In this document: in pieces, positions 1 through 64,000 of the stretch
How the letters are laid out: each line of letters starts with the position of its first letter
Numbering within the stretch: position 1 is the first letter of the stretch
Assembly: GCA_040954595.2 (NCBI GenBank)
Contig: CM082577.2
Span: 5,630,301-5,694,300 of the forward strand
Source of the DNA: Balanoglossus misakiensis
Taxonomy: Eukaryota; Animalia; Hemichordata
Reading direction: 5' to 3'
Length of the DNA: 64,000 bases
Notes under the pieces: generated by a model
What the model saw: only the letters and a program-made list of their open reading frames with translations
Told to the model about the DNA's origin: nothing
Databases searched by the model: none
Translations under genes and position numbers: made by a program

Positions 1-1213
1 TCAGTCAACAAATTTAACAGAAGGGGATCCACGGTTTTAGTATGACTGGTAATAAACAGTTGAACTGAGAAGAGTTGGACATGTATCTCTGCAAAATTAT
101 TTTGTGAACTATTTATGCGCTCGCACAACTAATAAGTTGGGAAATATATACCCAATAGTCTGTGTGGTGAGGGTGGAATATTGCTGTCAAGTTGAGGGAA
201 TATTATAGTTGCTTGTAATCATATGTCATGTAAATATGGTTGTTAACTTCAGGGAGCAGAAATTGATATAACGGAATTAGTGAAAAACATGTTTTTATGG
301 TATGTTGCACTTCCAGATTGGCAAATTCAGTGACAGATAGACTGTTCAGACTTACTGATTGACTGTCAGAATGTATGAATAAACCCTGTGATAACTCTAT
401 GAAAAATAATTAAATTAGTAATTGCTTTGAAAATTAGAAGCTAAACATCCTAATGTTGTTACTGTCAAAACCACTTCACCCATAAGTTTTATGAAGGTTC
501 CGGTAAAGATATTTGCCGATTATTTTTTTTCTGGAAATTGTCCTCATGTGTGCGTTTAACTTCATTATTGTCTTGACGTTTAATATCCAAATTTGACATT
601 TAATGTCTAAATGTGTCAATGGAGGTGGAAATATCCTGAACGGCAGACATGTCCCATCCATTAACTTCCCAAGTAGTTTTGGTACATCAAAAATTTAATC
701 ATGAATGCAAACATTTCTGCTTATCACTTACTCTTCTTGCATATGACAATATGACCATGCACCCTCTTTAGTCTCACGCCACATTGTCAAAATCATGAAA
801 TGAAACAGTTAATCAATTTGGTCTATAAAATGAGCACTTCTGTTCGTACATCTGTCATACTTGGCACGTCTACAAAATGTTTGGGGCAGCTTGACTGCCA
901 TGCATGGAATGATATGTATGAATGCATTAATTGGCTCTAATGTTTTGAAGGGAAACTCTAGCATGAGTACGACAAGATGTAGTTGTTGCACAGACCGATT
1001 GAGTGAAATAATCTTCAAGATTTATCCACTGTCAATAAAATACTAGTAATCCCCCATTTAGCACATTACAGCCTCGTGGTATGTATCTCAGGCTTCATCA
1101 AACTGAATGGGTTGGAAACAATTGTAAACTTGTTTCTGCTGAAAGAAAATCGTGTGATCTTGTTGAAGAGATTATAGAGATGAGCTTTAATGTTCTCTGC
1201 TTTGTGGTTTCAG

Positions 1214-4200
1214 ACGCTAAGAAGCTGCGCTAAAAGCACCAATCCTGTCTATGTGTCAGTCGGTCACCGCATCACCTTGGAAACAGCTGTCAAATTGGTC
1301 CATCAGTGCTGCAAATACAGAATTCCAGAGCCTATCAGACAGGTATGTAGGAGTGTGTGGAATCCTCAACAAATAGGTTGTATGATGACATCAGCACTGT
1401 ACGCCTTTCCGATGGTGTGCATAAAAACAAAAAAAGACAGACCGTATGCTTACAAGTAAAATGCATAGTTATTTAGGCGGGAAAATATTTTTGTTACAAA
1501 AATGAAAGGTTGTGTCACCCACCAAATGTGTCCTGATGTACTATACATGTTGAAACCGAACATGTGCTTACCAATAAAATGCGTCATAATTTAGGTCAGA
1601 AAGAATACATTCGTTACAAGGAAATAAAAAGCAGCAAAGGAAACCAGTTGGTGCAGATGACCAGTACCGCATTTTGTGCACACAGGTCGTGAATCCCTCT
1701 GATGACTGTAACTATGTATATATTTTATGGTAGCTTAAAATCACAAGAGGGGAGAAAGCAAGCCCCATGTGTTTTGAAAGTGTGTCTCTATACAATAGGT
1801 GTATGCTATTAGCCTCATGTCCAGTCAGTTATTTTTGTAATGCCTCTTACGAATCAACACCACCTACCATGCCAGGTTGTGTTGGCCGAGGAATTTTGTA
1901 CTAATTCCAACTGGAATCAAATCTAGTTTTGGAAGCAATTAAGCCATAGGCTATATTTACTTTTATTCATACAAAACTTTCAAATTTGACGGCTCTTGCA
2001 TTTTATTCATGTTTATTAAAACAAAACTGAAACACCAAGTCGATTTTTGGTAAGCGTATCCACAATTTTTGCTACTTTGGTGTGATATATTTGCTTCTAT
2101 GTTGGATTGTTGATCCTGATCAAGTAATATCTAGATTTCCGACTTCTGCAGACTACTTAGCTCATCAAGAAGGAGCTTGTACATCATTATCAGTTTAGTG
2201 TCTGTCTGCAGTGCATGGAAATGAGGACAAAATTATTGGTTAGTTGATCTTTTCCAGTTGATTCCATGAAGCCTGTTACAGCTCTCAGCTGGAGTACGTG
2301 TGCCTTCAAGGCACAAGGAAATTAAAGTCGAAAAAGAGGAGTCATCCGCCAGAATTTCCGGTGTTTTTAAAAAAAACATTGATGAACGTACGTTAATTGA
2401 GGTAGCATTTTCAATTTTTATTTCATTGCTATTTTTTCTTTCAAAGTCATATGTATGCCTAGACATGTTTGCGGAATCAATGCTCTTTTCGATATGCATG
2501 CAAACCCTTATTGATATCTATAAATAGAAGTGACATATGTTGCCCACCTAAAGATGGAATAAAATACTTTTGCTATCGAAACATACATTTGGCCATTAGG
2601 AATATAAAAAAAATACGTGCTGTGCCTGATGGTTTTCCTCAACTCATCAGAGGCACATGGTGAATTGACCTGCGAAACCAATTATAGGTGACTGATTGAC
2701 ATTGTAACAGGTCTGCTGGAACAGCGACACAATGGGTCTTCATTGGGAGGTGTTCTAGTACATGTATAAAAAGTCATAATGTATATCCGGTTTCTCATGT
2801 ACAGAAGTAATAGTTTCTTCAAACTTTAAAGCAATGTCTTTTGTGACACTATCAGTCACTCTAACTTCTTTTCCCCAAATGAAATGGGGGGGGGGGGGGG
2901 GGGGGGTGTTGCAATTGAGTATGATCAACACATGTGAACGTAATGTTTCCAGTTGGATATTACACTGCCCTCTACTGGCAGTGATTTGAGTTGAGCAAGA
3001 TATTAATAATGTCATTTATGCAAATAAGCCTTTCCAAAGCTATCCTGCCTTCCTCAACAAACAGCTTTGTGACTAAAATGTCTCAGGCTGACCATGAACT
3101 TATGACCACCAGTGCAAGGCAACATTGATTTTTGGCCATGACTGAAAAATTAACACATTGATGTACCGGGCACAGGGTGCATGTATGTTGAACCTTTAAA
3201 AGTTTGGAACATTAATTGTCACTAATTGGGATGACTTATTTCTGACTACAACAAATGAGAAGGTGAAACTGAAAAGCTCATGTAACAGAACAGAGTTGTT
3301 TTGGCCAAGGGAATGATGCAGTGACATTTGCAAAATGTTCAAAATGTAGTTGCCAACAGGAGATATCAAGTACTCATTGCCAATTAGCTCAGGAACCAAC
3401 CTTTTTGTGATTATAAATGTACGGAGTTGAATAGAATTTAGAGGAGATGGTAGTTCCCTAATTTTGTAATCACAGTAAACGCGTCTATGTTGTTTTTTCC
3501 TGGCTTGGGCATATTACAACTAATTTAGATACATGTATAGAAAATATGGCAGTTATTTTTAACGTGAGGGTTTCAATGTATTCATTGTGTATTATCTGCT
3601 GTCCTCGGATGGTTTGTACAGTCTGGCTGCATGGTAAATTTGCATGCATAATGAATAGGTAGGCTGAAGTTGGTCTGTCGTATCAATATTATATTATATT
3701 ATTAAGGGACACAGTTCATGACGTGGTACATGCACATGGACACATTACTTAACTTGGCACTTGTTAATGAGAATACAATACATATACCGTATGTACTGGC
3801 TCGTCTGCTAATTTGAACAACTCTTGCAAAACCAGGTATATCCTGCTAGCAATTTACTATAAACCTGTTGGTGTGTCATATTTTACATTACTTCTCCAAG
3901 TCTCTTGTGATCAATAACATGTCATGTTGTTAAAAGAGTTGTTCTGAAAACTAATGTTTTAATGATTTCATGATGTGTGATCATTAGAATTCATATTGGT
4001 CATCAAAGCGAATTTTTAAAGCATTGTACAAATTAAGATATATATATTTCAGGTGACATTTTGTTAGCTATAACCATAAAATCGACAAGACTTGTAATAT
4101 TTGAATGGAATATATTCTAAGATTGCTCCCAGAAGTCTCCTGACAGCTGTGAAGAACACTCTACTGATCCATTATGTGAAAGGATAATGTATTAACACAA

Positions 4201-7200
4201 TAAAACTTGTCAGTGGTTAAACTTTGATGTATATAGTAACTTTTATGACAGGGCAGAAACTTGACATCGCGAATGCATGGGTAAAGACATGATTTTAAAT
4301 TATGTTTCTTCAAGGCAATTAGTGTTACCGTTGAAAGCAGTTGTACATCTGTGTTCATGCACAGTTGGGGATCGCTGACTCTTGAGTGTGCCGAGGTGTG
4401 ATGCACATGTGTGACAGTGTACATTATAGTTACCATGATTACCCTACCCGCTATCACGACACCTTGACTCAATTGATCTGTGATTGTTTGATCTTCACGA
4501 TTCACAGCTCGTCGTCATTCAGTGTACTGGAACATGTTTCAGCATAATGATAATGTCACGAAATCATGCCGCATAATGCCCTGATAATGTGAACAATTCC
4601 AGCCATTCCCACATAATTTTAGCATGTCCTCTCTTGGCGGATACTAAGTAGCAAATTTACCCTCAGCAACTTAGCACACGCAGTTCTGTTGATTCTTAAA
4701 TATTAGAAAGTCTACGAATATATGGCTTCATGATGAGTTCATTTTATCAACCATCTCTTCTGATGGTATGTATACTGAATGTCATATGTCACATGCTTGT
4801 TAAATGATAAGTTGGTGGGTATTCCTGGCCGGGAGTAATTAATTGATTTTATTGTGTACGTCATCCAACGTGCGAATATAGCCTACCAGTATTTACAAGG
4901 ATGAGGTAACCCACCACCCCTGACTGAGTAATAGAGATGCCAGTAAAATGCAAGTTGCTCGAGGGCACAACATCGCGGCTGCGTCCTGGTCTTGAACCCG
5001 CAATTCTCCGATAATAAGCTAATACCCTTGCAAATGGACCACCCATCATGCCTCTTCTTTTTTTGCTTTCATATGTCCTGTTGCATGTTAATACTGTAAA
5101 ATTACTCAATGGAGATCGTCAAACTAGAAGAAAATGAATGTTAAAATTTTGCATTAGCGTTAGGTTGGGTGGGGTGTGAGTTGAGCCAGAAAGTCCCTTT
5201 ATAACCCCAATTTGTAAATTCAAAAAACCAGAGAGAAACAAATTGCATGGGCACTATCTGCACTGCTGTTCCTGATAGTCTGGGAATTAAGAGATGGACT
5301 GATAGGTACAGATAAGAAGTTTATTACAGTGGCTAATATAATTCCACCAAGCTATAACCGGCTTATGCCACTCTAACGCAATGCATTAACATATGAAAGA
5401 CTCATGCATCTAAATAGAAGTCTAGACACGTACTTTGACTGACATTGTTGAACAGGAATTCCGATAAATCTGATTCTGCAAAGTCTTGGACATTGTGTAC
5501 TTTACAGCAATGTCAATTTCATATAAGCAGTCTCAGTCACAATATTCATATGTTCATTAAATAAAATATGAATTTCCTGAATGCTACAATTCTGTAGTGT
5601 GATTAATTGAGTCAAATTTACCTGATCCTCAAGTAACTAGGCAAGCAGTAACTTTCAACCAACATTCAATATTTCAGATGGTCTGAACATTAGAAACTGC
5701 ATGTGTTGTTCGGGATGAAATACATGTGCAGTCGACTCCAAAGGACGGGGACTGTTTAATAGTTATAGCGTAGTGAACTTCAACCCAACAAGATTATGTT
5801 CTCAAAGCAAAGTGCAAGGCTAGCTGTCACATACATGTGACCCCCGACAATCACACATGCAGAAAAAAAGTGGCAGCTACCTTGCAAAACAGCCATATCA
5901 GTTTCCAGAGATAACTCTTGGCTAATAGCACTACACGAGATGATACCCCATATAAACATTTCACAAGAATGTCAATGCCTGCTAAGTTGGCAAGTCCTTC
6001 ACTCAGAATTATGTCTGATATGTGTCCCCTGCAGTGTTGATACCTTGTAGGAATATTTGGCCACTTAAATTTGAGTATCGTAATACACGTACTTGCAAGC
6101 AATTGACAGATTGTGGAATATATGATTATCATGGTTTAAGTAGAATTAAGCGTGTTGGTTTCATTCTACCATTCTAATTGGCCAGAGCTCAGTTCTGCAC
6201 ATAATTTTAATAAAAGGGGAAAAGTGTTTTTAAAATAATGAAATGCAAAAATAAATGCAAATGTGCATGTGCGTATTCCAGCCCGTCCACTACAACACTT
6301 TAGATGGTACATATACATCTGACCTTGGTTTTTGATGTGTACACGCAGATGTATCCTGAACTGTATATGGAATTTCGGTTAAATTATTATCACGTTTAAA
6401 ACAAGGAAACAAAAGGAATATTAATAACACCTACCTGAAAGATTAGGGTTCATGTTTATTCATGCTATGAAAATTTCATCGGCAAACAAAATTTTGTTGT
6501 TGAACAGTATGTACAGAATCATTGATGTCCCATTGATCAAGTTGTTGTCTCAGATTGGAAACTTATACGAGGGAAAGGATTTCCACTGAATTTCTAAACT
6601 AGTTTATACAACTATTATTGTCAGATTGATTCACGCGAAGAGTGGCCTTATGGCCATGTTCATTGATGTGCATATGTTTGAAGTATTATATATTGCTTTT
6701 AAGTTGAGTATGTGGTATGATAACGCCTGCCATCTCCCTTTGAAGTCAGGAATGTGTCAGTTTAATATGCGACATTTCAATATAAAAATTGGGGAATTAG
6801 CCAGTCCTGCCTCTGCAATGTACCGGTATATATCTTCATTGCAGAGTTACACCTTGAGTAATTTCCAAATCAATGAATATTGGATAATGTGAATAGATGT
6901 CCTTCTGCAGTAGAGTTCACCACCTGACACTGTGACATTCGTCTCATGATTTACATAATTTCATCAGTGAAAAAAGAATGAGCTGAGTTGAGCTGAAGTT
7001 GTCTGATCAATAGTCTTGTTTTCACTTGTGAAATCAGTGCAGGTGGTACACTGGAATCTGGTTCATATTCATATTCAAATATTGAACTCCAGTCGAATAT
7101 ATTTGTTCAGAAGAATTCTTGCATGCTCACGAGTGCGTTTGATTGAAGAATTTTTCTCTTCAAGTAGAGAATTTGATGAATTAAACAGGAAGTGGAGTCT

Positions 7201-9984
7201 GACAGATGTTTGTGTCAGTGGGAATCATTTGGGTTTCACTTATAATGCATCACTTAGGCTGGCTGGAGTGTATAGTCAGTGCCACCCAAAGTGTATATAT
7301 ACTCCTGCCTCTTTTAAACTTCATTGAAAAGGTATTCAAAGAAGTACACATTACCGTAACAGTGCTCGATTGTATGGCTGAAAGGCTGTAAGCATTTTCG
7401 TTTCACACGGATTTAAATGGTTTTGGATGGCATGAATGCTGTGACAAAGGGGGTGTATATTTTTCCATGAGAACTAAAAGATAGGGGAAAAGAAAGGGAG
7501 GAAATATCACCCAGCATATCTACCAAAAGATGCCACCCAGATAAACGTACGTACGGTTATTGCCCTGCCAGATTGAGTTCAAAATATGAAGATACATCTT
7601 ATACTTTTATACTCTTGGAGAAAAAGGATGATGTGTCTTTATAATTGGTTCTCACAAAATGAAAAGTAGTGTACAGAAACCTATAGTTTCGAAATATAAT
7701 TTAATCTTATTACACCCCCATGGCAGTTGCATTTATATCAGGGCTTTAATTTAAGAACACCAAGAAATAAAATCGACCTGTCTACATGAAAATATTAGGA
7801 CATTCGAGTACATAATATAAAGTAATTTCTGAATTAAACAAACTCTTGCAATTAACTGCTTTAAATAATTACAGGTCAACTAACTATCGTGCATATAAAG
7901 TTGCCATAGAAAACATTTTCAATTTAGTTAATGGGAAACATGCCTGTTTGGATGGATGGGTGTGTTTGTGTGTGTTCTCCATTGAAAAAAGATTACATGT
8001 TTAACTTTCAGCAAATTTCATACAATAATTTTGGGCTAGCTGGTAATAATAGATATTGAAAACGTTCAGAATACAATTTTTGTCAGGGAATGGGCAGTAA
8101 AGCCAAAATTGAAATGTCCAAAACTGCAAAAAAGATGATTTCATTCTGATCGGCTCCGGAGCATTCATTTGTCACCTGTATTAAGCCTGTCATGTTAAGT
8201 TGTTGTCAGTTTTAATGACCATTGACGTCATTGCCAAAGTTACAATATGGCACACAAATTCAGTACCCTTTTCAAAACATCTGGCCCGTGACATTCATTA
8301 AGTTGTTTTATACATTGAGTCAAAAGCCCAATTGTCTAAAAATATGATTTTGCTTATAACTATACTGGCGTCATGCTCTTGTTTACATAGATTTTCTGTT
8401 TCTGGAGGTGTTGACAGTTTTCACTTATAGAACTCTTACGTTGATCGCACGTTGGTTGACCTTTCTGGTGCCCGACGGTCAAGTTACGGCTTCAGATGAT
8501 TAGCCTTTTGGGTGCAATTATCATGTCACGAAACTAGTGCTTTGTGCCAGCGATGTCCATAACTGTTCTCTTAGCCAGACTCTGGGTGTAGCGATTGAGC
8601 ATGTTGTTGTGACATACTCAACCTGCAAATTATCTCCAGGGGTGCATGCAGATACCATCAGCTTTAATTTGTGTCAAATCGAGTCTGCACATTTACATGT
8701 AAACCTGAAAACAAGTACACGTAACGGCTGTAGACTCTGGATTGAGAATCTAGCAGTTATCTGACTCTGAGCACTGTCAACGCGACATCTAGCCACCATT
8801 TTCTGTTAACTTGAAAACACATACTGTGCAAAAGTAATTCAACTGCTCTCTTACTGTGCCTGAGGCTAGTCTGCTGGAGCACTGACCTGGAAGGCTATGA
8901 TCATGCTGTATCTCCTCTTTGATAACATTTTGTTTTTTGTCATACACATCATATCATATGTCAGATCACCAGAAAGTCTTTCATTTCCCATGTGATGATG
9001 GCAGTGGTTACCTTGGTGGGGGTGGGTGTGCAAGTTTTAATGTCAGTATAGTTGATTGAATTTAGTGTAAGCAAAAAGAGGGACATACATTGTGGGCAGC
9101 AGTCGCAGTATAATTGGACAAACATGTGCACTCAACATGTGACTGTCCTAAATATGTTGTTATTAATTTCTGAAATGGATTTGAAAAAAAGAAAGTTTGT
9201 GAGGTCTGGTGTGTATCAACATGTACTGGGAACCCTGCCCCTCCCGATCTTGGAGATGCTAAGCCACAATTTATCAGATCACCATGCACTTATCATTTCT
9301 ATTGATTGTCACATTCTCACAAACCATTGCTCAGACAGTTGTGATATTCAAATGAAACATGCAAATTTGTATTTTTAAGTTTATTTCTGTTCTATTTATC
9401 CAATACATGGTTGGAGAGTGTTACGCTTTGATGCCGTTTATCCTAATGCTGTTAAATTTGCTGTGTCTGGATGGTTGAAATTAAAACTCTTCAAATATTT
9501 GTGAAGGTACAGAGCATATGTTATGTACCTTCACAATTACTTGAAGAGTTCTATTGTAACAGTTTTGATGATATTTTTAGCATTCTTGTTGAAAACATTT
9601 GTTAGCTTTCGGCATGACAATCAGTTTCCCTTACACTGGCATGTCTTGTCACAATATATTGCATAAGACTGCACAGCTCAGTCACCTTATTATTAGGAAC
9701 AGTGATGTTATTGAAGTTCATACTAATTGCAAGCGATCAGATGGAACATGTATCCTAGCAAAAGAATTCCAATGACCCAGTGAATTGCGTCACAGTATTA
9801 AAATCATACACTTAGGCCCAAGTATCCAAACAAAATCCAATTATGGAGGCACTCAATTATGGATCCACTGGTTTCACTTAAACTTGAAAACTACAGGCCA
9901 TTGACTATGACTTGTTTAATTTCTTTACAGGCTGATATTCAATCTAGGGAGTACTTGCGGCAGAATTTTCCAACTTGCCAATAG
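1214..9984 (+). CDS. ENDOV: Endonuclease V, last two coding exons (1214-1342 and 9931-9984); the 5' part of the gene lies upstream of the window
   Basis: Exon 1214-1342 (ttcag|...|gtatgt, 43 codons) encodes [43 protein letters not shown]. Exon 9931-9984 (ttctttacag|) encodes [17 protein letters not shown]. The phase-0 join gives the EndoV C-terminal signature P-x-Y-x-S-x-G-H ... RIPEP-x-RQAD-x-x-SRE. The intron is 8588 nt. Confidence 0.93.
4900..5040 (-). mobile_element. Degenerate tRNA-derived SINE fragment in the ENDOV intron
   Basis: Minus strand reads ...GCGGGTTCAAGACCAGG (Pol III B-box-like), then GTTGTGCCCTCGAGCAA, resembling the GTGTCCTTGRGCAAG core that follows the tRNA head in many aquatic-animal SINEs. 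Boundaries approximate. Confidence 0.5.
9485..9550. repeat. 27-bp inverted repeat (hairpin) with a 12-nt loop in the last ENDOV intron
   Basis: AACTCTTCAAATATTTGTGAAGGTACA (9485-9511) pairs with TGTACCTTCACAATTACTTGAAGAGTT (9524-9550) at 25 of 27 positions. Confidence 0.9.
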
Positions 9985-11105
9985 TCCAGGAACACGGATG
10001 AAGCACGAGTTCTTGTGGAGAGATTTGACAGCCACTTAAGTGATTGAAAATGTAGTCGTTAAAGCACACAATAATGAGTCTTAAATGTTTCCTTTATGAC
10101 CATTTTCATGTCATAAATATTGCCTCATACATAATAGGCAACAGTAACAGAAATTACAGCACTTGCAAGATTTAATTTCCTTTCTAAGGATTTCCGAACA
10201 GGGTATATTCAGGTCAAAAGAGTCAACGGAAATATCTCATTTTATATGAATGCTGTCCACTTCATTTCATCTTTTGATAACTGTACCAAATAGAACATCC
10301 TCTTGAATTAAGTCTTACGTTAGAAAAGGCATATCAATTATTTTTGGGGCTTCTTTGCAGTAAAATATTTTTAATCCTGTAAATTACTTGTGATGTGGCA
10401 TACCTGGTCGTGTAGTGTGACTTATATTTCCTCTTACCATGGAAGTGGCTGCATAGTTTCTACATTCATTGATGTCTTTTTTAATTACCAAGCTCACAGC
10501 TTCGGCTCATTGCTATTTTGTGGAAATCCTCCAAGAAAAATTAAGAAACCTGTCAAACGTATAATTTTTAGTTTACTGATAAAGATACATTTGCATTAAT
10601 TAATAATAATTGAACATTAATAAGTTCAAAGAAAATTTTAAGCATGAGATCTCTGTTTTAGCCATACTAGAATAATTCATTTCAAAGCTTAATTCTGTCA
10701 ATATGACCGTGAGACAAGATTTCGAGAGCATTTTATCAATAGTAAATACCTCTTGAAATAATGACTTGAAATGTGCAAATTAGCAATAGTTTTTCATTAA
10801 ACTGCTTGAATTTATTTCGTGCAATACAGATCTCCTTGGTACATGTAAAATTTACATCATTTTGGTACAGTATTTTAGAAATGTACATAGATATAAATAC
10901 ATGTACATGACAACTTTTCATGGGGAAAGGAAAAAAACAGAGCTACCTCGGGTATGGTTGACAATGTTTTGAAATAATGTGCCAAATGAGTGATTTTTCA
11001 CTAATCAATTTTACAGATTTAAAACGCTTGTTTGTCAAGATTTTTCCAAACCAGGTATTTTTATAAACGTCAATCAAGTCACATATTTCAAATACCGATA
11101 GCAAG

Positions 11106-11111
11106 AATAAA
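11106..11111 (+). promoter_or_regulatory. Candidate polyadenylation signal for ENDOV (second AATAAA at 11399-11404)
   Basis: AATAAA about 1.1 kb after the stop codon, followed by T-rich sequence. Not unique in AT-rich DNA. Confidence 0.35.
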
Positions 11112-13659
11112 TTTTTATAAAAGTACTTTTTATTCCATCTGATGTAACAATCATTCTTTTAAGTGATTTTTCATTAGATTTTCCTTTCTCTGTCTATCAA
11201 CCTTTTATGCTGTTGATTTGTCTTATGTGTGTATCATATAGAAACTGTTCATGTATTTCTTTAAGCACTGTGACAAATTGGTCATGGTGTTGTAAAGAAA
11301 TGTTTGTATTATCACAGCTTTGATTTTGGTATGTAATAATATTTGGGTCATACCATTTTTTAAAAATTAGATCACTATTCAGCGCTGACTGTCGGCACAA
11401 TAAAGTCTGCAAAGATGAGTTTTACGGTTCATTTGGAATGACACACTTGTAGTCCCTGTATCTCATTACTGGCCAATGTTGAAACCGTATGGATAGTTGA
11501 ACACAACTCCCTGGACTGTAAACGCGGTTACCGTGGTTTGTATTAAGAGAATAGGTTACATGATAGCAAACATGTTATTCACTTTGAGGGCCCGCAATTT
11601 GGGACAGTCCTATCCAAAGAGTGAATGTGGCTACGATTGAATTTAGCCTAAGGGCATTTGGAAGATAGACCTGTTTTTATTGCAGCTTGTGTCGCTTTGG
11701 TATAAACTGCTGTGATATCGAGGTGAAACTACTGTGTTTGTAAAGTATTTGGAAGTTGATCAGATAGTGCTACTACTACTAGATTGTAGAGTCTTAAACA
11801 AGTCTGGAATAGAAAATACTACACGAAACATTATTTTGTTGGAAACTATCATCCATATTGGTAATAAGACAGGCATGCAAGCATAGTGATACGCAAAGGC
11901 TGATTGTGGTTGTATATATTCACGGCGCATTATCAAGGCAAAAATTCAGACCGGCATTTTCAACTCACGACCTTCCATTTTATAGCCATTTGGATAATAA
12001 TAAATTCGATGAAGTAACCTAATTTCATTTAGAATCAAACGGGTGGATGGCCTCGAATAGTGATGGGTGGGGTATTTGCATTGTGTACTGTATATGCATG
12101 AACGGAACCAAAGTTGTGACTAAAATCACTGTGGTTAAAATCAGCTGCACTTTATGTATGGCAGAAATGAATTGCTACAGTAACTGAACTCCTCTGACAG
12201 GTGGTCAAAAGTGGCCTTCTCATGTGTCGCGAGATCGTACGCATATCAAACAGTCAATAATTGATAAATAGGCAATATTTTTCCGACACATAACAAATTA
12301 ACGACACAAATTTTACATCGTGGCTGTGTACTGTAATTTCATTCGAACTTGGTAGAATTGAGAAGACAGTGTTTTATAAATCAGTTTAACTAGCGGCGAC
12401 CTTTTCATTGATCAAAAGTTTCCCTTTTACTCGTGATCAGCAGAAATGTTATCCCAATCACGGAAGTTGATTGTTATCTTGCAAAAGTGCCAGCAGCCGA
12501 TCAGATTTTACTGTCTCAGATTAGATAGTGCACGCCACACGGTATCTTGGTCCCCCATCATACAGCCGCGCCGCCTGCGGCAGTGACAGATGGATCAGTT
12601 GGATGTACTCCCCCTGTCACCATGGTGACAAACATAGGCTCGTGTTTCAAACAAGCACACCGACAATGACGACCATGCATGTTCGATGATTTTATTGCCC
12701 CAACACCGGCAGGCAGTGTTGACATTTTGCTGGTTTGAGAGTTGGCTTGACAGTAACCGAGACAGTAACCTAGAGCAACAGTTGTCTCCATTATTATGAA
12801 CAGTGTACAGTGATTCGGCAGTCATGACGCAACCCAGAGGCGGTCGTTGATTGGCTATGTTACACAAAGTATAAAGGTCATGCTGTGTCAGGCCATGCAC
12901 ATGCAGGGGTTGGGTCAAAGGTCGCGCGTGCGAGATCGCATCGCCAATATTCCAGAACGCTGGCGATAGCCATATTTTTTCGTAATTTTATAGGTTCCCA
13001 AATTTACTGACACAACTAAAATATGTTGTCCTTCTGGCAATAGTTGGGTAGGATAATAAAAGGACTTCGAAAATGTCCACGTTTCTCCGATCGTCATTCT
13101 CAGCTGTGCGTTCAATGTTTACAAGCAGAAAGTAGTTCCCTCTTGCAACATTTGCATAATATGTATTCATGAACTACCGAAATTATTTTATGACAACGCA
13201 CTGAAACCGGCGGGAGAAAACATGTGATTTACGAATGCAGTTTTTATTGGCATTGATTGTGATTGCAAAGGGTATTTATTAGCAACTCTTGTAATTTTAT
13301 TCCCGCTTTCAACAGGGACTATTTTTTATCTCATTTGCCTATCACCTGTAGAAAGTACCAGGTTTTTTTTTACCGGCAACAGCGACACAATCGGTAGCAC
13401 ATATGCAACAATACTAATTATTGGACCTGATTTGTTGCCATATTATAATAACATAAGTGGTACAACTTTAAAAGTTTAAACATTTCAAGGGGAAGGGTAC
13501 CAGTGTCACAATTTAATATTTGTCGCATTCCTGTTCTTTCTGACTGCAACAATTCCAAATACCAGGGCAATACTCAGAATGTCACTTATTATCTTGTTTC
13601 TAATTCGATGTATGTACAGTACATCAGCAAATGTATCTACTTCGCATTTTGATCGTTGT

Positions 13660-13790
13660 TTTTAATATACAATAAAACAGTAGCGGGCCTAGAATTGACC
13701 CCTTGGGTATGCCATCGGATAATGGGACGCTGTCAGATTTGTATCTGTTTATTATCACACACTGGTCTATAAAAGAGCACGATCTGACTG
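13660..13790 (-). mobile_element. Non-LTR retrotransposon (LINE, CR1/L2-like) reverse transcriptase remnant
   Basis: Minus-strand peptide QCVIINRYKSDSVPLSDGIPKGSILGPLLF matches the LINE RT motif Q-x-V-x-x-NG-x-x-S...GVPQGS(I/V)LGPLLF. No long ORF remains. Confidence 0.75.
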
Positions 13791-16032
13791 GAATAAATTC
13801 AGAGTGCTGTCTCTGACGCCACAAATTCTACTTTTTTCATCACAATAATTTCCAATAGTCTAAAACAGTTACACAATTTAATTGATTTTTGGTAAACTAT
13901 ATGTTAGCCTACATATGGTATGCAAAAATAGTATTCTGGTTTCTTGTTCCTTGATACAAAGTTTTTAATTTGTCCATATTGCTACTGAATACACATTTAT
14001 TCACCAATGATGAACACAAGTCAGTAAGACGATTGGTTATGTTACTGGGCTTTCTTGGTTTGTGAATAATCATATTCAAAGGTATTGGCCCAGGGAATTC
14101 TCACCAGGGACTATCTGCCGCAGATGGTTCGAGAAGTCCCCAATTGCACACTGACCTTTCTCTGGAATTGACGGATAATTCGCAGATTCAGCCTGAATGA
14201 TGAGTGATTTCACGCCAGATCTCCATGGCCAGTATCAAACATGAAACTCTGAAAGATATATCATCAGTCCAGCAGTTGGAACGTTCTTGATAGCTGGCTC
14301 GTGTGCATGGACCTAAGGACAAAACTGGATGTTTTTGTCCGGTCGCATATCTACTTCGTGTGAACTGATGTTGAGAGTTAGAATCCAGTTTAATTATTGC
14401 AAATTTTGCTATTGTAAAGCAGGAAAAATTTCCCACGACCTTTATATTCATGCTCATTTTGTGTATTTACTTTAAATATGCCTATTTGTGGCTTATATAG
14501 CAGATAAGACACGCGTCGTCGCCGTCTAAGCAAAATGTGTACAAAAGAGCCACTCGCTGAATTGTAAAAATTAATCAACTAATTCAAAATACTATAAAGC
14601 TTAGTGATTGTATGCGTATAGTGAACAGTAACATTCATACAATGATTTGAACTGTTCATGTGACTCTTAAACCTGAAACGATGTTGTTGCTATGGTTGCA
14701 CACTACATGCCCACGCGGTTGCCATAGTATCTCCCTCCTTAGTAATGTCGTTCTGTGTCGGCACTGTAGTTTTGTGTTTTGTTGATCACGCTGTGATCTT
14801 ACAAATCATCTGCTGGGGCATTACCGAGCAATCGCTTTAGATGAAGGCAGATTTCCTCAAATATTCACATGTAGTCGAGGAAGACACAGCACAACAGTCT
14901 CATGAATGGCGTGGATTTTGTCAATATGGACTGAACTTTAAGTCCTAAGCTAGTACACGCCTCGGGACAGAGTTTTCAGAAAAGATGATAGTCCTCCAAA
15001 CCTTTCAATTCTTTGCTACATCAAAGTGTGTGGGGAGTCTTTTTGAGGGTGATCACCGTCTTGTTTGATGGATTAGCATATGCCCTCACATAACCGCCGA
15101 TGTTCATATCATGAAACTGGCAAGTCTCGGGTGAAGGAATAGAAAGAGTTAAGTAGATGTTTTATTTATTCTAAGCGAAGAGGCATTAAATATTAATCTT
15201 TCACACAGTAATCTTTAAAAGATGCCAGCTGTACAACAAACACAAATGTTAGTTTAATAATTATATACATGACCTTTATTTCAAACAGTACATCTGTATC
15301 ACCTCAACGTTATATATAGCATGTTATCTCCATACCCGTCACCGCTGTTGACGGGTTATTGGTGATATTTACATATTAACTAAGTTGGGGGTCAGGGCTT
15401 TAGATCTTTTTAGGTTTATACCTACAAACCAGAGAAATCGTACCATTGCCGTTATATTAATCGTGATTGTTCATATGTGGTGGTTTATGTGCATGGCTAG
15501 CGAAAAATCAGATGCAAAACACCTTACCTTCTATGGATTATTTTTTAATCCGAAATAAACATTAATAATAATAATAAAAGCAAAAATAACTTCATAATAT
15601 GACAGCTTTGGTTGATATGAGCAGGACGTGAATGATTGTGTGACTTTTAAATACACCCACGCGTTACGCCGTTAGTTGGTGCAGCACACGGCGATTGAAA
15701 TAATTGATTCATACATCGCCGCGCACATGTGTCGTGTGGTTTCATACTTGTCATGTGTTACCCGATCCATGATCGATCTGTGTAAAAGTGTTCATCGGGA
15801 ACAAACTGAGTTGTTACATTGTTGTCGTCCCTTTAATAAATCGGTGGAAATCCATGCGGAGGGAGGAGAAATGGCTGGAACCCAGTCGTCGTTAGGTTGC
15901 CCGAACAGAACTTGCGCAGAAGCCAAAGTCAGACAATGTAACTTTTGGGTAGCAAAGACTGTACCAGTCTACAGTTCCCCAAAACGTCACACCCCACAGA
16001 ATACTTTCATTGTGCAATATTAAAGAGAAAGA

Positions 16033-16036
<4 letters not shown>

Positions 16037-16083
<47 letters not shown>

Positions 16084-16120
16084 GGGAGGGAGGGAGGGAG
16101 GGAGGGAGAGAGAGAGAGAG
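16037..16120. repeat. Compound (GA)n/(GGGA)n microsatellite
   Basis: Directly visible. Confidence 0.95.
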
Positions 16121-19100
16121 CTAAAATTGTCTGAAATTTGATATCCGACAAAATGGCCGCAAATCACTGTGGTAACTCTATGGAGATCAATTAAAGAGTT
16201 ATTTTCATTATTCTGAAAATATGTACCGAGGTGCGTACTACCGTTGAATAAAGCGGTGTCATAACAAACTAACGTCATTCTCAAATTTGGAAAGTACGTC
16301 ATCGCAAATGTTTACCGAACATATTATTACTCTGTTTTTTTTTTACCATGACTCATCATTGTCCGTAATGGAAAATGATCCAATAGGGTGAAGGTCAACA
16401 GACTTTCATAGCAGATATGACCCTAATCGAAGTTCACTGAGTTGAGGGCTGCGACAGTATTTGGCATGATATCAGTTTGGTGTTTGCTACCAGCTGGTAT
16501 TATATTGTCCGGCCCAAATTAATATCATAATATTTTCAAACATTCTCTCAGAATCCAAAATCCACAATAACAGCAGGTTTGTTATGGACGCATATTGTAT
16601 CCGATTGAGAGAGGGGGACAGAGAGGGAGAGAGAAAGGGAGGGGAGGAGAGAGCGGGAGTTTTCATCGTGGTCTCCCCCGTGTATGCAAAACTCTATGCC
16701 AATCATTCGTTCGAAACTAACGCATGCCTTGCTGCATGCAGTTGATGAGAGTCTGTCGAATCAGACTTAGAAATGTGACTAAATATAGTGACCAAAAGTG
16801 TGCAATATTGCAGTTAAAACTTGAAAACTGTGTGTACGTGCCTCGGCGAAAAGAAAAACCTTGGGAAGGAGAGGGGGTCCTGGATGTATTCCATGAAATT
16901 GTCTGTTGGATATTTAGGCTAAGTGCCATTGGACGTGATCCAGGTCCGTCTTAAGCGCGGTGTACGCCATTTTCGGTGACGATTACCCCGGGAAATTGAC
17001 CGGGAATCGATTTAGAAACGAAACATCGGAACGCGATTAGGGAAGTTCCGAGCCGTCAATCTGATCCGGTCAATTTCTTTACGTGCCTTCTTTGTCGGCA
17101 CGTTTCACAATGATGAGGGTTGTTGGGGTTCGTCTCTCCGTGAGAGTTTGTCAGTAAGAGTTGCAAAAGTTGTCGTATCGGCTACCCGTTTGTGTAACGA
17201 ACAACTCTTCATAACTGTGTGATGGTCTCCTGACAACCTACACAGTAAATATGGCTCGTTATGCCTGACGATCTTTGAAGACCAATTATTTTTGAAAGTA
17301 ACAAATTATTAGAGATAAACGTATTATATGAAAGCAAAACAAGAATTATGCTGTCATGTTTTTTTGGAATATATGCTTTTTAAAACCATCACAGACAGTT
17401 GAAATGATCTCTGCAAACGATCATTCTTGCTCTTGTGGGAGCTGCCTCGTCAATGACAGTTTTGAAGGTTGTTTTGCATGTGCTCACGTGCGCCAACGAC
17501 AGTGTACACGCAGCGAATTGAAATCTAAAGGGTATTTTTCAATACCACATCTTAGACTGAAATCTGCAGTGCAAATCTCAGGCGTTTAAGTCGTCCGTTC
17601 CTTCCCATAACGTTCCCGAACACTGCAATCATTCAAGATAATTATATATCATGAGCGAAAAAAAGGTCAGCGAGATTTGTTGGCTTTGACTGTTGTCAGA
17701 TGCACTTATGCTCTCGAAAAAAATCATGTTTTAACGCGGTTGCTATTTAAGGTATGATGCTGAGCAAGCCCTTTTGTAGCATTGCTTTAGGATTAACAGA
17801 TTCCTTTCTGCATTTTTAAAGAAATCTACTTATGTGACATGTTAACAAGCGCAAGATTACGTTTGTAATGTATTTTCCACGCGCTTTGATCTCGCTATGA
17901 GTAATTTGTGTACACATTCTTACGTGTCCGAGGTTGTAGGGTAAAAAACCGTTTAACATTCTCCAGACAGAGGTTTGTCACAATTGTAGTAGGTGACGCG
18001 CTCTGGCGGCTAATAGTTTGGAGATAACTGTTCAGCTGGGAAATAAGATCAGATCTTCATGCATCATTTCAAATATGTCAGACTGCAACGGTCTCAAATA
18101 ATTGTGTTGAATATAATATGCCCACTGGCAACCTGTTCCCCCCTTGTAATGTGCAATCGATTAGTCCAGAATGTTTCAGATTTCGTACTGTTTCCCTCGA
18201 TATTGATATTTAATGCCTTCTGACCTGAAACTCGACTTCTGCGGCTCTTCACAAATCACCTCTCTCCCGGCAAAGTGTTTGATGTAGTGGCGCTGGCACC
18301 TGAGCTTGACAAGGTGTCTGGCGGAACGTTCCGTGGATATCAATGTTTGCTCAGAATTGACGTCATGTTTATTTTATTTACACGCGAGGTGTCTTCTCCT
18401 GGCAATCTCTGCCGCGTTTGACTTTTCAAAACATCAACTTTAATATTGCTCGTGGCAAAGCGTGCAGCGCACGTCAATTGGAAGTATGGCGTCTGTCAGT
18501 TAGGTTGCAATTGACTCACCTGTGGAATGGAATGGAATGAAAGTCGTTTCGAAATGTTAACGTTCTGAAAATGTTTAATCTCAGAGACCAGACGTTTGCC
18601 CGCGGTGACATTACAATCATGATATCTCACTGCCCTTTCTGTGATGGCCTACGTTTATTCTCGGGCAATGGAACGATCGACTACATCGCCATCTGTTGAT
18701 ATTTTTTTCGATTTCGGACCGTACAAATCTGTCAAACTAATCCGGCCTGCAACAGGCCTTTTCTGTCTTATAAACCCCTGACGAGTAAGTCCACTGATCT
18801 GTGCTATTTTGGCCTGTGTAAAAAATATCGTGATTTATTTATTCTCACAGAGTCCGATGGTTTTATTGAACTATGATATGCTGTCTGTAATCAACGCTTA
18901 TTTCAGCACCGTGCAGCACTGCTAATCATTCTAATCATCTCAAAAATGAGTTGCCCGCCTTTTGTCGTCCGTCCATTTCCGGCGATTTACACTCGAAGAC
19001 CGAACTTCTTTTAAACTGGTTGGTTCAGGCTGCAATGGGGATTCATGATAGGATTTCTTTGGCCACAGTGGCTACGTCCAGTAAAATTTGATTAGGTCAA

Positions 19101-20680
19101 GATATTGCGCCAGCCAGGTTGATGACTAACCATGCCTAACTAATTTGTAAAAATCTTTCATAAACTTAATCGCGATTTTGAAAAAAATAGTCCGCGTTTT
19201 GAAAATCCGAACCACGGTTTCCTGACAATATACACGTTTCATACTCACCTCAGAAAAATGAATAAAAATCCTCCATTTTGCTAAAACACTGCATGGTTTC
19301 CGATTGAAGTTCGTGCATGGACAATTATTGGTAACACCCTTTCAAACAGTGTCTGTGATATTTTCTCTGGCTTTTCAATCGACTTTTATGACGTTGTTAC
19401 TTTTAACGCCTCCAATAGCGCATAAGAAAAAAAATTAAAAGCGCATAAAGAAATCCGAACTTGTTATTAAAGACTCCGCTGACTGATTGGTTTATTTGTA
19501 ATCACTTTCTCACGGGAACCCACGGAAAACATACTCCACTTGAAATTTGGTTCGAGCTGTTGTATGACACTGAGCGTTTGGAGAGATAGATTCTCATCGG
19601 CTTTGTCGTATTTGTATTAAGATTAAGATCACAGTAGCGCCCGTACATCCAAATCACACACAAATATTCACAGACTTTCGCGTCAGCAGCAGAGTACGAG
19701 GAAGTCGCGTATAAAAATGTTAACAGCTGAGCTTAGTTTGGTTCTTTAACCATCACATTTTTCATATTTGGAGATGTGGTCGAACGAGTTTGTGAGCTGA
19801 CGGATTTTGCTTCGCACGCTACTTTTAGATTTTGCACTACATTTAATTTGTTTTGCAAGTGAAATCGGCATTTAATTTTGCCTTCGATCATCACTTTATG
19901 TTGCCTTAAAGTTTATGATTTCAGATTATAGTTATGATTGGTTTCACACTAATGTTATAAGCGAGCTCTGCATTTTCTTTTAAGATCATCACTCAAAGTT
20001 TATTGTTATATTTATAAGTTATAATTGAATAATGTATTTAAAGTTGGGTATTATTTCACATAATCACATACCAACTATTTGGTATAACAGTAATTCTGAT
20101 ATCATTTTGTCTTATTTTGTGTCCTTTTACACAACGCTGTCCGTGACCACATACCATTTTTGCATTGTACATCCGCTTCATTGGTAAATCGTGTGACAAA
20201 TACATCAGTTTAATCTTTCGTGAAAGACGTCTACCCAATGACGCTTCGTTCTGTTGACTTTTTGGGTTGTGCGGACAGTGCTGTATTCTTTTGTATTTAT
20301 AATGACAACGACCACTGAAATGGCATGACTAAACTATTGGATGGAATGACATTTAATCACGGTGTTTTCACATCTTAAGTGAAGTAAATGCCTGGTCGGG
20401 CATGGCAATTAAATAAACCCTACCGGAACAGGTTGTTGCTGAGGAACACAAGGTCGGCAGCAGCACAAAGCAATTTGGGATTAAATTAGCTTAATGATGC
20501 AGCATGCACCAATGGATGGATAAATTGAGTAAAAAAATCATCGAGTGTGGAGAATTGGAAAAGGGACCGTTGGGGCAGACAGGAAACAAGAGACGAATTC
20601 GAAGGCAGCTGAATGTGAATAATGACCTTTTCTCTCACAAAACTCGTTCACAAACGTAGAGCTGCGCATTCATCTTAGGC

Positions 20681-20820
<140 letters not shown>

Positions 20821-23800
20821 GGAGAGCATTATTTCTTTTCACACCTCATGCACAAAAGGTCGATACGGATGGTCGCCCCGGAAAATCTGTGTCGCTAATC
20901 ACCACAAGACATCAAGAGTTGCACTGCCTCATCAATAATGGCGCCTATACAATGTAATTTCATTAGAGTGGCCATGTTCACCGTACATTACCATGTGGTT
21001 ATCATTTAACATCTGCATTGGAGATTCGAGCGCGTATAGTATATGCCATGTTCTCGTTTTATTCATTTGAACCCAGAAAAAAATGCATTTATCGATTTGA
21101 TTTTCTGCTCAGCTTAACAGGCATTGGAGGGTTCCCGAGACGATCACCTGTCCTTGTGGTTTAGTTGTTACGAAACACTTTGATTTCTACGTGTCAGTGC
21201 AAGATATGCCATATGTGTAAATGTTGCTACTGGCCTTGGCGAATGCCCGTCCGCTTCAACGGGGAATTTATTCCGCAGAGTAAGGTCTGAAGTCACAATC
21301 CTCGGCAAGCTTACTCCTACCCTTGGTGAAGCTCATTCTGCTTTAAAGGCGCACCTTGTTTATTAGCAAACTTATTACTAACTTGACTCTTGACTTGACT
21401 CCACAGTTACAATCTGTAATGACATAGAATCGCCATTTGCTTCAGAAAGTGTGTAAGCTTATACATGTACCAAGTCATCCAGTGTTCACCCTGACATTTC
21501 AAAAAAATATCAACCGTCTTGGTGAGAAGAATATGAGACAACACTAAAATCACCCAGTAAAGCGTTAAATCTGTAAGTTAATCCAACGGGCATTTCTCGT
21601 GCCCCCAGGGCTGGTGAACCTTATTTCTGGTATCACCTTAGATTTCCATGTGTTCCTGCTGACGGCAGGTAGCTCGCTGCATACGCATGAAGTCCTTGAA
21701 CAGTGTTGAATTTTCATGTTTTATGGAGACGTGTGGGATGTAGATAAATAAACCAGGCATGCTTTATGCACGTGTCCGTCGATTAGGTGCCCCGGGCATG
21801 ATCGGGTTGAGCTCAGAAGTGAAACGCAAAAATGGTTGCGGGATCAAGCTTGTGTTTCTCTGAGTGACACTCGTTTTTTTAAAGAAAATGAACACCGTCT
21901 TATTTGCTAGAAACGTTGCACCAGTCTGCTCTTTTATTGCGCAATATAGACGGTTAAAAATTAATGCCACAGACGCTTGTGAAAATCAGAGGTAAAGATC
22001 AAAAGGGCCGCGCGGATGAACGTTTGTGCCAAAACACGAAGACGGTTTAGGCCCAGTACGGCGAGGATTAGGAGGGCTATCACGTGATCATAACCGTGAT
22101 TTGCACCTGGCGGGATTAGTGGGGTTCGACATTTGCCTGTGTAGGACTCATTGACGCACATCGTAGACGTACATTACCGTTTTTTAATCTTAAGAGGTCA
22201 GGCAGGTATATACGTTGATTTCTCCGAATGCCTCCAGAGTGTGTGCTTCTACTGTCACCGGTGATAGTTAACTCGCCGGTGACGTCATGGTAATGAATAG
22301 ACAAATGTACCTCGCCACCTCGAAGGATTCCGTATGCAGACTGCGTCGGCCAGGTCCCGAAGGACAAAGAAAATAAAAGAAGCTTTGCCACGGGCAAGTG
22401 GCACATGTATCACTGCAAAAACAACACGTGTATAACACTGCGTGTTTCGCCTTTTGCAATCGTGTTGGTACACGTGCAGAGCAAGGGTTATAGCTTTTAA
22501 CGGACAGTCAGTCATGTGCGTGCATTTGTGAACACGCATGCAATGTTATGTTGATGTGTTGATTTGCACAGTGTGTGTTCACGTGACCCAGGGGATAACT
22601 GTACTAACGCGCGCGTAGGCGCATTTTTTGCAAACAACTCCGATATAGTTGTCAGTTTGTTGTTTTCTCCAATGTCGTGGTGTAGTGCCTTTCTCGTCGA
22701 TGTTGTATTTTTCTTCTTCAATCGGCACCTCCAGCACTTCCGTTGGAGCTCGCAGCTGAGCAACCGTCAACAAAGACACGTCATACACTCGTTGATCCGG
22801 TTTAGTTTGAATTATATAGAATACCGTTCTCATAAATATTCACTTGAGAACGTTAGAGGAAATCACGACCCTGCGGTATTATACGAACGTTCGGTTTTTT
22901 TTCATCATAATGGAAATGTGGGCCGCTTCGACTTTTGCACTCCGGGTTAGGTTATAGAGGGTATAATCCATCTGGCCCGGGACACAATTCCTTTCAATGC
23001 GTTACAAAATGAAGTGCGTGAGACGGGAGTACTCACGAAAAAAACACCTCGCGGGCGATGTGATCTCTAATACTTTGTCCTGTGACATTCAAACAAACAA
23101 AAAAGTTAAAAAGATCACTTCTGTTGATGCCATACTGCCAAGAATCATCCGATTTGGCCCACAGACATCCTCTTTGCTTTGGCAGATTTTATTGCCATCA
23201 TGCTTACAGTAACTGAGATAGACACCATGTTGACACCAGTCAAGAACTTTATTACACTGCACTTGTAACATTCATGGATTGGTAACCTTCCCATTGCATT
23301 CCTGTTCCGTTAATTCAACATGTCAGAGTGGAGTAACCGGAAAACTTATGGTGATCGTCTTTTTCCACGTACCGCTACGTCGAACAGAACGCCATCCAAT
23401 GACCCAATCTTGATAGTTTTGAGAAATACACGAGGGCTCATCTGTATACGAACAACTCTGTTCAGGCTCTGTAAAGCGCCATGATTGAACATTACTACAC
23501 AGTGGAGTTTTGCGCTATGTCAATCCATTTGATTGATTAAACTGATGGTTTTTTTTCTCATTCATTCCCCGTGGTCATCAAGGTAGTCTATTGAAGTTAA
23601 GTCTCCGAAAAAAAACTCTGGCAAACCTTGAAAAGGGTGCGGAATTCTGACTTCATTTCTGACGGCGATGAACTCTTGTTGAAGAGTGTTTATTCTAAAA
23701 GGGTTTTCAAAGTTGTTGACCGACGCCTTTCTCACGATCAACTGCACTTTCGTCAGCTGTGTGTTTGCAGACTCTGCACAAATCGACAGCAGGCATTCAC

Positions 23801-26800
23801 AGGCTCTGCGAGTCAAAGCGACATCAGGAAATCGAGAGTGACTCCCTTCGAACACAGCTTTGTAACGTGTAATATTCCATAATTGCTCTTTCCGTGACGA
23901 GTGTCTATCAATATGCTTCCGTCCAATTTAACAACATGATCTTGATATGACAAGTGCGCGCGGCATATTTGAGAACCTTTACCTTACCAGAAAAATGTAG
24001 GCAGGATTTTTCAATATCAGTGGTCAGCTTATCAGCATTAAAGGGAGAATCATTTCACTTCTGTGGTGGATGGAGTTTTTTTTAGAGAAAAAACAATCGT
24101 TGGCAGATGGTGCAGATGAAATAAGCACTATGGACAGGCTCAGTCTATATAAACCAGAACCAATTCCGGACCGCGGTTACACACAACTTCCATCTCGTTT
24201 GTAGGATATGAGAGTAAAATCTCTCCAAAATGAATAAACGGTAGGGACCAATTATTCATTTCGGCAAGTTTTATTACAGAATGTCTGCAAAACTCACGCA
24301 AGACGCAAAACCACAAAATTGAAATGGATATGTGCTGGCGGCCAGCAATTTAACCAGGAAACTTTTAGTGTTCTCTCTATTTACTGGATATGGATTCAAC
24401 TGGACATATTTGCAACTAGATTTCCTTCAGGGTGAGCACAATTAATCAGACCTCGAAATGGAAAATGCTTTACGCCGCACGACTTTGCACAGTCATTTGC
24501 GAGATTTCAACCAGAATGGCGTTTTTTTTGAAAGCCAATCGAGAAAAACAAAGTTTTCATTTGTTATAGAAAGCTTTTACTCATTACACCAATACCTTAT
24601 CTAGGTCATTTATAGCAGAAAATGGGTCTTTCAGAATACTCGTTCAAACCTATTTAGCAGACATTGTTATGTTATTATCTTCTCTTTTAAACGTTCTTTT
24701 ACGACAGAAGGCTATAATTGCCACGTGGTTTAGCAGGGTAAATGCAAAGAAAATAGTAAAAGAGAAAGCGTAAAGCTGTTTTGTGTTATTTAACGCGTCA
24801 CCTTGTTGCCATAGTGACGCGTACGTCACGTAATGTTTTTCCCGGGAAAGAATGAATTTCTTTTCGTGTTCACAACCACATGTAAGTGATTTCTCTGTGT
24901 TAAGTTTCGGCTGACTTTATCCACCTAATAAATGCACTTCAAACACACTATGAAATTTGACTCGCAAGGGATAGGTATCTGTCAGGTTTCATAGTCTGCC
25001 GGTGTAAGCTTATTTCTTGGAGATCAAATGTTTTTTCACCGACTTTCCAATTGATCATAAGCCTCATGACGAGAACTGTGCATATTTTGACCGCCGAACG
25101 GGTCGGAACTTTAACGTGAAGTGTACGTTTATAATTATTTAACAGACGACCTGGCGGCTGATATAATTCCGCTGCGATATTTGACATGTTGTCGACGACG
25201 CGACCAAAGTGGGAAGATCATCAAGTCCCCGACAATTCCCCCAGCAACATTGTTTGAGCTTACTCACTCACTCCAAGTTACAAAACACTGATTAGCTAAG
25301 ATGAGATATGACGAAAATTAGATACATCAGAAACGGCGAGTGTGCACCGTAAACGCTGATCAAAGCTTATTGTTGTTTGAATCATTGAGTGGATGGTGCA
25401 AAGCGAAATAGACGGCTATTTTGCTTGCGCTGGCCTCGCGTCATCTGTAAAACAGCAATGTAAAAAAGAACTAAATGTAAAGTGGAAAAGGAAACGAGAT
25501 AACGAGGCCGAGGGCGAATTTGTGCGATTGGACTTGGAGCAGTACAAAAACTAAATTGCAAATAACATGGTGGAATTTTTGAAGGAGAATATCTAATAAG
25601 CTGCTACTAAAACTGACGCCAAATCAAACAGAAAGATACCTGTCTAACTGATCACATTATCCGTCATAGCAGACATTCTGAGACGACAGGCCAAATAAGA
25701 AGACTCCCTGATAAGTAGGTTCATTTTAATCAAAAAATGAAAAACGCGTAAATTCGCCATCATGCTACTTGCAACTTATTTTACCCAAGCACCGCGATGA
25801 CAAATGTTGAATTATGTTGTACATGTATCATGGTACCATCCCCCATTCTGGTTGGGCGAGAGCTCAACCCAGCAGCGATGTTAAAATACAAATACATGTA
25901 TTGCACTGCTGACTTTTTGACACGCCGTTTCGTTAAGAAAATGACACTGATACGCCACGAGATATCATGTATACCCGCCTGCGGCGGGCTTATTGCTTAA
26001 ATTTATCATAATGTAAAAGTTAATAAGGGATAAACTGGTAATCCATGTAAATGTTAATACCGTATCGGTATATGAGTGAGATGTGATCACAGTTCGCGCA
26101 CAAAACACCGGGGAGGAGGGGGGCCAGCAGCATTTTAAAAGACACACGTGGGACTTTTTCTAACCAGTAATATGTACACTGCAAGCAATAATGTCTCCAA
26201 AAAGCAATTAAGATCTTTATGAGTGCATTTGTACAATTTAATTGTTATCGCAAGCGCACGTGTCCTGTATACATGTAGGTTGTCTTGTCTGGGGCGGGTT
26301 CTGGATTAGATATATTCCATCTGTTCGTCCATCATCGGGAATCAGGATGCACTATTCTGACATGTCTAAATGTTTTCAATCTTGCCACTAGGGCTAATGA
26401 GTTTGTATATGTTTATACATCTATAACTCTATACCTCCATGTCCTTGCTGCAGGTATCGTGCATAGACACTTACATCTTTTCACCCAGCGGGGACTATGG
26501 CATTGACATTGACACTGACTTGTATCGTAATCCTTCCTTTTAATATCTCATTTCTTTATATTTCGGGAATGCACCGTGAGCGGCCAAGAACACCTGGATA
26601 TGCCTGAGCTGTTCACACAGCACGATGTCTAACACTTACACCTTACACGTTACAATAAACCGTTCATTACTTTTACTGACCTCGTGAATGTTTTATTGTT
26701 TTTGATGCTTGCTAATGGCGACCGTTGTATCGCCTGGCTCCATGTGCATTTACCTAATATTCTCAAGGGGAATTTCACTAATCTAAAATTTCATGACCCT

Positions 26801-29800
26801 CAGCTTCTCCTGATTGATTGTTTTTGTTTTGTCAGCACGGCACCAGTTTGACCTGCCTTGACTGATTGAAACTCAATTCACCACATACAGAAGTGGAAAA
26901 CAAAAACCTAGACACGCAGCAGCGTACGATAACCTATGCAAATTTAGCCCCAGTAACCATGGAATTTTTAGACCTATAGTAGGCGAGCATTCGTTTAAGG
27001 AACGGTGTGCGGTATTACTTAAGATTGTAAGATGTGGAAAAGCCCCTTTGAAATGAAGTAATCACATGCCACTATTATCTAGTGAGCAACTGCTATAATC
27101 ACAGCTGCGAACACTAAAATTTTACTAAAAGAATCACGTAACGGTTAAGTGTACAAACCATGTCAGAACACCAGGTTTTTGCGCCTGCAGGATTACCCGC
27201 TCAAATATCACATTTGTATCGAGCGATTGTCTTACCTATTAATAGTGTGTCGCAGATATTGGTCTGCGGGTCTCAATTAGTTTTTATGGTGTGGAATGTA
27301 CCTTCCAGTAAATGGAATCTACGCCAAAACATATCGAGGTTGATAGCTCAAAAAAACAAAAGATAGAAAGACGTGAAAAATTAAGTACATACACCGTCGC
27401 ACGCGTTTCAAAGGCGTTAGTGGCGAATAAATCAACCGAAAACATGGCAGATTTTCCACGGATGCGCGAAAATATGGTCCATTATGAAATAATTCGAAAT
27501 TCTCGGTCACGTGATTCTTATGTGTACAATGATTAATGAAATATTCACTTTTCCAACAATTTCTAGTTTAGTAATGGCAGAAACCACTTTGATGTTCTCT
27601 ATTACGGAACGTTAACGAAAATGAGCTAAGAGTGTGTTCACAGACAGTGGGTTCTGTAGTGTTTTTTTCTCTCCGGAAGTTACACCACCGTACGTGTACA
27701 ATACAGTCACGTACCATCACAACTGTTTCAGGTATATGAGCTCACAGGGCCCTGAATTCTCACTTAAAGGAGTTTCACTGGAGTGTTTATTGAACACAGG
27801 TATACATAGAGGAACAGACATCAGGGCCCACTTCCTGTAGTCTGCATCCGGTTTACTTGCTGCGCATGTGGACTACAAATCAGACATTCTTCATTGCGTG
27901 TTTGGTCCGTGCATCAACTCCCGCGACCCCTTTCAACCTGGCCTCTATGTGTGTGATATGACCATTTATATTGCTGACAAGCGAGTTTTAATACCATTGC
28001 CAGCAACAATAAAGACCGTCTTTGCATATAAAGCGAACGTGTTGATAAGCTGGTTTTAGCTTGTAGAAAAAGAGAAAGTGGTCACAGAACAAAACTATCA
28101 AAAATAGTATATTACAGCTGCTGTCCCATAAAATGAATTTGAATATTTGGTGACTTTCCATCTTTTAAAGGAAATGTTGGAAGCATCTGGGTGTCACGTT
28201 CAATGTATTTTGAAAAGAACGTTCGGAGAGCGATTCACGTTATAGTGCACGACTGAACTTTATTTGACAAAATGTCCAAAAACTATATATTTCAAACTCC
28301 CACTGTGTCATGAGATAATTTATGTGAGTGTTATTGCTTTCGAGTACAAATGTAGAATATTAGCTTCTGTCAAGCTAGAACCAGAGTTTGAAATGGCCAC
28401 AGTTTACATTTCCAATTTCTGAAAATATGTTGTCTCCTAGCACGAGATGAAACAAAACAATTTGGATTCTCACTCAGTCCGCAGGGCTTTCGAAGTGAAC
28501 CATTACTACCCCTTAAGGTGCTGTCCGCTACTTGTTAACGCAGGCTATTAAGGCTGCGCTCGCATCATGCGTCAAATTTGCCCTTGTCGATGGACAAATC
28601 TTTAAATAGAACTTTATCTCAACCAGTCTCTCTTCGCTCTTCAAATGCACACACGATAATTCCAGTTCTAGAATCCCAGATAACAAAATACGTCATGTCC
28701 TCGTAACATCCGGCCAATCTCACCAAAGAAACCAACAACATTGATCAAATCTAACTGTTTATTTGGATTATTAAAAAAAATTATATGAATATGGCGACCA
28801 CAGCACTGATCTCAATTCAATACGTCGTGCTCTAGTCTAAAGGCATTCTTATCATATCATACGCAATAAATATCACGCGCGCACGCGAAAACGTCAACAC
28901 TGTTCGCCAGCCGCTGTGAATGTTGATATTGTCATTCCGAACAAACAGCGTGAATGACGACAAAGAAAAGAAATCACACGTGTTCCAGGATTTATTTTCG
29001 GAAACTGAAAAGCTCACACTTAATGGAGTTCTGTAGGAATGTTTACCGGTATTGGCTTCGTATACACTGGTGAAAATGAGAGTTTTTCTTTCTATTGAAT
29101 TTGGTGATAAAAATCAAATCACGCATCCTGTGGGTTTTTTTTATGCATACAATGTCATGCCGATTTGCTCACGTCAAAACATGGTGCTTGTGGTCACGCG
29201 GTTGAACAGATATACACATGATGACGTCGTGATGTTTCGAGCAGCGGCTCTCAATTTGAGGAAGGGAAGTCTGAGACTGTTCAATAATGCATTTAGGTAT
29301 AACGAAGTGGAAACGGTTTCGATTAAGCCAGACAGCCACTCCGAATAACGTTACTCCGCGGCAAGAAGTGCTTTTTAATAGCTCTCTAGTTATCGGGCAC
29401 CTTTTGTTTGTGCCCGTTGTTATGGTTACGTACGTTTGTTTCTATTTTATTACGGGTGAAACAAAGTCGATTGAGACACACGCAGTATTCGCTGGAACAG
29501 TCTCGATATTAAAATGTGATTTGGAAGAGAATGAAATCAACACTAGTAGCCTTGCTCTGACACACGGCAAGGCACTATGCAATCTCGTGTGATAAGACTT
29601 TTTATCAGGAAAGGCTTTTCGTTTGTGGCAGAGATCGTACATTTTGACTGTTTTCACCACTTACGGAAGATCAGATGAGGATTTAAGTGCTAGAAACACT
29701 GCTTCTCTCCTAAGTAAAGAAGTGATCGATTATTCATAATTTCCTCGAGTCGGCCATCTTTGCCCGGAGATTTGTATTTCCCCAGACCCTCTTTCTGGAG

Positions 29801-30395
29801 GGCAACGGAAGAAGCAGAGGAGTCTGGGTAACCGAGCACATCCCTTCAGCAGACCTGTCATTTGGTCCGCCATCTTGGGAACAGCCTTGGATCTTCGGCG
29901 CAGAGGCAATTGCAGGTGTGAAGGGGTATGAAGCTTTCTTGTTGTGACTCCCAAGTCTGTGGTTTTACTTTTAATACGTCGTGTGTCTTTGTAGAACAAA
30001 ATGGCCGACTTTCAGAAACTTTGAAGAAACAGGCAATGTCACCAGCGCGGCGTCATCAACGGCTGAGATCCGCGACAATGAAGTTACGCGTTCAGGATGG
30101 GTTACTAATACGGATTGACATTTATCGTTATTCCACTGCACACGATTTATTGCGTGTAACTCAATTTAGATTTAATACCATGGCCCAAGCGTCTGTTCTG
30201 CTAATATAGCAAAGTGTTTACTCTTGCCATGAATCATGAAATATACTGGCGCGGCGAAACTATTGTTCTGTTACAGTATTACATGCGAGCTGTACGTGAG
30301 GATATTATTATTTGGACGCAACTGCTCAAGTGAAGAAAATTGAGCCGGCACCGCGAAGACGATTCGACGCGTGCACACGAGCATGTAACTTGCTA

Positions 30396-30409
30396 GTTAC
30401 CGTGGCAAC
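30396..30409. promoter_or_regulatory. RFX X-box-like palindrome in a CpG-rich segment 2.5 kb upstream of the GPCR
   Basis: GTTACCGTGGCAAC versus consensus GTNRCC-N(0-3)-RGYAAC. A possible non-coding exon donor (CAG|gtattt) lies about 30 nt downstream, and a YY1-like CCGCCATCTT is near 29867. Confidence 0.45.
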
Positions 30410-31846
30410 GAATCGTCGTGGCTGAGTGCAACAATCAGCAGGTATTTGTGTCAAGTGGATAAGATAATTCTTCATTTTGGAGATCAAGCCGTGTACGCCG
30501 TTTTAAATAAAAATGACATCAAAATACGTAGATTCGATATCATCACATTCGAAGTTGTTTTTGTTCGTCAACATTTATTTTGTGGCAGAACATTTTAGTC
30601 CCTGCAGATGAAATCAAGGGCTTGTTGTCGGATCGTCCATCTGTTCTGTCGACAGCGACGGCGTAAAGTACACTTGAACTTGACTCATTGGTCATAAATG
30701 ATCGTCAATAAAGCATTTGAATCATTGCAGTGGCCCGGTCTCCACATTCGTACACTGACTAATACGTGCACTGGTACGTTAAGTGACGAGTTCGGTTCAC
30801 ACTGTAAAACAGATGTTTGATTGCTGCCCTGAGTTGATAGCACTGCCCGCCGACGGACAGATTTAATTCCCCGAGGCCATTTCACATTTGAGCAATGAAA
30901 ACATTGATTTTTGAACGTATTTGTGTGTATCTGTTGGTCAAAGCATAGGCAGTAGATGTTTGTGAGAATGTGTACGTGCACATAAACGACCTTGAGTCGT
31001 GTGAGGAAGCAGCGCTCAACGACACTCTGCAGTTAGCACTTTTGCGCGGATATTTTTAGAGGTGGGGAAATAATCGAATGGGTTTTAATTTGTGCGCTGC
31101 CTTCCCACTATAGTACGTTGTCAGAAAAGTATAAGTCCTCGATCATCAATGCATGTCTGCTTATCATAACTGGTTCAAGAAATATATGAGTAAATTAGAG
31201 GGTGAAAACAGAAAAATGTGTGATACGAGTCTGTTAGTTTCATTGTGCAGTGGTGAGGGCGCTGTTCAAATGGCACTTATGATTTGATTTCGGGCAGTGT
31301 TTAATTCATCCTGTCAGTTGTTGATTTAATCAACTTCCGAAACAATCCGTTTTGGACTATAAATTGATGGACATGTAAAAAAAAACCCGGAGGGATTGAC
31401 TGTTTCTTGTGCAGGTATTTTGGTGATGGGTATCGCGAAATTTTAACATTTTACGCACGTTGTAGGGGAGGATCTTCCAAATTGAAGCGCACACCACACA
31501 TATGGCCAACATACCAATTTTGTTTTTATAACATCCATCTGTGTGCAGATGCGGCGATGTGCTGGTTAGTGCACTGAAACTCTACTGGTATTTTGCTTCT
31601 CTGCATCATTTAAAATAAACTTCAGTAGCAAAACACTAAATCAATGTAATTAGTATGATCACGCCATGCACTCTCAATCAAGAATACAGATGACATTTCT
31701 TTGAACCCGAAAATCGGAAGATGTAAGCACATGATCAGTAACTCGTCAACTTGATATGCCGTCAAAGCGAAGAGCAACAACATAGCGTTCCAATATTGCA
31801 TAATGTTGAGTGTTTCCAAAACAGGTAGCTGAAAATATGCGTCGAC

Positions 31847-31884
<38 letters not shown>

Positions 31885-31920
31885 GTCATCATCATCATCA
31901 TCATCATAGTCGTCGTCGTC
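31847..31920. repeat. (CAT)n followed by (CGT)n trinucleotide microsatellite
   Basis: Directly visible. It explains the poly-Ile ORF 31810-32022. Confidence 0.95.
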
Positions 31921-32912
31921 CGTTCGCGCGGCTCAGCGGCCCGACCACAAGTCCTCGGCGGGATGGATCATCATTGGACCGCGAACCAGAAAGAACAAAT
32001 ACGTGTACAGTTTGGTGAATGAGGTTACAGTTACGATGCAGGCATCACACGCATTGCTTCCGCCAGCCTGGGGGTACGCGCGTACAATGAGGGCGTCGCG
32101 GATTTGTCGCTCCGTCCCCCGCCCCGGCGGAGTACAGACTGAAAATCCGCGTCTTCTATTTTCATTTTCGTGACAGTTGGCACATGGCTCGGTCAAACGA
32201 AATTAGATTCAGTGGACAAATTAAATGGTAATGTCACCTTGCTTGATTTGGGTTCATGAATGCATTTGCCCATAGAGAAAAAAAATTGACGTAGTGTTTT
32301 TCCTTCCAATTATCGGATATATTTCTGAACTTACATGTCATAACCGAGCACAATGACCATTCGTTTTATTAAGGAATTTAATAACACTTACATAGGAGAA
32401 TAAAAAAAATCGTAATTTACAGAAATGACCTTACTTTCAACATTACCGACCAGACACAATACCAATTTTGATAACCGACGCCAAGGAGAAAAAAATCATG
32501 ATTAAAAGAAATGACATTGCTTTCAAATTGGCTGATCGCACATCACTTAAAAATTAAAATTCCCGTTGGGCAATATTAAATACAGGTTTTGACAATGAGA
32601 ACACCTACACGAGAGAATAAAAAAAGTCGTAATTAACAAAGAAGAATGAAAAAACAGTAATTAAACGAGATGACATTACTTTCAACTGTACCGATTGTAC
32701 CTTCCTAAAATATGGAAGCGCTCGTTGGACACCATCGCCAACAATATATAGGCTAGTCTCCTCCGCCAGCGAAATTCCAAGAATGCGCATGTGCGGGATG
32801 GAATGCAACCGATGCCTCTTTGGATGCGAGGAGACACACTGTCAGTTGTGAGTGCGAATGAGCAACTGCGAATGTGTATCCGCCCGTTCGCCTGTACGTA
32901 ACGCCGCGTAAC

Positions 32913-34232
32913 ATGGATTGTGAGCAGTACGCGGTAAGTCAAGTAACTGATTATCATACATTTGCAGGGAAGGACGCCAAACTGCCGAACTGCAGCGATG
33001 TCGGGGAAATCAACGGAACCGGCTCGGACTATTTCAACGACGACTTGCTGCGTAATTTACTGCGCCAGTCGCTCTTCACCCACAAGTCACCGTCGACCAT
33101 CGTGCTCATCGCTCTCTACGTCATGTCGTTCATCACCGGCGTGGTGGGCAACGTGCTGGTCATTGTCGTCTGGTTCAAAAACAAGCACATACAGACCATC
33201 ATCAATTTCTTCCTGGTCAACCTGGCCGTGTGCGACTTGATGGTGATCTTGTTCTGCATGCCCATAACTTTGGGCAACGTCATTTACAGCGAGTGGATAT
33301 ACGGCGAAGTTTTGTGCAAGTTGACGCCGTGCATACAAGGCATGTCGGTGTCCGCCAGCGTTTTTATACTGACCGCCGTCAGCCTGAATCGCTTCTACGC
33401 CATCCACAAGCCGTTGAGAGCGAGGGTGTTGTACACCCGTCCCCGGGTGCGCAACTTCATCATCGTCGTTTGGATTATTTCGCTGATCCTGATGACTCCC
33501 ATACTGGTCGTGAACCGGCTGGAGATGATCACCAACGCGGACCTGGAAGTCGTCTCCCTCGCCGGTTGCACGGAGAACTGGAACCCCATCGAGCTGAAGC
33601 ACGCCTACAACGTGTTCCTCTTCCTCGTGCAGTTCGCCGTGCCCATGGCCATCATGTTCGTGGCGTACGCGATGATAGTGAAGGCTCTGGTGGCCGGCAA
33701 GTCGGCGCTGGGGAAGGACTGCAACCCGGACAAGCAGGTGGCGGCGCAGGACAGGAACCGCAGCAAGGTTGTTCGCCTGCTGATGGTGGTCGTCGTCCTC
33801 TTCGCCGTGTCCTGGTTTCCCTACCACGTGGCCACCATCTGGTTCGACTACAAGTCCAAGCAGGCCAGCGGGGAGTTCAGCGTCATGGTCTACCCCTTTC
33901 TGCAGTGGCTGGGGCTGTGCAACTCGTCGCTGAACCCGATCTGCTACTGCTTTCTGAGCAAGACCTACCGGAGGACGTTCAAGGCCACACTGCAGTGCAG
34001 GTGGGACAGGATGAAGAGTGTGAAAAACGGCATCGAGGGAGGACATTTCGGCCACAGCGTGGGACTCGGCAGCTCCAAACGCAAGTTTCGCGCCGGAACT
34101 CAAACCGGCTCGTGCAAAATGGAGAGGACAAGTTCGCGGTCGAGAAAGGCGGGCAGCAATGGAACTTTCACGTCAAAAACATCGAACGCCCAACCGAACA
34201 AGGAAGTTGTCTTCCTGGAGACAACGCTATAA
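32913..34232 (+). CDS. Class A (rhodopsin-like) neuropeptide GPCR, NPFF/SIFamide/orexin/QRFP receptor-like; single coding exon, about 439 aa from ATG 32913
   Basis: Seven hydrophobic segments with GN (TM1 GVVGN), NLAVCD (TM2), W-x-YGEVLCK (ECL1/TM3), IQGMSVSASVF...SLNRF (TM3), SWFP (TM6) and NSSLNPICY (TM7). N-terminal N-glycosylation sequons NCS and NGT, and an ECL2 Cys (GCTENW). The ORF-track start at 32874 is GTG; the first in-frame ATG is 32913. Confidence 0.95.
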   Translation: MDCEQYAVSQVTDYHTFAGKDAKLPNCSDVGEINGTGSDYFNDDLLRNLLRQSLFTHKSPSTIVLIALYVMSFITGVVGNVLVIVVWFKNKHIQTIINFFLVNLAVCDLMVILFCMPITLGNVIYSEWIYGEVLCKLTPCIQGMSVSASVFILTAVSLNRFYAIHKPLRARVLYTRPRVRNFIIVVWIISLILMTPILVVNRLEMITNADLEVVSLAGCTENWNPIELKHAYNVFLFLVQFAVPMAIMFVAYAMIVKALVAGKSALGKDCNPDKQVAAQDRNRSKVVRLLMVVVVLFAVSWFPYHVATIWFDYKSKQASGEFSVMVYPFLQWLGLCNSSLNPICYCFLSKTYRRTFKATLQCRWDRMKSVKNGIEGGHFGHSVGLGSSKRKFRAGTQTGSCKMERTSSRSRKAGSNGTFTSKTSNAQPNKEVVFLETTL

Positions 34233-37200
34233 CTTTTCCCCAATAATGAAAAGTGATGTGAGTAAACCATGACCGATGATTCCGAAAACTCGGAAGAGGC
34301 GTTTCGCTATAAAAGCTCGATTTATAAATCTTCAACGTGTAAATTAAACCCTCAGTAAGTTTAACATTCCAAGATCTCAAGTCTCTTCCTACAAAGTACA
34401 ACTAGACCTTGAGGTCAATGGTATATTAAGATAACAAACGGCTTGGAAAAGCCTCGTCACGGAGTATTACCCACGACTCGTCTCAGGCTACGTTATTCTG
34501 GCGGGAAAAATTATCAATTTTAACATCTTCATAGTTACTATGTCGTTTGAATCAATGTCAATTCAGCAATTCATTACCACCCAGATTTCACGCCACATAA
34601 TTTTTTTGACACCAAAAAAATCTCGCCGATATTTTATAAAGGTTAACTTAATTAAATTGAATCTGAACATTCACCTTCGAGTGAAAACTCGCCTAAACCC
34701 TCACCGCACCATTCGTCAATAGAGGGCGACTGTTCTCTCTATCGCTCAATATCTGTTAAATCATCCGGAAACATGCGATTTGCTGGTGTTGCGAAGCCGT
34801 CAAATTACTTCTGAAACATCTGATGCGGCTTTTCTATTCGCCGTGACTTCTTTGTGACTCGGTGACAGTACGGAATACGTTATGCTTAAACGGGCACGGA
34901 CATGAACCTGGGCGCTGCATTTACATATTAGAAATTTGTAAGACAATAGAATTGCCCGTTTGGGACGAATACATATGAATACAATTGAATTGACATGATA
35001 TTGCTGACCACGCCTAGCACAACGCAAAGTGATTCGATCTCTCAAAACGTATGCAAATGAGATTCAAAAGACTTGATGCATCCATTATACAAAAACATGT
35101 CGTTGTATTAACATTGGCTTAAGAACTGAGTTTGGCTCCAGAAAGCGAACAATGCTTTCGCCGTCAAACACAGTCAATAAAAGCGGTTCTTTCACTGTGT
35201 GTTCTCGTGTTTCTGTGAAGAGTGTCATTCATATCATCTCCTCTCAGTTGTTGAAATATTGCGCATCGCCAGTTGACCGCATAATGGATAGACGTGATAA
35301 TGCGCCAATCCAGAACATCATTTATGTATTAAGCTAATATGACCCCAGGATGTAAGCAGATGAAAGATTCGTACATTCGAACCTGATATACAAAAACTGT
35401 CGTGAACCTGTGCGCTGCATTTACATAGTTACTTAGAATTCAGTTTAATATTAATAATACATTTATAGATTTTAACATAGTTTATAAAATTAATTATATA
35501 AAAGTTATGTTTGCAAACGTCATAAATAAACAGGCCAAGGGAATCCTGACTGAACTTTGTGCGAAATGGAGTCGCGTAATTGTCCATATATAGGCGGTAT
35601 ATGGCTTTCAGCGTCATGCCCTTTGAAAAGCTTTTATTTTCTCCATTGCTGTACGTTTCTTTGGAACATTTCAATTAGGCAGATTAGGTCGAGTGGAACG
35701 ATGGTAAACTGCACATTAACCCTACAGGCGAAACCAAACATGATTTTGTATATACAGTTTCAGAGTACTTGTAGACCATTTTCCGAACTCCACCAGACCC
35801 AACGAGATCTCGCGTGGCCAGGCAGTTTATATGGGAGGACATTTTCGTGCGACACAGGACAAATAGTCCTTTTGACATGCAAATAGCAAAAGTGGCAGAA
35901 TTTCACAAATGAAGACCAAAATTCTAGACTGTGTGTGTGGAGTGAGCAAAGCGATAAAGAACCCCCACATAGGATTGGATTCCAGACTAGGCCTGAATGG
36001 GCCACGGCAGCTGGTGGTGGCAACAAACCAGCCCAGGTTAAGCTCCTTAGAGCGCGCCGTTGTGTTCCCATTCAGCGACAGAATTGGATGTCGAGTCCCC
36101 GGGAGGATTTATCCATTTGCCGCCCAGCTACCTTTACCGGTGACGGAAGCCAGCCAACAAAGGAAGTGATTTTGTTGGGTGTTCTCAAGCGGAATGAATA
36201 CGCAAATTTGTTAAATTGAATAATCACCAATGTCGCCGTTCGGGTGTAAAAAATGTCACAGGCGTTTCCCAGTGTATAGATTCGGACGTGTACGTATACG
36301 CCACACTCTTTGGCATGGTCGGTGGCGAGGTGTTCCCGATTCAGGGCAGGCGTTGCCCCGGTTTCGCTGATCTACGTGTGTGGACGCTGTTCAATGGTAC
36401 AGCGCGACAGAAATGCGCGCGCAGAGCATGATGATCTCCGGCGACACGGTTCGTCTCACCCCCGATTAAACCCACACACTCATTCAGAAGCATTTCGTGA
36501 TTGCAGTTTCAATTTTTAAGGAGAGCAGCTTAGATTCAGACGCTTATGTAAGCACGATTGATTACCAGTCCACGGCAGTTCATGCAACATGGAAGCCCAC
36601 GCTGGAAATAAGGAGGGGGGGGGGGGGGGGAGCAGCTTTTGAAGTTACTGAAAGGACGGGGGTTCTCGCGTAGTTGGCGAAAATGTCCCGTTTTACACTA
36701 TGTATTGCCAAGCCTATAGGAGGCACATGCAAGTGTTTCAAAAGTTCAGGTATAATGCCACTGGTGTATGCATGGTGCCTTGCATGCAAATACACCTTTC
36801 CTCAGCCTCTGTCCAGGTTTTAGTAGAAAATCAGACGATCAACAGAAACAAAGGAAGAGGTGTAAGAGGTTCAGCTGGAACAATGGACAGTTTAGAGTGA
36901 GGGCGCTATATCCTGTTTTTCTATAAGTTAATACGAGACATTTGCGAAAACTACACTAATCAAGTTGTTACTAGGCTAATAGTGCGTTACTGAGAGGTAA
37001 ATGCTCCGGTAATTCCAGAAGTCACTAGTCCTTTTCTGTAGCGACGTACACTTGACCAGATATTGTCACCCTATCGTCTGCCCTGCAAACCTACGGATCC
37101 AACGCTGGCAGCACGTTGCAATATGCTGGCTGAGTCACGTGTTAATCAGGTGACATCGAGACGAAAAGGGCACTATGGCCGTGAGATCACCTTTACACAC

Positions 37201-38116
37201 GAACAGTTAAACTGGATCAATTCCGATGATGGGCTGAAGCGAGATTGTTCTTGGATATTTAACCTTTCTGTGCGCGCTCTATAACTTATAGTCGCTATGC
37301 CCCGTGGCACGTTTCATACAATTGTTCAGTTTAGTATAAACCTGAAACCCGCTCCGCTCAAAAACTCAGTTAATTTACGTAAAACACGGAGAACCTAGGC
37401 GCCCCCTGTGTTCTGATACACTTACAGACTCACTGCTAATGAGACTATTTACATACAGTATATACACGAGTGAATCTATAAACCACCTGCAATTCCTCCC
37501 GGTCTCAAGGTCTGACATACCATCACCTGTACATTTCCCGGGCCTCACAACACTTTCCCGCCCGATTATGCATATTCATTTCAACGCGGCACGACCAACT
37601 CTTTTCGGCTATCATTGTACATGTATATTCAAGAGAAGTAGATGAATTTTGGCGCGAAATAGGACTTCAACGTCTTAAATTTTAATTGCCTAAACTAAAA
37701 CTTACAGACTCCTTGTCGTTTGACGAAGGGGAGATGAAAGGCGATGCTAGACATTTTTTCAAGGCCGGACGGTGAAATCGAACGAAGCGCAGGTCCCCGA
37801 GGAACAATCATGCACAATGCATGATGGGATTACTTCAAATTTGATGACGATTCCGATTAGCTAAACCGCGGGAATCTGATAAGCAAGACATTACGGATAA
37901 TGATGCCAACGCAGACTGACTGACGTGAAGGATAAAATTGGCGATTAGTTTGCAGGGGTCAAGGGTAATACAATTTGTCGTGTTAACACCTATATTATTA
38001 TCCCATATGGTCAGTTCTTTTCGGATCGATGGTAAAGTGACAGTTATTTAAATACATGTAGTTAAATCTCAGCGGCGAAGTTCCTCTTACGTTAATTTCA
38101 TTATTTTAGTTTTAGA

Positions 38117-38398
38117 GGGGAGTACTCCCGTAGAAAGGTGTACCCGTTCACTAAAAATTCCCCTAAACCTATGTCCTTGGTTGACTATTCATCCGAAAAA
38201 AATATTTAACATTGGTAGATAACATAGGAAATGTCTCAATGCTTTAGAAAGACCTTCACATGCAACTAACAATGGCAAAATAACTCAAGATATCCGAAAT
38301 TTTGGCTTGAAATCCATAACAACGGGTCCGTTTCTTGGAGTATGCATGTTTTTGGCCGCACAACCCCGTATGGAAATATTGGGAGTCCCCCCCCCCCT
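38117..38398. mobile_element. Putative MITE with G-run/ACTCCC terminal inverted repeats
   Basis: Begins GGGGAGTACTCCC and ends GGGAGTCCCCCCCCCC; about 280 bp, non-coding. Confidence 0.45.
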
Positions 38399-39526
38399 CG
38401 ATGTCAGACGGTTTCTTCGCTTGTACACTGAAGAAATGGGTGTCGCACTCGTAAGAGTACGTAATCTATACACACCTATCGTATGCATACAGTTTTGATT
38501 TCAACAACTCATTTCTTTGGCGTAATGTTGAGAGACGTATTAGATGGGACTTGCATGATGTGTGTGCTTCGCTTGTTAATCAAAATCTCCAATTCGAAAC
38601 ACTTAGGCAAGTCAACACTAGTGCCTAGTTTAACCATTCACACTCTTAGTAGGAATTAAATTGATTATTTTGCTGTGGGTATGTTCTTTTCGTTCAAATT
38701 AAATTTTAAAAACAACCTTCGGTGTTGAAGGATTGGATGTCTTGATTTACTGCCCATAAAATCGTTATTACCTCACGAATCTCAAGAGTGAGTTGTCTAC
38801 ATAAGCTTCGGGATTTAAATTGCAAAAATAGGATTCAGCCAAAATCTCTTTACAGTTGATCGCCCCCATAACTATCGTGATTAGGTACCTTGATTTACGG
38901 CCAGAATCATCGCTAGCATCCGATTTCAAGTTTAACTGGCCTTCATCCAGACGTATTGTGCTCAAAGGACCCTGGACCTTATATCCGTCTGGAGACCCTC
39001 TCGCGGACAATTTGGGGCTTTTGATAATCGTTAGACCCCTTCTTTCTTATAGTACGTCACCAACCGTTCAGCGCGCACCCGGAGCCTGAAAACAGGTTCA
39101 AACTCAAGATCTCCCTCAGGCGGCGACAGTTTCAGATCTCTCACACCTATTCCTCTCTTTAATCAACTCTACCGATTGATGGCGCTCGTAGCGGTATAAG
39201 CGGCTCGGCAGCGGAGTGCTTTGGCGCGAGACTGGAAAACCAGGGCATGGTAACATTGAATACTGTTATGCGAGTGCTACAGTGCTACATGAGACGAAAA
39301 CATGGACTCATATTTTGCTCCCCTACCACTTATTTTTTTCACTATCAAAGGGTGACACGTAACAACCACGTCATAGCTTTTGTATCAAAGAAAACAGAAA
39401 TTTCTACAAGAATATAAATTCGTGAATAACTTATATATTTCGATTTCTTGTATCACAAAAAATCGACAGTACCCTCTGGGCATTATCTATGCCACCGGAC
39501 ATTTGCCCGTTTACTTTCTGGTCAGT

Positions 39527-39666
39527 TAAGCGAGAACCATTTGATTTCTGAGGGGTGGATGAAGGATTAGTTTTTTTTTTGGGGGGGGGTATTGGTGCTG
39601 AGGAAAAAACAAATTTGCTTCTACCTCCAACCCCCCCCCCCCAGAAATCGAATGGTTCTCCCCTTA
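39527..39666. mobile_element. MITE (about 140 bp) with about 24-bp TIRs, TA-flanked (Tc1/mariner-type by inference)
   Basis: TAAGCGAGAACCATTTGATTTCTG ... CAGAAATCGAATGGTTCTCCCCTTA are near-perfect inverted repeats with TA at both outer ends. Confidence 0.75.
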
Positions 39667-41890
39667 CCAATAGCTGGAGAAACCAACCCTCGCTTAATAC
39701 AGTTATACAAACGCGTGACCATAGTGACCCAATTGTCCCTCTCATTTGGAGTTTTATGTGTTTGCGTCCAAGCCACGTTGTAAATTTGCTTGATTCGTTT
39801 TTTTTTATCATTAAACAGCTTGGAGATTCAGTGTGAACAATGAATAAATCATCACAGTGCAGCAGCTGGATATCATAAAAAAAGATAAAACTAATGTTAA
39901 TGTTTTGAAGCGCCACCATTCGAATCTCCAAAGACAGCGGGCTCTCTGTGAGCACAGAAATTGTCGGTTGTGTGCTGCACGCGCTTGTTAGTAGAAAAAT
40001 CAGGCATTAGGCACATGATGTGTAACTTCACAAACCTTGACATTTTCCAACAACGAAATACCATAGTTCTTCGCGTGTATTTACGGATTGACCCCTGACC
40101 CGCACTCACTCACTTTATACACGCAGACCCAACCCGCCAAATAGAACGCCGTTGACCCTTGACCTCTTGAAATATGATAAGTTTTCAGTTAGTTTCCTAA
40201 CACCCGAAACGTTGCTTACTTTTAAATTTCATTCGAAGTGTTTTAGCATTTTAGAAGAAATCATGGGGTTGGGACCTTTTGACTACTTCAGTGCAGTGAG
40301 ACACTTTTTTGAGTCACGCCCAATGAGGGTTGACGTGTTTTAAAATAATAAAGCAAGCACAGACGGCATTAAAAAAATATCGACATCCAGATAACAGTGA
40401 AGTTTGTAGCTTTGCATGCCAATTCAACACTAATAACTACTATAATTTAGTTGCTCTTCATATCAGGCGCCGATATTTGTTTACTAACGAAATCTAAATT
40501 GATAGTGTACAATGTAGCGTTATTAAAAAACATGTGATACACCGTGTGAAAATTGCATAAAGCATACACGAGTGACAGACATGGAAAAGATAACATTTAT
40601 GAGACATGCATGGCCTGAGCAACGTCAGGTTAAAACATAGACCCTGGAGAGAGGGGTATCCAGGGTCCATGGTTAAAAACTTAATATCGGGATGCCAGTA
40701 CCGTGCCCTACCTGTATTTCTACCCTTAACACTTGACAGTATGGCCAATAGCGTTGTCTCATACTGCAGTGTTGTCCTCTGATTTTATCCAGCCAAAATC
40801 GATCTGTTTCCCCGACACTTTGTTGGCACGTGCAATGAGGGTACTTGAGACGGGCAGACCAGTGGTAAATCTGTCATGACTGGCCTCATATCTGGTATCT
40901 TATTGCCTATGGTGTGCTGGCAGCCTGAGTTACCCACGTGTGGGATCGACAGCACTTGTTCTCGGCACACTTTGTGCACGTGGCACGTTAACCAGCGAGC
41001 GAGCGAGCGGCAAAAGTTCCTCATATCAAATATGGTGCCGATTAAAAAGACATATTCATGTCAGACACACATACACCCCCCCCCCCAACATGACCTACAC
41101 CTTTGCCTTTGGAGTTTTCGAGATGTTCTCGCGGCGTGGGCAAATGTAGGCCTACTATACACGATTTGGCGACCAAATGCCCGTGAATGAAGAGAAAGGA
41201 GGACATTTACCAACAGAAGAGTGCTTAACCGTTGCTATGGTTGGTCAGACATTATTCAGAAATGTTCATTGATACGAATCAGTATGGCCCAATTAGACTC
41301 CCTCCCGTTCCCAGAGGCTGACAGTTCGGACGGCAATGATTGCACGCGAATTGCCTTAGGTCTCGTGAGTTTTTGGTGATAATTTAACGAATCCATGTGA
41401 CGCGTTTCCCACAGCCAACCACATATATATGGGTAAGTGAGCGACATGGAATTATTCAAACCAGCACCGATCAGTACACACCACAGGTAGGTCTTGCGAC
41501 TTGCTAGTCACAAGCATCGCAATTTCCTCTCGACCAATCCCGCTCTGCTCTCTTCCACCATATTCGGCGATTCGTTTGTCCCGGCACTGCAGAATCTATC
41601 GACAACTCCGCCAATTTATACCCACGTTGTGCACCTCGAGAGCATAATCGAATACCAGTACACCAGGAGTGTCTTGGGTAGCAGCCTGACATGTGTATTT
41701 CTCAAGCGCTGTTGCATCTTGGTGTTTGAGCGAACGTCGACGATAGTTCTGACATTTTATTTTTCTCTCCGAGGAAAAGGGCGTAGAAGCAGCTAGGCCC
41801 GCGACCTGTGGTTTGTCATCACTTGAATACTGGTAATAACTCTGTCGTCACTTTTCTCTCCCCCCCCCCCCCATACAGCAGCAAGGCACC

Positions 41891-44800
41891 ATGCGTCTCT
41901 TCATCCTCTCCGTTCTCGTAGCAGTGGCTGCATCGCAGTACACAGGACCACTCCCGTGGGGTCTGGATCGTATTGACCAGCAGAAGTTGCCTCTTAATAA
42001 CGAATACAACCCATACGGTAAGCCATGTCCCCATTCCCGATTCTTTGACCGCTACCTTCGACAGAGAAAGAACAGTTCAACCACAGACTTGTAGGTCTGT
42101 CCAGTTACAAAGCGCGAGTTTCCGACGCCATGGCCTCCGTCGGATATCTACATTATACTTAGCTTCAAGTCACCAAGTCCAGATCAACCTCTATTAGATT
42201 AGTTTCATTTTTAATGAAACTAATCTAATATTATCTTGCGCAAAATTGTGAGAAAGGGTTTTAGACTTGGTTTTTTTAGACTTCGTCAAGGCGCGCACCT
42301 TTTCTATCAGCACCGTGGAAGAAGTTGTATTCTGAATAACGTCAAAACTTTTAGAACCTCGGCACAGTCGGAGAGAAAATATTGAAATGGGATAAGTATA
42401 TTTTCACACGACAGATTTGAGATCGGTAATCTGGGATTTTTTTTTTCCATTTTTTTCCTTTGGAACCCTATAAAGCCCAATCTTTCTGAAAAGATGAGGG
42501 TCTCTGTCCTTCTCCATGTCCGCTATTCTGTCATACATAGTACTGAATTTTGAAAATATGAAAAATCATGGCAAAAAAAAATCAGAATAGAGAGTGTGAG
42601 AGGCCTGTGGTCGTTGTCTTGGAGCAGTGAACCGGAAAACCAACATTATCCTTCGCAGGTGCCACCAATGGAGATCAGTCCATCGTTTACTGCATGGCAA
42701 CCGGAATTGAAAGGACCCACGAGAACTTCGGACCAGCTTTCAACAGAGTCGAATTGATTTACGACTTCGAGGGATCAGATGTACGTGAGCTGTATTAATT
42801 TATTAGTTCCCCGATCCTTTTACATGTAAACTGATATACCCAAATTCACCACATGTCGCAGAACAGGTGACGGTCACGGATTGCGTGTTTCTGATAGCCC
42901 AGCACCCACAATTTCGTTTTGTTTTGTTTTGGTAGCGCTAGTTTCAGCCACAAAATGATCCTGAAACAAAGATACAGAAACGCTGTTCCGATAAATATGC
43001 TTGTCAAAAGAAGTGTCGGTTGGCCGGGAAAACATTTTTGTAGCCTTGGCTAGCATGAATTCTTTAACCCTTTTCGCCTTTCACAGGGTACTGACACAAA
43101 TGGTGCTGGTACCGCTTTCGCTGGTATCATAGGTGGCCTGTACACAGGTGTTGCTCAACAAGCTACTCTTGGCATCGTCAGGATTAACTCAGTTCCCGAC
43201 CCCTTGGTTCTGGACTCCACCAAAGTCATCGAAGGTAAGCGACTCACAATTTTGTACAATATGCCATATCATACACGCACTTGACCCTGGGTATGGCAAA
43301 TTGGCCCCATCAGTGGTCTGTGGAACTGTTGCCGAACGGTGGCATTGGCAAACAAGTACACGTACCTCTGTTCTCAATCATTGCGTGTCACCCTTGTCCT
43401 AGACTCCCTCACAGCCCAAGGTTCGCTACAAGGCTCTTCACTGATGCGCCCTCAACTGTTTAGCAAAGGAGAAGCCCCATATGGTGTTGTGCCTCTCGCC
43501 GGGCACACATGCAATCAGTCCATCATCCTGCATGGACGACGAGAGGGGCTGTGAGAGAGTCTACCCTTGTCCGTGCCAGGCCAGTAATTTATCAACTTAT
43601 CCGAAAACAATGTTCATTTTAGAGAAATGAAATTCGGAGGTTTGACAGAGAAAGAAAGAAACGACATTCGAGGCACTTGCTTACAAAACGCTCCCGCGCG
43701 CCGCGTATTTGTGTTTCGCCTGAAGGTATGACCGCCATCCTTGATCACTACAAGAGCTTGAAAGCCGTCAACCCGACCGGCCATCTTCGCGGAATTGCCG
43801 TTGGCGCTCCATCTGTCCCAGAAACCGCCACCAACCTGGCTCAGATCGAAGAGTTGATGAGAGACATGGTCAGAGAGGGCATCACTGTCATCGGACCTGT
43901 TGGAGACGACGTGAACGCTGGAGCAGCTGACTGCGAGACACTGTCGCCAGCAAGACTCCATTACGAACCCGGTGTAAGTACATTGTATATTGTAACACAC
44001 CATGCAGCGAACCCTCGATTGTGATTCGTCAATATGCCGTCACGTGACCTTAGTCATTTCGAACTGTTCCCTAGGGCATCATTTCGATCAGTTTCTGCCC
44101 GGTACTGTTGCCCCGTCTTGATATAATTCCATGTTTGGTGTGTTACAAAACACATGGTGACTGACATATTCGGGCAACAGTGTATTTTTGACGACCTCGG
44201 GACTGCCAGTCACACCAAAACAGTCTGTTTTCCCTCGGGCTATGCCCTCGGGAAAACAAGACTGTTTTAGTTGTGACTAGCAGCGCCCACGGACATCAAA
44301 ATACACTGTTGCCCTCATTGTCAGTCATTATGTGTATACTGTCAGCAACCTCGAACAAAACAACGTGTCTCAGTCCAAGCAAACGCGTTTTGCGAGATCT
44401 CGCGAGACTTGGGTAATTAATTACCGCAACAACCGGTTGCCAGCCAAGTAATACAAGTCGAGCTTTGTATGTGAAACTAGAATAGGACGATTATGGTGTT
44501 TTAGTTTGAAGTCTGCAGCAGCTTACTGAATATGATCTAGGACCAAACGTTTCATTCAGTACAGGTATGATTGTACTGCACAGTACTGTGATTGTCTTCA
44601 TTTGTTTCCTTTGATAGATGATCATTGCCGGTGGTTTGACAGACAACGACTACCGTCATCCCAATTCCGTCGTTGGTGGCGCCGTCCACTGTGCACATAT
44701 CTATGCTCCCGACCACGAAATCGTATCCTCTGTCACCGCCAACTCTTACCAAATAATCCCAACAGAAACCGCGTTTGCTGCTGCCCACATTGGAGGTAAC

Positions 44801-45579
44801 CAGTGTGTTTTTACTTCTAATGCATTCCCATTGTCGTGATCACAAACCCTCTTTTTGCGGCATCTACTTCATCTACTTTATTGAGAAGATACGGCAAAAT
44901 ACATGTACACATGATGAGCAATGGTAGACCAGAGGGGCTTCAAGCCATACTAAGCATGTCCTATACGCAATTTCTTGATTATTTTTAATTGATCGCAGGT
45001 GCTGCAGCTAGGCTGAGAACAACATGCCCTAATCTGACAGAGAAGCAGGTCAAGGATTTCTTGATTGCCGGATCCAGAGTGCACGGTAACCCTGCCTTGG
45101 ACTTGGACGGTACACCCATCCCCGACAGATACATTCTCCGCGTCCCGTAAGTAGTGCTGTACAAATAGAAATCTTGTCAAGGTCCAGAGTGTGTAAGAAA
45201 TGGGTATTATAGGTCTCTGTCACCTGCGAATCCGATCATAGACTGCTGTCGAGTGTGTGCTGTAGAAATCCCCTCAGTAAACATGGATAAGTGGGGTGCC
45301 TCCCCCACTATCACCCAACTCCAAAACAGGGTGACCTCTCCCATCAATCCACCACCCCGGGCCGAAGAAACTGACCACTCCCTAAGGTGATGTGAATTGC
45401 CCTTGTATAGTATGTGACTGTTTCAGATTGTATATAACTACAGAAGGATTCGAACCAGCATCATCTGGTGCTTTCAAAGGGGTTTATTCATACGGATTTA
45501 ATATTCACACAACGATTTTCCTCTGTTCTTTTTCAGATACGCCACTGACCCTGCTGGTGACTGTATCCTTCCCGCATAA
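41891..45579 (+). CDS. Secreted subtilase (peptidase S8, proteinase K/aqualysin-like) homolog, catalytically inactive and lacking a propeptide; 7 exons, 337 aa
   Basis: Exons 41891-42017, 42659-42780, 43087-43234, 43726-43973, 44618-44795, 44999-45146 and 45537-45579 have GT-AG introns in consistent phase (1,0,1,0,1,2) and total 1014 nt. The protein has signal peptide MRLFILSVLVAVAAS, then PWGLDRIDQ..LPL, VYCMATGI..TH..FG, DTNGAGT..AG.IGG..TGVA..A.L..VR, GITVIGPVGD, DC..SPAR, C..IYAP..I.S, ETAFAAAHIGGAAA and P.LT..QV. These are colinear with the mature aqualysin/proteinase K domain. AATAAA at 45647-45652. Confidence 0.92.
42192..42230. repeat. Perfect 18-bp-arm palindrome in intron 1 of the subtilase gene
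   Basis: TATTAGATTAGTTTCATT-TTT-AATGAAACTAATCTAATA. Confidence 0.92.
44150..44335. mobile_element. Fold-back MITE-like element (about 186 bp imperfect palindrome) in intron 4 of the subtilase gene
   Basis: Arms ACACATGGTGACTGACA..GGGCAACAGTGTATTTT..AGTCACA..AAAACAGTCT and AGACTGTTTT..TGTGACT..AAAATACACTGTTGCCC..TGTCAGTCATTATGTGT surround a CCCTCGGG-ctatg-CCCTCGGG centre. Confidence 0.8.
45180..45500 (-). mobile_element. Possible tRNA-derived SINE in intron 6 of the subtilase gene
   Basis: Minus strand has GCTGGTTCGAATCC (strong B-box/T-loop) near 45446-45459. Extent is estimated. Confidence 0.35.
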
Positions 45580-47900
45580 TAAGCAACATTGATTTTTCGG
45601 TTATGGCCATCCCAATGTAACAAAAAAATCTCCTCACTATTGCCACAATAAAAGTTAAAACAACACGTTGAATGAAATCAATTAAAATGTTTGTGTCAGT
45701 GGTTATTTTGTGTTTGTGTATGATGTCTGTGATTGAAGATAATGAGAGGGGTGCAAGATTGGGGAAATGCAGGCGTCGTCGCCTGGAGGGAAATGGTTTT
45801 TGAAGGCGCGTAAGTCGATACTGAAGATAGAACAAGCCGCCGCGTCGTTTGCTGCCACTGGCAAGATTCCAAACGGTGTATTTTAGTAGAAAGTAATAAG
45901 ATTTAAAACATGAAAAAAAATTACTGCACGTGTATAGTACAGTACTCTGTCGAGACTTGTAAACACTTCATCTGCATGTAATTACATGTATCCCAGAATA
46001 GATCCATTTGCTACAGAGCTCATGAAGCGTCTGCTTTTTGACAACAAGGCCAAAAATGTTCATTTCCTGTATGCCCCTCAGGCAAAAAAAAATCGCCTCT
46101 TCGGATTCGAAGGCATGCGCACTGGCCATGTATACCTGTCGTGACAAACTTCAACACGAGATGCGCATTTATAACGCTACTAGTACTAGTATATCATTGT
46201 ATTTTAATACGCGAAATTTCTCCTGTGTATTAAAAGTTCCCTATCTATACCAGACATTTTTATTTCCCAACATAAACGTCATCGGTCCTGATAAATTGAT
46301 ACTAAGCCATGAATGTTGTCTGTACATCAAACCTGATACATTTTTGTACATGTATATGAATAATTCCTAAACAGGGGTGTAACCAGGGTTTTTGGATGTT
46401 CCTAGGCTAGTTGCCACACATGCAAGCTGTATACATTTTCTCAGGGTTTTGCCGTCTTTCTTGGGGAGTTCCAGTGCAACAATTTCACATCTCACGCCGA
46501 CGTGGACAGGTGACATGTATACTTCAAAGGATCGTCAAGGGGGTGGAGTGGTGGCGTTGATCATCCTTTCTTGTGTGTTCACCTCGCCATCTGTAAGATT
46601 CAGACACAGGCCGTTGGACAAGTTTGTGTGTTGAATCTACTGTTGTGTGACTTCAGGTGTTAAAAGCTAGTAGTTTTTGTTTTTTTTCTCTGTGAGTGTG
46701 AGCATTTTTTTAACACAGAGTTGGACGAACTGTCTGTCACATTGTTGGTCATAATTTGTGATTTTTTCCTGTTCTTGCCAATGGCGCAACATATAATAAA
46801 ATCTTCACATAAGGATAAACTGACGAATTTTATTGATTAAAACTATGCTATGAGTGGCAGCTATTGGAGCTTTATAATGCAAACCAAAACTGAAAACTTT
46901 TGAGCAGAATGCCGTTTCTATAGGAACTCAACAATTCACACACAAATGTGAGAACAGTAACCTTACGCTGGCCACATGAGATATGTCAAGTGTTGGGATA
47001 ACATTTATATTTATCTTATACGTCATACAAATGATACGCGCCATTGTTGTCACATGTCGCTAAAATTCACAATGTGAACCATCGAAACCGAAAATGATTA
47101 CAGTCGTTCTCTGCCGTTCTCTCCTCTGCCTGCCAAGAATCTGTCTCTGATTAGAGTCTGAGTCTGTCTGTTTGTCTGTCTGTCTTTCTCCCCTCCTCCA
47201 TCCCTCACACACCGCAACAAAATACTTTACACTGTCGACAGCCGGTTGTGCCGTGTGTCGGCCGCGGTATATAACCGTGCGAAGTTATTTTCGTATACCT
47301 AATAAGGCGCCCGCCAATTCTGCTTTGAAACACCGACTTCACGTAGAACTCGCCTTAGCTGCAGAACTTAACGCAGCTCCAAGTTTTGCCTTGAATTGTG
47401 TTAGGACAGATAAAACCTGTTTTGTCGCCCACACACAACACAAGGAAAACTCTGCAGCTCAGTGCTGGCGTTGCGACGCTAAATTATGCAAATAAGTCGT
47501 CACCGACTGCTGACGGTCTACAAGAAATGCTTTTCATTTCTCTTCACACAAGTCATACCAGTACGCGATTTGGGCCGTGTTATTCTCTGATATAACGTCC
47601 TTCATGATTGGTTGGTTTAAAGAAAGTAACGTGGAAAATCCGCTCTGTGATTCAGATACTATTTGTGTTTTGTCGTCACGGTCAGATAGCCAGAAATAGA
47701 ACCATGCTAATAAATTATTCGCCTCTAGACATGCCCAGTGCATGTAGAATCGTGGTGACCCGCGCCCTACATTTAATCGAAACAGCGTAAAGTGGTAAAC
47801 AACAAGCCTTTTTCCAGCAACTGATTCATACGTATGTCGCGCGCCCAGCATCACAGAACGCGAGATTGGAAAATGATCAGCATAGTATTGTGCCGCGCAG

Positions 47901-47960
47901 CCAATCATTGCCCAGCATGAGAGTGCGTCGCCCCGGACAGTCCAAGTGTTTTAATATAAA
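47901..47960 (+). promoter_or_regulatory. Core promoter of small membrane-protein gene A (CCAAT plus TATA)
   Basis: CCAAT at 47901 and TATAAA at 47955-47960, about 120 nt before the ATG. The same arrangement occurs in paralog B. Confidence 0.6.
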
Positions 47961-48076
47961 TAACTCCTGCCAATCCTTGGTGAGCGCATTCTTATATTGT
48001 CAAGCTTTCGACACTTTCGATTTGCATTTCGCAGCCATAACTGCAGATTCGCCACCCAACTTGATCCATAACAGCG

Positions 48077-49668
48077 ATGAAATCATACGAGATCGCCTAC
48101 TTTTCCAGAAATGTCATTCTAGCTATCATTGTGGTCGTCGCGGAAACGGCATTGGCGTTTGCAAATGACGGTGGAAGTGCTCATCCTCTAGGTAAGCAAA
48201 CTTCACTGGACACCCCAAAACGCACCGATTTTTTCATTGACCGATCTGAATCATTGGTGCGTGGTGAATATGGTCTCACAGAAAAAATCTCAAATTAATC
48301 TCATTTTTATTTATATATATTTTTTTATATCGATGACTGATTCACGCCAAAGCAAAGGGGAAATAACACATTTTGACACATTAGCTGGCATCTATCCAGT
48401 TTAAAGGGGCAATGTCGACCTTTGACCTTATTTCGGTTGCTTCTATGGCACCTGACTGAAACATGCTCATTATGACAGTGTTACATGCCAAACTCGCACC
48501 CTGTACATGGACGTAACACTTGGCCACTTTCACCTTTTAATTTCTGATCGGTAAAAAAAGTGTGTCGCAGTATATTATTCACAATGTATGTTTTGTCCAT
48601 ATACATTGTATAGAGTTGCGTTGTGGCAACTCGTGATTTGAGCACAATTTACCGAGAAGAATGACATCATAAATCCCACTGTCAACAGAACTGAAATAAT
48701 CATCATAATGTCAAAAGTGAACGACCTTTCCCCTTTAAGGAGTCGATATCCGAACTGCGACTGCGACAGAATGCAGCTGCAGATTTGGAAATACCCATTG
48801 TTCGCGTCAAAACTGTCAGGGTATTGTTATTGGAAAGTACCGCAAATTCCGCAGTATGCCAAGATCGTTGGCGCACGCGCAGGAGCTGCAGCTGTCAGTC
48901 CCTGTTTTACCGCACCAATATCGAGGTTCCGCCGCCCCTGTTTATAGGCCGTGATTGTTAAGTGATTATCTGGAATCAAACGCGCATTTTACAGAATGCA
49001 CGATAAACAGGGGCATCTTATCCTCACAATAACAACGATCACGTATTTTCGTTCTCCTCTTAGCGTTTCCAAACCAAACAGAGACCAGCCAGATTATCGA
49101 AACGAAAGGTATGCAAATCTTCTATATCAGGATGTACTTTTTTAAATATTCAACGTTCGGGATCAGCTGAAATGTTTTGACAAGATTCCCATTTTCAAGT
49201 ATATGCTGTCACGCACTGACTATTGTCTTGTGGGTGTTCAAATACATCAATGACTGAGTAAGTTGTTAAATATGTTCAAATGAAACAGAAAGTTTCACCA
49301 GGTGATGGGAGCCGGCATAGGACATGTGCATTGTGCCGTTCCCAAGCTTACGTCACACTATTGTGAACACGGCATAAATGAATAAATATTCTGCACTATT
49401 TTCCATCGTTTCTTGCACACACGATTGTTACTCCAGAACTTCCACCGTATAACTCTTCCCTCCTCCAATTTCAGACCCAGTCGTCTTTTCCTGGGAACTA
49501 GCATTGCTTTTGGTTCTTGGCGCCGTGGCAGTTTTGGTCTGCCAGATGCTGATCGTCATTTTCTGCGTCCGCTGCGAGAAGCCGAAGCACATCCAACTGG
49601 CGGAAGGATCGGTGGTCGGCGACGTAGAGAAAGTGAAAATGGGTGACGCGCCCCCAGCTGCAGTGTAA
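48077..49668 (+). CDS. Small type I single-pass membrane protein A (117 aa), uncharacterised; exons 48077-48191, 49064-49108, 49475-49668
   Basis: Phase-1 GT-AG introns give MKSYEIAYFSRNVILAIIVVVAETALAFANDGGSAHPL-A-FPNQTETSQIIETK-D-PVVFSWELALLLVLGAVAVLVCQMLIVIFCVRCEKPKHIQLAEGSVVGDVEKVKMGDAPPAAV*. It has a signal peptide, an NQT sequon, a TM helix and a short tail. The model is supported by exon-for-exon similarity to paralog B. Confidence 0.85.
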
Positions 49669-51696
49669 GCATTTGCGAATGTTTCCATCGCCTTCGTCCG
49701 CCACATGAGACAAACAACAACAACAACAACAAACACATCCAACTGAATTCGAAGGTAAAGGAAGCGTGGGTGTGAATCTCGTGAAACTGAAATTGGCGAT
49801 ATTGTGATGTACCCGATGATGACGGTATAAAACACTTTCAGCCCGGGCGTCAGTCAGTTTGTAGTGGTCCTCAGTAATGACAGTATGCAACTGATTTTTT
49901 ATCTTCATTCTATGGTGACCTTCAATCTTTAAGCCCTTTCATTTTCATTTCCATACTAGAAGTACGCACACTGTTCACTCTATTTCTCAGAACACTTACC
50001 GTACCGTCGCCGGCCATTCGGGCGTCTTCGACCGCCTTCGTACGCCTGGGACACAGAGAATGGACTTTCGTCGACGGTACAAAAACTGCTATCTGAAATA
50101 GTAACAAGAACACGACTCAGCAGTTATAATAACCGAGTCTTTTGGCCGTTGTTTCGCGTATATTCAGAACAGGATGACTTCATATTCACCTTGGCTGTGA
50201 AAAAAAATGAAGTTAGGTCCCCTAAGGCTCCAGCGACTACTTATGGACTAGGATTAATGTACACAGATTATTATTGACAAACATATTTTATTGCCTTCAC
50301 AAAATAATATTTACATTATTATATATTCAATACATTTTAATAGGGTATGGGTATAGGAGAAGGACTGTGTATACTACTCGAGTCGCTATACTGGCGGAAA
50401 TGTGTGTAATGTCGTACGGTGCATGCTATCGGTTTACTTTATACTAGTACCCGTACAGAATTCGTCATATCAATCGAAGCCTGTTTCATCGAGATGACCT
50501 GAGCCGAACTGAGTACGTGGGCGAACATTTCATATTATAATAATTTTGCGCGAGACAAATACATTGCAGATTCCGTGCAAAAAAATCGCACTAAGAACGT
50601 GGACGAACATATTTAATCATGAACTGAAAATCCATACAAATCAAGCTGACACGTCATTTTGGATAACTGCTTTCCACGTTCAGCGTTTCTAGCCTCTTCG
50701 TGCAGTGTGGTTAGTCGGTAAAGCCTCGTGTGCGCCGGGGAAATTTGACAATCTGTCCCGAAAGCTTTGACCAGCCACTCAAAAAGGCTTTTCCGTGTAC
50801 ATGTACACTGAAAGTACTGTAACATTGCGCGACTTAGGGTCCGTATAATCACTTGACTTGCGTGACTCATCATGGCATGTGTGGCCTGTGGTGGCAGGAT
50901 TTAAGATAACAATGACGACATGATTGACATGATTTCTCGCTCTATTTACAGTGCAATGAGTGGAAGGGAAAGTCAACCCTGGGTAAAATATTGAGTGTAA
51001 ATACCAGGGATCGGCAACCCGTTGACATGAATGTGTGTTCATTATGACACAGAGAATGTCTGTGATCGTGAATATAACATAATTTTCATGTGCGTTCATA
51101 TCACATATCTTACTCAGTGTTAGTAGTACTATTTCCCGTCTGAATTTTCATATACATACAATGTATATTTGTTAGGTCATTCTTTTTTATGTATGGTAAA
51201 GTGTATAACCTCGATTATATAAGTAAGACTATATAAGACTTCAATAAACTCTATTATATATATGTGACATCATCAGTATATGTGTATGATTTGATCATGC
51301 GCACTTGTACATACAATGGATCCAGGGTTTGTTGTTCCGCTCAGTTGAGTACAAGTACTAGTTTACCAATACGTCTCACTTTCGCAAACACCACTCGTTT
51401 TTCGAAGTCTTGTTTGTCATGGTTTGGACATTAACTAGCATGCTGTGTATGCATGATGTCATTTCCACGATTATTGTTTAACAAAGCAGGGAGGGAAACA
51501 GACTTGGTGATCCCCACTTTCCATAAATATTATCCAATGAACGTAAACGAGATAATCCGACAGTCTCATGATCACCGAACGCCTTGATCGTAAAAACCAC
51601 ACGGAGAGTGGCTGTGACCTAGATTTAATCATGAAGGCAACGTGTGGCAGAAGCATAGTTAATTAATTATGTGACGGTGTTTTCCCGACACTTTGC

Positions 51697-51770
51697 CCAA
51701 TCGTCTCTCTAGTTGTCGACCGAGGCGAATATTAATGGATTATTTAAACACCGTACACATAGTATATAAA
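51697..51770 (+). promoter_or_regulatory. Core promoter of small membrane-protein gene B (CCAAT plus TATA)
   Basis: CCAAT near 51697 and TATATAAA at 51763-51770, about 100 nt before the ATG. The 5'UTR is similar to that of gene A (CAAGCTT..GACAC, ATAA.T.CAGATTC). Confidence 0.6.
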
Positions 51771-51865
51771 CAGGTTCACCGGTTGGTAAACGCATTTAGA
51801 CATCCCCAAGCTTCTGACACAGGTGCTGCTACGATAATTACAGATTCATCATAAAGTCAATAACG

Positions 51866-52787
51866 ATGGCCCTATGCGAGATACCTTTCGCCAGCTGGTT
51901 TTCAAGAACCATCATTCTATCCCTCTTTGTCATATTGGAAACGACACTGGCGCTGGCAAAATCTTATGATGGAGACGCACAGTTTCCAGGTAAGAAAGTT
52001 TTACACGCAACAGCGAGAGGGTGCGGGCGGATTAATCATCTCGGGGTCTGTTTTTTTTGCGTCAAAATAGAGTTTAGCAGAACGCATTTTTGACAATTCT
52101 GTTGCGGAGATCCTAAGTCTTTTGCGAATTGCAACTGCGTCACAACACAGATGGGGAAAGACCCGTGCTGTTTGCGTCACACACCGAAGATCGGGGAATA
52201 CCCCCATACAATATGTTACCATGGTGCCGGGAAGTACACCTGTGCGCACGCGCATTCAGGATTCACTATATTATAGCCTCGCGACGTAATTTAGGATAGT
52301 CTCGTGCAAATAAAAAATGTCAACATACTTAACGGACGCCAAAAAGAATGTATTATGCTTAAAATACCACTTTTTCTTCTTCTTCCTCCATCTCTTCCAG
52401 AATCGAGAGCATACAACCAAACCGAACCTGGTCAGACTGCCGAAGCGAAAGGTACAGTATTAGTTAAATGTACAGCTCTTGTTATTTTCGTTATTTCGAA
52501 TCGATTAATATCCCTCAAACGTTTGTTCATTGCATGCTTCAGACAATTTAGAGTGAAACTCTTCTCATCTTCAATTTTCAGGCTTCGACATCTTTCCGTG
52601 GAGATTCGCTATACTGTTGATATTTGGTGCTGGAGCGGTTTTGATATGCATGCTCCTGGTCTTTGCCTGCTGTGTCCGCCGCGAGAAGCCAAAGCACATC
52701 CAGCTGGATTCGTTGGCGAAAGAAACGGTGCTCATCAGCGACGTAGAGAAAGTGAAAGTTGGTGAGGCGCCCCCAACGACAGTATAA
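51866..52787 (+). CDS. Small type I single-pass membrane protein B (126 aa), paralog of A; exons 51866-51989, 52401-52451, 52582-52787
   Basis: Phase-1 GT-AG introns give MALCEIPFASWFSRTIILSLFVILETTLALAKSYDGDAQFP-E-SRAYNQTEPGQTAEAK-G-FDIFPWRFAILLIFGAGAVLICMLLVFACCVRREKPKHIQLDSLAKETVLISDVEKVKVGEAPPTTV*. It shares NQTE, EKPKHIQL and DVEKVK.G.APP with A. Confidence 0.85.
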
Positions 52788-55700
52788 ACACCACGATTGT
52801 CCGTCTCCTGAGCGAAATGACGACAGTCAGAATTGAGACCAATTGAGACCGTCGACACAGAAAGGGTGCGTGGGTGGTCAAGGAGCTTGCGAAAGTGAAT
52901 GTTGACGCGCCCCCAACGGCAGCTTTGAGGGGAGTCTGTGCAACTGAATCTTATTTCCCACTCCTACGCCTTCAGCCGTTATATATTGGTACTAACTTTT
53001 TAATACATTTTACAAATAATCACTTTTATTATATAAATACCCATTATGAGTGTGCACAATTTTATCATAGAAAATATATAAAGAAGATATATAGTATGGA
53101 ACATAAATAACCTCTCTTTGATGTGCGATGACGTCACACAAAATTTCGGCGTTTAAATGTACATTTTAGATCATTGACACTTGTACGAGTTATTATAGTT
53201 CATGAAAACTGTTAATATACTGCCGAGGAACATGTGTTCGTTGTAGAACGAAAATTATTTGCATGACAATGGACGTGAAAAGTTAACGAAGTGTACCAAA
53301 TGGAGTGGACTCTAGTTGAAGACGCTGCGGGAGCGACCTCAACGTGCGAAGGTGGTTATTATAGCCGGCTTTTGTTTTATTTTTTTGTGTCCGTGTTTCG
53401 GGAATCTTGGCCGTGTAAGCCCACATGTACCATTTACCTCAATTAAAGGCCTGATTTGCGAACACGTTGCATGTAAAACTGTACCCCCCCCCCGCCACCT
53501 GAGAAAACACCTAGAAGTTGGTTCACTTGACTTAGCTCACCACCGGTCCAGTGAACAAAGTGCCGCATTGCATGAATTATTAAAGCGGGCCATCCGAAAG
53601 GGATTATTATACTGTTTGTAAAAGTAACAGTTACTTCCTGAGGAGGTTTCCGGTGGCTTACTGGTATTCGATGAAACAAAGCAACCTGTTGCTTTTAGTA
53701 TGGTTTACATGGTTCACGAAGAGTCACAATAATGATACAGTTATAAACTTCTTTTAAAAATGACCCTGTATATTTTGTTTTTATTTCTTGACCAAAATCC
53801 ACGTCCACTTTGTGGACTGGCTAGATTTGGGACTACCTCTAGCGTTCATTTTTGCTTCGATTGCTCAGTCGGCGCTGCGCGTAATGATATGCGCCTATTC
53901 ACGAGTCCTTCAAGAAAGAGGGACTGTGGCTTATACGTATATGCACAGGGCTGACTCCGAGCTCACGAGCGACTGTGTTGTGGAGGTACGTTGTGCAAAG
54001 TAGACACTGGTCAGCAGTGCTTTTTTTAAACTCTGTGACTGTGCCGACAAAACTGTTTCTTGAGACAAAGTTATCCGACAATCACACTGCTACTATGATC
54101 CGGCGTATCTGAAATTATTTCGCAATATGTATTTCGTGCATATCGACCTAGATTTCAATATACCCGAGAATACAGATGGAAGAGCAAAAGTACGTGTAAT
54201 AAAAATAAGATCTGAATAGTGAATATGTTCAAGAGGAGATACTGGTGGAAAAATGTTAAAAATTCAGCGAGGGGGAGTTGAAATTCCACGCTATAGTATG
54301 AAGAAAAAAAACTAACCGCCCACAATTAAGCGATATTAGCCAACTCATGACGTCATATAATATAACTGTGTTACAGGAATTTTTTTTACAATACCACCCA
54401 CTCGCATTTTTTTTAATTTGGCATTTTGTAGTTGTTCGGTGAGCACATAGGCCTAACGCCCCTGGCGTTGAGTATTTGCCGGCCATGCCAGAGTAAACCC
54501 GTTCAGTTTCATATTTGACTGTTGAGTTGGCTTCGGCTTGTGACGTAACCGGATCATGCGCAGTCGTACCCTGGGGCCCTGGGTTTTATTTACAGTTGGT
54601 GCGCTGGCATCAAATGATCATGAAGCTAGTCATGCACGTCGGGGTATTTTTGCGGCTAGCAAATTTCCTCTAAATATGCGACGGTTTAGAAAATTGTTTC
54701 TGGGTCGGTACGACGGTAGTAATGGTGGCGCGCAGCTAGGCTAAAAGAGGAAAATAAATAAAAACGGTGTTGGAGGAATGTCAAACTTCTTTGTGATTTT
54801 TATTTAGGAAAACATCATTTATTTTGTAAATTTTGGTTTTCGACTAGACTGAGGTCTATACTCGGAAAACGCGCATGAACAGCACACACTGCGCTCTTCT
54901 GACTGTTACCATGGAATAGTCATGGAACACTTAGAGTGGACAAATTTCAAGTAGACACTTTCCAATGGTGGTGCCAAGGTATGTCGGCTCCCCAAGCCCT
55001 ACATCCCCGAGGAAGTGAACGTGACGTCATGCTTTTGTCTTTTGAATGCTGTGCATGTGACGTATGGCACACTCAACAATCTACCACACATTCTGGGTCA
55101 ATTCTTGGTCAAAATGTGGTCAGTTGAACTTATCAGTCTTCACTATCGTGTATGCATCTTCTGAAACATAGCTTAGGAAGCGTGTGCAGTGGTACACATG
55201 TATTTTCAATGGACGATTCAGGACCGTGTCTATGCATATAACTTGCACTATATTTAGGCCAACCCCGGGAGGCCTGTTGTTCGCGATGTAGGAACTTTTC
55301 CGAAAGAATGGCGCAGTGTTTTTGCCCATCATTCAGCACCGTGTCTGTGACTTACATCCCGGAACTTTGTTTGAACAAATGAAATATTAAACTTCCACGG
55401 TCATTTCCTTTCCATTTCCATACTGCATAGGCCTATACAGCGTCGCTACAAAATGCCAATTATTTAAGTAACCGCGGTCTTCATCGGGCCGGGTGACACG
55501 ATAATTCTGACTTGCATTTTCCTTCATTGCCATCGGCCTCAATCAATCAATTAATTAATGACGTCAACTCAATAGTTAAACTAACATCTTTGTCTCCTTC
55601 AAATCGCTGTAGTAAACTGGGGTGGGTATACACCGTATAAGTACTACATTGTACTCGTAGTACCAGAGGAAGGCGGCGGAACTTTCTGTAAAAGTGTAAA

Positions 55701-56931
55701 GTAACCCGCATTATTTACATTGTGTCAAACCCGCCGTGTGTTTACACATCTTTTCAGGATGAGGTTAAACTGGCGATAAGAAAATAGACCATGGAATAGC
55801 ATACCGCTTTAACATGTTAACAGGGTGCACGACTTGCAATGTTACTAAACTCAGAAAAAAACACCTGTTGCTTTCGGGATGGAAACGATAAAGATTTTCA
55901 CTTGAGTAAAGAAATACCAAACAATGACGCCCCCAGTTGGCCAAGGCAAGTCGAACAGTGCGTCGACTGCAGTTGCCGTCGGCCGGTGAACTTTAAATGA
56001 CATTTCGACGGTTTTCCGCGTAAATTCTAAAGAACTGGTTAGGTACACGACACATAGTGTAAACATGGCTAGAAGAGAAGTCCACAAAGAGAGGTAGGAA
56101 CCATGAAATTTGTCACTGTTGCTTTTTTCACCACGGTGCGGCGACGAAGCCGGAAGTGTATGTACAGTACAGTCGAGAGCGCCCTGAATTACCTGGTCAT
56201 GAATATTAATACCACTGTTGCTATGGTATCAAAACATAAATACCTGTTTACGCTAATCCCGTTAAATATTATGACGATGATGTGACGACAGTAGGGTGAC
56301 CTGGAATTTCACTGTTCCAGTCTGAAATTTGTGGGATGGAGACCCCGCCCACTGAGAGTGTGAGACATTGACTATAAGTCCGATCACGCAGTCAAGCTGG
56401 GAAATTGGAGTACTAAAATGCAAGAACCCCTTACTTTATATCATCTAAACTTCACAACCGATATTTTAACAAGCAGGCCTGCAAAATACCCGATTTTTAG
56501 TTTGGGTCCCCTCTGACACAGACAGGTAAGTAGCTGTGAGCTTGTGTAGGTGTTATATGACACCCCCTGTTGCATAGTGGTACAGTCCTGATAATCAGAA
56601 CCTCCTCACAAAACACTTTAGGCCAATCAGGTGACATCATATCTGACATCGATTTTTCTGCTGTGTTGTATGCAAAGACAGTTATATTATTGTTAGACAT
56701 TTGCCTAGCTTTTCAGTAATCCTCAAGCCTGGCATCACACGTGCAGCAATTGTGTGTACCCTGCACATATTGCGTAAATTCAAATCCAGTCCTGGTTAAA
56801 TCAGTTCAGTCCATGATTTTATTGCTCCATTGTGTTGGGAACTCACTACAGGACAAGACTTTCATATATGTTTTTAACCCTTTTTAAAGTCAGCACGCAA
56901 AATAACCTGAGTGTAGTGAGAACTGGAAGAG

Positions 56932-59900
56932 ATGGCTTCAGGTTTACTTGTACGTTGCATTGTAGGTGCTGCACTGTCGGCGATGGCCCTGCCCGTCGCG
57001 AGCCAGACCGCCAGTTTGCAGCTCAGCGTCACGTGTGCCCCGGGCAGCTTTCTGGACAGACACGGACAGTGTGAGCTTTGCACGGAATGCGTGCATCTCG
57101 CAGACTGCCACCACTGCCGGTTGCAAGACCCGGAGGCCAGTGAGGCCGGGACTTTTCCAGACTGCCCCGAGGGGTTCTTTCCCGACTCCTCCGGTGGCTG
57201 TACCGATTGCCTGCTGTGTGAGCTGAACCCGGGAGTACCAGGATGTCGACGATGTGGTAAGTGCACGTGATTGTTTTTTCCTGCTTCCACTTTTTCTGAC
57301 TGATATGCGTAAATCATTGAAAGAGCCGACGTGTCTCGCACTTAATTACAGCAACAGCAGAATTTCAATTCACAAAATGCACGAAGAAAGAATCAGGGAA
57401 GTCTGGGAAGTGAAAAGAAATGCAAAAAAAGCAAAAGTTAGCACCAGATTTGAAACTATTGAAATAATCTAAAATTATAGAATTATTAAAATTGTGTGTA
57501 AATTTAATATTGAAGTCAACAGTTGCTCATTTCTCTTTGAGACTCTTTGAGGCACCTGTTGCAAAACAGTAAGTATTTTAATTTATTGTGTCTGCAAGCT
57601 TGCAAAAGAAAACATAAAAGCAGCAATTACTGAAGGAAACTTCTTGCTACTCTGTTTTATTTTTTACGGTTTTTGATTTTTTAATAATTTTCAAGTTGAA
57701 TAATTGTCTAAAGTTTTTGTTAGCATCAGCAACTTGTCAAAGAGAGATGGAAACACACTAGTCCTTTTCTACAGTGAGCAAAGGATCCAGTACTCACTGA
57801 GGTGTAAATTGTAAAAATGGAATACCTGTGAATTTAGCGTGAAGGATCTCTACAACTTTTAAGTGGTCCAATTGGTGCCCCCTTTTGTGGCTGTTATTTT
57901 ATTGTCAACGTTACCTGTTACAACAAAGTCAAGTGGGCCACTTCAACAATGTGAGCATCAATTAGAATGGTATATTTGACATTTTTCTCAGTATTGAGGG
58001 GAAGACAATGAATGATATTATCTAAGTTTTTCGCTCCTACACAAACGTGGTTAAGCTGTTATAACAACCAGTTCACGTGTTTCTTTTTACGCGGGTGGCC
58101 CACGCCAAAAATCATAATGCCCAAGTTTTATTTCTTCTTCGGCAAAATGCCCCCTTTGTTTCAGACGGCATTCTGTCAGCAAAGGCCTGAATCATGTCTG
58201 GTATGGAGAGAATGTCGGCTAATCTAATTTGCATAATTAACACAATTGGAAGGGGTTGCCGCAGGTGTTGACTTACAGGGAGGAGGAACGAACTACAAAA
58301 GTCGCCGGCGGTTTGGAACAAACGTACCGGCTTTGTTTAGTGTTAATCTCCTGTTAAATACGTTTGATGGTAATGAGGGATGCTTATTGTGATGGCCCTG
58401 GGAAACCTCTTTTTTTGTTTTCTGTTCCGTGCCTGTCACTTGTAGGTCCACATTGTGTCGGGCCTACTGGTAAGCTTTAACGCATCATTGTACCGGAGAA
58501 AGGTGCGTTTTGTCCCATTTTCAAGTTCCGATCCCCAGCCCCCTCCCCCCCCCCCCCCACACACACACAACTATGAACTAAAGCCCTCCTTTTTCAATCA
58601 GCGCTGAAGTCACTGTTGTTTGTAAATCAGATTTATTTTCGTACTCGCAAAAGCAGAGGCGGTTTGAAAGATAGCCGCATTTGCGAACCTAATCTATGGC
58701 CCACGTGAGTCCCACTCTTGAAATAAGTGCATACTGTTATTTTTTCATCATTGCATGTTTACAAAATAAAAAAAGCATCCGAGGAATGTACCATGTTTTG
58801 TCAACTGGTGGATAAAAAAAATTGTGGGTCGAGCGTAAGATGTCGAGTCAGTACCACATCAAAAGAGTTTTTGATTCCGCGATAACGGCGGTATTTCCTG
58901 TCCCAGATTATAGTCGGTGGCTCAATCAGAAAGTTTCATTCTACAAACACAGGTGACTCAGATTAAGTACATTTACAAGGAAATGAACACAAGGCAGCTT
59001 CCTATTTCTATTTAGACTCATTTGTATGTCGTGGTGGTTTTTGAAGTTTTTTTTTTATTCGGGTTTAATGATTAATTCAGCTGGCGTGTCAGGTCAGTGG
59101 GGTTTACACAGGGTGATGGTGTCCTATTGTGCAGCCGATCACTTCAAGGTACCATTGCCAGTGAGAAAGACAAACAAGTGCAAGGTTTCACAAACATCAC
59201 GGATTAAAATAATCTGGGGCTGCATGAACCGGCAACACGACATGGGGAATCCCCGGGCCCCCCAGACGCGCGACAGAGTCTAGGTCTAATCGCTTTTAGT
59301 TCGTGCGGTAGACTCTGTACCCAGCGTGGCGCTGGCGGGTCCCCCCTAAGACTTCCTGAATGCCACGGTGTCGGGCAACACGAAATGTGAACGGAAGAAA
59401 CGATAAATACACGGATTACTGATAAAAATCTCCTTCACAGAAAGTGCCAGCTGGATTGAGTTTGATACATAATCTGCTGTTTTCTCTACCGAAAGTGTCA
59501 ACAGGTGTCGAGTGATGAGAATATGCCGAATGTTTGATCGCCGGAAAAAATAAAATTTGGGAGACAGTTGCACCGGAATCGGGTGCACTCAGCCAGCCCG
59601 AGGAATGCAGCCGGATAATTTGAACAACCGACAGCTGGAAAAATATTCGTGAATTTAAATACACTATGCCCCACTGCCATTTTTATTGCCAATGTCAGAT
59701 ATTTAGCCGACTGATGCAATGTATATATATATGTGGTAATGTCTATTGAACGCGTAGATCTGTATTTAAGTTGTCGTAGTGTATGTACACTACACACGTT
59801 CTTTTCTGATAAGACTCTGGTAAGATGTGATTAACTTTAAAGCACAGAGAAAAAAACATTTTGGCATTTTTGTTGTTGAATAGTGTTGAGATATTTGTTA

Positions 59901-60568
59901 TGCCCTAAGGAGAAACGCAGTTATGTCAAATAACTTTGCATTGTTTCTTAACTCTGAAAGACTGCTAGATTACTGTATTATGTAAATAGTCACTGTTTAA
60001 TGGTATTTTGCAAGAATGTCAGTGTTAGTACATTTCTGTATTACTATTTATACATTTTGTCACCAATTCCTCAGAATTCATTGGAATGTTGACATCTGTA
60101 TAATGAAGCCAAAATTTCAAAAGTGCACTTTGTGTAAAAACCAAGTAAAGGAGTACATGGTCATTATTTCTTGAAAAGGGATGGTTTTGATGGTCAGTTA
60201 TTTTATTCACCAAGGCAAACTATACTATCCTAATTTTTCTCTCTTTCCATGCCATGAGATAGAGTCTTAAAATATGAGGATTGATTGAAAAGGTGATTAC
60301 AAAGTTGAAAAACAAATTGCATGATTTTCCTTTCTTTCTTGCTGAAAGGTGGGTGGGGGTGGGGAGAGAATTCATGACCACAAACAAGTCTAAAGGTTAA
60401 TTGTCTGAAATTATTTCATTTACATGCAAAAATTCGAGATATGTCTGGAACCAGTGAGATGCAAATTTTGTCATGTTTTTTAGCACACATACCACAAATG
60501 TTGTTATGAAAAAGCTGAGCTGCGTAAACAAAAGTGTATCTATTTATAAAGCTGAACCCAAAAAGAAA

Positions 60569-60607
<39 letters not shown>

Positions 60608-63600
60608 AATGTGTGTGTGTTTAGATTTGTTTGGATTTGGATGATGACAGCTAAGCTTGGCAACAACATTAATTCTCTTTGTGAGCTATTGACTTGATGA
60701 TACCCGTGCTGTGACATCACTGGTGTTTTTGCAAAAAAAACGTGTGCTGGATACAAATGAGAGATCTATGTGATTCCAATGGTGTTTACGCTTCCCCGGG
60801 TGAAGTATGCAAATCGGTGTTTGGTTGTTTATTTGTGTTTATTTGGCTGTTGCTGTGGATGCAGCCAGTGATTATTTGTTTACCATCTCAAGGTCCCCCC
60901 TGGTGGTATTGTACCTTTTGAGATGGGTCAGTTGATTTCGTGTCACACTGAATGGATGGCATATAGTGGAGGGTTTTAGTCTGTTGGTCATTAGTATTAG
61001 TTTAATAGTATTAAAAACACTAATTTTTTTAATTGTCTGTGGGCAGCCAGTTGACAGTCAGAAAGCACAGTTCTACAGAGTCAGTCAGTCAGTGGGTCAG
61101 TCAGTCAGTCTGTCAGTCAGTCAATCAATCAATCAATCAATCTAAAAGTTGAAAGCTGGACAATTTTAAGAAGGGCAAATGTTTGGACAAAGAGATGTTT
61201 AACTGAGCCAGGCAAAAGTGATGATTGCCAACAGGTTCAGTGGTGAGGTTTTTGTTTTGGCAGCATGATGTACACAAACATCGCCTGACCTCTCTCTGTT
61301 GACATCATATTTCAACAAGAGGCATGTCTGAGTCATCTTTTGGCACACCAGTAATTGAGGTGAACAAGGAAATGTAGCAAGTTGTGCATGCACACCGCCC
61401 TGTGTGTGACACTCGGTGCAGCGTGGAATCTTACCAACAGTTATAGAAAGCATGCAGGCCAGGCCCCTAGTTCTGTTGTTGCTCGGCTATTTCAGAGAAA
61501 ACCCCTCCCCTGCCTTGGGGGATGACATCAGCGGCTAAGTTTAGAAAGCCAGCCTGCTGGGTATATAAACCTTGGTTCAACTGATAACTAGACATTTGTC
61601 ATTGTTCGTCAGCTTGGATGATGATGAGGCAAGCAGCACACGCCGGACTTGCTTAATGTGTGTGATGATCTCACAGAGATGTTTATCAGCCAAGGTAATG
61701 CCACTGTATTTGTGTTACAAGGGCAGCTTTTAAAAACGATAAGTAAAAAAAATTAATCAAAGTTTTTCTCTGATAATTTCCTAATCACTATTCATTATAG
61801 ATACATAGATTCGGTGATTTTAACATTATCTTTGTAACTTTTGTACGAAAGCAAGAAGCTTTACTAAATTTACCTGAAAAGTATAATGCGTAGAAAATTG
61901 TAGAGAAGAGATTCTCAGCTTTGAGCAAATAATTTTTATACCTGTATGAAACATATTGGTCACACCAATTCTGCTGATTGTGAAAGAAAGAGTGAATCTG
62001 TATTCAGGGATATGACATAAGTTTACACAACTGATTAAATTTTGAAAGTGTCGCAATAATCTTGTTTTGTATGGCGGCCAATATCGTACCAAGTTCAAAG
62101 GTTATTTTCGACATTACCACTGTCTGTATTTTATTGTGCAATACTATCGTGCATGCAGTCTGTAATCCATAAAACTTCGGTATATCTAGCTTCATGAAAT
62201 ACTATCATATTTTATGTGGTGTTTCATATGGAGTGAGTGATTTCTTGTTTAATCCAAAATAGTTGTGACTTAATAATAAGGGTACTAATATAAGTATGAT
62301 ACCATGTTGAAACTGCACGTTCATTTTTTGTCATGCAAAGATGTTAAAAAAGAACTTGCATAATGCTGAGATTCAGGAACAATGGGGTCACTGAATACGT
62401 CACTGTCACTGACGCGACTTTCTCGAAAGGAGGCGTGAGGTGCCTTGGTCAGTTCTATTTTTAGCATGTCTGAGTCACCCCTAAGGGGTAACTGTTTATC
62501 TACATCTGCATGGGAACCAGAATAACAACGCTGCAAGGTCAAAGTTCAACCAGGGTCACCCGCTCACTCTGACATTGCAAGTTCAAGTGGCAATTCACAG
62601 CATTGAAAATTTCGACGTCCAAATGGTCTAGAAGATTTTTTAAATTCAGTATTTTCTGTATTTCTCTTGAAGGTACAGAAACTCCTCCACAAGAAGCTGC
62701 CACCCAGGACCCGTTCACCACGACAGCTGTCTTGCCGTTTTTCGTGGAACTCCCAAAACTACAGGCGTTGCGGAATGGACCCAGTGGACAGGGCAGACAG
62801 AGCGAGCTGTTGGCTGATACACTTCACGCTCCAGGTAAGGACCTTGTGACCTTCTGTGATCTTTCTTGAGAGCCAGAGTTCGATTTCGCTCTGCGAACCA
62901 ATGCAAAAATAATGCAGTAGCTGTAAAGGGGCTTGTGGTTTGCGATGATGTCTGTGACTTGTTGCATCCAAATATACATGTCATATTGTGAGATTAAATG
63001 TATATGGTGTATTACCACCTTTTGAAGAGGAAAAAAGAAAACTAATCAATCTCACACATAGAGACATAGACACTTTGATGACAGACAGCATACTGATTTA
63101 TTAATAACACAGTTAATATTATATTGAAGGAGAGTTTTCCTTGTTCTGGCTTCTTGATGCATCTTTTAGCCATCATAAACTCCACCTAACTTTATACTTA
63201 TTTCTGTCTAACATTTCAGACCCACTCGAACAAGATGATGATATCATGGATAATTATCTCCTCGGTGCTGGCGTCATAGCAACCATTGTCCTCTCATTCG
63301 TCGCCATATTCCTGGCGTTCAACGTCACCCGGGGCGTGCGTCAACAAGTTGGTCGAGCGAGGACAGCGAGGAGACAGTCCTACCAGTACAGCAGTAAGTG
63401 TATAACTTTATCGTTGTCGTATTTTGGATTTTGGCCGACTGATGTTCGCATGTGCGTTTTTGCTGATGCATACTGAGGAGGCATAACATCCCCGTGGGCA
63501 GTGGTGATAAGCTGTATAGAGGGCAATTCATCAAGCTTTAAGACGTTTGAACAAGAAACTATGGTTGGTACAAGCAACACAATTGTTGAAAAATAGCCAA

Positions 63601-64000
63601 AGGTAACAGCAACAATGGACCTTCAGTAAATGTTTTTTTGTTTCGCTTTTTGTTTTCTATCGCAGCGTCGATTCATTCCAAGAACAACCGAGCCGTCGTA
63701 CAACTTCACAGTTTTCGGGAAGCCAGACGAGACAGTCCCGTTCACTACAAAGTTCCGTCTTCCCGACCGAGCAGCAGCAGCAGCAGCGGTCGACCGATGG
63801 TCAAACCGAAGTACTACAAAGTTTACCTGCCTCGGAAAGACGCACTGCAAGCCGGCAAGCAACTACGGGAGAACCCGTCGCATTTTGTACAGATCCACAG
63901 GACCACGCAACAACCAAAGCCCCACCACCTCCGCCACGAGGCTGGCAAAGCAGCGCCCCCAACGACACACTGCCAAAAGACTGAACAGTACCCCCAGTTT
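56932..64000 (+). CDS. Type I membrane protein with two TNFR-like cysteine-rich repeats (TNF receptor superfamily-like), 3' truncated; exons 56932-57256, 62673-62834, 63220-63393, 63666->64000
   Basis: Signal peptide MASGLLVRCIVGAALSAMALPVAS. Repeats CAPGSFLDRHGQCELCTECVHLADCHHC and CPEGFFPDSSGGCTDCLLCELNPGVPGCRRC (C-x-x-G-x-F-x-D...C-x-x-C-x-x-C...C-x-x-C). A Thr/Pro stalk exon, TM LLGAGVIATIVLSFVAIFLAF and a basic Ser/Tyr-containing tail follow. All introns are GT-AG, phase 1. Family assignment rests on Cys spacing only. Confidence 0.75.
60570..60606. repeat. Poly-G tract (37 G); shorter G/C runs at 2886-2906, about 36614-36629 and about 58545-58558
   Basis: Directly visible. Confidence 0.95.
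61079..61141. repeat. (CAGT)n grading into (CAAT)n tetranucleotide microsatellite
   Basis: Directly visible. Confidence 0.9.

What the first reader, a model, noticed from the sequence alone, without database searches (positions are those of the whole stretch)
41891..45579. Secreted pseudo-subtilisin with all three catalytic triad residues replaced by alanine
Seen in sequence: the spliced 337-aa protein aligns motif by motif with proteinase K/aqualysin-type S8 proteases. The Asp motif IDTG reads MATG (GCA 42697-42699, Ala56). The His motif NGHGT reads NGAGT (GCT 43105-43107, Ala90). The Ser motif GTSMATPHVAG reads ETAFAAAHIGG (GCG 44771-44773, Ala267). The oxyanion AAGN reads PVGD (43905-43907), and the substrate-binding strand NMSLGG is replaced by VGAPSVP. 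There are no stops or frameshifts over 7 exons, all splice sites are canonical and a poly(A) signal is present. Established: D/H/S are essential for S8 catalysis, and PCSK9, of the same subfamily, acts on LDLR as a non-catalytic ligand. Inference: this is a maintained pseudoenzyme whose emptied active site may serve as a ligand or small-molecule pocket, an inhibitor decoy, or a structural or secreted (mucus, egg coat, defence) protein. I do not know of a described family like this.
Basis: partly seen in the sequence, partly recalled or inferred. Interest (0 to 1): 0.9.

Follow-up and report, generated by a model that had tools for sequence, protein, structure and literature searches.

The report
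Acorn-worm prodomain-less dead subtilisin family
This intact gene encodes a relative of the protease behind human PCSK9 that has lost all its cutting residues and its folding helper domain, a design shared across three acorn-worm families and likely kept as a secreted binding protein rather than an enzyme.

Summary
It is not a one-off. Eleven database relatives come from Ptychodera flava (6; 63-70% identical), Saccoglossus (4) and Glandiceps (1); ten of them form one clade with the window protein (100/99) with active-site columns removed. None has a triad and none of the full-length ones a prodomain, so the design predates a split dated at over 370 My. Exact Ala/Ala/Ala is not what is conserved (2 of 9); Saccoglossus has Ser/Gly, Arg/Met and Ile/Gln/Ala/Ser. 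A relative folds as a proteinase K-type subtilase (pLDDT 91, Z 39). Four introns match human PCSK9 in codon and phase (a fifth by recall), so it descends from the animal PCSK9-type lineage. The substrate groove looks closed, and new conserved residues cluster on two outer helices. Most likely a secreted non-catalytic binding protein; partner, tissue and expression are untested. Dead subtilases are known (CspC, PIMMS2); I found no description of this family.

The parts
41891..42017 (+). Exon 1: start codon, predicted signal peptide (about residues 1-15) running directly into the mature-enzyme N-terminus (WGLDRIDQ motif); no prodomain between them
   Evidence: cleavage site inferred by eye
42659..42780 (+). 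Exon 2, former catalytic Asp strand
42697..42699 (+). Ala56 codon GCA at the catalytic Asp position
43087..43234 (+). Exon 3, former catalytic His helix; both Cys of the first aqualysin-type disulfide are lost
   Evidence: (weak Peptidase_S8 match, E 0.15)
43105..43107 (+). Ala90 codon GCT at the catalytic His position
43726..43973 (+). Exon 4: extended outer helix, family insertion, altered substrate strand, oxyanion loop
43734..43868 (+). Residues 136-180: two outer helices and their link, holding 9 of 24 family-specific conserved residues; candidate new binding or self-stabilising face
   Evidence: role inferred
43806..43823 (+). APSVPE in place of the NMSLGG substrate-pairing strand
43905..43907 (+). 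Asp193 codon GAC at the oxyanion Asn position
44618..44795 (+). Exon 5, former nucleophile helix
44771..44773 (+). Ala267 codon GCG at the catalytic Ser position
44999..45146 (+). Exon 6, with family-specific Cys284 (45025-45027)
45537..45579 (+). Exon 7 coding part, with family-specific Cys333 (45562-45564; likely bonded to Cys284) and TAA stop
   Evidence: disulfide inferred
45647..45652 (+). AATAAA poly(A) signal

Best explanation
This is an intact gene for a proteinase K/PCSK9-type protein that lacks the catalytic triad and the prodomain, belongs to an old acorn-worm family, and likely works as a secreted non-catalytic binding protein that holds a protein or glycan partner on a remodelled outer face rather than in the old active site. 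Shown: exon chain, loss of Asp/His/Ser/Asn, absence of the prodomain, a clade across three acorn-worm families, introns shared with PCSK9. Predicted: the subtilase fold (modelled on a 70% identical relative) and secretion. Inferred: an animal PCSK9-like protease gene lost catalysis and its prodomain; a dead enzyme cannot cut off its prodomain, so deleting it removes a block to secretion. Extended outer helices and a new C-terminal disulfide stabilise the bare domain. The old groove is closed, and the conserved outer face binds a partner in mucus, gut or egg secretions. Partner and tissue are not known.
For: Pseudoenzyme: no intact triad in the window protein or any of 11 relatives; Asp lost in 10 of 10 and His in 10 of 10 that cover those positions, Ser kept in 1 of 11 (P0207). 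No prodomain: signal and mature N-terminus share exon 1. A prodomain profile from 12 sequences finds nothing in the window (best E 0.83) or in 11 family proteins (best E 1.1), but hits the 4 triad-intact controls not used to build it (E 3e-18 to 6e-9). Selection: identity to P0003 is 68 of 76 at columns at least 80% conserved among 123 non-family subtilases and 78 of 130 at columns under 50% (Fisher p 3e-6). Random decay to 70% identity left the frame open in 2.6% of 2000 runs without indels and 0.05% with them. Clade of 11 rows, 100/99, active-site columns dropped, from Ptychoderidae, Harrimaniidae and Spengelidae; the Saccoglossus-Ptychodera split is put at over 370 My (PMC4729200 passages). 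Fold: pLDDT 91.4; best matches are proteinase K-type enzymes, Z 39.2, rmsd 1.8 over 271 residues. Origin: introns 1, 2, 3 and 5 fall at the same codon and phase as PCSK9 c.523, c.657, c.799 and c.1180. Groove: substrate-strand Gly replaced in 11 of 11, against Gly in 16 of 27 triad-intact comparison rows; Phe or Tyr follows the dead nucleophile in 11 of 11. New face: 9 of 24 family-specific conserved residues lie in residues 127-182, which are 56 of 321 (p 0.012). PCSK9 S386A is retained in the ER (PMC3820617). Outside this family, 7 of 8 prodomain-less subtilases are triad-altered, against 8 of 111 with a long N-terminal region.
Against: No direct evidence on partner, tissue or expression. 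The helix enrichment is modest (p 0.012, region chosen after seeing the data), and several of those residues may only pack the insertion. That these helices are the prodomain-docking face is recalled and was not confirmed. I could not inspect model coordinates, so 'groove closed' rests on sequence alone, and 11 of 27 triad-intact comparison rows also lack that Gly. In the Ptychodera-like subclade all three triad positions are Ala or Gly in 5 of 5 full-length members, which fits a kept cavity. The model is of P0003, not of the window protein, and its alignment is mostly active enzymes. dN/dS could not be computed (no relative's DNA). In the decay simulation an open frame is not rare at shallower divergence (15.6% at 85% identity without indels), so a recent loss of function in this one species is not excluded. 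The co-loss count covers 119 of 179 sequences, is biased by the query, and includes related rows (about 4 independent cases).
Confidence: 0.5

Rival explanations
1. The emptied active site is a pocket for a small molecule or cation, for example the halogenated aromatics that acorn worms accumulate, as the CspC pseudoprotease is thought to sense bile acids.
For: Ala or Gly at all three triad positions in 5 of 5 full-length Ptychodera-like members; an acid at the oxyanion position in 11 of 12 members (Asp 10, Glu 1); Glu or Asp just before the dead nucleophile in 5 of 6 of that subclade. Enteropneusts accumulate halogenated aromatics (abstract start of PMC6315191 in listing). CspC precedent (PMC7200643 passages).
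Against: Saccoglossus members put Arg or Met at the His position and Ile, Gln, Ala or Ser at the Ser position; no triad position is conserved family-wide, unlike CspC, whose replacements are strictly conserved. New Phe residues next to both lost residues may fill the space. No pocket was measured.
Confidence: 0.2
2. It is a bulk structural or storage protein of mucus, egg coat or yolk that uses the stable fold and binds nothing specific.
For: Predicted secreted, acidic (pI 4.1-5.1 for 9 full-length members), multiplied in P. flava (5 copies share a 41.5-Mb longest contig and near-consecutive accessions), and fast-evolving between families (31-42% identity).
Against: 24 family-specific residues are kept across more than 370 My, more than a passive filler should need; active sea-urchin and brittle-star homologues are just as acidic.
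Confidence: 0.13
3. It is a decoy or regulator in protease warfare: it soaks up subtilisin inhibitors or substrates, or binds and controls the many active PCSK9-like paralogues.
For: Schizocardium gene labels run to at least Pcsk9-61 (PMC13554239 supplement 5, first 15 rows seen), so many paralogues exist to regulate or shield.
Against: A decoy needs the canonical groove, but the pairing-strand Gly, the Gly before the nucleophile and the first disulfide are all changed family-wide. Those labels could not be tied to sequences.
Confidence: 0.1
4. It has a new catalytic activity built from other residues, such as the acid at the oxyanion position.
For: Asp or Glu at position 193 in 11 of 12 members; conserved family-specific Tyr, Arg, Lys and Glu residues.
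Against: No family-wide nucleophile, His or acid pair at the old site; one member has Met at 193; the same Asn-to-Asp change occurs in unrelated dead subtilases.
Confidence: 0.05
5. It is a pseudogene, or the active exons were missed.
For: No transcript was seen here.
Against: Open frame and canonical splice sites; the same changes in 11 annotated relatives; a family profile finds only six exons of this gene and no other copy or alternative exon in the window; conservation follows the fold.
Confidence: 0.02

Closest known systems
Proteinase K/aqualysin-type S8A subtilases (1s2n, 2b6n, 4dzt)
   Same: Predicted fold (Z about 39, rmsd 1.8-2.1 over about 272 residues), N-terminal WxLDRxDQ motif, second disulfide, 28-31% identity.
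   Different: No Asp/His/Ser/Asn, no prodomain, altered substrate strand, first disulfide lost, extended helix with insertion, new C-terminal Cys pair.
PCSK9 and deuterostome PCSK9/aqualysin-like proteases
   Same: Same subfamily; 4 introns at the same codon and phase (a fifth by recall); PCSK9 acts on LDLR without catalysis (PMC3820617).
   Different: PCSK9 keeps its triad, cleaves itself, stays bound to its prodomain and has a C-terminal domain. This family has none of these.
Clostridioides difficile CspC and CspA pseudoproteases
   Same: Subtilase fold with a broken triad and a non-catalytic role (PMC7200643 passages).
   Different: Bacterial, keep an uncleaved prodomain; CspC replacements are strictly conserved, here they vary.
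Plasmodium PIMMS2
   Same: Subtilisin-like candidate pseudoenzyme with signal peptide (PMC5520436 passages).
   Different: Has a transmembrane segment and C-terminal extension; the P. berghei protein keeps D/H/S residues in degraded motifs; unrelated lineage.
Inactive secreted S1 protease homologues (azurocidin, haptoglobin, scabies SMIPP-S); recalled, no call
   Same: Dead secreted protease copies reused as binding or defence proteins, sometimes multiplied.
   Different: Chymotrypsin fold; analogy only.

Membership tests
Peptidase S8 (subtilase) fold family | Pfam PF00082 match above the curated cut-off | tested here: met
   10 of 11 relatives scanned pass 21.8 bits (26-59 bits); P0206 does not (P0006 not scanned, so 9 of 10 scanned family proteins plus P0064). 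Single window exons give only a weak match (E 0.15); the joined window protein was not scanned.
Peptidase S8 (subtilase) fold family | Subtilisin fold | tested here: met
   Model of relative P0003, pLDDT 91.4; Foldseek E 3e-24; Z 39.2.
Active S8A proteinase K-type protease | Asp/His/Ser triad | tested here: not met
   Ala56/Ala90/Ala267.
Active S8A proteinase K-type protease | Oxyanion Asn | tested here: not met
   Asp193.
Active S8A proteinase K-type protease | N-terminal I9-type prodomain | tested here: not met
   Signal peptide and mature N-terminus adjacent in exon 1; prodomain profile negative with positive controls.
Active S8A proteinase K-type protease | Proteolytic activity | not testable with these tools
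   Needs an assay.
PCSK9 orthologue | Shared intron positions in the catalytic domain | tested here: met
   4 of 6 window introns match boundaries seen in papers; a fifth matches the recalled c.996; intron 6 has no match that I could check.
PCSK9 orthologue | Triad, prodomain and C-terminal Cys/His-rich domain | tested here: not met
   337 aa, ends just after the subtilase domain.
PCSK9 orthologue | Groups with PCSK9-like sequences in a tree | tested here: inconclusive
   The family sits on a long branch with its sister unresolved.
CspC-type subtilase pseudoprotease | Broken triad | tested here: met
CspC-type subtilase pseudoprotease | Uncleaved prodomain retained and strictly conserved replacements | tested here: not met
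CspC-type subtilase pseudoprotease | Small-molecule sensing | not testable with these tools
   No ligand data.
Acorn-worm prodomain-less pseudo-subtilase clade (defined here) | One clade with active-site columns removed | tested here: met
   11 rows, 100/99, one side of a branch in 100% of 200 bootstrap trees; bootstrap not fully settled; P0006 fragment left out.

The most novel reading that the evidence does not exclude
Acorn worms turned a PCSK9-type protease into a chaperone-free, catalytically dead secreted scaffold more than 370 My ago. The face that once docked the prodomain became a new ligand-binding surface, or the emptied site became a carrier for their halogenated defence compounds. 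Joint loss of triad and prodomain is a repeated route by which subtilases become binding proteins in animals and microbes.
Probability: 0.3. Interest if true: 0.75.

Novelty: new variant of a known kind. Interest (0 to 1): 0.52.

Why it matters
Databases name these proteins 'aqualysin-1-like' or 'alkaline serine exoprotease', which is wrong for function. If they fold and are secreted without a prodomain, they are natural answers to how a subtilase folds without its intramolecular chaperone, a standing question in subtilisin folding and PCSK9 biology. They would also be an animal case of the PCSK9 lineage giving up catalysis altogether, and a lineage-specific secreted family worth testing in acorn-worm mucus, defence and egg biology.

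Tried and rejected
RNA runs: none was listed, so no reads were laid. No whole genome is held for the window, so copy number, synteny and dN/dS are open. A fold from a 2-row alignment was useless (pLDDT 34.9) and was replaced by a 133-row one. A two-copy complex of P0003 gave no answer (score 0.00, no support and no evidence against). The ESM Atlas returned only generic S8 clusters. Earlier scan findings: nothing in 3 look-ups. My recollection that the hemichordate genome paper lists PCSK9 as a transferred gene was not confirmed in its main text or 2 supplements. Papers for the PCSK9 c.996 boundary were not found, nor a passage for the prodomain-helix contact. Glandiceps P0064 (dead triad, prodomain kept) joined the family in a quick tree (support 92) but not in the careful tree without active-site columns, so I do not use it as an intermediate. 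Microbial prodomain-less dead subtilases group with microbial enzymes, not with this family; fresh gene transfer is also disfavoured by the introns. Pfam I9 is not a sensitive test here: it missed P0143, which has a prodomain. Supplements of the P. flava regeneration paper could not be read and may hold expression data; those of PMC11618098 had no hit. A pairwise check of exon 2 against P0071 was uninformative.
Full report
Observation. The region holds a seven-exon gene on the + strand (41891-45579). Trying every nearby GT and AG gave 8 open chains over 320 aa; the longest is the 337-aa chain, and the others differ only at exon 6. The chain is independently supported by Ptychodera flava RefSeq proteins, which hit exons 1-6 and align end to end at 66-70%. 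The source is therefore likely a ptychoderid acorn worm; I did not identify it further. There is one copy in the window.

The hydrophobic leader runs straight into the mature N-terminus of a proteinase K-type enzyme within exon 1. Ordinary members have about 100 residues of prodomain there. A profile built from 12 prodomains finds nothing in six-frame translations of the window or in 11 family proteins, but hits the four triad-intact controls not used to build it. The prodomain has been deleted, not hidden in an intron.

A family, not an accident. Three homologue searches and one representative search returned 11 close relatives: six from P. flava (P0002-P0006, P0048), four from Saccoglossus kowalevskii (P0049, P0050, P0206, P0207) and one fragment from Glandiceps talaboti (P0066). 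These species belong to Ptychoderidae, Harrimaniidae and Spengelidae. With the columns around the triad, oxyanion and substrate strand removed, the window protein and ten relatives (P0006, a fragment, left out) are one side of a branch at 100/99 among 49 rows; the bootstrap had not fully settled. The Saccoglossus-Ptychodera split is given as over 370 My (PMC4729200, passages). No member outside acorn worms turned up, but the word-indexed searches scored only about 8000 candidates each and the representative search listed the best 150 of 9624 hits, so absence elsewhere is not shown.

What is conserved is loss, not alanine. At the Asp position members have Ala, Gly or Ser; at His, Ala, Gly, Arg or Met; at Ser, Ala, Ile, Gln, Gly, and in one case (P0207) still Ser. 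Exact Ala/Ala/Ala occurs in 2 of 9 members covering all three sites. The oxyanion Asn is Asp in 10 of 12, Glu in one, Met in one. The Gly of the substrate-pairing strand is Pro, Thr, Asp or Glu in 11 of 11 (Gly in 16 of 27 triad-intact rows), the residue after the dead nucleophile is Phe or Tyr in 11 of 11, and the first disulfide is gone.

Selection and fold. Between the window protein and P0003, identity is 68 of 76 at columns strongly conserved in other subtilases, 56 of 84 at intermediate ones and 78 of 130 at variable ones (p 3e-6). Random decay to 70% identity rarely leaves the frame open (2.6% without, 0.05% with indels), though at 85% identity it does so in 15.6% and 1.2% of runs. P0003 folded on a 133-row alignment gives pLDDT 91.4 and matches proteinase K-type enzymes best. 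The window protein itself was not folded.

Origin. Intron 2 lies six codons before the His position in phase 0, as does PCSK9 c.657/658; intron 3 splits the conserved Gly (133 here, 267 in PCSK9) in phase 1; intron 5 splits the Gly eight residues after the nucleophile in phase 1; intron 1 splits the residue aligned with PCSK9 Asp175 in phase 1, allowing for a two-residue insertion absent from P0002. The PCSK9 boundaries come from variant names in tables of PMC9521372 (c.524-11, c.657+9, c.658-36; passage) and PMC8891005 (c.799+3, intron 7 c.1180+17; passages of a flattened table). Intron 4 matches c.996/997, which I recall but could not find in print. Four matches of six by chance is about 2e-6 even allowing one codon of slip. 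The gene thus descends from the animal PCSK9/aqualysin-like lineage, which is large in acorn worms: Schizocardium labels reach Pcsk9-61 (PMC13554239, supplement 5, first 15 rows seen).

How it most likely works. Subtilase prodomains are folding chaperones removed by self-cleavage (PMC7200643, passages), and catalytically dead PCSK9 is held in the ER (PMC3820617, passages). A dead enzyme with a prodomain is stuck with it; this family deleted it. The same pairing appears outside the family: of 179 other subtilases examined, 119 passed filters for a complete N-terminus, and 7 of 8 without a prodomain have an altered triad against 8 of 111 with a long N-terminal region (query-biased, about four independent cases, one mapping unreliable). 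The family has gained 24 conserved residues of its own, including a Cys pair (284, 333) and nine residues on an extended helix, its insertion and the next helix (p 0.012). From memory these two outer helices are where the prodomain docks in subtilisin. I infer that they now stabilise the bare domain and form the binding surface, and that the old groove is closed. I put the pseudoenzyme-family claim at about 0.93 and the outer-face binding mechanism at 0.5. A small-ligand pocket (0.2) remains open for the Ptychodera-like subclade, where all triad positions are Ala or Gly and two acids flank the site. Bulk structural use (0.13), decoy or regulator (0.1), new chemistry (0.05) and pseudogene (0.02) follow.

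Comparison and novelty. It is a member of the S8 fold family but fails the tests for an active S8A protease and for a PCSK9 orthologue. Dead subtilases are known: CspC and CspA keep their prodomain, PIMMS2 has a transmembrane segment (PMC5520436, passages). Searches for a description of this family (listings only, at most 20 rows each) showed none; none of the 20 listed acorn-worm papers contained 'aqualysin' or 'cuticle-degrading'. Subscription journals are mostly not covered, and unseen supplements (bioRxiv files) may hold expression data. Verdict: real, a new variant of a known kind, interest 0.52.

Noticed in passing
window 32862-34232 +: Single long open frame for a rhodopsin-family GPCR (7tm_1, E 1e-56), apparently intronless, about 7.7 kb upstream of the gene.
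   Followed up: partly
window 49453-49665 + and 52557-52784 +: Two paralogous exons (54% identical over 65 aa) encoding a transmembrane segment and a short tail; likely tandem membrane-protein genes.
   Followed up: partly
window 56920-57270 +: Signal peptide followed by Cys-rich repeats with a weak TNFR_c6 match (E 0.027); possibly a TNF-receptor-like gene.
   Followed up: partly
window 41420-41880 +: A pyrimidine tract and AG acceptor 12 bases before the ATG, with candidate donors at about 41433 and 41486 and a TATA-like run at about 41422, suggest an untranslated first exon.
   Followed up: no
window 42691-42693 (Cys54): The window protein has a fifth, unpaired Cys two residues before the former catalytic Asp, absent from the P. 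flava relatives.
   Followed up: no
P0064 (Glandiceps talaboti XP_077998247.1): A second acorn-worm dead subtilase (Ser/Gly/Val at the triad) that keeps a prodomain-like region and does not join the family in the careful tree; possibly an independent loss.
   Followed up: partly
P0051, P0052, P0054, P0100, P0125, P0208, P0209: Unnamed environmental proteins with a signal peptide, no prodomain and altered triads; three carry two or three such domains in tandem. They group with microbial enzymes.
   Followed up: partly
P0068, P0072, P0081, P0102, P0134, P0145: A separate supported clade of long proteins with Ala at the nucleophile and in several cases Phe or Leu at the His position; source not looked up.
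   Followed up: no
window about 9456-9576: Short inverted repeat seen as a self-match in six-frame translations.
   Followed up: no

Follow-up and report, generated by a model that had tools for sequence, protein, structure and literature searches.

The window, a stretch of 64 kb, carries on its plus strand a gene of seven coding exons joined by GT-AG introns, which encodes a protein of 337 residues in an intact reading frame. About 41 kb of the window lie upstream of the gene and about 18 kb downstream. Its parts are listed below, including a 5′ end read from the sequence, where a short non-coding exon probably precedes the first coding exon.

41424..41890, plus strand: putative 5′ end, with a TATA-like run near 41424
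Ending at the donor 41487, plus strand: putative short non-coding exon
To 41878, plus strand: putative intron, followed by a 12-nt leader before the ATG
41891..41935, plus strand: predicted signal peptide, residues 1-15, with a hydrophobic core and small residues at 13 and 15
41936..42017, plus strand: mature N-terminal segment from Gln16 onward with the W23 motif, in the same exon as the signal peptide
42659..42780, plus strand: coding exon 2, with Ala56 (42697-42699) at the position of the catalytic Asp
43087..43234, plus strand: coding exon 3, with Ala90 (43105-43107) at the position of the catalytic His
43726..43973, plus strand: coding exon 4, with Asp193 (43905-43907) at the position of the oxyanion Asn, and Cys202
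43749-43793, plus strand: family-specific insert, about residues 141-155, within coding exon 4
44618..44795, plus strand: coding exon 5, with Ala267 (44771-44773) at the position of the nucleophile Ser, and Cys240
44999..45146, plus strand: coding exon 6, with Cys284, specific to the propeptide-less group
45537..45579, plus strand: coding exon 7, with Cys333 and the stop
45647, plus strand: AATAAA, 3′ of coding exon 7

Intron 4 holds an inverted-repeat element of about 190 bp (44150-44335, about 80% self-complementary), possibly a small transposon. Elsewhere, the window contains a 72-bp near-palindrome (9482-9553) and, on the plus strand, an intronless open reading frame for a rhodopsin-family GPCR (32862-34229; Pfam 7tm_1, E 1e-56). 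Three further plus-strand features (49451-49671, 52557-52790 and 56920-57267) comprise two segments that are 70% identical and resemble exons for a transmembrane stretch plus tail, together with an exon for a signal and a cysteine-rich part, which matches TNFR weakly (E 0.027); they may represent tandem small TNFR-like genes. At fourfold sites, G occupies 6 of 145 positions in the window gene, as against 48 of 140 in the GPCR, a gap in codon usage that, measured against one GPCR, is too little to claim high expression of the window gene.

Within the exon spanning 41891-42017, MRLFILSVLVAVAAS runs into QYTGPLPWGLDRIDQ in a single frame and without an intron, and the 3′ end of the exon is a GT donor in phase 1. 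The original prediction that the signal peptide is fused directly to the mature N-terminus was thus borne out. The proposed equivalence to the start of mature aqualysin held as well, the motif aligning from residue 3 of mature aqualysin-1 (4DZT). The Trp of this motif is residue 23 in the window protein; among the 68 motif-bearing proteins from outside the acorn worms in our first homolog set, it lies at residues 93-186 in 66 cases and at residues 25 and 32 in the remaining two.

Small residues at the -3 and -1 sites mark signal peptidase cleavage. Positions 13 and 15 are occupied by small residues in all seven homologs with a full start, and the hydropathy of the window protein, together with these conserved small residues, is compatible with a cleavable signal peptide. 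On these grounds and the -3/-1 rule, cleavage is predicted most likely after Ser15, and possibly after Ala14, and the place where an I9 propeptide would sit is between 41935 and 41936. Cyclisation of the N-terminal Gln to pyroglutamate, which had also been suggested, is plausible for Gln16 of the window gene but does not extend to the whole family, as both Saccoglossus proteins described below have Tyr in its place.

Proteinase-K-like enzymes normally need their propeptide to fold, and we searched the window for a hidden one. Of the 3330 fragments given by six-frame translation of the window, none matched a first profile, for which the first homolog set supplied 67 propeptides (best E 3.7); spiked held-out controls were recovered by it at E<0.05 in 9 of 10 cases as whole propeptides and in 15 of 20 as halves. 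A second profile, based on 10 propeptides taken from the animal-type group, did not match the window fragments either (best E 1.2), recovering 5/5 whole and 8/10 half controls at the same threshold. A weak tblastn match to one propeptide at 25083-25166 (E 0.016, best of 10 queries) was discarded, as it lies on the minus strand, opposite to the gene, and has no Pfam match. Pfam Inhibitor_I9 matched none of the four acorn-worm models scanned (P0002, P0003, P0079 and P0080) and did match the starfish control P0090. Since Pfam I9 misses the propeptides of two dead acorn-worm proteins discussed below, P0086 and P0226, Pfam alone would misjudge such cases, and local profiles and PDB pro-forms were used in addition. 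In line with the deletion originally proposed, the propeptide profiles run on the 64-kb window and the Pfam scan of the four ortholog models found no I9-like sequence, and the I9 propeptide is missing from the window gene.

The absence could be only apparent if the gene model were incomplete and an I9 exon had escaped notice, or it could carry little meaning if the gene were a relic whose protein is not made. An AG after a pyrimidine-rich stretch just before Tyr17 could in principle serve as an acceptor. However, seven RefSeq models from two genera have the same start Met, the 41 kb upstream contain no I9 exon, and the seven exons remain in frame with conserved cysteines. We find this explanation barely credible.

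All three positions of the D/H/S triad are Ala in the window protein and the oxyanion Asn is replaced by Asp, so the residues expected of an active S8A enzyme are not found. We regard the protein as a dead enzyme, for which, given the replaced triad, no proteolytic activity would be expected. Orthologs match PF00082 at 47-49 bits, above the cut-off of 21.8, and single exons of the window gene fall below it, coding exon 3 giving a weak Pfam S8 match (E 0.15). The best PDB sequence matches of the family are of the proteinase K type. An AlphaFold model, calculated with 113 sequences for the ortholog P0002 rather than for the window protein itself, reached a pLDDT of 91.6, and a Foldseek search with this model returned 1SH7 (E 4e-24), 2B6N and aqualysin 4DZT as best matches; with only 5 sequences, the pLDDT was 39. 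The P0002 model rests on 100+ active relatives and says nothing on folding kinetics or on the route to the fold. ESM Atlas returned generic S8 clusters only. By sequence and predicted fold, the window gene belongs to Peptidase S8A, proteinase K type, and its product ends about 20 residues past the subtilase core.

Homologs were found by starting from exon 4, which led to two Ptychodera flava proteins, one of which, used as a query, led to five P. flava models. These RefSeq models lie on a 41.5 Mb contig, where the copies form a tandem-like expansion, and are 65-69% identical to the window protein. All five share its signal-to-QY junction and its start Met; none of D, H and S is present in the four full-length models, nor D or H in the fragment. 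A HMMER search of 1.84 billion representatives yielded two proteins of Saccoglossus kowalevskii that are laid out alike and are likewise dead at the catalytic sites, as well as fragments from P. flava and Glandiceps talaboti. According to PMC4729200, the Saccoglossus and Ptychodera lineages diverged more than 370 My ago, and because the junction and the dead site are common to both, the propeptide-less dead subtilases are an old acorn-worm family. This kinship makes an acorn worm the most likely source of the window. A set of acorn-worm proteins named ‘aqualysin-like’ and ‘serine exoprotease-like’ in RefSeq is thereby flagged as pseudoenzymes, for which the papers searched describe no function.

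The original prediction also held that the loss of catalysis and the loss of the propeptide are coupled. We compiled a table of 225 first domains and excluded two rows that lack the motif and nine probable fragments. In 15 domains, termed signal-fused, a signal-like peptide lies no more than 55 residues from the motif, and 14 of these are dead (eight from acorn worms and six metagenomic, two of the latter named Planctomycetota), an association that is biased by a query itself dead and propeptide-less and that represents about three to four lineages. The sole intact signal-fused domain is P0014. The 199 domains with a long N-terminus comprise 186 intact, 12 dead and one unscorable, that is, 12 dead among 198 scorable. 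A second set was collected from bacterial genomes with an intact-triad query of the P0014 type, with 80 loci kept of 404 and the triad read by hmmalign; all 80 complete domains have both triad and propeptide. Taken together, the two sets show that enzymes which have lost the propeptide are mostly dead.

The combination of a dead site and a missing propeptide is seen again in metagenomic proteins that fall outside the acorn-worm clade. These proteinase-K-type proteins (P0081, P0082, P0083, P0164, P0168 and P0199) are separate from the acorn-worm clade in trees, and some of them carry two to three tandem dead domains; two are named Planctomycetota. In the P0014 cluster (with P0243-P0245, four records), a domain with intact D/H/S/N follows directly on a signal-like peptide, making this a candidate active propeptide-free enzyme. 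None of the 80 genome loci retained out of 404 carries a gene of this type.

Two further acorn-worm proteins, P0086 from Glandiceps and P0226 from Ptychodera (51% identical in one comparison and 57% in another), represent a second family of dead subtilases in acorn worms, with triads S/G/V and A/G/H and Asp for the oxyanion Asn, and keep an I9-like propeptide of about 85 residues. Their propeptides score 30.8 and 28.5 bits, respectively, whereas 200 shuffled versions of each did not exceed 7.3. The alignment of P0226 with pro-proteinase K 8RSE begins at its residue 17, and that with full-length PCSK9 at residue 30; no furin-type site is evident at the propeptide junction of either protein. Furthermore, dead P0128 and P0139 retain Pfam I9, and C. 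difficile CspC works with an uncleaved prodomain (PMC6636752). Since P0086, P0226 and CspC are dead and keep the propeptide, loss of catalysis does not force its loss. What stands of the proposed coupling is the missing propeptide, the dead site and the joint occurrence of these traits (14/15 against 12/198); that a dead enzyme must shed its propeptide is not supported, in view of P0086, P0226, P0128, P0139 and CspC, and the four records of the P0014 cluster are propeptide-less with an intact triad. Arabidopsis SBT5.2(b) was considered as a precedent and rejected, as PMC5074803 describes a protein without signal peptide, with only five prodomain residues missing and with the triad kept.

A strict form of the coupling would have the uncleavable propeptide block secretion once catalysis was lost, so that both losses occurred essentially together. 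This would agree with the 14 dead domains among 15 signal-fused ones and with inactive PCSK9, which is held in the ER or misfolds (PMC13276728). It is nevertheless difficult to reconcile with the eight dead domains in the coupling table that match a propeptide profile, plus P0226, with the conservation of the dead propeptide-bearing pair between Glandiceps and Ptychodera, and with the functional CspC (PMC6636752), and we consider it quite unlikely.

In a first tree (52 rows, LG+G4), calculated after removal of six columns at the catalytic site, a branch with support 99/95 set all 10 rows of dead acorn-worm proteins apart on one side, the propeptide-less group being supported at 100/99 and the propeptide-bearing dead pair at 100/100. 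Under a mixture model with 30 rows, the union of the dead acorn-worm groups reached only 73/89, and an AU test did not reject placement of the dead propeptide-bearing pair with the active animal-type enzymes (p 0.12); long-branch attraction possibly lies behind the grouping of the dead rows. In the same mixture-model tree, four metagenomic dead propeptide-less rows grouped with the dead propeptide-bearing P0139 (96/90). The dead acorn-worm groups share seven derived columns, compared with three or fewer in 496 control pairs, a control that is imperfect because the two members of the dead pair resemble one another closely. One of the seven columns is an insertion, absent from 32/32 active rows, and another (Asn to Asp) recurs in unrelated dead subtilases. 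The shared columns favour kinship of the propeptide-less group and the P0086/P0226 pair. We consider it probable that catalysis was lost first and the propeptide later, an order that the tree does not prove.

The reverse order would require a self-folding active enzyme that first lost its propeptide and whose catalysis decayed later, the dead propeptide-bearing paralogs representing a separate loss. An intact D/H/S/N domain behind a signal-like peptide, as in the four records of the P0014 cluster, is what such an intermediate might look like, and separate origins are not rejected by the AU test (p 0.12). The protein searches, however, returned no active propeptide-less acorn-worm sequence, P0014-type genes are absent among the 80 loci kept of 404, and the insertion and derived columns are common to the propeptide-less group and the dead propeptide-bearing pair. 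Loss of the propeptide before catalysis thus seems very unlikely.

We propose that an acorn-worm subtilase would first have lost catalysis with its propeptide kept, the state of P0086 and P0226, and that one branch would then have deleted the propeptide, which was no longer cleavable and no longer needed as an inhibitor. Compensation may have come from a conserved insert, some 10 residues long, in an extended helix, and from a new Cys284-Cys333 pair, which would tie down the C-terminal tail. In the model of P0002, the insert at 141-155 lengthens helix H126-146, which we take to be one of the helices where the propeptide docks. The Cys pair typical of active relatives is absent from the propeptide-less group.

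Folding without a propeptide is likely for the window protein. The Bacillus intracellular subtilisin ISP1 refolds in <5.6 ms without its pro-domain (PMC11419036), an example of a subtilase fold that does not depend on a propeptide. Unaided folding cannot be taken for granted, since the catalytic fragment of PCSK9, the animal relative that has been studied best, is secreted only with co-expressed prodomain, which can also act in trans (PMC13276728). An I9 chaperone might similarly reach the window protein in trans, as in engineered PCSK9, either from a free-standing I9 gene or from a propeptide of the P0086/P0226 type. Propeptide-bearing paralogs are present in the same animals, and PMC6993865 is reported to deal with a propeptide-like protein that is free-standing. 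On the other hand, the 64-kb window contains no I9-like sequence, and the gained conserved insert and Cys pair suggest self-stabilisation. We regard a supply in trans as unlikely and retain self-folding as the preferred reading.

As to function, we infer a secreted non-enzymatic binding or structural protein. The old active-site residues vary, being Ala or Gly, and Ser/Arg/Ile and Gly/Met/Gln in Saccoglossus. Other residues, among them N65, P68, Y102, T103, Y141, K145, N148, P149, Y259, C284 and R322, are fixed in 6/6 full-length propeptide-less rows and rare in 32 active rows. Free variation at the active-site positions, set against fixed family-specific residues in other places, makes it probable that the protein works through a surface other than the old active site.

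Altogether, we favour, with some reserve, the reading that the window gene encodes a dead, propeptide-less protein, likely secreted and likely self-folding, that likely serves as a non-enzymatic binding or structural protein across acorn worms. More tentatively, and with confidence somewhat short of even, we suggest that acorn worms hold a series consisting of an active enzyme, a dead one with propeptide and a dead one without, the last folding by itself and having kept a non-enzymatic role for more than 370 My, with the metagenomic repeats of the pattern being independent. Propeptide-assisted folding is classically illustrated by secreted subtilases. If true, the series would make it possible to test directly what alterations abolish the barrier to folding in these enzymes. 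The dead sister family that retains the propeptide, present in the same genomes, gives a convenient counterpart for studying how dependence on the chaperone is lost.

Our literature search on acorn-worm propeptide-less dead subtilases, which included RefSeq accessions and left subscription journals mostly outside its scope, found no description of them, and a term search of the main text of PMC11175523 found no mention of this subtilase family. The hemichordate genome paper gave 0 matches, in its main text and two supplements, for a listing of subtilases as a deuterostome novelty. Subtilase pseudoenzymes (CspC) and propeptide-independent subtilases (ISP1) are already known. The literature searched gave no precedent for a presumably secreted animal family that lacks both triad and propeptide, beside a dead propeptide-bearing sister family.

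The closest known relatives are members of the proteinase K subfamily (4DZT, 1SH7 and 2B6N), with which the window protein shares the predicted fold (TM about 0.87-0.89), 26-28% identity, a signal peptide (predicted in the window protein) and the N-terminal W-x-LDR-x-DQ motif. It differs from them in having no I9 propeptide, in the replacement of all of D/H/S/N, in inserts near 141-155 and 209-211 and in another set of cysteines. PCSK9 is likewise an animal proteinase-K-type subtilase of matching sequence and fold, whose action needs no catalysis (PMC13276728). However, the triad of PCSK9 is retained, and after a single self-cleavage the protein remains attached to its prodomain, without which it is not secreted; it also has a C-terminal Cys/His-rich domain; the window protein has neither triad nor prodomain, nor this domain. 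The C. difficile pseudoproteases CspC and CspA (PMC6636752) share the degenerate triad, the subtilase fold and a non-enzymatic role. CspC has a clamped uncleaved prodomain and a jelly-roll insert of about 130 residues, both missing from the window protein, and thus resembles the state of P0086 and P0226 rather than that of the window gene. Finally, ISP1 has in common with it the subtilase fold and shows quick folding without a chaperone prodomain (PMC11419036), but it is an active, intracellular enzyme of another subfamily that has kept an inhibitory pro-sequence of 17 residues.
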